Source of the DNA: Chiloscyllium plagiosum
Taxonomy: Eukaryota
DNA: 63,467 nucleotides
NCBI RefSeq assembly: GCF_004010195.1
Contig: NC_057717.1
Coordinates: 37,700,340-37,763,806, forward strand
Direction of reading: 5' to 3'
A model generated the notes under the pieces. The model saw nothing but the letters and a program-made list of their open reading frames with translations. It did not search any database and had not been told where the DNA came from. How positions within the stretch are numbered: the stretch's first letter is position 1; each line of letters begins with the position of its first letter. A program made the translations under genes and the position numbers. Shown piece after piece: positions 1 through 63,467 of the stretch.

Positions 1-11599: not shown

Positions 11600-12290
11600 G
11601 GCAGAGGTAAATCAACAGTTTCTGTTTTCACAGTGCAAGATAATTTCTTCCCAAAATTTAAAACAACTGCAAAGGATCATGATGGAAGTACTATGACGAG
11701 GAAGAAGCTATTAAATGCATTGATGGGATCATAGGCAGGTCAGACCCTCGGCCTGCAGTCGATCATATTAAAGGATGTAACAGCAGAGATAGTGGATGTG
11801 TTAATTAGGATATTCAAAAAAAATCTTGAAGTCTGGAACGGTACCGATGTATTGGAAAATTAATAATGTAGTACTCGTTCCCAAAACAGGAGATAGGCAG
11901 AAATTCACAAACTGTCGACCAGTGAGTTTAACCTCTGCAGTGGGGAAGTTTCTTCAGTCAACCGTAAAGTATGAAATAACTAAACACTTGGAAAACAAAG
12001 ATCAATTCACCAGTGTCAGCACAGTTTCATGATGGGCAGGTTGTGCTTGACAAACTTGCTGGAGCTCTTTGAGAATGTAACCAGCAAGGTGGATAATGGG
12101 GATACAGCAACTGGTGTACATCTGAACTTCAGAAGGCATTTGACAAGGTGCTGCATAAGGGACTGATCTAGCCGGTTAGATCCAAGGAGTTAAGGGTAGA
12201 GTATTGAATTGGATAGAGGATTGACTGACTAACAGAAAGCAGAGCATCGTGATAAATGGTCTTTCCCTGGCGAACGGAAACTATTGAGTG
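11600..12290 (+). mobile_element. CR1 LINE reverse-transcriptase fragment
   Basis: ORF 11826..12032 reads SGTVPMYWKINNVV...NCRPVSLTSAVGKFLQS, followed by degenerate CLTNLLE and KAFDKV motifs. Confidence 0.85.
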
Positions 12291-13813
12291 CTTCAGACCT
12301 GCCTATGCTCCCAAGCATTTCCATGGATTGCCTTGGATGTGTTTCGTGGGATAGGGATTGTGTGTTCCGGGCATGAATGGGTGTATAGCAGGGTAGGGTT
12401 TGTCAATGTGAGTGGAAATTTAGGTCTAGGCAGAGTAAGTGCAGTGGTTAGTCTGAAAGAGGAGGTTTGGTGGTGAACTGCGTATCAGTTTGATAGTTAT
12501 TAAAGTTAAAGATTACTTGTTCATTTCTCAAATCACATTTACGTGAATACTCAGCTGTAACTCTCCAAAGTCTCTGAACCTTAATGGTCCTCCATTTTTC
12601 AGAGACCTCCAGAATTCAGATAATTGTAAATTAGATGTTTCAACTTCCAGCCAATTGGCATGAGTTCAGCCATGACAGCCATCCTCCCCGTCCCAGTGCT
12701 CAGCTCCTGCCTGTGCTGCTGCTGCAGTGACCTTCCTCCCAGAGAGAACATTCTGCCTTGCATTGATAAGTGAGGAAGGCTCACTGGACCTGATTTCCAA
12801 GTATGGGGACGGCAAACACGAGGGGACACAACTTTAAAGTGAGGGGAGATAGGNNNNNNNNNNNNNNNNNNNNNNNNNNNNNNNNNNNNNNNNNNNNNNN
12901 NNNNNNNNNNNNNNNNNNNNNNNNNNNNNNNNNNNNNNNNNNNNNNNNNNNNNNNNNNNNNNNNNNNNNNNNNNNNNNNNNNNNNNNNNNNNNNNNNNNN
13001 NNNNNNNNNNNNNNNNNNNNNNNNNNNNNNNNNNNNNNNNNNNNNNNNNNNNNNNNNNNNNNNNNNNNNNNNNNNNNNNNNNNNNNNNNNNNNNNNNNNN
13101 NNNNNNNNNNNNNNNNNNNNNNNNNNNNNNNNNNNNNNNNNNNNNNNNNNNNNNNNNNNNNNNNNNNNNNNNNNNNNNNNNNNNNNNNNNNNNNNNNNNN
13201 NNNNNNNNNNNNNNNNNNNNNNNNNNNNNNNNNNNNNNNNNNNNNNNNNNNNNNNNNNNNNNNNNNNNNNNNNNNNNNNNNNNNNNNNNNNNNNNNNNNN
13301 NNNNNNNNNNNNNNNNNNNNNNNNNNNNNNNNNNNNNNNNNNNNNNNNNNNNNNNNNNNNNNNNNNNNNNNNNNNNNNNNNNNNNNNNNNNNNNNNNNNN
13401 NNNNNNNNNNNNNNNNNNNNNNNNNNNNNNNNNNNNNNNNNNNNNNNNNNNNNNNNNNNNNNNNNNNNNNNNNNNNNNNNNNNNNNNNNNNNNNNNNNNN
13501 NNNNNNNNNNNNNNNNNNNNNNNNNNNNNNNNNNNNNNNNNNNNNNNNNNNNNNNNNNNNNNNNNNNNNNNNNNNNNNNNNNNNNNNNNNNNNNNNNNNN
13601 NNNNNNNNNNNNNNNNNNNNNNNNNNNNNNNNNNNNNNNNNNNNNNNNNNNNNNNNNNNNNNNNNNNNNNNNNNNNNNNNNNNNNNNNNNNNNNNNNNNN
13701 NNNNNNNNNNNNNNNNNNNNNNNNNNNNNNNNNNNNNNNNNNNNNNNNNNNNNNNNNNNNNNNNNNNNNNNNNNNNNNNNNNNNNNNNNNNNNNNNNNNN
13801 NNNNNNNNNNNNN

Positions 13814-13985
13814 GGGAATTGCAAATGTTGTGTTCAGTGATTGGGAGTTTAGGTGCATTAGTCAGGGTTAAATGTAGCATAATAGGGTAGGGGAATGGGT
13901 CTGGATGCGTTACTTTTCAGAGGGTGGGTGTGGATTTGTTGGGCCAAATGGCCTGTTTGCACACACTGTAGAATTTTGATGAATC
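13814..13985 (+). mobile_element. HE1-type (V-SINE) 3' fragment
   Basis: GGGTAGGGGAATGGGTCTGG...GTGGATTTGTTGGGCCAAATGGCCTGTTT..CACACTGTA matches the 3' end of the SINE at 45791-46013. Confidence 0.65.
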
Positions 13986-14320
13986 TGCATTTCCTTGGTT
14001 TGTATTTTGTGAAACTTCACTGCTCTTCACAGCAATCCAATGAAAGTGTCCGTTGGTGAGATCTTCAAACAGTTACTGGGGTGGGATCAGGATGTTCTTC
14101 TTCCTAAATTATATGGTAATGGTCAAGGTCCAGGGCATGTTTCTGAAGAGGGAACCAATGATCATGATCAGCAACTGTTACGAATCAAAAATAAACTCCA
14201 CTTATGCTGTAGACTCAGCGGGAGCATACTGGCAAACGTTTACAGCTGAGGATACATTTGAGTAACTGATAAGGTCAAATTAACAGAAACTAACATGCTC
14301 AATTGGTCATTCTATTGTAG

Positions 14321-14626
14321 AGACACCATCTCCCCCCACGCTTTATGGCCTGGTCTCCTCCTGTCAGGAGCACAACACCGGTTCTGCAATCTTTGGTTGT
14401 TTGGCGATGGACTATTCCCCTGACGTCACCAAGGTAACCTGGAAAAAAGGAGGGGAGCTGATCACGACTGGATTGAAGACTTACCCATCAGTGAGAAACA
14501 AGAAGGGAACCTACACCTTGAGCAGCCAGTTAACCCTGCCCGAGTCAGCGGTACATTGCCCCAGCAAAATCTACTGTGAGGTTCAACACAACGGGTTACA
14601 CAAGAGCAAAGAAATGCCATGTCCAG
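14321..14626 (+). CDS. IGHM: IgM heavy chain CH1 (Cmu1) exon
   Basis: Splice sites TTGTAG| and G|GTAC, phase 1/1, 306 nt. Translates (E)[15 protein letters not shown]...[20 protein letters not shown]...YTLSSQLTL...IYCEVQH...EMPCP, a C1-set domain with the light-chain Cys. Confidence 0.95.
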
Positions 14627-14699
14627 GTACGTGTTGTGGGAGCTGAGATAAACAGAGCATCTGGGATTAATATGAATAAGGCATTATTTATAACCGTTT

Positions 14700-17600
14700 T
14701 CACAGAATCACCTTATACAGCACAGGATAAAAGGCCCTTTGATCCATCCAGTTCATGCCTATCAATAACAGCCACCTAACTATTCCAGTCTCATGTGCCA
14801 GCACATGATCCATTGCCTTGTGTGACTTGCCCTTGCAAGGATGCATCTCAATACTTCATGCTTATTATGAGGGGCTCAGTCTCTACATGACTTATAGGTG
14901 CTTAGTTCCAGGCTAACACCACCCTCTGTTTGAGTTTGCTTTCCCCTGAGATCCACTTGGTAGCTCCAGGCCTTACCTTCACCCTGTGCCCCTGAGGCAT
15001 TGATCTCTCCATCAAGGGGAAAGGTTTCATCCAGTTTACCCTGTCTATGCCTAAAATAATTCTAGACATCATGATAATCTTCTCCCTAATTCTCCTCTGC
15101 TCCAAGGAAAGCCCCTGTCTATCTAATCTAGTTTCATAACTAAAACCCTCCAACCCAGGCAAGATCCTGACAAATCTCATCAATACTGCCTTCAGTGTAA
15201 TCACATTCCTTCGATAACATGCACACAACGCTTCTGTGTGGCCTAACCAGTGTTCTATTAAGTTCCAGTATCATCTCCCTACTCTTCATTGTCAATGTCT
15301 AGGCTAATAAAAGCAAATTTCCTCCCACTTTCTTAGCCTCTTTATCCAGACGACACAATACTATAAGGGTCAGTGGGTACATGCACCAAAGATCCTCAGT
15401 CCTTTCCAGGGTTCCACCATTCAAAACATCATACCTCACAGATTCTTCTGCCGAATTACATCACCTTACATTTATCTGGAATAATTTCCATTTGCAACTT
15501 CTCTTCACACACAATCCTCCTGCAATCTAAAGCCATTATGCTCATGAATTACCAACATAACAGTTTTCATTTCATCTGTGAATTCACTGGTTAATCCTCC
15601 TAAATTTGAGTCTCAATCATTGGTATGCAAGAGAAATAGTAAGGAAATCAACATTAATCCCTACAGAACACCAGGGAGACATAGATTTCCAGTCACGCAG
15701 ACTCCCGATGACTATTATCCCCTGCTCCCATCACTCAGCCAGTTCTAGATCCAATCTGTCAAATTAACTCGGATCCCACTGGCTCTGATTATTGCTGTCA
15801 TCTGGACATCGAGTTATCTCTCTGAAAACTACTATCAAATTGTTACACATGACTTCCTCTCAATAAAACCATGCTGAAAATTGTTGATTTATCTTCCAAA
15901 TGAAGACTAATTTCACTTCTCAATAGTTTCCCTACCACTGAGACGAGCTTGACAGATCAATGTTTTCATTGTTTATCCCTTCCTTCGTCCTGCATAACAG
16001 TGCAACGTTGGATGATCTACACTCACTTGGCACAACTGCTGTGGCCAGATAGGAATTCTAAATTATTGTCAGCAACCCAACTATTTCATCCTTTGCAACG
16101 CTCAACAGCTTGGTATACTTTTCATCTGCCCTAGAAATATAACCACTTTTCATTCAGCAAGACAACACAGAACATCACGTCATGTGTCCTAATTTCTGAA
16201 AGCACATCACAACACCCCTCCATGATTTCTGTCCCCACATTGTCACTCTTACTAGTGAACACTGACAGAACACATTAGTTTTGGTCACAACCTAATCCTC
16301 CGGCTCCACTCCAATAACAACACTTAATGGGCATTATTGTTTCCCAAATAATTTTTTTATTATGAATGAGCCTGTAACTTTTAAAAATATTTTCCTTTAT
16401 TTTGACTGCTATTATTTTCTCATGGTCCCTTTTGCACTTCTAATTCCTTTGTCTTTCAAACTCCCCCTTGCACGTTCTGTACTCCATATTAGTTTCTATT
16501 GTTTTGAGATTTCAGTATAGACCGGAAGCCTCCCTTGTTTCTCTTTATCTCCCCCTCCATGCCCTTTGGTGTCCAGAGCCCGCTGCATTCTTGGTACCAC
16601 GCAGTGGCTTCCTGGGAAATGCCCTCCCTGTGATTTTCCTATCACTTTCTTAAATGTGTCACACTGCTCTAACTCAGATTTACCAATAAGTGTCAGCTTC
16701 CAGTCCACTCTGGTCAGTCAAGTCATTACCTCATCTTACAAAAAATGTCCTTCGCCTTTTCAGAACTTTGAGCCAATTTCTATTCCTTTGCAGTACAATC
16801 TGAAATCCAACTGATTTACGATCACTGTCTGCAAAGTGCTCCACCAGTGGTGTTTTACCCACTGGGTCGACTTCACTCCCTAAAGTTAAGTCCAGGTTCA
16901 CACCTCCCTTGCAAGGTCTGGATTAAAATTCTCTGTATTAAACACATACTTGGTTAAAATATTCTCCTGGGGGCATTTTCAGAATTCTGCTCCCTCTAAA
17001 GTTTTGACAAAATGAATATCCAAACCTATGCTGAGGAAGTTAAAAACCTCTCTTCTCATTCCCCTATTTAATTTACATTTCTCTGAAATTTGCCCTTGTA
17101 TTTGCACTTGGTCTTTTGGACCTATGGTAAGGTCTATCGTGCTCTCCCAGTAGTTATGTTTGCTGTATTTTGGTTTTGAAGTACTGTCCATTTGCATTTG
17201 TTCGAGGAGGTATCCATGATTTCATTTCTCTTTACAGCCTAAAATACTCATGTCAGAATTGCGACAGAAGCAACATTCTGTACCGCGCACCCCCGCCCCC
17301 ATCATTTTCCATCTTTCCCTGTCTCGCCTGAAGCCACTAAATCCTGGAATATTGAATAGCCACGCCTGCTTGGCTCTCAATATGTCTCCATGATAGCAAC
17401 GGCATCATTTCTTCATTTATGACAGTAATTCGTCTGCCTTGTTCATCAGACTCTGTCATTAAAACGAATACCATCCAACGTTGCTATCTCCCTTCTGATG
17501 TTACCGGCCTATAGTTTCTCTGCCTCCTTGACTCCCTTGCAGTGTCCTATAATTTTAGCCTTTCACATTGTCCTGCTGATCTTTCTGTGTGGATCCCAGC
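14700..17600 (-). mobile_element. Long degenerate CR1 LINE in the CH1-CH2 intron
   Basis: ORF 14902..15228 (RFVRILPGLEGFSYETRLDRQGL...GHRVKV...QRVVLAWN) is the CR1 ORF2 C-terminus. RT and endonuclease-like remnants continue to ~17.6 kb. Confidence 0.75.
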
Positions 17601-17724
17601 TTCTCCAGCACTCTGCACAATTATGATTCCTGTATCCATTAACCACAAGAAACCTTGATATATGAGAACTGATTGTATTTGTTATGAAATTCGTCGGATA
17701 ATGTACGCGATGTGTTTCCTAAAG

Positions 17725-18034
17725 GTCCAGACATTCTCCCACCAACTCTTCTCCTAACTGTGAGCTCCAGTGAAGAAATCGCAAGCAGCAAGTTTGCAAC
17801 CGTCGTCTGTTCAATCATCGAGTTCCGTCGAAGTCAATCTCCGTGAGTTGGTTGAAAAATGGCTGACCCTTGGATTCTGGCTTCTTCATGTCTCCCGTGT
17901 GTGAGGCGAATGGGAACTTCTCGGCGACGAGTCGTCTGATGGTCCCTTATGGTTAATGGTTCAACAGCGCAGTCTATACCTGCCAGGTCACTCATGGAAA
18001 GAACATTAAAGTAAAAACATCACGGCACTCCAGG
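17725..18034 (+). pseudogene. IGHM: IgM CH2 (Cmu2) pseudo-exon
   Basis: AAAG|GT CCA GAC... encodes PDILPPTLLLTVSSSEEIASSKFATVVCSIIEF. A 1-nt deletion at ~17829 follows, then SISVSWLKNG*(TGA 17864)PLDSGFFMSPVCEANGNFSATSRLMVPYG*(TAA 17954)WFNSAVYTCQVTH, a second 1-nt deletion at ~18007, and donor G|GTAAGA. The length, 310 nt, is not a multiple of 3. Confidence 0.92.
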
Positions 18035-18329
18035 GTAAGAGACACATACTGAGAGAGCTACAAATCATTCTGAATTCTGATGTGAATCAAACACACTAAT
18101 TTATAAGGCGGAGTAAACAGCACAGTACAGCTTCTCATTTCCCAACATGCCACGTATCTCATTTCAGTTTGAGTGTTACATTAGCATTGCTCATAATTCA
18201 ACATTTTGGCAAGTCAGAAAAGCATGTTTCCTCTCTGTTGAAGATAGATATATAGACAGTGAGCTTTGTTAAATAGTTTGTTGCCTCACCATGCTGGGAG
18301 AGGCATTCAGAGTGCTGAATCCTTGCCTA

Positions 18330-18660
18330 ATAGCCACTTCAAGGATACGCTTGGGGGTGGAGGGGGATATTGGATAGATATCTGATTGAAACATAGAAAA
18401 TACTGAGAGACTGAGGTCGTGTGAACGTGGAATAGATGTTTTAACTGGTAGGAGAGACTAGGACCCAAGGGCACAGTCTCCAGGTCAAAGGAGCACCGTT
18501 TAGAACTGAGATGTGGAGGAATTTCTTCACCCAGAGGGTGATGAGTCTGTGGAACTTGTTGCTGCAGAGGGCTGTGGAGGCCAGGCCATTGTGTGTATTC
18601 GAGCCAGAGATAAATCGGCTCTTGTTTAGTATGGGGAGAAGGCAGGAGAATGGCTTTAGC
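18330..18660 (+). mobile_element. CR1 LINE 3' end, followed by a short palindromic-repeat fragment to ~18740
   Basis: ORF 18511..18699 reads RNFFTQRVMSLWNLL. Confidence 0.8.
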
Positions 18661-20004
18661 CCAAAACATCGATTTTCCTGCTCATCGGATGCTGCCTGAC
18701 CTGCTGCGCTTTTCCCAGCATCATTCTGATCTCAACTCTGGATTGGCCGAACAGCCTTATTCTGATCATCTATCTTATGATGTTGGGGCCTCAAAATGAC
18801 GTGGTTAAAATATGCAGTGACCCTTACTTGAAAATAAATCAAAATGCGTCCAATGCTTCATTCCCTGCTCAGGAGTGACCTGTTGGCCTTGGACACTGTA
18901 CGACATCAATGTTTATCTGGTACTGAGCTCTTTAACTTCATTTATGGGATCAGACCACAGACCAAGTGGCTATCACATTTGATGAACTGGGATAAACGTG
19001 ATCTAACTGAGTTGCTTTAAGATGCTCTCTGTAATTAGTGGATGCGGCAGGAGAACAAATTCTCGTGGGAATGCTACAATAGGGATGAATGAACTCGGAA
19101 CTCGAGACATGCTGATTTAGCCTGGTTTGGGGTGGCGATGTTTACACAGTGAGTAGTGGATGTCTATAAAATTAGTGTACATTTCCATCGCGTTTGTAGA
19201 TTAATTTAAGACGCTTTTGATTGTTTGTTTTTTCTCCCCTGCACTATGAAGAAATTAAAAAATGCAGCTTGGTAAATAAAGTGAAAGTACAGACCAGTTA
19301 TGAACTAACTGAATAGAGGGAAAGCCTTATGGAGATGGGTGACCTTCTCGATATCCAATGCTATATTCAATGTCTTGTTTTTAGATCTACTCCAAACACA
19401 GCCCACGAGGAACAATGACATAAATTAGAGAATGACATCACACCAATAACGCAATGTATTTTTGATCACGTTAAATATAATGAACAGAATTTCCATGGCT
19501 GTTCACCGCTCCTGTAACACTTTAGAACTCTGCAAAGAGAATAATTATTATTTATTATAATTTGTCCAAAATTTGGGATGTGGTTTAGCAGTCAGCGTGA
19601 CCAGCAGCACTTGCACCTAAAGGTTATGATCATGGAAATGAACTCATTATATTCAGATTACTCTTGTCACAAGTATCAATAGATGGTGTTAAGTGAGAGA
19701 CAAACTCCGAAAGAAAGGTCATTCCATGGGTTACATAATGGTATCTTCGATGATTTTACTTTTTTCACAGGTTTCACTTGTTACAAAGCCAGTGTTCTTT
19801 CGGAATAATTACGCAGGATATGTCATAGGTAATCACAAATGTTTCACAGATCAAAATACATCAACAATAGTCAGCATCGTGTCAGCAATAGTTGGAGTTG
19901 CCATTTTGAAGGTGGTGTCTTCACCCTGTGAAGAAGTAATCTGAAGATTGGCTGTTTGTATCAGAAAGGGGCATTTTTCATTGACTTTGATTTTTGTTTC
20001 ATAG

Positions 20005-20313
20005 AAGATACCGTGTGCCACCCTAACACCGTTAAAATCCTCCCACCGCCAGTAGAGCAAGTCTTACTGGAGGCGACGGTGACGTTAACCTGCGTTGTGT
20101 CCAATCTTCCTTCTGGAGTCAACGTGACCTGGAAACAAGAAAAGAAGCCTCTGAAATCAGAGATTGCTGACCAGCCTGGACAGAATCCCGACAGCGTGAT
20201 CAGCAAATTAGACATTTCTACTGAAGCCTGGCTGACTGGCGTTACTTTTGAATGTGTGGTGTACCATCAGAATCTGCCGACTCCGCTGAGAAACTTCATC
20301 CACAAGGAGAAAG
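20005..20313 (+). CDS. IGHM: IgM heavy chain CH3 (Cmu3) exon
   Basis: Splice sites TTCATAG| and G|GTGAAC, phase 1/1, 309 nt. Translates (E)[33 protein letters not shown]...VTWKQ...[22 protein letters not shown]. Confidence 0.95.
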
Positions 20314-20767
20314 GTGAACGGTGAGATTAAAACACAAAGGATCCCATGTGTAATCCAGATCCAGTTACATCAATGGCAGGCTTTGATTGGTAATGAACAA
20401 ACACCGTTGGGGGCATTAATGATGCATCTGATGGCAGGATAGCTAAGTAGCTGATTAAGAAAAAGATGGACCAAAGGATATTGTATTCTGATTAAGTCAG
20501 ATATAGTAGGAAGAAGCCTGGGTTGTGACGTCACCATCATCAACGACAGTTGGACAGAATGCCCTTGTTGTGGGCTGGAAACATGGAGGCAACTTTCACA
20601 TTAAACTTTACTATTTTTACTGAACAGAATGTGTACCATACTGCTCCTTTAGAAAACGAAAGTGAATAAATCCCTAATTAGAAATGGCTTATCTTAATAT
20701 TTAGTGAAATTGTGATATTGGTTCAGGATGTTTTGGTTGATATATATTTGTCTCCAATATTCTGCAG

Positions 20768-21159
20768 TGAATAATCCGCTGGAGCCATCAGTGTCGGTCC
20801 TCCTGCCACCAACAGAAGAAATCTCCGCTCAGAGGTTTCTCTCCCTCACTTGTTTAGTGAGAGGTTTCTCCCCCCGAGAGATCTTCGTCAAGTGGACAAA
20901 CAATGACAAGCCGGTGAATCCCAGTAACTACAAGAACACTGAGGTGATGGCGGAGAGTGACCACACCTCCTTCTTCATCAACAGCCTGTTATCCATTACA
21001 GCGGAGGAGTGGACCAGCGGTGCTTCTTACTCCTGTGTGGTGGGACATGAAGCAATTCCATTGAAGATCATCAACAGAACAGTCAATAAATACAGCGGTA
21101 AACCGAGTTTCGTAAACATTTCACTTGCACTGATGGACACTGTTAATTCATGTCAATAA
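20768..21159 (+). CDS. IGHM: IgM heavy chain CH4 (Cmu4) exon with secretory tailpiece
   Basis: Acceptor CTGCAG|, then [37 protein letters not shown]...[11 protein letters not shown]...[20 protein letters not shown], the shark mu tailpiece with a sequon and penultimate Cys. An internal donor G|GTAAAC after 21097 serves the membrane form. Confidence 0.96.
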
Positions 21160-21195
21160 AAATCTCAAAGTTGCATTTAATAATTCAACAAAAGT

Positions 21196-21201
21196 AATAA
21201 A
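21196..21201 (+). terminator. Polyadenylation signal, secretory form
   Basis: AATAAA ~37 nt after the stop codon (another overlaps the stop at 21155-21160), followed by T/GT-rich sequence. Confidence 0.7.
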
Positions 21202-22289
21202 GTTGAGTTAAATATTCAATTAATTGTTTCTCACTCTGACTTACATTCCATCTGTGTAGTTAAAGTGGACTTTTAACAGGTCTAGGACGAGTGTCTTGTG
21301 TAGTTAATGTTCTCTGCTCAGATACACCCTTGGTCGGAGACAGAGTAAAGCTCACTCATTGCAGGATTCCGCCAAGTACCTTATCCATCCTAAATCACTC
21401 TGTGACAAAATCTGACAATGTCCATTTTATGTCAAGGGTAGAGTTCTTGATTCCCCCGATTGGACATTCTTACAAAATTCATGTCAGTTTTAAACTGACA
21501 CATTGCACCAATTGGAAGTGTTAATTTAAGATACTTTAAAATTAAATTTGATTGGAACATACCGATCGTAAAGAGTGCAGAACAGTTTGAATGTAACCTT
21601 TGTTTCTGGGGAACTTCCAGGGATCTTGTTCCAGTGCATGAGTTGACAGAATGTATCTTCACTTTCACACCAAAGAGAATCGACAGATAAGTTGTCGTGG
21701 AGCAGAGGGGAGGGGAACGTTGAATGGTCTGTCCTCTTGCTCCCTGTGCACAGTTTTCATGGTAGATGTCCTCTGTAATGTAACCCAGTTACGAACAGGA
21801 ACAGTCAGCTTCTTGCTTACTGTCCAAAGATTTAACATTTCCTTGCAAAATAATACCTTTGAAGCATGTTGGACACGCTTGGCTGTTAACAAATGATTAA
21901 CATTGATTCCCATAATCCAAAACTGGTGTTTGCATCGTCCCGGTTTGAATTCCACAGTTTTGTCTCAGTTTTCTGGAGACATGGGATCAATTCTGGTATT
22001 CGAATACCTGATTACAGTTTGTTTCTCATACAGAACACAAGTAGACATTTTCTAATAAACATATTCAGAAATGTTATCTCTGGGGCAATGGGGATTTGAA
22101 CTCATGCCTTTTCTCTCAGAGACAGAAATTCTATCACTGCAACAGAAGAGTTGCTCATAAAACACTTATCTCTCCACAACAATTGGAAATGTTTCCTACA
22201 ACACCAAGGTCAAACCTAATTATAAGCAATCCATTAAAATTAGAACAATAAATTGGAATAATAAAAATTGCAGTCTGGTATAAGAACAG

Positions 22290-23420
22290 ATACAGAGAGA
22301 TGATCGCAAATGCACACGCAATAACATATATACGGGCTCTCACCTGAAGACACATATTTATGTGCACACTCAAATGTGCATATAGATAAGATGTCACACA
22401 CGCATACTCGCTCAGAGCCACGCATGCAAGTGGTACTTGAGCACTCACCTAAGCTCATACAAAAACTCACATACACCGAAAGAAAATAATTTGCACAAAT
22501 GAAGACGGGTACTCACACATAACCATGAGAAACATAGACACACGGTAACACACAAATGGGCATGAATACATATACATTCATACAGCACAATGCGTACAGC
22601 AGAATACACGCATGAACACACAGAAACAAATTCTGAAAATATGTCCTCCCACATGTCAACTCACACAGGAACGTAAGTGCACAGAGATAAATATTAATAT
22701 CATTATTTTCCCATTTTCAGAATCACAAACATACAATGACAGAGACAGCTTAATTAGTTATTTTTAACCACATTGATAAGCATATATACAATGTCACATG
22801 TACACACAAATTCAGAGTCTCACATGCAGACACAAGTGCATAGATCAACAAATAGAAGGGCGTTTATTAAATAAGGATAATGGGCACAAGCATCAGCAAG
22901 CATCCACAAACAATAATACAAACAAGCTTATCAGGAGATGGTTTGGGAAAGATTGCCACACAAGCAGACATTGTCATATAAATATAAACATCCATCAAAA
23001 CATAACATTGCATGCTAAAATTTATTCAGCATAAACATGAAAATAACCCAGTTTAGGTAGGATCTGAAACAGACACATAAGCACACATTTTAGATAGCAC
23101 TAATGAAAAGTGAACACTCACAAAGACATTACAAGATAAGCATAGGCAGCAACGAAGTGGCATATTAGCATGATGATGCTTACACAATGTGAAAAGACCA
23201 AAATTTAGGTGCACAAACACATGGGTACACCAGCAGTAAAGGAACAGGAATATGTTTATTCATGCACAGACTCCAACATGGGCAAGAGTGAAGTAAGAGA
23301 CTCTCATAACCACATACACAAACATTAAAGGAAAACCAAACACACCAAGCAGTAGATCAAATAAATTAAGGGACACATGTACAAAAACTTATTCCTAAAT
23401 ATACAGATCCTACAAACAAA
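22290..23420 (+). repeat. Degenerate CA-rich low-complexity tract between CH4 and TM1
   Basis: Dense CACA/CATA/ACAC runs over ~1.1 kb. Confidence 0.7.
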
Positions 23421-23885
23421 TATATGAAGCAATGTCCTGACTGTGATGTCACTTATATTCACGATTTACCAAGCAATTGGTCACCAATACATAAAGTGAG
23501 AATCACATTTGAACTTTTATTCAGTGATGACCACGATTTTCAACTAAACCGCTGTCACAGCCTATATTTAAAATATAATGACATAATTAAAATCATCATT
23601 CGTAATAAGCATTCCTTAAATAATAATATCCTTAAATAATAGATTCAAAGAAAAATAATTTAAAATGTTATGGCATGGAAAATGAAGAAAGAACATGTGC
23701 AGTTAATATTTGTAATTTCTTGCTGAGTCAATAATGCACTAATAGATACAGATAAGACTCACATTGAGAAATACCTGACTGCTTTCTGAAGATGTAATGG
23801 TCCCTAATTACATGACTTGGATGCAGATAGATCGACCTGGATCAATAAACAATCTCAATGCGTTCTCTCGGCTTTATATTCATAG

Positions 23886-24013
23886 ATTCAATAGATCGCA
23901 CTTGGATTGAAGACTATGAGGATGATAACAGCAACATCTGGACAACTGCTTCCACGTTCATCACCTTGTTCTTCCTGAGTATTTTCTACAGCGCTGCCGT
24001 CACTCTGATGAAG
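23886..24013 (+). CDS. IGHM: IgM transmembrane exon TM1
   Basis: Acceptor CATAG|, translating (D)SIDRTWIEDYEDDNSNIWTTASTFITLFFLSIFYSAAVTLMK, then donor |GTGAGA. Contains the conserved antigen-receptor TM (CART) motif. Confidence 0.95.
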
Positions 24014-24152
24014 GTGAGAATAATCACATCTTTCTCACGCCAAGCTGCCCAATATGTTTTGTGAAATCTCTAAGTGTGTCATTGAATAAACATTAAATCT
24101 GAAAGTCCCTGATCATAAGTATCTGCGTCATTGCTTTATCTCTCTTTTTCAG

Positions 24153-24161
24153 GTTAATTAA
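24153..24161 (+). CDS. IGHM: IgM TM2 exon (V-N-stop)
   Basis: Pyrimidine tract TCTCTCTTTTTCAG|GTT AAT TAA, phase 0, matching the TM1 donor. Confidence 0.85.
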   Translation, partial: VN

Positions 24162-24589
24162 ATGAGTTGTGGACCTCTTTGATTTTCCTGATCTGCTTAT
24201 CAAGGTCTCTGAATTCCCAATCTCCAATCTGTCCTGTTGCTGACTCTAACAGTGAGATTACTTCAGTTTATCAGCGTGTAACTGAGACAATTATTGATGG
24301 ATTTTCGTTTTTACTTTGATATCTTTGAGATGGTTGTGGTTGGAATAATTTGTAGCTTCCCAGTTGTTTGAAGCCCATTTGTTTTGTTTTTATTTGTTCC
24401 TTACTCAGAATGGTTGCTTACCCTTTCTGATGAGCCTTTGTATTCCCTTTCTTGTGACTGTTACTGATGTACAGAAAATTCCCACCTCACAGCGCATGTG
24501 TTCTCGTCTCGATGTGGCATCCAGCCATTATATTCACTCCTGTTAGTTTTAACATTAACTTTGTGGATAAAAATGCTTCTGAAATGGTT

Positions 24590-24595
24590 AATAAA
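24590..24595 (+). terminator. Probable polyadenylation signal, membrane form
   Basis: First AATAAA downstream of TM2 (~430-nt UTR). Confidence 0.55.
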
Positions 24596-25717
24596 TCTCA
24601 AATGAATATGCACTAACCTAGAGTTTGCTTAATTCTTTCTTCAAGGACAGTCAGTAATAATACATTTTCCTCCATCCTACTCCTTTTCCAGCCAAATACT
24701 TTCACTTGTTCTGTTTGGTTGTGTTTCCTCCAGTCATTTAGTTTAATGCTGCGCTACCATGCAGCTCACTAATGTAAGTGCATCTTTCACACGATATGCC
24801 TGATGGAACACTCCAGAGGCAGAATGATGAGCGAACATTTCCTCTTATGCACAAAAGGTCACAACCTCAGGTCACGTAATGATACAAATGAGGAGCTTTG
24901 CTCCACCAGAAGCCGATAAAAGGCAGGCAAAGGAGCTTGAAAGTTAACTCTACACTGTCTAAACTAAAAGTACTCCCAATGTCGGGACAGCCTGGGTTAG
25001 TAATGCAGAAATCGCCACCTAAAGCGCCCAACGAAACATTCATCAGCCAAAAATGTCAACGTTCAGTCAGGTATTCAGACACAACGCGTGCACAATCCAA
25101 GGGCGGATTCTCAGAACTGGAGTTTTTCTCACACATAAATCTCATGGAGCACAAATTCCGGGATCTATTTGATACACCACACCTGTCAAATCCCAGGGAA
25201 TGAGACTAAGATCTATCTGACACAGGGATATTACTGAACAGCAACCCTCAAAAATAATAAATCAGAGGTCGATGTTGATCAGGCAAGGCAGAGGTCATGA
25301 GTACCTGAAATATTCAGCCATTGGGATCGATATGACGCAAGATGGAATTGAGAACCAAGCACAGCAACTGTTCACAGAGTCTGGAAACTATCAGCAGAGG
25401 AGGACATTCTCAATTTCTCAGAGTTGGTGACGTGTATCATCCCGGGAATAGTGTCGTTAATCAGTCACGCACCTAATCTCATAACTTCGCATTTTTTCAA
25501 AAACGTGGCACCTGAAACTGGATGCAATATTCCAGGTGAGACAAGAGACTGTTTTATTTAAGTTTAACATAATTGCTCTGTGTTTGTTCTCTCCAGCGTT
25601 ATTGATGAAGTATGAATAATTTGCTCTTCTGTCTACGTGTCATGGTGCATTCCCCGATTTGTGCACATACACACGGGGAATCCTCTGCTCCTTCACCGCT
25701 TTGGGTTTACACCCTTA

Positions 25718-25837
25718 GAGGAGAAAGTGAGGACTGCATAAGCCCGAAGAAGGGCTAATGCCCGAAACGTCGATTCTCCTGTTCCCTGGATGCTGCCTGA
25801 CCTGCTGCGCTTTTCCAGCAACACATTTTCAGCCCGA
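25718..25837 (+). mobile_element. Short Penelope-type repeat with 12-bp flanking direct repeat
   Basis: GAGGAGAAAGTGAGGACTGCA...AAGGGCTAATGCCCGAAACGTCGATTCTCCTG...CAACACATTTTCAGC, flanked by TTTACACCCTTA at 25706-25717 and 25838-25849. Confidence 0.7.
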
Positions 25838-26599
25838 TTTACACCCTTACTATTGTATGTTCCCCTGAGTTCATCACTAAACAAAGAAGCACATCACACC
25901 TCCCTGAGACTGACATCTATCTGACACACCGATGTGAATGAATAACAATCCTCAAAAATTATAAATCACAGGTTGATTTCGATCAAGGAAGGCAGAGATC
26001 AGAAGTTCTGGAAACCCTGCTGCTTTCTATGTCCTTTCCCACAACCCGTCTGTCAAACTTTGAAGCTCTGAGCTGTTCTTCCAATATCCTAACATTTTAC
26101 CTTAAATTGCTATTAATATTTTTCTGTAATTTTGAATTATAGACCAAAGCACAGGTTGAAACAACAAGGACTCCAAACACTGAACTCTGAGAACGTACAC
26201 GATAAGGCAGCCGACATTCTGAAACGGCAAACACCCGTTAACAAATGGTTAACAAGTACAAAACAGTGGGTAAGATTAACTTGAACTTATAAAAATAAAA
26301 GGAAAATACTCTGGACGTACAGTGGTGTCGGCAAGACCTCAGCAGACAGAATGGAGTTCGTTTTTTTAAATTATTGGTTATATCCAGAATTTTCCTTCCA
26401 CACAATGGAACCTTTTATTTCCCATCGCCAAGTCACCCATAGTATCTTTATTTTCAGCTACTAACCATCACCAGTAAATTAAATAATTTATGCTCAAAGC
26501 CCCTCCCACCATCAAAGGTACGGCAGAAGTAGGAAGAGCTAGAAGGTGATTGGAGTCAATTTTTCTTGTGGTGAAACATTACTGCTGTTCTAACACAAG

Positions 26600-27440
26600 G
26601 GATTTCTGCGGGATGGTCCAGTGAAGCTATGTGGATGGAACTCATAAATAAGAAAAGCATGATTACTTTGATGCAATTGTAATAGTCCCCCCAGTAGTCA
26701 GAGTGAAATTGAGTAACAAATATGTCGAAAGATCTTATTTATACGTAAGAATAATAGGATTGTAATAATCGCAAATTTTAACCTTCCAAACATAAAGTGG
26801 GACAGCCATGGGCTTAAGAGCTTGGATGGTGAGGAATTTGGTAAGTGCTAAAGTCAATTTTCTTCATTAATATGCAGATGTAACTATCACAGAAGCAGCA
26901 AACCTGACCTACTCTTGTGATGTAAGGCAGGGCAAGGGACTGAATGGTTAGTAGGGGAGCTTTTTGGGGCCGGGGTCATAATTCGATTAGTTGTAAAATA
27001 TCTACGGAAAGGATTGGCATTGCATGTGTTAAAGTTCTTAATTTGACTATGGCAACTTTTGACAGTATGAGACAAAAACTGTCAGGGGTTGATTGGAGTA
27101 GACTGTTTGCAGCTCAAGGAACAGCCGGCAAGAGTGAGGCTTTCAGAAGTGAGATAACGCGAGTTCGGAGGCGTGATGTTCCTGTTAGTGTGAAGATAAG
27201 GCTGGTAAGAGGAGGGAACACTGGAGGAATAAAGATATAGAGGCTCTGGTTCAGATTAAGAATGAATCATATATTAGATATAGAGAAATGAGATCAAGTG
27301 AATCTCGAAGAGTACAAGAGGTGCAGGGATATTCTAAAGAGGGAAATGAGGAGGGCAAGAAAGGAAAATGAGGTAGCCTTGGAAGATAATGTTAAAGATA
27401 ATCCAAAGAGATTCGACTGGTACATTAAGAGCAAAGGGGT
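26600..27440 (+). mobile_element. CR1 LINE endonuclease/linker fragment
   Basis: ORFs 26944..27240 and 27298..27519 (LEEYKRCR..LKREMRRARKENE..VKDNPKRF) are homologous to CR1 ORF2. Confidence 0.8.
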
Positions 27441-27444
27441 AGAT

Positions 27445-27890
27445 CATAGAGTCATAGAGATGTACAACTTGGAAACAGATCTTTCAGTCTCACTTGCCCA
27501 TGCTGACCAGATATCCTAAACTAATCTAGTTCCATTTGCCAGTACTTGGTCCATATCCCTCTAAACCCTTTCTATTCGTATACACACTCAGATTCCTTTT
27601 AAATGTTGAAATTGCACCAGCCTCCACCGCTTCCTCTGGTAGTTCATTCCTTACACACCATCCTCTGCAAAAGTTACTCCTTAGGTAGTTTCATCTTTTT
27701 CCCCTCTCACTCTAAACCTATACTCACGAGTAAAGGTTTAGATGAGACTCCACCCACCTCTGGGAAAAGACCTTGTCTATTCACCGTATCCATGCCACTG
27801 ATGATTTTATAAACCTTTATAAAGTCACGCCTCAGCCTCCAACGCTCCAGAGAAATCAGCCCCAGCCTATTCAGCCTCTCCCTATTTAAC
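27445..27890 (-). mobile_element. CR1 LINE 3' end
   Basis: ORF 27707..27919 reads RERLNRLGLISLERWRLRRDFIKVYKII, with a (CATAGAGT)n-type tail at ~27445. Confidence 0.85.
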
Positions 27891-28319
27891 TCTACCTGGC
27901 TGTGAATACGTATACGCATAGAGGGATGGCTTCATAAATCATGTTACATTTTATATAAATGCTGTTTTTTTTATTATCACTTAGTTTAAAATGGAGGATG
28001 GGTGCCTTTTCAATGTCATACTAGTAGCACAGAAAGACCTGGGGAAATAAACTGCAACAATAAAAAGGACAAAACGTGATTGCAATACGGATAATCTCAC
28101 CATATCATTCGTGTAAAAAGTATTTCCCTGTTGTGACCTTGCAGTTAATAGAGTCTATTAATTAGTCAAATGTTTGTAATAATTTTCATCTATCTGTCAT
28201 TCTACATTTAGTTCTTAAAGTTATCGTGTGGATTACTGCACCTCTCTAAAACTTCAAAACAAAATAAACTAAAACTGCAAATTAAATATTGTATCTAATT
28301 ACGACAAAAAAAAAACAAT

Positions 28320-29210
28320 TCAATGACACCAAATTGGAAAGGAATGTTGAAATGTAGCCAATTTTGAGGACTGCAAGAAGTTGCAAGCGATCATTAATTA
28401 ATTTACGGTATGTTCAAATAATTAGCAAATGAAGATCCACACAGATAAACGTAAGGTGTTACATCTTGGTAGGAATAATGTGCAGGTCATTTATTCAAAG
28501 ATGCATGTCTAAGTGAGAGAGACAAACAAAGGGATTTCAGACAATTACATCAGTCACTAACAATTTCACCACAGGTTCCAAAGGCTATAAAAATGCAAAC
28601 AAAGCTCTAAACTTTATCTCTCAAGGGATAGATTTGAAAGTAGGGTCCCTATAAAAATTTGGTTCACTATAATTAAGAGTATTGCTTGCAGTTCGAGTTG
28701 ACATATTATAGAATGCATGAGAGAGAATGAAGAGAAGATTTATAAAAATGCTACACAAGTTTCTGGCTGTGCATATCAAGGAAGAATTGTTGTGCTATTC
28801 ACTTCTCCCTTGAAAACAAGGGATGACAGTTCTAAAATTATGAAATATTTTGAAAAGATAATGTACAGAGAAAACATTTCACTATGGGAAAGAACATAAC
28901 TGGAGGCTGTCAATACAAAATGATACCTCAAGAAATTCAAAAGGGAATTCAGAAGAAACCTCTTCACTGGAAGAATGATGAGAAGGGGGGTGGGGGTGAG
29001 GGCGGGCGAGGGATATGTGACTGGACGGAATAATTGAAATCAATAGTTTCGATGTAGTTCAAGGAAATTAGGCGAGCACGTGGAAGGGATGGGAATAGAG
29101 AATTACAATGGGCCATTTAGATGAGGAAAGATGTGAAACACCTTGAGTTGGACATAAGCACTGGCATGGACTGATTGTGCCAAATGGTCCGTTTTTCCTC
29201 TGTAATCCTA
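28320..29210 (+). mobile_element. Old CR1 LINE 3' fragment
   Basis: Degenerate DTKLG, KCKVLH and EFRRNLF-like segments. Confidence 0.6.
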
Positions 29211-30279
29211 TGTAGAAAATCACCATTGTATGAAACAAAAAGTGTATTAAGGACATCTAGAAGAATTATAAAGTTTCTCACAAAAAAGTCTCAAGCATCC
29301 AGCACTGAATGCAAATGATTTTATCACGTGACCGCACTTCACTATTTGCTTGATAGCACTGAAACAGCAGTAATCACAGTACTCTTACTAGGAGTAGGAG
29401 TAACCCAGTGTCCATGCACCAATTGGGGAAACTTAATGACTTATTAATGGCCTCAGTAGGACCTGCCAACCTGGTCCAGGGAATGTTGTGAACACTCTAG
29501 CCCTCACGGCTTCTTTCACTCACTTACTCTGACTTCCAGTTCCCGGAATGATCGCCACCATGGACAGGAGACTGTTCCAGTATGCAGATGGGATACCATG
29601 TTGTGAGCCATAAGGTACTTCATTAGGAGGGACATCCTCCAAGTATGTTTCTAGGATGCAGGGGAGGTCTCCCACACATTGCAGGATCCACCTACTGCTA
29701 ATAAACGGCCAGCATTCGCGGGAACAGACTCTACATTGACCACCTGAGTGGCCATTCTTTCCCGAATTTGGGATCAATAAAATACTACGGAGGTGGAAAT
29801 ATGAGAGCCACTGAAACACCTTCCTTCCCTTATCATCTTCCACCCTATTATCCACGTAATGACCTTGCAGCCTGTCCCTAGAAGCCTGATAGAACCCAGT
29901 CCCATTCCAATACTCAAGAACATGAAGACCTGGCAAACTGGTCAAAATTGATAAAGCTTAACACAGACAGTCTTGTCCTGAGTGTTAAATTCTGAAGTGT
30001 AACTTGAGATGAGTTCACAAAAAATGGCAGAAGTACAGAAACAACCACTTCCATCCATCAGAAACAAATTTCTATGAATGGAAACGGGTGGTCCGCTATT
30101 TGGAATGGAACAGTGCATTTGAAAAGTTAATGAGCAGCAGCAATATTTTGTGTCAGATGTGTGCACAGTTTGAAGCTGTTTGCTGATTCAGTTTTGCTAA
30201 AGGTTGGCAGATACATTCCAATTAGAATCAATTAAATCTGCCAAAGTGGACATTAATACTCACATTTATGAGAAGCTTT

Positions 30280-30916
30280 AACATAGAACATAGAAAAGTA
30301 CAGCACAGAACAGGCCCTTTGGCCCACGACAGTGTGCCGAGGTTTAACCCTAATGTAAAATATAATAACAACCTACACAACCCTCAACTCACTGCTAAAC
30401 ATTTGCATGTCCAGCATTCGCTTAAATGTCCCTAATAACTCTGCTTCCACCACCACCTCTGGCAATGCATTCCATGCATTCACAACTCTCTGTGTAAAGA
30501 ACCTACCTCTAACGTCTCCTCTATACCTTTCTCCTAATATCTTAAAACTATGACTCCCTCGTACCAGTCAATACTACCCTGAGGAACATCCTCTAGCTAT
30601 TGCCTTTATCTATTCCTCTCATTATTTTGTATACCTCAATCAGGCCTCCTCCCTTCCTCCTCCTCTTCAGAGAGAAAAGTCTGAGCTTATTCAAGCTTTC
30701 TTCATAAGGCAAGCCCTCCAGTCCAGGCAGCAACCTGGTAAACCTTCTTTGCACCCTCTCAAAAGCCTCTATATCTTTCCTGTAGCAGGGCGACCAGAAC
30801 TGGACGCAATATTCCAGGTGTGGTTTCACCAGGGACTTGTAGAGTTGTAGCAAATCCTCGCTGCTCTCAAACTCGATTCCCCTGTAAATGAAAGCCTAAA
30901 CACCATATGCTTTCTT
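30280..30916 (-). mobile_element. CR1 LINE 3' end with tandem tail
   Basis: ORF 30593..30853 reads LQLYKSLVKPHLEYCVQFWSPCYRKDI; tail AACATAGAACATAG. Confidence 0.9.
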
Positions 30917-32251
30917 AACGATACAATATTCAAACAGGATCTGCATGAACAAAGTGGGCTTGTCAGGGGGTTAAATCATTTCAAATTCGAAAACTAGACT
31001 CCATTTTAATCATATCAGCGGGATGTTGGATCCTCCCTTAGCAACAGGTTCCCATATTCAAACGGTTGTTTGCAAATACAGAAATTGGGTATTGCTGTTA
31101 AATAGGACATGCTCTTTTTTTGTCTTGCATTCATCAGGATAGCTGCAAGGAATTTGATATTAGGACCAATGACCAGGAACATGAAACCGGCTTTTAAGCA
31201 AGCTTTCAAAGAGAGAAAGAGTACCAGAGGGCATCTAAGGACGTTTATCAGTAAAGTACATCGAATTCAGGGGCTTGACCATACTCATGGACAAAAAAAA
31301 GATATAAAGCAATCAGAGAACCAAAGAATAGAGTGTGTATATAAGGGGTACAAGAGACAGCGTGGATCAAGGCCTTGAAGATCTTACAGACAGACATAAG
31401 TTTAAATTCAATACATGAGATGATAATGGGCTAGTTAGGATCTCAGTACTTTCTCTATAAGCTGAAAATGTGTTGCTGGAAAAGCGCAGCAGGTCAGGCA
31501 GCATCCAAGGAGTAGTAGAATCGACGTTTCGGGAATGAGGAGAAAGTGAGGTCTGCAGATGCTGGAGATCAAAGTTGAAACTTTATTGCTGGAACAGGCT
31601 GGAAAAGCGCAGCAGGTCAGGCAGCATCCAAGGAGTAGTAGAATCGACGTTTCGGGAATGAGCCCTTCTTTATTTCCTGAAAAAGGGCCCATGCCCGAAA
31701 CGTCTATTCTCCTGTTCCCTGGATGCTGCCTGACCAGCTGCGCTCTTCCAGCAACACATTTTCAACTCTGATCTCCAGCATCTGCAGTCCTCACTTTCTC
31801 CTTTCTCTATAAGCACAAGTTTAAGTTTACCAGTCTTGTCCAGGCGAGCATTAAATGGGATTTTTATTTGCGCTGTGCATATCTCCTGATTTCACAAGAT
31901 GTCTTAGTTTTGTAAATTCAATAGAATGCATTTTTCACCGTTCACCAATTCATTAAATAGAAGTTGACAGAAATCAACAACTTTCCAAAGCTGTCTTTCA
32001 ACAGCCAAACGATACAATATTCAAACAGGATCTGCATGAACAAAGTGGGCTTGTCAGGGGGTTAAATCATTTCAAATTCGAAAACTAGATTCCATTTTAA
32101 TCATATCAGCGGGATGTTGGATACTCCATTAGCAACAGGTTCCCATATTCAAACGGTTGTTTGCAAATACAGAAATTTGGTATTGCTGTTAAATAGGACA
32201 TGCTCTTTTTTTGTCTTGCATTCATCAGGATAGCTGCAAGGAATTTGATAT
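30917..32251 (+). repeat. Near-identical 244-bp direct duplication (30917-31160 and 32008-32251)
   Basis: AACGATACAATATTCAAACAGG...GCAAGGAATTTGATAT appears twice with only a few substitutions. Confidence 0.95.
31463..31800. mobile_element. Palindromic Penelope-type element with 14-bp target-site duplication
   Basis: Inverted arms AGGAGAAAGTGAGG..GCAGATGCTGGAGATC (~31538) and GATCTCCAGCATCTGCAGTCCTCACTTTCTCC (~31800), flanked by CTTTCTCTATAAGC at 31449-31462 and 31801-31814. Confidence 0.8.
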
Positions 32252-33471
32252 AAAGGGAAACATCATTTTACACTGAACAAGGAAAGAGTTCTGATGCTTT
32301 GGAAAGTGCACAATGATTGATCGAGACGTCCCCAATGGAAATGGACTAGTCAGATGGTAATGGACAGTTAACAGCTAAACTTTGTTAAATTTTCAATTGG
32401 CAGATTGCCTGAGTGGTCAAGGTATTACCTTGCCAAACGAATCAGAGAATGGCCATCACCAATTTAGTCGAATCACAACAGGCATTGGCAGTTAATGGCC
32501 AATCATCACCTGGTCCATTCTCCATGCCTTTACCAATCAGCACTCATTACTCAGACAGATTAAATGCTATCCATAGAGGGTGTCCTGATAAGTACAATAC
32601 TAAAGACTTAAATAAAAAAAATATTTTCAACAATACTCAAGTTTCCAAGTTGGACCATCTGGCAGAGGTGAAACTTAACTATAATGTATCAGGCCTACAA
32701 TGAACTAGGAGAGTTCTGCACTGGCCTCAGAGGAAAACCAGCAACAATGTCCTTGTGGAGAGAGAATAATGACATTACTTTGCCTTTGATCCTATACAGC
32801 AAGAATTTCAAAGCCATTGAGGAGCAGAAATAAATAGAAACAAACCACATGTACATACAAACAGGGCACTATTACTTAAAGTAATAGAGATAAATTCTGC
32901 ACGAGCAGAAAATCTAATTGTTATTCTGAATAGTGAATGTGGCACAAAAAGCACCCTTGTGATAATGGCAGTTTGAAAATCTAACCCACATTGGTTTGCA
33001 GCAGTTGAAGAGTTGGTCATTCTATTATGAGCCCCACGCAGTTCCGACACCAGTATGCGACCATAGATTCAGATTGTTTAAAAAGGCAGATGTCAATATG
33101 AAGTTTCACAGTCGCAGGAGCACAGCTATCCTATGGACAGCACTAAAGAGATCTCACACCCATTGTCTCTTTAATAAAGAAATGGGGCAAACCTCAGAGA
33201 TAGGGAAATGTAAATGAAGGAACCCCTAACAAGATTTCATCCAATTCGATAGTAACTGACACCTGATCACCAAATTCAGCTGCCACTTGAAAGAATGCAA
33301 GAAGCCCCAAAAGGAAATACTCCAAATTTCACTAGATTCTGTATCACATTATCACAAGAGAGCTTTGTAGTTGCCTCCTAGCAAACATTATTTTTTTCCA
33401 CATAACATATAGTTTTGACAGAGAAGCATTGGCTCTGATCACAGATCAGAACCGAATAGTGCAGAACCAAA

Positions 33472-33735
33472 TCATAACTCATCTCGAGAAGCTGTGTCAA
33501 TGGGTGCTTGAGTTTGCAGTGCCTCTGTGTTTTGAGCTTCAGCCCCAATCTCTCGCTGTTCCCTAGTTTTTCTGATAAGTTGCGGTTCCAGTCAGTGTGT
33601 ATTTCATCATTGTCCCAGATTATAGAGGTTTCAATGTCAGTGAGTTCACCAGTATAGCGCGTTGGGTAAATCAGCAGTGGCTCCACTGAAAAGGCTTTTA
33701 AATCCTGGGGCTCATAGAAGAGCATAAAATTATCC
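33472..33735 (-). pseudogene. COLGALT2: Terminal exon of procollagen galactosyltransferase (GT25; closest by eye to COLGALT2), frameshifted
   Basis: Acceptor TTAACAG|G, then DNFMLFYEPQDLKAFSVEPLLIYPTRYTGE---LTDIETSIIWDNDEIHTDWNR. After a 1-nt shift at ~33566 it reads REQREIGAEAQNTEALQTQAPIDTASRDEL*. Compare COLGALT2 YESRDLKAFSAEPLLIYPTHYTGQPGYLSDTETSTIWDN...NTEAL...SRDEL. The paralogue assignment is tentative. Confidence 0.88.
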
Positions 33736-36649
33736 CTGTTAAATGTCCGAATAACAATTCACAACAGGAGATTTGACCTGCTATATTTTCCATTACGGAC
33801 TGCAATGAATCTACCTCATGGGATAACGAAACTCACCAATGTGAGTAAAAATCTCTTAAACTTTGGGCAAAATCCAGGCTGTTGTCTTAATAGAATAAAC
33901 TCCAAACAATAATGCAACAAAGAGAAGCAGATTGAAGTCAAATGATGCACAGGTTTGATGAAGAGCAAAACCCCTTCTACCCTAGCAGGAAGGCAAGTAG
34001 AAAAGTTGCGCATTTATATAACAACTTAATGCAATCTCAGAGTATCCTAAACCATCTCTTTCCAGATCTCTGAAACAAGTGCAGAACCTCTGGGGCCACT
34101 GTCAACTACATGCTATCAAACCCAGGGAGTCATAGACGGAAATATCAGCATGTGCCCATGTAACAGCTTAAAATGTGTGTTTAATACCTCCGCTCGAGTA
34201 ACTAGCAAAATTGTTTCGTGGTATGAACAATAAATGAGAATAGGTCTCTTGGCCCTTCGAGCCTGTTCCACCATTCAATAAGATCCTGACTGACCCGATT
34301 TTAACAAGCAAATAAAACATTCAACTAACAATATCCCACTTTAGNNNNNNNNNNNNNNNNNNNNNNNNNNNNNNNNNNNNNNNNNNNNNNNNNNNNNNNN
34401 NNNNNNNNNNNNNNNNNNNNNNNNNNNNNNNNNNNNNNNNNNNNNNNNNNNNNNNNNNNNNNNNNNNNNNNNNNNNNNNNNNNNNNNNNNNNNNNNNNNN
34501 NNNNNNNNNNNNNNNNNNNNNNNNNNNNNNNNNNNNNNNNNNNNNNNNNNNNNNNNNNNNNNNNNNNNNNNNNNNNNNNNNNNNNNNNNNNNNNNNNNNN
34601 NNNNNNNNNNNNNNNNNNNNNNNNNNNNNNNNNNNNNNNNNNNNNNNNNNNNNNNNNNNNNNNNNNNNNNNNNNNNNNNNNNNNNNNNNNNNNNNNNNNN
34701 NNNNNNNNNNNNNNNNNNNNNNNNNNNNNNNNNNNNNNNNNNNNNNNNNNNNNNNNNNNNNNNNNNNNNNNNNNNNNNNNNNNNNNNNNNNNNNNNNNNN
34801 NNNNNNNNNNNNNNNNNNNNNNNNNNNNNNNNNNNNNNNNNNNNCATTTGCCAGTAATGTATCTGAGACAACCGTACATATTGATCATAATCCATTAAAG
34901 GTTTTTGGAGAAATTTAAGAACACACATTGTAGACTGGTTTTCGGGGCATATCTTTATGAGAAAGTCTCTACATTATTTATAGGACATTCTGACTCTCCA
35001 GCAATTTCTCTCATGTTGTTAGATTCCACATTATAAATACAATTTAGCCACATGACAAATCAAACTTACTTCTTCGTCACTGCTTTCTTTTCTGTAGAAT
35101 TGAGACTATCATTTTTTGAATGCTCTGTCTGTTAAAGTGCAATTGATCAATAACCACAAAATGAAAAGCAAACGAAAATGGTGTCTGTGTCCATAATTTA
35201 TTGCCAGATATTAAAAAAAACAGAAGTCTCTTAATGCAGCATGTCAAGCCTTGATCAGCCAATTTAAAGAAACAAGGTCATGCTCCAATCAGCCATGATC
35301 GTGATGAATGGCAGAGCAGACTCGAAGGATTGCCTGGCCTCCTTCTGCTCGTATTTTCTACGTTTCTAAACTGGCTTAAATACCCAAGAAAACTGAAGAT
35401 TCAGAATTATAAACCTTCATCAGACAATTTAGGTAAACAGGTTACACATTAGATTTTGTAGTCAGCATATAAAATTAGTCCATATGATCTCCCAGTATTG
35501 TTGCTTGAGGCTACGATTACAGTTCATTAGAAGCTTTCCCACCACTAAGATAAACCTGGTTGCTGGATTTATCCAGACAATTTTGAACAAAATTATTTTA
35601 AATGTTGTGATTCTCCTGTCTCTGATTCCATGTCTGTATTTGACCAGGATAAGGTTGTTGTGGATATTACCACTGCAGCTTCAATGTTACTTTTCTCTGT
35701 ATCCGCAGGTATCTCCAATTCAGTTGTTTTCAGTTACCAACACTCAATGACAATCAGCCTTTCTAATTGAAGCAGAAATTGCTGGAGATGCTGAAGAGGT
35801 CACAGGACTCAAAAACATTAACTCTGCTTTCCCGACACAGATGCTCCCAGACCTGCTGAGATTCTCCAGCAGTTTCCTTTTTGTTTTAGATTTCCAGCAT
35901 CGCAATTTTGTTTTATTTTAGCCTTTCTAACATTCTGTCAAACTTCATCCCATCCAAGTCCCGACTACATTTTTTATTCGCCATGAACTGGACATCAACT
36001 TCCTCTTCATAATACCTCAGCCAGGCCCCTGCCCCTTTGAAGTTTAAGCATGGGATTTATGATCATTGGCCCCACTCATTCGTTTGCTACCCTTTCACTG
36101 TTTGTGACTAATAATTACTATTGTATCCCCTTTTAAAGTTAGCTGCCAGTCTCCCTTACTCTTTATTTCCCCTCTGGACAGTCTATATTTAGCACAGTTC
36201 TCACTCGGCGTAACAATAATCCAAATCCTTTGCAAAATCATGCAGGGAATTAGAGTATTGTTTTTGCCGCCATTTCCTGTTTGTGGAAATGTTAAGCTGT
36301 ACTGTACATCCGAAGCTGAACATTACCCAGATTTGTGCTCAAATGTCCTTGCTCAAATGCCCTCTTGCCCCATTGAACTCAGCGCTCCTCCAACTCAGAA
36401 TTATTCTGGATTGTTCCTTGTTCATTTTATACACAAGGTAAAATCTTTTGATACAATGTTCAATGCTTCCTTAAATGATCCCTGTCTAATATTTAATGAA
36501 TTTTATAAAAATTGTGTGAATGCACGCAAGATATGAAGTTGGCAGTACAGATTGAAGATATCATTAGGATTCTGAACATTATAAATAGGACCGTGGCATG
36601 CAAAATAAGGAAATTATGACAATTAGTTATAAACAGTCCTGCCTTTCCC

Positions 36650-37210
36650 TCATTTCTAGTATTTATGCAGCACGCTTCAGGAAGGGATTTGAGAAGGTGC
36701 ACAAAAGATACACAAAAATGGTACCCGAGATGAACAACTGGATAACTATGAGGATAGTTTGAAGAAGCTCGGGGTGCTCTTTATGGAGAACAGAAGATAA
36801 AGAAGACATTTTACACGTGTCCAAAATCATGAAGGATTTGGATAGAGTAGGATAAAAGTGTAGGAGAATGCATCTGGATTGGTTACTCTTTGAAGGGTTT
36901 GTGTGGACTTGTTGGGCCAAGTGGCCTGTTTCATACTGTACTATTCTATTTTAAAAAGCCTTGAGAAGAAAAGGACACTGATTTAAGATGATCAGCAAAA
37001 ATAAAACAACAAGGATTACTTTAAAAAAAACAGCAAAGTTCGGAAAATGGGATGTTCTGCCTAATAGTGTAGTGGTGGAAGCAGCTTCAACTGAGGTTTT
37101 CAAAGGAATCTAAAATTTTCATAAGGAGAGGTTTCACAGTATCACATAGTAAAAGGATTTGCGAGTGAACATAGGCAAGTTCCTCTTTGAGAGCTGATCA
37201 AATCATTGCC
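36650..37210 (+). mobile_element. Degenerate CR1 3' fragment
   Basis: GAGAAGGTGCACAAAAGATACACAAAAATGGTACC...TATGAGGATAGTTTGAAGAAG resembles EKVQRRFT...YEERL. Confidence 0.65.
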
Positions 37211-39679
37211 TCCGAGTTGTTACCATTGATTGTTGTACAATATTGCACAAACTACCAGCTCACCAATTATTTCCTAATGGTTTGTCCTATTCTGATATAA
37301 TGACTAACTTAGTCATGGCTGTAACTAAACTTACTTTGCAATTACTTCACTTGATCCAGGAGAACCTGCATTCCCATTTCCCTCACTGTTTGCACTGACA
37401 ATGTTTCCAGAACTGCAATTCATCAAAGAGCACAAATTAAGTCAGTTAACATCAGTAAACTTATCCAGAATTAAGTCCAAGGCAATTTAACAACAAAAAA
37501 AAATAGTCGCAGACTTGAGATTCAATATTCCAAGCCTGGTCGACTAGTTTTCTTGATTTAGTCAATGACTTTGCAATTTTAATAAATCGCATTATTTGCC
37601 ATAGTGATAAGAAAAGAACAGATATATCCATGCAAAGTCAGAATCAGGTGTAACAGACCTTTAGCTGATCGTTGTTCTCTTCAGAAATAGTGATTATAGG
37701 CAGGAAAGGTCCTTTCAGTGTAAGTCTAATGAGTAGTTGTAGTTCATTCCGTAGAGTGTAAGTGCTAGGTAGCCCAACATCTTAGCTCAGTGAAGGTGAA
37801 GGGAGTGGCAATTAGGTACATTAGTTCTTTTGCCAGTCAATCAAACTGCTCTCTCTTTGATCATATTGAGCTTCCTGACTATTGTTGCAATTAAACCAAT
37901 CACCAGGTGAGCAGTGACGTTTCCAATGCTCCCGAATTTAGCCTTGTAATGGTGAAGTTAATGAGGGGGTAATGACGAAGCAGTATACCTAAATCCCAGT
38001 CTTGTAATCTTGATAATGTTACTAGTTATTGATACCAGCACCACCCATCCCACTGGAGTGTATTGACAATGCTGTCCTATGATCTGGAAAATGTTGGTGG
38101 AACTTTGTTTGTTTTCAAGATGCATCATGAACCATCTTGGTCGTGTTGGTATGTGGTTATTGTAACTTCCACAGGATGTCTACAGTACACCACACTGAGG
38201 GAACGCTGGGGTTGGGGTGTGGAAGCAACAGTACGGAGTGAAAAGAAGAAAAAACGATTTCCTCAGTATGTCACCCTTGTTTAAAGCCATTTCTGGACTA
38301 TGCAAGACCTTCACACTGAACGACAAGCAAAATTCAACCGACCATTGAAAGACTGATTCAAGACTGGTCCCTCAAAATAAGCCAAGCATTTCTGAACCAG
38401 TCAAGCAGTTGTTTTCTGTCATTGTTCTCATCTGTGTTGGTGTTCACCACGCTGCCATGGGATGCCTTCGTGAGGCAATCCTGACATAATCGTACAACAA
38501 CTGCCAGCACTTCCCTTTCAAATTATTGGATCCCTAACATAGCAGATTTAATCTGACATTTTACCAAACTTACTTGCCAATTTGTTTACTTTAGTTTCTG
38601 ACAAACTTAGGTTTCCACCTAATTCACAGTGTGAGGTGTCAACAATTTCACAACTGCAACTGGTCATAAAGTACCAGTTAAATCATTTTAAATATGTGCA
38701 TGATCACAAAGTTAATATTTGGCACTTCTTATCAACATTGAGAGTTTTGGCTGTGAGGGCAGGAGCTGGTGGGTGGGGAGTAAGGAGGTCAAATAAAGAC
38801 TTGTCTGCACTAGGACAGAGGGAAAACCTCCTAAATGCAAGAATTTAAGTTTAACTTCCTTATCTCTGAAAAAGAAACTCAAGCTCTCTATACCCTATTG
38901 CCAATTTAACCCTTACAAGCACAATTAGTAACTCAATATTTGATTCAGAATCTGAACATTGTAATTACACATTATTCAAATTTACTGAAGGTGCATGTCA
39001 TATTAGTCAGTATTGGCTGTTTTGTTGAAAAGAGGATTTTATTCATTTTCCTTTCCTGCTCCTTCATCCTTTCGGAGTTTACTGAAAGATCTGACCATAA
39101 TAAACCCAGAAGTAATTACAGGTCTCTGACCCAGAGCAGTGTAATAACTTCAGTATTTATGCATTGATGACATCAGTGAAACGGTGTGGATGTGATGATC
39201 CCTGTATTAATTCACCATGAAAGCACTTTATAAGCTTCATTCAAACAAATAACTATCACTAGGGAAGGTGCCTGACTCCGTGGATACACATGGCCTCTGG
39301 CCAAGTTAAATTATAACAAGTGGAAAGCATTCAATGGCGACACTGTATGGGAGATAGACCAAGGCGAGGAGACCAGGAGCTGGTCCCAATCCGTCGCCAT
39401 ATTTCTTCAAATATGTAGCCATATTTCATCAAATGTCACCAAACTGTGGAGACCATGACAATGAGTTTGGAGGGAGTGTAGAATAGGGGATGGTTGGGGG
39501 AGTGAGGATGAGCAGGAAAGAGAAACAAAGCGAAGCGATGGAGGTGGGGTGAAGGAGAGGAACCCATTTCTGCATTATTTTCACTATGGCTCCAATGTCC
39601 AGAAATAGAATCTCAGTATTGATCAGCAAGCAATTTCCTATCTCAGCATTTAGGATGATGGTACTACTGTTTAAGACAA

Positions 39680-42600
39680 CTCTGTCTCAAATATTAAATT
39701 ACTCGGGAGGCAGTCTAGCAGCCTCTTTAATGTAGCTACTGTTGTCTGAACTGGCAACCGCGCATTGCACAAAACATTTTGAAGGATTCAATGGTTCTCC
39801 AACATTCCCTTTTCACATTATTGTATTCCAAATAAAACATAATTAAACCACATCAAAATCAGATCAAATCAAACTTGCTTCTTCATGGTTGCCCTCACGT
39901 CTGGCAAACTTTGATTCCCATCCTCCTGACAATCTCATCTGGCAAAATGTCCCCAGCCACAAGTCATCATGAAGCACACATTAAACAAAGGACTTACACC
40001 TATAAATGACTTACAAACATTTGAAAAGAAACCCTGAAGATCAAAAGGCTCTATTGAGCTGATACAGCATTTTTTTAATAAAGAGGAATCACTGTTATCA
40101 CCAGGAATAATGCAAATATTGGGAGGGGCTGTGGTCTGGAATGTAATGTTTGCTATAGCACTGGGCGGTGTTGTCAAGAGGAAGTCCCTCCAGAACTCTT
40201 ACAGAAATCCCTGATCTCCAGAAATTTCTTTTCACATTACATTCTGTTTAAAAAAGGCCACTTTCAAAAGCTATGATTGCAATATATGTTGTTTTTTTTT
40301 TCAACTTTCACAGAGGTTTGCAGGACACCATGGTCTGTTCTTTTTGAAGAGATGGGGTGAGGGGAGTTAGCCAATGTATTAGTATTGGGAAGCAGAGAGT
40401 TAGGTAGTCAATGTGTTTTCAATATATTTAGCCTCATTGCACAGTCCAGTGCTTAGAAGTGAACAACTGAAGGCCTGAACATTGAACGGCTTGAAATGAT
40501 TATTGAAAGACTTTGTGTTTAATGCATGCTCAATTATTCACTGGCTTTTAACTGGGAGGTGGCAGGATTGGGAAAGTGGCAGGGAGGGAGTCTGGCACCC
40601 TCCCATTGCTAAGCCATGCTGATATAGACCCGTTCTCTTTGACATCTTAACACTCCACGTGCTCTCAAGCCTGCCTCCCTCATTTCCCTGATTGTGCCCA
40701 GCTTTGCAGGCTCAGTGATGATCAGTATGAATAGTAGGACTCAGAAATGTGCTGATCTATCCTCCCTCTTACTGGAGTAGCAGCTCTTGAAATTAAGCTG
40801 CACCGTCAACTGATGGCTAAGCCTCTTCATTTTAGATTAGAGAGGTGCTGGAAAAGCACAGCAGGTCAGGCAATATCTGAGGAGCAGGAAAATCGACGTT
40901 TCGGGTAATAGCCCTTTATCAATGAAGAATCGTTTCATTGGTCACTGCTGGCAACATACCATCCTTGGCATACGCCAAAGCCTCCAGGTTTCAGTCCCAG
41001 CATTAGGTCTGCAGCATTAAATGCAAGCTTCCACCTAAAATGTCTTTTTATAATACTAACGATACAGCAAAGATTACATGCCAGTCAATAATTTATTTAA
41101 TGTAAAAGAACAAACTGTGGAAGTTGACAATCTGAAAGAAATACAGACGTTGCTGGAGAAACTCAACATATTTTGCAGTATCTGTGGACAGAAAGCAGAG
41201 TTCACCTTGAGTCAAGTGACCCTTCTTCAGAGAGGTCTGAAGTTCTGAACAGGAGTCATTCAATTAAAAACATTAACTCTGCTTTCACTCCACAGATACA
41301 GCCAGATCTGCTAGCTGATAGTAGACAGTCACACATTGTATTCAGCTTATTTTTCAATGACCTCCTTAGTTTCTGGAGAAACAGAATCACCAGCTCCCTT
41401 GCACTTTCAGCAGTTGATGTTTTCAGAGCTGCAAAGGGTCAAGTGCCATTAAGTCAATTGAAGCAAACATTTACGTTCAGAATAAAAACATTTTTAGAAA
41501 CTTGAATAGGAGTGTCAGGATTTCAAGCCACTGACAGTCAGGCTAGAACATGGAAATGAAGGATGTGACAAACCCATTTCTTCAATATGTGTTGCATAGT
41601 CTAGAAAAGTCTCAAATAAAGAGCTTATGGCAATTATAGAATGGTAGCTAACTGTCCAATTTCTCCATTTAAGACCTTTGGCTACTGGCTCTTCATACGG
41701 GATTGACTTTTCCTCATCAATGAGTATTGGCTCAACAATTGCAAACATCAATGGTGGCACAGAAAGGTTTGCCACTCTGCTGTTGTTGCAATTAAACCAT
41801 CAGCTCTTTAGATTGGGCCGTTTCATTCTTGGGATAGTAACCCAGCAACAGCTTCTTGATCTGGCCACGTCAGCAGCATGTCAACATTAGGGGTGCCATT
41901 ATTCACAGCAGCGCTGGCTCCAGCTCTCAGTCCAAGCAGCAGGGTTCCACCACAATTCACAACATTATCACTGCAAATGTCTTGTTTTAAAAAAAAACAC
42001 CACAATCAAACTTCCAGGAAAAATACACACTTGGGAGGCAGAGCCCAGCAGTTTCCGTCATGCGCTAACTATGGCCTGGAATAGTGTATTTGACATTGTT
42101 CTCGCATGTATGCAGAAGGAAATGCCTACATAACTTCACAGGAATTTCTGGTTCTCCAGTAATAACCTTTATTCCAAAATTAATCAGGAATTAAATTGCA
42201 CTTTGGATCAAACTGACACTTTAATTTCTTCAGTTGTTCCTGATGCACTATAGGTTTCATTTCCGTCGCAGTTTGGATTGTCACACGAACTATGCCTGCA
42301 ATTGGTCATAAAAAGATAAATGTAGTTATTTAAATGAGCATTTCCCTCAATTGTGTGCCAGCTATTTGAAAGATTGAAGATTCTGGTTTCAGGACTGCAG
42401 CCTGCATTCAGCCATTTGACTGAAACTGGTCACACTCCAGATGGGTGACTACAATAGATGGTGAATTTGTTCTTCAAAACCTTTGTTTCTGGTGGTAACG
42501 ATTAGAGACAGAAATGGGATATCAAATGCTTGAATGTATTCATATTTAGAGTTTAGGAACTTCAATTAGAAAACGCAAGCAAACGTACAATGAAGTATTT

Positions 42601-45600
42601 TTGATGTCCTCTCCAAATACAATATTTTTGAATCAAAATTCTGAAGCCCTAATTCTAATGCAGATAACAGAGAGACAGGAATGCAAATGCTCTTGCCTGG
42701 AGTGGTGTTCCCTGCGCTGCTGTGTGATGTTTCCTGAAAAGGCCCGAGAAAGTAATTTCCTTTCTATTTTGTGTACTCTGAATGAAGCAAAACATTAATC
42801 ACATATTGTTTTCAAATTTACTTTTTTTATGATAGATTTTGGACTGCACGGTTTTCCATCGACTTTGTACTTTGGACTGTCAGGTGATCTGCAAATAGTC
42901 AGAAAAGTGTTATTCAGTCATTTTAAGCGTACATCTACATCCACAATAAAATCATCATTATAAACCTGAAACATTGAGTAAGTATTTCAAGCCATTGACA
43001 GCTAGTTTTGTAAAACTAGTTCAAGACACAATTACAGTAGATGGTGATTTATTACCCCAAAACCTTCATTGGCTGTTTGCAAGACAAGATAATGAGACTG
43101 GAGTGTGGTAGCAAAGAAAGGGAGACACGATGCAACAAAATCATTTCTTCAATACTTTATACTTGTTACAACGTCTCAAAATATCTCAACTAAAGAGCTC
43201 CAGATCCAAATGGAGACGAGGCAACCATTTTTCCAATGTCTCCAATGAGGACCTTTGGTACTGTTCCAACATACAGGGCTGAATTTTCCACGTCAACTGG
43301 CTCTTGCCAAGATTCCCACGAGTCAGGCCAAGTGGAAGAGAGTTCAGGATCAAAGCCCAATCCCTTCTGCACCATTATATTATCTAGTCAGTGGTGGGCA
43401 AATGAAGGCACCAATTGAGAGCCACTCATGTCTGTCTGTGTTGTGATCAATAGAGCTCCTCAACTCCCACAGTGAGCGTTTGCCTGCAAATCCCTTTGGT
43501 ACAGGCTCAGCAATACCCATCACTAATGGCAGAAAAGGAAACGTCGTTGCCCTGCCTTCACTCTGTTATTGCTGTTAGCTCCTGGGATCATGCCATTTCA
43601 ATAATGTTTTTGTGACCAGGCAGCAACTTCTGTATTAGCTACTGTCAGTACTATGCCACCCTTGGCACTGCCAACCACCGCGTTATAATCCAGCTCTCAG
43701 TTCAACCAGCAGGCTTCACCAGAATTCATTAAATTATGATTGCAAAAGTCTTGTGTAAGAAAGAACACCATCTTCCTACTTCTGGATGTAATACATATTT
43801 TGCAGGTAACTAGGTTCCTGCTACGTGATTCCTGGATGCAGAAGGAAATATCTACATGACTTCACAGGAACTGCTTGTTCTCCAGTAATTGCCTTGGAGA
43901 ATATAATATCAAATGAAGCACGAATTACATAAAAGATCAAACATATTTTCTAGTTATTGCAAACAATCCTGGAGAACTATATTTTCCATATACCATGCAG
44001 TTTGGATTGTCAAACTTGCCATGCCTATAACTGGTCAGGCAAGATAAATTCAGTCCTTAAATTAGCATTTGCCTCCAGCTACTATTGAATGCCAGCTGCT
44101 TGAATGGCTGAAGAGTCTGGATTCAGTCCTGCAGCTTGAGTTCAGCTGCTTTTGTTAAACTCCTTACAATCCAGACGCATACTGCAATCAATGCTGATTT
44201 TATTCTTCAACCCCTTTCATAGGTTTGATGGACATTAAAGCTGGTGATAAGGGTGAGTGTGTGATGGGATACATATTTCTTGAATATATTCATTTTAAGA
44301 GACTAAAATAATCAGGAATAAGTAACCCAAATATGAAAGCAATTTTGAATTCAAGCTTCCTTGATGTCCTCTATTTATTTTGAAAAGAACTTTCCGACCC
44401 AAAGAACAATGTGGATAATGGAGAGGCAGTATGTGATTGCTCTGGTCGGGAATGGTAATCTATGCACTGCTGTGTGGTGTTTTCATGAAGGGTCTGTACG
44501 TTATCTTACCATAACTGCCTGACCACCAGCAACGTACTTACACTTTCTTGTACTCTGAATGAAGCAAAATCATGGTCACATATCATATCAAACATACTTT
44601 TTCGAGACCGCCTTAGATTTGAAAGGCATGGTTTCCCATCTCCATCGCAGTTTAGGCTGTAACGTTTACCATGCTTGCAACTGAACAGGCAAGTTTAGTC
44701 ACTGAAATCAGCATTCGTCTGCATATACAATTGTGTGCTAGCTGCTGGAATGGCTGATGGATCTGGATTCAATATTACAGCACTTATTCAGCTGTGTTTT
44801 TAAAAACTGCTCACACTGCAGAAGGATGATTGCATGAGTTGGTGATTTTTTTGTCAAACTTACATAACTGGTTTGCAAGAAGTCAGAGCACAGGTAGGGG
44901 GAGAGGCAGAGAATGTCGGGGAGATGGAAATTTTCCTTGCAGAATAGACCAGGGAGGTAAATGCGAGGTAAAACGTTCAGGACCTGGCTGATGAAGGGGA
45001 AATTTTTCACTGAAGAAATTTGAATGTTTTAAAGCAATGGCTTTTCCACCAACTCTGCTTTTCTTTCTGATTTACAGCATTCGCAGTTCTTTCGGGTTTT
45101 ATTTGGATGCTTTCTGTTGTTCTAGTTAAATAAGAGCTTCAATCTGTAGGAACAAAACAAGCGTTAGAGATGCACATTTAGTGCGATTGCTGTGGTCTGG
45201 TCTGCAAAGGTTTTTGTTGCACTGCTGGCACATGGTTTTAAGAGGCAGCCCCTGAACAATCTAAACAACAGCTCTCCAGCAATATCCTTTCACGTCTTTG
45301 AATTCTGAATCAAGGATCATTAATACACAAACTGGAGCAAACTTAATTTCTGCAACTGTCCCTGGAGAAATTAGATTTCCTGGTTCTTCACAGTATACGC
45401 AGCTGAAATTAGTCATGAAAGAAGACATTTTAAGCTAGGTCTTGTATGCACAATTGGCTATTGGCTGGTATAAAATTGCTGGATGCTCAGGGATTCAGTA
45501 TTATACTTTTTGATCAACTGTATTTATTAAGTAGATCAACTTCTTAATGGGACAATGGAAAACAGTAGTTTTTTTTCTTTAAAACTTTCATAATGGGCTT
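39680..45600 (-). pseudogene. Decayed ORF built from ~7 tandem Cys/His-rich domains (unidentified)
   Basis: Recurring minus-strand peptides, e.g. CLFSCKHGK.YSLNCDGDGKPC...FDMICDHDF...QQCIDYHSRPEQSH (44700-44430); CRHSSCDNPNCDG...YYWRTRNSCEVM..EQCQIHYSRP (42300-42070); CWRAVV*IVQGLPLKTMCQQCNKNLCRPDHS (45290-45185); FWRSGISVRVLEGLPLDNTAQCYSKHYIPDHS (40225-40128). Many stops and frameshifts. Confidence 0.6.
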
Positions 45601-45790
45601 TGAAAGACATCACAGGCAGAACGAGGGGAGCAGAGGATATAGGAACCCTAATCGCTCAATATATTTATTCTTTCTTCAGAGTTTAGCTATCTAAATGTTC
45701 GACTTCAAATTGAGATCTGAATATTGAATGGGTAAGCAATTTTCCACTGACCACTTTTGAAGGTTATGTATTGATGCAACTACTTTTTAC

Positions 45791-46013
45791 ATTAGATTTT
45801 TTAGATTACATTACAGTGTGGAAACAGTACCTTCGGCCCAACAAGTCCACACCGACCCGCTTGGACTGGGGAGGAAACCGGAGCACCCGGAGGAAACCCA
45901 CGCAGACACGGGGAGAACGTGCAAAGTCCACACAGTCAGTCGCCTGAGGCGGGAATTGAACCCGCGTGTCTGGCGCTGTGAGGCAGCAGTGCTAACCACT
46001 GGGCCACCGTGCC
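45791..46013 (-). mobile_element. HE1-type tRNA-derived V-SINE (internally deleted)
   Basis: Minus strand reads GGCACGGTGGCCCAGTGGTTAGCACTGCTGCCTCACAGCGCCAG...GGGTTCAATTCCCG...TGCACGTTCTCCCCGTGTCTGCGTGGGTTTCCTCCGGGTGCTCCGGTTTCCTCCC (V-domain). Confidence 0.92.

Positions 46014-46014
<1 letters not shown>

Positions 46015-46071
<57 letters not shown>
46015..46071 (+). repeat. (GT)n microsatellite
   Basis: Perfect GT run of ~28 units. Confidence 0.98.
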
Positions 46072-46072
<1 letters not shown>

Positions 46073-46529
46073 CTGTGACAGAGAGGGGCTGACAAGCAAA
46101 CAAAATCTCTAATCTCTCAGAAAAATGCAAACATTATAGACATAATAAAGCAACTTTGTTAATGTGACTGCTGTAGGTTGGTGTTTGTTGCATTGCTGTA
46201 GCATGTACTCAGATAGAAGCCCCTCCATTGAACTTCCAGGAAGTGGCACTAATTTCCTTTCACATTGTTGTTTTCTAGATGAATCTTAATCACTGCATTC
46301 ATTACTGGAATCTCTTCTGCCTTGGAAGTGTCACAGTTTCCATATGTGTTACAGCACAAATTAAGTGATTTTAAACAAACACTTGAAAAATTCAACCATT
46401 GAAAAAGCTCTGAAGATGGAGGATTTCAGCATTATAAACTTGTTTGTTGGATCTTTACATTGAAACTCCAATTTATCAGTTTAATCAAACTGCCACATCC
46501 CATACAAACAGGGATGAGTTAGATATTCA

Positions 46530-47230
46530 ACATGAATATGTCTCATTAATTGTAACATTAAATCCACATTCCTGCCTACCCTGAAATCCTTTCACCATCC
46601 CTCTCACAACAATAAACTATTTATCTTTGCCTTTAAAATATTCCATACATCTGCTTTAATAACGTGCCAAAGTTTTCACATTATGAGAGAAAACAAATCA
46701 TCTCGATGTGTTTCAAATGGGCAACCACTGACATTTAGATAGCAATCATTCATTCTCGTCTCTTCTGTAAGAAGAAACATCTTGTTTCATTGAATTTGCC
46801 TCTTCATCTCCTAACCACAAACTGACAAAAGCCTAGACTATCCCAATTCCCTTTGTATGACAATTCATTCTGTAAGTATTATTCTGGTAAGCATTCTCCG
46901 AATTGCCTCCAATGTATTCACTTCCTTCCATAAACAGGGTGACCGATAAGAGTTAGAACATTCAAGATACAAGCTCAACAGTGCTCTCTACTTTTGTGTT
47001 TAAATTCCCCCACGACAAAAGGAAAACATTTATTCGCTGTCCTAATTACGTACTGCTAGCACTTTGTGATTCAGGTAATGTAACACTCTAATCCCACTGT
47101 ATCTCAGAACTATGGAATCTCTCTCTATTAAAACAAAATACTTTTCTTCCAGTCAAAATGGACAACTTCACTTTTATCCATGTAAAGCTGTATTTTTCAG
47201 GCCTTTGACTACTCACATAACCTATACTTC
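46530..47230 (-). mobile_element. Old CR1 3' fragment
   Basis: AAAATGGACAACTTCAC (reverse of CEVVHF) and other degenerate ORF2 C-terminal motifs. Confidence 0.6.
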
Positions 47231-47254
47231 TCTATAGCGCACCAATGTCCTGTG

Positions 47255-49280
47255 AGATGGTCGTGTGAGGGAACCTTGGTTGGCGAGGGAGGTTGAATGT
47301 CTTCTAAAGAGGAAGAACGGGGCTTACATAAGGTTGAGGAAACAAGGTTCAGACAGAGCATGGGAGGGATACAGGATTGCCAGAAGGGATCTGAAGAAAG
47401 GGATTAGGAGAGCTAAGAGAGGGCATGAAAAAACTTTGGCGGATAGGATCAAGGATAACCCCAACGCCTTTTATGCGTATGTGAGAAACATGAGAATGAC
47501 GAGAACGAGAGTAGGAAGCAAGAGAGGAAATTGCAGAGCCGTTGGCAATGATCTTTTCGTCTTCACTGTCAACGGGGGTGGTACCAGGGGACTGGAGAGT
47601 GGCGAATGTTGTGCCCCTGTTCAAAAAAGGGAATAGGGATAACCCCGGGAATTACAGGCCAGTTAGTCTTACTTCGGTGGTAGGCAAAGTAATGGAAAGG
47701 GTACTGAGGAATACGATTTATGAGTATCTGGAAAGACACTGCTTGATTAGGGACAGCCAGCACGGATTTGTGAAGGGTAGGTCTTGCATTACAAGACTTA
47801 TTGAATTCTTTGAGGAGTTGACCAAGCATGTGGATGAGAGGAGAGCAGTGGATGTAGTATACATGGATTTTAGGAAGACATTTGATAAGGTTCCCCATGG
47901 TAGGCTTCTGCGGAAAGTCAGGAGGCATGGGATAGAGGGGAATTTGGCCAGTTGGATAGAAAACTGGCTAACCGGTCGAAGTCAGAGAGTGGTGGTAGAT
48001 GGTAAATATTCAGCCTGGAGCCCAGTTACAAGTGGGGTTCCGTAGGGATCAGTTCTGGGTCCTCTGCTGTTTATAATTTTTATTAATGACTTGGAAGAGG
48101 GAGTCGAAGGGTGGGTCAGTAAATTTGCAGATGATACGAAGATTGGTGGAGTTGTGGATAGTGAGGAGGGCTGTTGTTGGCTGCAAAAGGACTAAGATAT
48201 GATGCAGAGCTGGGCTGAGGAGTGGCAGATGGAGTTCAACCCTGCCAAGTGTGAGGTTGTCCATTTTGGAAGGACAAATAAGAATGCAGAATACACTGTT
48301 AACGGTAGGGTTCTTAGTAAGGTGGAGGAGCAGAGGGATCTTGGGGTCTATGTTCATAGATCTAAATATAGCTTTAAATTAAGGGGGGGTAGATATAGGA
48401 CTGATGTTAGGGGTAGGTTCTTCACTCAGCGAGTCGTTAGTTCATGGAATGCCCTGCCAGTAACAGTGGTGGACTCTCCCTCTTTATGGGCATTTAAGAG
48501 GGCATTGGATAGGTATATGGAGGATAGTGGGTTAGTGTAGTTTAGGTGGGCTTGGATCGGCGCAACATCGAGGGCCCAAGGGCCTGTACTGCGCTGTATT
48601 CTTCTATGTTCTATGTTCTATGTTCTAATCTTTGAAAGTTGCCACTCAGGTGGATAGTGCTTGTAAGAAGGCCTATGGTATATTAGCGTTCATTAGCAGA
48701 GGGATTGAATTCAAGACTCGTGAAGTAATGTTACAGCTGTACAGGACCTTAGTTAGGCCACATTTTGAGTACTGTGTGCAGTTCTGGTCGCCTCACTTTA
48801 GGAAAGATGTGAAAGCTTTGGAGAGGGTGCAGAGAAGATTTACCAGGATGTTGCCTGGAATGGAAAATAGGTCGTATGAGGATAGGTTGAGAGTGCTAGG
48901 CCTTTTCTCATTGGAACGGAGAAGGGTGAGGGGTGACTTCATAGAGGTTTATAAGATGATCAGAGGAATAGATAGAGTGGACAGTCAGAAACATTTTCCA
49001 CGGGTACAACAGAGTGTTACAAGGGGACATAAATTTAAGGTGAAGGGTGGAAGGTATAGGCGAGATGTCAGTGGTAGATTCTTTACCCAGAGAGTGGTGG
49101 GGGCATGGAATGCGCTGCCTGTGGGAGTGGCAGAGTCACAATCATTGGCGAACTTTAAGTGGCAATTGGATAGGTCCATGGATGGGTGCTTAAGCTCGGA
49201 CAAATGTTCGGCACAACATCGTGGGCCGAAGGGCCTGTTCTGTGCTGTATTGTTCTATGTTCTATGGTCTATGTTCTATT
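47255..49280 (+). mobile_element. Young 5'-truncated CR1 LINE (RT domain to tail)
   Basis: ORFs 47542..48045 (NYRPVSLTS, QHGF, YMDFRKTFDKVPH, GVP*GSVLGP), FADDT, and 48632..49324; (TTCTATG)n tail. Confidence 0.95.
48364..48627 (+). mobile_element. Nested CR1 3'-end insertion
   Basis: Interrupts host GTTCATAGATCT|TTGAAAGTT with ATCT repeated on both sides, and ends in (TTCTATG)n. Confidence 0.85.
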
Positions 49281-49744
49281 TTACCTTTCTTTGTCATGTC
49301 AGCTTTTTCTTAATTCCTTCGTGAGTCATGGACTGTGAGTCAACACTTGGAAGATTTGAGCAAATACAGATTTGTTTTAAATAGCTGCTCAAGTTATATG
49401 ATCCTAACCATTCTGAACTCCGGTTAATTCTCAGTTCCAAACGAACACCGCAGTAATGAACATTCATATAAAAAAGGCTGAACCGCTGAATATAATTAGA
49501 GTATACCAAAATAACAATAGGATTCTTGTCAGCCCCCCTCTNNNNNNNNNNNNNNNNNNNNNNNNNNNNNNNNNNNNNNNNNNNNNNNNNNNNNNNNNNN
49601 NNNNNNNNNNNNNNNNNNNNNNNNNNNNNNNNNNNNNNNNNNNNNNNNNNNNNNNNNNNNNNNNNNNNNNNNTCATGAAATGTAAGATGTCTGTCAGGCA
49701 AATGGATAGTATAAACTTCCACTGTATTATGTCAACCTTTTAGC

Positions 49745-52700
49745 AAAACAACAATGGTTGACTCAGACCCGTGACCTGTGCGTCTTGCTTGATGTGGGAG
49801 CTTAGGAACGTGGCTGACGCTCCAGACTCTTACACGTGCAAGAAGTTTGTCCAGCTGCAGCTCTTGTTTGACCGCATGGTGACTCTGGAGCTGCGGATGG
49901 ACTCAATGTGGAGCATCTGTAATGCTGAGGATGCCGTGGATAGCACGTTTAGTGAGCTGGTCACAACACAGTTTAGAATTGCTGAGGGAGACAGTGAATG
50001 GGTGAACAAAAGACAGAAAAAGAGTAAGAAGACAGAGCAGGTGTTCCCTGCCGTCATCTCCCTCCAAAACATGTATACCGTCTTGCATGCTGTTGGGGGA
50101 GATTACTTACCAGGGGAGGGCAGCAGTTGCATGGTTCATGGCATCGTGGCTGGCACTGCTGTTCAGAAGGGCGTAAAACGACTCGTAGGGCAATTGTCAC
50201 GGGAATTTCTTGTGAAGGGAGTAGATAGGCGGTTCAGTGGCCAGAATGGGACTTATGGATGGTATGTTGCCTTACAGGTGCTCAGGTCAGGTATGCCACC
50301 GATCAGCTGCAGAGCGTTCTAAAAGGGGAGGGTGAACAGCCAGTTGTCTTGGTGCCTATGGACACCAACGATATAAGTAGAAAATGAGATGAGGTCCTCA
50401 AAGAAGAATTCAGGGAGCTAGGAGAGAAGTTAAAGAGGAGGACCTCAAAGGTAGTGATCTCGGGATTACTACCAGTGCTACGTGCTAGCCAGCGTAGAAA
50501 TAAAAAAAAGACAGGTTGAACACATGGCTTGAGAGATGGTGTCGAAGGGAGGGGCTCAATTTGTTGGACATTAGGACTGGTTCTGGGGCAGGTGGGACTA
50601 TTACAAAATGGACGGTCTACATCTGAACCAGACTGGAACTATTGTCCTTAGTGGGTTTTTTTTGCTACTGCTTTGGGAATATTTAAACTAATGTGGCAGG
50701 AGACTGGGAACCAGAAGAGAAAACAAGTAGGCAGTGATGTGGAGATTGGAGACTGTAAGAATTATAAAAATAGCATTCATAAAGGGAAGAGTAGACAGAG
50801 AGGAGATGAGCACAAAAAAACTGGTAGCCTAAAATGCATCTACTTTAATGCAAAGAGTATAGTGTGTAAGGCAGATGAACTTAGGGCTTTGATTGGTGCC
50901 TGGAAGTATCATGTCATTGCAATCACAGAGGCTTGGTTGAAGGAAGGGCATGAAGATTGGCAACTAAACATCCCTGGATATAGATGCTTCAGAGAGGACA
51001 GGGATGGAAGTAAAAGGGTGGGGTGCAGTTGCATTGCTGGTCAAGAACGACGTCAGGGCTGTGCTAAAGGAGCACACTATGGAGGTCTTGGTTAGTGAGG
51101 CATTATGCGTGGAGCTGAGAAATTAGAAGGGTGCAGTTACACTGTTGGGGCTGTATTACAGGCCTCCCAACAGTGAGCATGTGGTAGAAGAACAAATAGG
51201 TAAACAGATTATGGAAAGATGGAGAGGCAATAGGTAGTGGTGATGGGAGATTTTAATTTTCCCAACATTGACTGGCATATACTTAGCGTCAGAGGTCTGA
51301 ATGGGGTAGAATTTGTAATAAGTGTCCAGGAGAGTTTTGTACTGCAGTATGTTAATAGTCCGAAGAGGGAAGGGGCCATATTTTACCTGGTACTGGGGAA
51401 CAAGCCAGGACATTGGTAGACGTTGCGGTGGGAGATTTCTTTGGGAACAGTGACCACAATTCTGTAAGTTTTAGAATACTCATGGATAAAGAAGAGAGTG
51501 GTCCTAAGGGAACAGTACTAAACTGAGCCAGGACCAATTACATCAAAATTCGGCAGAAGCTCGGAAATGTGGAATGGACACAGCTATTTGAAGGGAAGTC
51601 CACATTTGAAACGTGGGAGGCTTTGAAAGGTAGGTTAAAGATAGTGCAGGATAGGCATGTCCCGTTAAGGTCAAAGGATAAGAAGTGCAACATTCGTGAA
51701 TCGTGGATGACGGGAGAAATTCTACGACTAGTCAAGACGAAAAGGGAAGCATGCATAATGTCTAGGCAGCTAAGAACAGAATGGGCTCTGGAGGAATATC
51801 GGAAGAGTAGGACAAGTCTTAAACGAAGAATCAAGCGGGCTTAAACGGGTTATGAAATAGCGTTAGCGAGCAGAATTAAGGAGAATCACTAAGCATTTTA
51901 TTCTTATACAAGAAGCAAGAAAGTAATTGGAGAAAGGATTGGTCCACTAAAGGATAACGAAGAAAGGCTGTGTGTCGAACCTGAGAGAATGGGTGAGATT
52001 CTGAATGATTACTTTGCATCAGTGTTCACTGAGGAGAAGGACATGATGAATGTTGAGATTATAGATAGAAGTTTGATTAGTCTTGATCACGCTGACATAC
52101 GTAGGGAAGATGTGTTGGGTAGGCTAGTGGTTATTAAGGTGGACAACTCCCCAGGACCGGATGGGATCTATCCCAACTTGCTGAGGGAGGCGAGAGGGGA
52201 AATCGCTGGGGCCCTGACAGATATCTTTGTGGAATCCTTAAATACAGGTGAGGTGCCGGAGGATTGGAGGGTAGTTTATGTTGTCCCCCTGTACAGGAAG
52301 TGTAGTAGGAATATTCTGGGTAACCAAAGATGAGTGTGCATGACGTCAGTGGTGGAAAGGTTGCTGGAGAAGGTACTGAGGGATAGGATCTACTTATATT
52401 TTGAAAAGAATGGGTTTACAGTGATAGGCAAAATGGTTTTGTGCAGGGGCGATCGTGCCTTACCAACTTCATTGAGTTCTTTGAGGAAGTGAGCAAGTTG
52501 CTAGATGAAAGAAGGGCTGTACACGACATATACATGGACTTTAGTAAGGTGTTTGATAAGATTCCCCATGGTAGACTAATGGATAAATTGCAGTCATATG
52601 GTGTTCAGGGTATTCTAGCTAGGTGAATAAAGAACTGGTTGAGAAACAGGAGACAGAGAGGAGTATTTGAAGGGATTTTCTCGAAATGGTGAAAGGTGAC

Positions 52701-53700
52701 CAGTGGTGATCCACAGGGGTCAGTGTTGGGGCAGCTATTGTTTGTAATATAAATAAATGATCTGGAAGAGGACACTGTTGGTATGATCAGCAAGTTTGCA
52801 GATGACACGAAGAATGTTGGAGTAGCAGAAAGCATAAGGGACTGTCAGAGAATGCAGGAGGATATAGAGGGACTGGAGATTTGGGCGGAAAGTGGCAGAT
52901 GGATTTCAATCCAGACAAATGTGAGGTGATGCATGTAGGCAAGACTAATTCTAGAGCAAATTATGCAATGAACGGAAGAGCCTCGCGAAAGGTTGTTGGG
53001 CAGCGAGATCTGGGAGTGCAGGTTCATGGTAATGTGAAGGTTGATGCACAGGTGGATAGAGTAGTCAAGAAGTCATATGGTTTGCTTGCCTTCATTGGAC
53101 GGCGTATTGAGTATACGAGCTGGCAAGTCATATTAACATTGTACAAGACATTGGTTCAGCCGCATTTAGAATTCTGTGTACAGTTCTGGTCGACACATTA
53201 TCAAAAGGATATGGACGCCTTTTGGAAGGTGCAAAGAAGGTTTACGAGAATGGAAGGTGCTAGCTATGAAGAAAAGTTGAGTAGGTTAGGTTTATTTTCA
53301 TTAATAAAACGGATATTGAGGGGGGACCTGATTGAGATTTACAAAATCATGAAGGGTTTAGACAGGGTGGATAGAGACAAGCTTTTTCCCAGTGTGAAGG
53401 ATTCAATAACGAGAGGTCACGCTTTCAAGGTGGGAGGTGGAAAGATTAAGGGGGATATATGCAGCAAGGACTTCACACAGAGGGTGGTGGGCGTTTGAAA
53501 CGCGTTGCCAGCAGAGGTGGTAGAGGCAGGCACGGTAGATTACTTTAAGATGCGTCGGGACAGATGCAGTAGATGGAGAGCAGAGGGATATAGATTCTTA
53601 GGAATTGACCGACAGGTTTAGACAGTACATTTCGATCGGCTCAGACTTGGAGGCCGAAAGGCCTGTTCCTGGGCTGTAAATTTCCTTTGTTCTTTTTTGT
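49745..53700 (+). mobile_element. Near full-length CR1 LINE (ORF1 Zn-finger/leucine zipper/esterase + ORF2 endonuclease-RT), inactivated
   Basis: ORF1: CASCLMWE...YTCKKFVQLQLL..LELR and a DTNDI esterase-like motif. ORF2: LKCIYFNAKS, AITEAW, MGDFNFP, SDHN, SPGPDG, FADDT, HLEFCVQFWS. Stops and frameshifts throughout. Confidence 0.95.
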
Positions 53701-56700
53701 TAACTTATACATTCCTTTTCATGTTGTATTTATTAGAAGGTGAGAGGTTGGGAAGTGCTTTTTCCAAAACGGACCCGAATGTCCTTGGTCACACATCACG
53801 AACAGAATTCATTTCGGGCATCCATTTACCAGGACAAGAAATGAAATGTCAGCCTTCATTACAAAATGAATCATGTGTAGGATTTGTGCAGTGTTGTTGG
53901 GGCAGTATTTGGGCTATTGTGGACAGACTTTCTGACCTTTATAAATCAATGGTCTCCTTGTCACAGAGGCAGTGCAAAGCTGTTTTATCAGAATAATCTC
54001 TGGGATGATGGTAACATGAAGAGAGTGTGAAGGAAACGGATGTTTAATTTGTAGCACGGCGAGAGAATAAGAGTTGACTGCATTGAAACTTGAAGATTAC
54101 GGACGAACACACATTACGTCCAGAGAAAGATATTGATGTCATAAGAAATACATTTTCCCCAAGGTACGTGCTTCTTGGTAATTTATGTACCTCTGTGAAG
54201 CTCCTATGTTGGTCGGGAGAGAGTTTCAGGTTCTGAATGAACTCTCATTGCCTCAATGTGCAGTTGGTGTGTGACCTGCACTGGAAGTCACATTGTTCAC
54301 AAATCTGTCAGCAGCTACAATGCTTAACTCCTGAAAATGTTAGCCGTTCCCAACAACTTCTGACTTCCATCGGGAATATCGGTCTGCCTTCTCGGAGATA
54401 TCCTCCCTCCTCACCGTCAACAAACCATATTAATGTATTCATTCTGTACCATTAGTAATGGAGCCAGGAGGAACGGCATGGAGCAGTCTATCCATGCAGT
54501 CTCTGTTTGATTGGTTTGTCATGTTTGGTCGTACATAACATTCTCCTATATCTGTACAAGGGGTTTGTGCGGCTGAATGGCCACCTCCTGCTGTCATGGG
54601 AGACGCTCAAGAACCTGACTGGGCAACCAACCCGTGGTTCCTGTTTAGCAGCTCAATGTGTTTGACTGGGCTCATTATCTTACTGTGTAATAGTCAGGAG
54701 AGAATAAATGGGCTATCCCTATTCTTATCCAATAGCACTGATGGGCAGAATGACCTCCGCATACTCCTGTGAAGTGAGCTTGAGGTGCTGAATGAGCACC
54801 ATAGTGTCCAGCAGGACTATTACATGAATGTGACCGACACTGTAACAGCATAAGCCTGAATGCTGTCCGGTTTTCCTGCACATGGACACAGATGGCTTCA
54901 GGAGCTGAGGAAGGCACATTATTCTGAACATTACATGATTTTCAGTCACCACCTCCACTTCTGAGGTTCTGATGGGGGAAAGACACCGAGGTGCAAATGA
55001 GGTTGCTTGTGCTGTGGATCTCCCGCAGAGATGTCCCGAGACTGAGGTGGTACATGTCGAAGAACTACAAATATCTTCTTTATGCTGAATCACTCCAACC
55101 TGTGAGTAGGTTACGCTTCATTTCCAATATGTTCAATTTTCTTCAGGTTCCTTGATACCATCCTCAGTTAAACACTGTCTTGTTGTCAGGGCCAATCACT
55201 AATACCTGTTTTTTTATATATTTTGTTCATGTCAATAGGTCACGGTGTATGTGTGTGATGTGTTTCCTTCTCACATAGGGGTGTGATCATCGGGACTTCA
55301 CTATACCAGAGAGGTTGGGGAGATAGATCATTGAGATAGTTGGAAGACTGCGATGGATTGATGTTTGACACGACAGGCGTTCCAGGAGTTGGGGTATAGA
55401 GCAGATCAGCCATGATTTTATTGAAGGGAAAGGCAGGCAGTAAGGGCTGAATGACCTATCCTGCTTCTCATATTCTTGAATTCTGTTATTGGAAGGTTCA
55501 CCATTGTTAGTTTCCTGGCTGTCCTGTGAAGGAATGCTGCATTCAAAGAGACCAGAGGATTTTATGAGCAATATTTATGAGCAGTATGGGGTCATTAGTC
55601 ACTGTGAATCTGAATCAACAACATGACAAATAAATAGAGACAGGGGAACTTCTGTAAAGAGAGAGGAGAGGACTGTTTTACAGTAACACCAACTCTTTTT
55701 CTCAATAACGTTTTCCAATCCACACCAAATCATGTTTGACTGTATTCAGGGGCTGAATAGTCACCTCGGTTTCTGTGCATCAAGCAGTAGGAGTAAGTGG
55801 TCTCCAACTGCTTCTGAGCAGCGGATTGAGGGGTTGAATGGAATGGGGTGAAGTAGGACTGAGGAACAGGAGTGGGTCCCTGCCCAACCAGGCACTAAGG
55901 TTGTGGCTGATCAGATTGTGGTCACAGCCCCTCGGTCCTATCTGCAGGTCTTTATCCTTGAGTCACTTTCCTGTCAAATATTTAACTAACACACATTTGA
56001 ATAAATGCAAACAAACAGGTACCACAAACCTGTGGGCAGAGAATTCCCACTTTTGGGAACTTCTCCTTATCCCTGTTCCTACCGAGGTTAGAGAGTCATT
56101 GCTTCTTTTTCTAGTCCCACTCCTCCAGACGTCACGACAAATTATCAGTGTAACTAAATGTGTGATATGGTAAATGATATCCGTCTCAGCTTGCATATGT
56201 TGCTGTAGAGAAGTACTAGTAGAGACGGAGAATTCGATTAGAGCAGCACAAGTTTAATGTGACAGGGCAAACAGAAGGCAGCCAGAAGATTTCTGGGCAA
56301 TCACCCAAGGTACCTTTTCATATGAAAGTCTGTGCATCAGTAGAATCTGCGACCCAAGTAGTCTATATTGGTTATTCATATTCCAGACAACTTGTGTTGT
56401 TCCCCGTTTACTCTGAAAGTGAATAGACATAGTTATTTCACCGTTATTTCGAAAGAAGATCCTGCATTGAATCTGTTCGCCGTTTGTGGATGCTGTGGTG
56501 AAAATGTGGGCAATCGCGATGTGAAACGTTGCTATACTTTCATTTCCTTCATTACTGTCCTGGTGAGGGAGAAAGGTGATTGGCTGTCTCGATCAGATGG
56601 GGGCACCGGCGCATTGATGACCTAATTTCATCACGGATATAATTGGAAATGTTCACTTTTAATGGTTCGTTGTTGTTCTGTGTTTTTTTTATGATACTTG

Positions 56701-57094
56701 AGCACTTTCTGGGACTTGGCAATACACTAAATCTCCAGTNNNNNNNNNNNNNNNNNNNNNNNNNNNNNNNNNNNNNNNNNNNNNNNNNNNNNNNNNNNNN
56801 NNNNNNNNNNNNNNNNNNNNNNNNNNNNNNNNNNNNNNNNNNNNNNNNNNNNNNNNNNNNNNNNNNNNNNNNNNNNNNNNNNNNNNNNNNNNNNNNNNNN
56901 NNNNNNNNNNNNNNNNNNNNNNNNNNNNNNNNNNNNNNNNNNNNNNNNNNNNNNNNNNNNNNNNNNNNNNNNNNNNNNNNNNNNNNNNNNNNNNNNNNNN
57001 NNNNNNNNNNNNNNNNNNNNNNNNNNNNNNNNNNNNNNNNNNNNNNNNNNNNNNNNNNNNNNNNNNNNNNNNNNNNNNNNNNNNNNNNNNNNNN

Positions 57095-57460
57095 TCTCTC
57101 CGAGGTCTTCCTGTCTATACACCCATTCAGATGCCTTTGAAATGATGTGAGTGCACCAGACTCTGCCACTAAATGTGGCAATTCATTCCACACAAACAAA
57201 AGTTCTGTGTGAAAAACATGTGTCCCTCACATCCCTTTTAAATGTTTCCTCTCTCGCATTAAACGTTTGCTATGTAGATTTGAACTCGCGTGTCTTCTGA
57301 AGAAGTGCTCCCTGACTATTTACTTTGTCTGTCTTCCTCACGATTTTATAAGCTTCTGTGAGGCCATATCTAAGCACTGAAGCTCCTGGGAAGCTGACCA
57401 AGCCTATTCAGTTTCGTTCTCATGTCCAAGCAGTGCAAACCTTACAAATCTTTGTAAAGG
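57095..57460 (-). mobile_element. CR1 3' fragment
   Basis: ORF start MFVWNELPHLVAESG..SFQRHLN. Confidence 0.7.
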
Positions 57461-57469
57461 TTTTCTAAA

Positions 57470-60400
57470 CTTACACTTGCAAGAAGTGTGTCCAGCTGCA
57501 GCACTTGTTTGACCGCTTGGTCACTCTGGAGCTGCGGGTGGACTCACTGTGGAGCATCAGCAATTCCGGAGAGTTATGTTGCCTCCCAGGTGCTCAGGCG
57601 AGGGATGTCACCCATCGGCTAAAGAGCATTGAAAAAGGGGATCGTGAACAGCCAGTTGTCTTGGTGCATACAGGCACCAACGGAAAAAAAAACGACATGA
57701 GGACCTGCAGGGAGAATTCAGGGAGCTAGGAGAGAAATTAAAGAGGAGGACATCAAAGGTAGTAATCTCGGGATTACTGCCAGTGCCATGTGACTGCCAG
57801 TGTAGAAATGAATAAAAAAAGGCACGATGAACACGTGATTGGTGGAATTGTGCTGAAGGGCGGGTTTCAGATTTGTTGGATTTTGGGACCAGTTCTGGGG
57901 AATGTGGGACTATAAGAAAATTGACGATCCACATCTGAACCAGACGGGAACGAATGTCCTTTCGGGAGTTTTTGCTACTTCTGTTGGGGAGGTTTTATAC
58001 TAATGTGGCAGGGGGCTGGGAATTACACGATTAAACAAGTCAGCAGTGAGGTAGAAACTGGAAACTAAGAATCAGGAAGATAGCATTAATAATGGGAAGA
58101 GTAGGCAGAGAGCAGATGAATGCAAAATAACTGGTGGGCTGAAATGCATCTACTTTAATGCATGAAGTATAGACAGATGAACGTCATATTCCCAGGCTTA
58201 GGTTGGTACCTGGGAATATGACGTTATTGCGATCACTGAGATTTAGTTGATGTAAGGGCATGGTTGGCAACCAAACGTTCTAGGATATAGACGCTTCAGA
58301 CGGGACAGGGAGGGAAGTAAAAGGGGAAGGAGTTGCATTGCTGGTCAGGGATGATATCATGGCTGTGCGAAAGGAGGACACCATGTAGGGCTTGAGTCGT
58401 GAGACACTATGGATGGAGCAGGGAAATAAGAAGGGTGAGGTTCGATTTTTGAGGCTGTATTACAGTGAGCGTGAGGTGTAAGAAAAGAATAGTTAAACAA
58501 ATCATGAAAAGATGTAGAGGCAATAATTTAGTGTTGATTGAAGATTTCTATTTTCCCAACATTGACCGGGATACTCTTCACGTCACAGGTCTGGATGGGA
58601 TTCCATTTGTAAGAAGCCTCCAGGTGAGTTTTCTGGAGTGGTATATCAATAGTCCGACGAGGGAATAGGCCATATTGGAACTGATATTGGGGAATAAGCC
58701 AGGGCTGGTGAAAACAGTTGTGGTGAGTGATTTCTTTGGGAAGTGTCCAATATTCTGTAAGTGTTAGAATACTCATTGACAAAGATGAGAGTGGTCATGA
58801 GGAAAGAGTACTAAACTGGGTCAAAGCTAATTATATCAAAATTATGCAGGAGGTCGGAAATATGGATTGGACACAGCTATTTGTAGGAAAGTCCACAGTT
58901 CATATGTGGCAGGCTTTCAAAGATAGGTTAAATATAATGCAGGATAGGCATGTCCCGTTGAAGGCAAAGGATTTGGAAGGCAATATTCGTGAACTGTTGA
59001 TGACAGTACAATTGTACGACTCGCCAAGAGTAAAAGGGAAGCATACATAACGCCTCAGCAGCCAAGAACATAATGTTCCCTGGAGGAACATGGGAAGAGT
59101 AGGACAAGTCTTAAACGACGAATCATGGGGGTTAAAAGGGGTCATGAAACAACTTCACGCTAGCACAATTCAGGAGAATCCAAAAGCCTATTATTCATAT
59201 ATGAGAAGCAAGCGGGTAACCAGAGAAAGGATTGGTCTACTAAAGGAAAATAAAGGAAGGGTGTATGTCGAATCTGAGAGACTGGGTATGATTCTGAATG
59301 ATTATTTTGCATCAGTGTTCACTGAGGAGAGGAACATGATGAATGTTGAGTCTAGAGCAAGACATTTGATTAGTCTGGATAATGTTGACATAAGTAGGAA
59401 AGCTGTGTTGGGCAGGCTAGGGGTAATTAATGTGGACAAATCCTCAGGACCGGATGGGATCTATCCCTGGTTCTTGACCGAGGTGAGAGAGGAAACAGCT
59501 GGGGCCCTGACAGATATCTTCGCGGCATCCTTCAGCACAGGTGAGGTTCTGGCCGACTGGAACGTTGCTCATATTGTCCCCTGTACAAGACGGACAGTGG
59601 GGATATTCTGGATAACTACAGAACAAGGCGCCTAACATCAGTGTTGGGAAAGTTGCTGGAGTAGGTACTGAGGGATAGGATCTATTCATATTTTGAAAAT
59701 AATGTGCATATCAGTGAGAGGCATAGAGTTTTTCGGGGAAGTGCCCAAGTTGATAGATGAAGGAAAGGCTGTTGATGACATATACATGCACTACAGTATG
59801 GAGTTAGATAAGATTCCCCCTGGAAACCAAATACAGAACGTAAAGTAACATGGTGTGCAGGGTGTTCTAGACAGATGGATAAAGAATTAGTTGAGCAATG
59901 GGAGAGAGAGAATGGCAGTTGAATGGAGTTTCTGGAAATGGAGAAAGATGACCAGTAGTGCTCCACAGGGGTCAGTGTTGTGGCCATTGTTGTTTGTGAT
60001 TAACATAAATGACCTGGAAGAGAGCACTGTTGGAATGATCAGAAAATTTGCAGATGACACGAAGAACTCTGGACTAGCAGAAAGTATAAGAATACAGGAG
60101 GATATAGATATACTGGAAAGTTGGGCGGAAAGGTGGCAGCTGGAGTTCAAAACAGACAACTGTGAGCTGAAGCATTTCGGTCAGTCTAATTCTAGATGGG
60201 GTTATACAATGAACGGAAGAGCTTTGGGAAAAAAAAAGTTGATGGACAGAGAGATCTGTGAGTGCAGGTCCATTGTACACTGAAGGTTGCTGCACAGCTG
60301 GATAGAGTAGTCAAGCAGGCATATAGTATGCTTGGCTTCATTGGATGGGGTATTGAATAAAATGGCTGGCAAGTCATGTTAAAATTGAACAATACATTGA

Positions 60401-60960
60401 TCTGGCCACACTTAGAATACTGCACAAATTTCTGGTCGCCACATTACCAAAAGGACGTGGACGCTTTGGAGAGGGCAGGTAAAAGGTTTAAGCGGATGTT
60501 GCCTCGTATGGAAGGTACAATCTAGGAAGAGAGGTTGAGTAGGTTGTGTTTGTTTTCATTAGAAACAAGGAGTTTGACGGGGACCTTTTTGTAGCTTACA
60601 AAATCATGAAGGGTACAGACAGGGTAGATCGAGAAAAGTTTTATTTCCCAGTTGAAGGATTAAATACCGAGAGGTCACGCGTTGAAGGTGAGAGGTGAAC
60701 AGTTTAAGAGCGATACACGCGGCAACTACTCGACGCAGCGGGTGGTGGGTGTCTGGAACCCGTTCCCAGCAGAGACGGGAGAGGTAATCACGGTAGATAC
60801 ATTTAAGATGCGTCTGGACAGATGCATGAGTAGGTGGGGAGCAGAGGGATACAGATGCTTAGGAATTGGGTGACAGATTTAAACAGTAGATTTGGATCGG
60901 CTCGGGCTTGAATGGATGAAGGGCCTGTTCCTTGTCTGAACATTTTCTTTAGTCTTTCTT
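57470..60960 (+). mobile_element. Second, more decayed near full-length CR1 of the same subfamily as 49745-53700
   Basis: Begins TACACTTGCAAGAAGTGTGTCCAGCTGCAG, then colinear ORF1/ORF2 motifs (HTGTN, LKCIYFNA, LNDYFASVFTEE, FADDT) through to the 3' tail. Confidence 0.93.
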
Positions 60961-61065
60961 CTTAAATTACGCCAATTTCATTACATAATCTGCGAGGTCT
61001 AAGTGCCTGAAGTGAATCGATGCTGAAACACTAGTAATAACAAATCTGAGCGTTGACTTTTGTGT

Positions 61066-61148
61066 GGTAGCGTGGTCGAGCAGTTTAATATGCTGGGTTT
61101 TAAGCTTCAGTTTCTATCGAATCGTGGCTTCAAATACCAGCATCGTAA
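61066..61148 (+). pseudogene. tRNA-Leu-derived pseudogene
   Basis: GGTAGCGTGGTCGAGCAGTTTAA..GCTGG...CTTCAGTTTCT...CGTGGCTTCAAATACCA compared with tRNA-Leu GGTAGCGTGGCCGAGCGGTCTAAGGCGCTGG...CTCCAGTCTCT...CGTGGGTTCGAATCCCA. Confidence 0.75.
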
Positions 61149-61348
61149 GTGAGCTCCGATGTGGAGATGTATGTGAGCGAACAGCGCATGTTTGGATGCC
61201 TTTTAATTTGAGTGTTTGCAGCTCCTCAGTCTGCTTACCCTCTCGGTAATAAAATCAGCGACCGTCTCTGAAAGCAACGCAAGTTCCTGCTGTCCGACGT
61301 ATGCTCATATCCCGTCGATGACATTGCTTTTGGATATCTGCGTTGCCA

Positions 61349-61415
61349 GTTTCTAACTCTCAAATGGTCAGCGCAGTTGGCTGAAATGTTGGTGGTTCGA
61401 GCCCACCCAGGGAAT
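61349..61415 (+). pseudogene. tRNA-Asn-derived pseudogene with intact B box
   Basis: GGTCAGCGCAGTTGGCTG-----AAATGTTGGTGGTTCGAGCCCACCCAGGGA. The anticodon loop is deleted and the B box GGTTCGAGCC is perfect. Confidence 0.8.
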
Positions 61416-62140
61416 AAGCCTAAAATATTTCAGCACAAGCATTTACCCCGACCACGAATTGACATTGTAACCGGTAAAACTCATCCATGATTCACCCCAA
61501 GTCCACAGGGAGTGAGATGTTTACACGCAGCAGAATACGACATCACTTTTTCCAAGCTCCCAATGCCAAGAGAAAGCGGCCACTGCAGCTTCAATCAGCG
61601 ACTTTCTGCAAAGCCATGGGAAACAACTCGTGGAAACTCCTTCCTTCGTAACACCTCCTTCGCAAAACTTTCACTTTAAATTGGAAAGGGCTTCAGGACA
61701 TTGGAATGTTGCTCCAGTTCTTGGGACATGTTATAAATAAAACTCCTGACTTGTAAATAAGAAGTGGTAAAGGTCTTAGGTAGAAAGAACAAAGAAGGTG
61801 ATGATTGAGACGACTCTGTCTCGTCAGCAGATGGGAAATGCCCAACACTGTAAACGGAAATGATTGGGTTTCCTTAGGTAATTTCCCGACTGATTTACTG
61901 TCTGCCAAAGTGATTGGAAATCACATCAGCGACATAAAGGTGAGGGTAAAATATGAAGATATTAAGGTTGAACCTTAAATCCCGGGAGAAGTGCTGAATC
62001 GATTCTAATGCTTTGAAGGAATAACTGAAGTGAAAGGTGTGAATGATATTTTTGTGATTAGGAGGAATGAACTGGATCCTACCAAATTGCGGATGAATTA
62101 TGCTCGCAATGTAATAGCAAACTAATTCACAGTGCACCGT

Positions 62141-62213
62141 GCTTGGTTAGCTCAGTCGGTGCAGTGTGAGATGCTTAATCTGAGGGTAGTGGGTGCAAGC
62201 CTCACAATGGGCG
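62141..62213 (+). pseudogene. tRNA-Lys(CTT)-derived pseudogene
   Basis: GCTTGGTTAGCTCAGTCGGT...CTTAATCTGAGGGTAGTGGGTGCAAGCCTCACAATGGGCG, 73 nt. The A box is intact and the B box is mutated. Confidence 0.82.
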
Positions 62214-63467
62214 CTTTCACCGCTTAATACAATTTCGGCTCTTCGTTTCACGTGCAGTATTGCAACACTTCGCAGGGGAATGTTCTTGCTGCTTTCATTG
62301 ACACATCTGCCCGCCTGCTTTTGATCACACGTCGGTTTTTGAGTGAACACTGTTTCCATTTTACTGAAAGCGCCAGAGACAACTTTATCAGTGCAGCCGA
62401 AAATACAATGAATGATGTCCGTTTCAAAACGTGAGGTTCCAAACCAACCGTGCACTACCCAAAGTGTTCAAAGGCACGGAAAGCGAATGGCCACTTGCTA
62501 GGGGTCTGACAGAGATGGATCAATGTCACATGTCCTGAACCAATTTTCAGTGATTCAGATTGTTCTGATGGAAACAGAAGGGAACTCTCCTCAACATTTT
62601 GCAATTGTTCTTCTTGTGTTTAACGTAATGAACAGTATATTGTCAGCAACGAGGGTGGAGGTGCGGCAGGATCGTGAGGTTTCAGTGTGGGACATAGAAA
62701 CAGTAAGTCAAATATCCCCAGAGCACGGGTGAGATGTTTGGTCCAGGATCACTGCCATCTTCTGTTTCTAAACCAACAAATGAAATTACTGGAAAATCTC
62801 AGCAGTCTGGTAGCATCTTGGAAATATAAATCGATTTAAGACTTCGGAACTAGTGACATTTCTTTTCCATGTCCATCTCCACCTGATTTTGCACACTCTT
62901 CTTTTTTATTGAATGTCTCCTGACTTCCAACTTTATATTCAGCTTCTCTTTTATTACTTCCTCTCCAACCATTTTCCCAGTCTCCAATTTTGTATCAGAA
63001 CTGTTTCATTTTTCACATTGCCCAGGACTTCGAACTGAACAAATAACTCTGTTTCTATTCCCTCAGATATCAGATGGCCAGAGACTGAAAGGCAGTGTTG
63101 TTCCGAAAACTCATCCATGATTCACCCCGAGTCCACAGGGAGCAAGACGTTTACACGCAGCAGAATACGACACCACGTTCTCCAATCCCCCGATGCCAAC
63201 TGAAATCGGCCACTGCAGCTTCAATCAGGGCTTCCTGACAAACCCTGGGACACAGCTCGTGGAAACTCCTTTCTCATTAACTGCTCTTCCCGTGGGAAAG
63301 GAGCAAAACGTCCTTTTTAAATTGGAAACGGCTTCAGGAGAATGGAAGGTTGTTCCTGTTCTTGGAACGTGGTATAAACAAAACTCCTGTCTTGAAAATA
63401 AGAAGTGGTAAACGTTTTAGGCAGGAAGAACAAAGAAAATGTTGATTGTGAGGACTCTGTCTTGTCA

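What the first reader, a model, noticed from the sequence alone, without database searches (positions are those of the whole stretch)
39680..45600. Fossil gene built from ~7 copies of an unrecognised Cys/His-rich domain
Seen: minus-strand repeats at about 45600-45170, 44860-44400, 44230-43800, 43100-42650, 42480-42030, 40550-40100 and 40090-39680. They share the approximate consensus SP.I....L.C..F...LN....L.P.S..IQ.A..QL......C..SC.HG...NPNC.GDG.PC...L...K..FD..C..CF.......YWR....C.V.QG.P.....QQC..H..RPDH.H.C. DNA-level similarity is visible between 42110-42860 and 43840-44640. No introns are apparent within the domains. The ORF track misses it because of stops. I cannot assign a family. The spacing suggests multi-zinc binding; it could be a lineage-specific immune-linked gene or a viral/Polinton-derived relic carried along with the Ig unit.
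Basis: partly seen in the sequence, partly recalled or inferred. Interest (0 to 1): 0.7.

Follow-up and report, generated by a model that had tools for sequence, protein, structure and literature searches.

The report
Stray RGL1 exon array beside IgM
The repeats are twelve mostly broken copies of one short exon of the signalling gene RGL1 with their flanking introns, likely copied into a shark antibody (IgM) gene cluster and likely multiplied along with it, rather than a new zinc-binding protein.

Summary
The repeats are real: 12 copies, not 7, on the minus strand at 46527-34933. They are not an intronless Cys/His domain. Each unit holds a short exon (78 nt in 5 of 12) between splice-like sites, plus intron. 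A profile of the pieces matched 1 of 1.84 billion proteins, catshark RGL1 (E 1.7e-19), over the exon part only. RGL1 carries this 26-residue unit once in rays, chimaera, two squalomorph sharks and tetrapods, but 6 to 19+ times in galeomorph sharks. A profile built from RGL1 alone finds 10 of 12 window exons above controls. No other RGL1 exon is detectable in the window, and only 2 of 12 exons look intact. The array lies antisense, 11 kb behind a broken IgM cluster, and appears multi-copy in related sharks. Best reading: a dead genomic fragment of RGL1 riding in an amplified IgM unit. The 'YWR...QQC...RPDH' half is translated intron. No paper on it was found.

The parts
46144..46527 (-). Unit 1 (exon remnant about 46354-46299; splice sites lost); best match is the first RGL1 repeat
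   Evidence: (10.1 bits)
45169..45585 (-). Unit 2 (exon about 45402-45347, shortened; AG kept, donor lost)
   Evidence: (20.1 bits)
44421..44867 (-). Unit 3 (exon 44674-44598, 77 nt; acceptor lost, GT kept)
   Evidence: (8.9 bits)
43783..44219 (-). Unit 4 (exon 44024-43947, 78 nt, open; donor lost); 13 of 25 residues identical to a white-shark RGL1 repeat
   Evidence: (14.5 bits)
42669..43070 (-). Unit 5 (exon 42888-42822, 67 nt; AG and GT kept, out of frame)
   Evidence: (14.3 bits)
42041..42484 (-). Unit 6 (exon 42295-42218, 78 nt, AG/GT, open: looks intact)
   Evidence: (7.0 bits)
41156..41614 (-). Unit 7 (exon 41428-41351, 78 nt; internal stop, donor lost)
   Evidence: (14.8 bits)
40106..40549 (-). 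Unit 8 (most decayed; exon remnant about 40360-40297, not found by the RGL1 profile)
39711..40124 (-). Unit 9 (exon 39956-39879, 78 nt; acceptor lost, internal stop, GC donor)
   Evidence: (12.1 bits)
38398..38863 (-). Unit 10 (exon 38653-38574, 80 nt; AG and GT kept, out of frame)
   Evidence: (18.4 bits)
37171..37607 (-). Unit 11 (exon 37412-37335, 78 nt, AG/GT, open: looks intact); 13 of 25 residues identical to a white-shark RGL1 repeat
   Evidence: (12.3 bits)
34933..35330 (-). Unit 12 (exon 35136-35070, 67 nt; acceptor lost, GT kept; not found by the profile); best pairwise match is the last RGL1 repeat in 4 of 5 proteins
14321..14626 (+). Context: IgH constant exon 1 (C1-set)
17700..18040 (+). 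Context: IgH constant exon 2, broken by a frameshift and two stops (approximate ends)
19932..21159 (+). Context: IgH constant exons 3 and 4 with secretory tail; best PDB matches are IgM
23886..24013 (+). Context: IgH transmembrane-type exon (read from the sequence; the motif is recalled, Pfam gave no family)

Best explanation
The array is twelve mostly broken copies of one short RGL1 exon with flanking intron, likely copied as genomic DNA from a galeomorph-shark RGL1 gene into an IgM cluster and likely multiplied with that cluster as a dead passenger. Step 1 (shown in database proteins): RGL1 of galeomorph sharks carries a tandem array of a 26-residue unit inside its REM (RasGEF_N) domain, and annotated isoforms differ by single units, as separate exons would. 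The 78-nt length with the same intron phase at both ends keeps the frame, which would let unequal crossing-over multiply it (inferred). Step 2 (inferred): at least 11.6 kb holding the whole array, first to last unit, was duplicated as DNA (introns are kept, so not through mRNA) to a place about 11 kb behind the IgM transmembrane exon, on the opposite strand, without the other RGL1 exons. Step 3 (shown): it decayed; 10 of 12 exons have lost a splice site, the frame or both. Step 4 (inferred): it spread with the roughly 61-kb IgM unit. It most likely makes no protein.
For: Exon anatomy: AG at the aligned acceptor in 7 of 12, GT at the aligned donor in 6 of 12 (GC in 1), 78 nt in 5 of 12; five donors score in the top 0.1% of the minus strand of 33-47 kb (weights recalled). 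Forward search: 1 hit among 1.84 billion proteins, E 1.7e-19, 12 stretches, best stretch profile 10-34 of 92, named RGL1 of Scyliorhinus torazame with RasGEF_N, RasGEF and RA domains. Reverse search with a profile from database RGL1 units only: 10 of 12 exons score 7.0-20.1 bits, all on the minus strand in the exon frame; best of 5 control sequences 5.9 bits. Phase: 6 of 7 near-full-length window exons end in AA, and 45 of 50 junction residues in RGL1 arrays are N or K. Isoforms differ by one 25-26-residue unit in Cetorhinus, Carcharodon and Scyliorhinus; a sheep isoform has an insert exactly at the unit's start. Order: unit 1 best matches the first repeat in 5 of 5 proteins and unit 12 the last in 4 of 5; collinearity p=0.007 (Carcharodon), 0.013 (Cetorhinus), 0.036 (Mustelus). 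No other RGL1 exon scores above controls, while simulated exons with 60% substitutions scored a median of 22-32 bits. Contigs of 4 runs from 3 related species cover 41330-45040 in 30 of 30 bins at summed depths of mostly hundreds to thousands, against many single contigs at 10-65. Window 2-2194 recurs at 61249-63467 at 91%.
Against: Units 8 and 12 were not found by the RGL1 profile, and one off-target stretch in IgH exon 2 scored 10.9 bits. Collinearity fails with Scyliorhinus (p=0.59) and Heterodontus (p=0.35), and the two lamniform proteins are not independent. RGL1 intron DNA could not be compared, so intron homology to RGL1 and the breakpoints are untested. The YWR block of the intron is more conserved among copies (51.5%) than the exon (47.0%), which I cannot explain; a column-shuffle null gave it a codon signal (p=0.007), though a stricter null did not (p=0.19). 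Summed contig depth is no copy number by the tool's own warning, and linkage of the other copies to IgM was not seen. 2,446 N bases, one gap directly behind unit 12, could hide exons; the sensitivity control had no frameshifts.
Confidence: 0.8

Rival explanations
1. The array is what is left of the species' own RGL1 locus: an IgM cluster landed in or beside the gene, the gene died, and the array then spread with the cluster, so this lineage would lack intact RGL1.
For: The array seems complete from first to last unit. No carpet-shark (orectolobiform) RGL1 appears among the best 120 of either RGL1 search or among the listed members of 10 clusters, while other shark and ray orders do.
Against: Scyliorhinus canicula is missing from the same lists too, so absence is weak. 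The searches score only word-sharing candidates within length limits, and 20 of 35 members of one cluster were not listed. The window's species is not established. No remnant of the neighbouring RGL1 exons was found.
Confidence: 0.1
2. The captured piece is kept because its intron motifs were put to use as a 3' regulatory element of IgM clusters (for example IRF-type sites), or its antisense splice sites trap read-through transcripts.
For: Position behind the transmembrane exon. IRF-like motif 6 times against 1.0 expected (p=0.005; motifs recalled). The YWR block is conserved at 51.5%. The stretch is present throughout in 3 related species.
Against: It was 1 of 9 motifs tested, and the copies share ancestry, so the count is not independent. 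Octamer, E-box, NF-kB, MEF2 and RUNX motifs are not enriched. Of the 40 differences to relatives shown (of 363), 21 fall in the 55% of bases that are unit, so units are no more conserved than spacers. The neighbouring IgM gene is itself broken.
Confidence: 0.07
3. One reading: a fossil intronless gene of about 150-residue Cys/His multi-zinc domains, immune-linked or of viral/Polinton origin.
For: A column-shuffle null gave a codon signal in the core (p=0.005). One piece had a weak Pfam AZUL hit (E 0.0047, 17.6 bits, below the 23.8 cut-off; 1 of 15 pieces). Units 2, 3 and 5 can be read through with one stop each.
Against: The signal vanishes under a null that keeps neighbouring columns together (p=0.20). 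All 5 copies of 78 nt stop just after the donor. The only protein match is RGL1, over the exon. The first Cys of the AZUL-like spacing is the TGC of the splice acceptor, and the profile of that part found no AZUL structure in the PDB at E up to 10.
Confidence: 0.03

Closest known systems
[quoted passage not shown] XP_072367689.1, XP_078417690.1, XP_041064284.1, XP_078074186.1
   Same: The 26-residue unit, its tandem repetition, its junction phase and partly its order.
   Different: The window has only the repeated exon; no REM core, RasGEF or RA exon is detectable; 10 of 12 copies are broken.
Tandem exon duplication of symmetric exons (general class; PMC8373072 seen as search listing only)
   Same: Frame-keeping exon multiplied with its flanking intron; isoforms differ by one unit.
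   Different: In galeomorph RGL1 the copies are strung together in one protein (6 to 19+), and here the whole array sits outside its gene.
Shark IgH miniclusters (PMC12227049 section 6 read; PMC8692893 passages read)
   Same: [quoted passage not shown]
   Different: Neither paper's searched text describes the DNA between clusters; 'RGL' does not occur in PMC12227049's main text or its 2 held supplements.
Gene fragments carried in segmental duplications (recalled, no call)
   Same: Intron-bearing piece of a cellular gene, copied as DNA, decayed, and multiplied with a larger unit.
   Different: Here the carrier would be an antibody gene cluster.

Membership tests
RGL1 repeated REM-loop exon | Peptide similarity to the 26-residue RGL1 unit | tested here: met
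   Forward hit E 1.7e-19; reverse profile 10 of 12 above controls; 9-13 of 25 identities in the 7 near-full-length copies
RGL1 repeated REM-loop exon | 78-nt exon with the same phase at both ends, AG...GT | tested here: met
   78 nt in 5 of 12; AG 7 of 12; GT 6 of 12; both with an open 78 nt in 2 of 12; junction residues N/K 45 of 50
RGL1 repeated REM-loop exon | Same order as the RGL1 array | tested here: inconclusive
   p=0.007, 0.013, 0.036 for 3 proteins; p=0.59, 0.35 for 2
RGL1 repeated REM-loop exon | Flanking introns homologous to RGL1 introns | not testable with these tools
   No eukaryotic genome is held
RGL1 repeated REM-loop exon | Closer to RGL1 than to RALGDS, RGL2 or RGL3 | not tested
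   Paralogues were not compared directly; the only full-library hit was RGL1
Intact RalGDS-family gene | REM core, RasGEF (CDC25) and RA exons present | tested here: not met
   No score above controls in the window
Zinc-binding Cys/His domain (incl. AZUL PF16558) | One continuous frame with conserved ligands | tested here: not met
   Stops after the donor in 5 of 5 copies of 78 nt; no codon signal downstream
Zinc-binding Cys/His domain (incl. AZUL PF16558) | Pfam score above the curated cut-off | tested here: not met
   0 of 15 pieces; best AZUL 17.6 < 23.8 bits
Viral or Polinton-derived gene | Homology to viral or Polinton proteins | tested here: inconclusive
   None in the full-library scan; the viral-contig scan did not run; the cellular match makes it unnecessary
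Known structured RNA (miRNA, snoRNA array) | Rfam match or conserved hairpin | tested here: not met
   No Rfam match in the array at E up to 1; best local folding z below -2.5 in only 2 of 12 units, at different places

The most novel reading that the evidence does not exclude
An IgM cluster invaded and killed the RGL1 gene in this shark lineage, and the founder cluster then seeded the tens of IgM clusters across the genome, each tagged with the RGL1 exon array. The array would be a datable marker of how shark IgH clusters move and multiply, and would point to a natural loss of a gene kept in other jawed vertebrates.
Probability: 0.12. Interest if true: 0.65.

Novelty: new variant of a known kind. 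Interest (0 to 1): 0.4.

Why it matters
The finding turns from an unknown zinc domain into two smaller, apparently undescribed facts. First, RGL1 has a 6- to 19-fold tandem exon expansion in its REM domain in galeomorph sharks, visible in RefSeq models. Second, a dead copy of that array sits in an IgM cluster unit and seems multi-copy in related species. The expansion arose after galeomorphs split from other sharks (inferred), so the passenger gives an upper age and a neutral tag for the clusters that carry it. How shark IgH clusters duplicate and spread could then be traced without relying on the selected Ig exons. It is no new protein family or mechanism.

Tried and rejected
Own genome: none held. 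RNA: no RNA holder listed. Laying 4 RNA or presumed RNA runs gave deep cover only at short stretches whose reads run on into unlike sequence (dispersed repeats); none of the 15 joints shown (of 40) links two exons; one run laid nothing; two short unspliced contigs lie at 37048-37197 and 39823-40012. This is no evidence on expression. Word-index protein search with the window profile, longer proteins only: nothing. PDB profile searches: only E 0.27-0.75 matches to a guanylyl-cyclase receptor loop and a C2H2 finger, judged chance. ESM Atlas look-up and viral-contig scan did not run, so neither collection was examined. Metagenome scan with a 20-mer from exon 4: 0 matches. Alignments A1-A3 and A6 were set aside for misplaced fragments or partial cover; A4 was searched. 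Plus-strand Ser/Thr/Pro-rich bits in the spacers are short and broken. 'AFSSANL'-like stretches at 4184 and 5597 as the upstream RGL1 exon: tblastn E about 1 and 33, and not among the top profile hits. Tree of the 12 units: no branch reached the star level; units 4+6 came closest (94/96). AlphaFold model of basking-shark RGL1: mean pLDDT 37, so it cannot test whether the array is disordered; it shows no secondary structure at 175-372 between two helices. Earlier scan findings: nothing in 5 look-ups. Literature: 9 searches listed no paper on RGL1 exon repeats in sharks or RGL1 DNA in Ig clusters; subscription papers are not in the library.
Full report
Observation. An iterated nhmmer profile seeded with three copies finds 12 units of about 400-460 bp on the minus strand between 46527 and 34933; the best hit on the reversed window is E 6.1. 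Pairwise identity is 34-62%. Exon starts are 404-2276 bp apart. Spacers are partly homologous too: units 4-5 and 6-7 with their spacers form a higher-order duplication of about 1.75 kb. The array starts about 11 kb behind a transmembrane-type exon of an IgH gene on the plus strand. That gene has four C1-set exons, the last with best PDB matches to IgM, and its second exon carries a frameshift and two stops. No V exon was detected in the sequenced parts scanned.

Anatomy. The DNA alignment shows, at the same columns, an acceptor-like site ending in AG (7 of 12) and a donor-like site starting with GT (6 of 12, GC in 1 more). The distance is exactly 78 nt in 5 of 12 copies, and 77 and 80 nt in two more. 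Five donors rank in the top 0.1% of all minus-strand positions of 33-47 kb (weights recalled). In all five 78-nt copies the frame holding C..C.G.G runs into a stop within four codons after the exon end. A column-shuffle test did give a codon signal in the core (p=0.005) and in the YWR block (p=0.007). A null that keeps neighbouring columns together removes it: p=0.20 downstream of the donor, 0.19 for the YWR block, and 0.18 for the exon itself. The copies have thus diverged mostly without visible coding constraint.

Identity. A profile of 14 in-frame pieces, scored against 1.84 billion representative proteins, gave one hit: E 1.7e-19, 12 stretches, best stretch at profile 10-34 of 92, which is the exon. 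The source names it RGL1 isoform X14 of Scyliorhinus torazame; Pfam shows RasGEF_N, RasGEF and RA. It holds 16 tandem units of 21-27 residues inside the REM domain. Because summed repeat scores can mislead, I ran the reverse test. A profile from database RGL1 units alone scores 10 of 12 window exons at 7.0-20.1 bits, on the right strand and frame. The best score in five control sequences is 5.9. One off-target stretch in IgH exon 2 scores 10.9, and units 8 and 12 are missed. The seven near-full-length exons share 9-13 of 25 residues with their best RGL1 stretch; six end in AA, and 45 of 50 junction residues in RGL1 arrays are Asn or Lys.

Distribution in RGL1. Of the 120 proteins listed, 90 have single-unit spacing, 8 (all galeomorph sharks) are expanded, 1 is a sheep isoform with an unrelated insert at the unit's start, and 21 were not parsed. 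Counts are 6 in Heterodontus, 8-9 in Cetorhinus, 9 in the longest Carcharodon isoform, 12 in Mustelus and 16 to 19+ in S. torazame; one in Pristiophorus, Heptranchias, the rays shown, Callorhinchus and tetrapods. Annotated isoforms differ by single units, as separate exons would. Window unit 1 best matches the first repeat in 5 of 5 proteins and unit 12 the last in 4 of 5. Collinearity is p=0.007 with Carcharodon, 0.013 with Cetorhinus and 0.036 with Mustelus, but 0.59 with Scyliorhinus and 0.35 with Heterodontus. The window's owner is thus likely a galeomorph shark; its species was not determined.

State and context. Only units 6 and 11 keep AG, GT, 78 nt and an open frame. Profiles of the RGL1 parts before and after the array give nothing above controls in the window, whereas simulated exons with 60% substitutions and no frameshift scored medians of 22 and 32 bits; 2,446 N bases remain unseen. 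Twenty runs of three related species hold 12-24% of the sampled words. In the 4 of 20 that I laid, contigs cover 41330-45040 in 30 of 30 bins, spacers included. Summed depth is mostly in the hundreds to thousands, with single contigs up to 1,664, while many listed contigs have 10-65. The tool warns that this is no copy number; I read it as multi-copy. Window 2-2194 recurs at 61249-63467 at 91%, which suggests a tandem unit of about 61 kb. Shark IgH genes occur as one to about 100 miniclusters per isotype (PMC12227049, section 6 read), and 37 IgM clusters are reported in one bamboo shark (PMC8692893, passages).

Mechanism. Shown: the identity of the exon, its expansion in galeomorph RGL1, the decay, and the lack of other detectable RGL1 exons. 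Inferred: multiplication in RGL1 by unequal crossing-over of a frame-keeping exon; DNA-level copying of the array, antisense, behind an IgM gene; spread with that cluster. I put this at 0.8. Unexplained: the intronic YWR block is better conserved among copies (51.5%) than the exon (47.0%).

Prior knowledge. Nine full-text searches (listings seen) gave no paper on this array or on the RGL1 expansion. 'RGL' is absent from the main text of PMC12227049 and its two held supplements and from PMC7677710. PMC10751288 mentions only rgl-like genes in the shark MHC class III region (passages). PMC4279169 (passages) added nothing. Subscription journals were not searched.

Verdict. A real feature, misread. 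It is a new variant of known kinds: tandem exon duplication and a gene fragment carried in a duplicated unit. Interest 0.4, mainly as a marker of IgM cluster history and as a pointer to the shark-specific RGL1 expansion.

Noticed in passing
P0001, P0006, P0007, P0008, P0172 (database proteins): Galeomorph-shark RGL1 carries 6 to 19+ tandem copies of a 26-residue Ser/Pro/Asn/Glu-rich unit inside the REM domain, with isoforms differing by single units; one copy in other vertebrates examined. No paper found.
   Followed up: partly
No carpet-shark (whale, zebra, bamboo, epaulette, nurse) RGL1 appeared in two searches or the listed cluster members; Scyliorhinus canicula was missing as well, so this is only a lead.
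   Followed up: partly
window 228-1821, 1832-3473, 61476-63094, 63105-63467: A second tandem family of about 1.6-kb units (77-91% alike) on the 5' side of the IgM unit; no Pfam family in six frames of 1-3473. Could be another captured fragment.
   Followed up: partly
window 17700-18040 (+): The second IgH constant exon has a frameshift and two stops, and no V exon was detected in the sequenced part, so this cluster looks like an IgM pseudogene.
   Followed up: partly
window 9700-9760 (+): A YYCA reading followed by a degenerate heptamer-like stretch, perhaps the end of a decayed V segment (motif recalled).
   Followed up: no
window 47300-61000, 27300-27900, 30270-30920: Several decayed LINE copies (RVT_1 at 47515-48042), one pair at 78% over 2.2 kb (50263-52440 and 57575-59733).
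   Followed up: no
window 41100-41310; 4187-4275 with 5509-5597; 45810-46015: Short inverted repeats and dispersed elements; those at 35800-35900, 36850-36930, 40830-40920, 41100-41310 and 45050-45100 draw nearly all RNA reads. The element at 45810-46015 looks like a tRNA-derived SINE (recalled).
   Followed up: no
window units, about 45-110 bases after each donor site: This intronic block is the best-conserved long block among copies (51.5%) and holds an IRF-like motif in several units; unexplained.
   Followed up: partly
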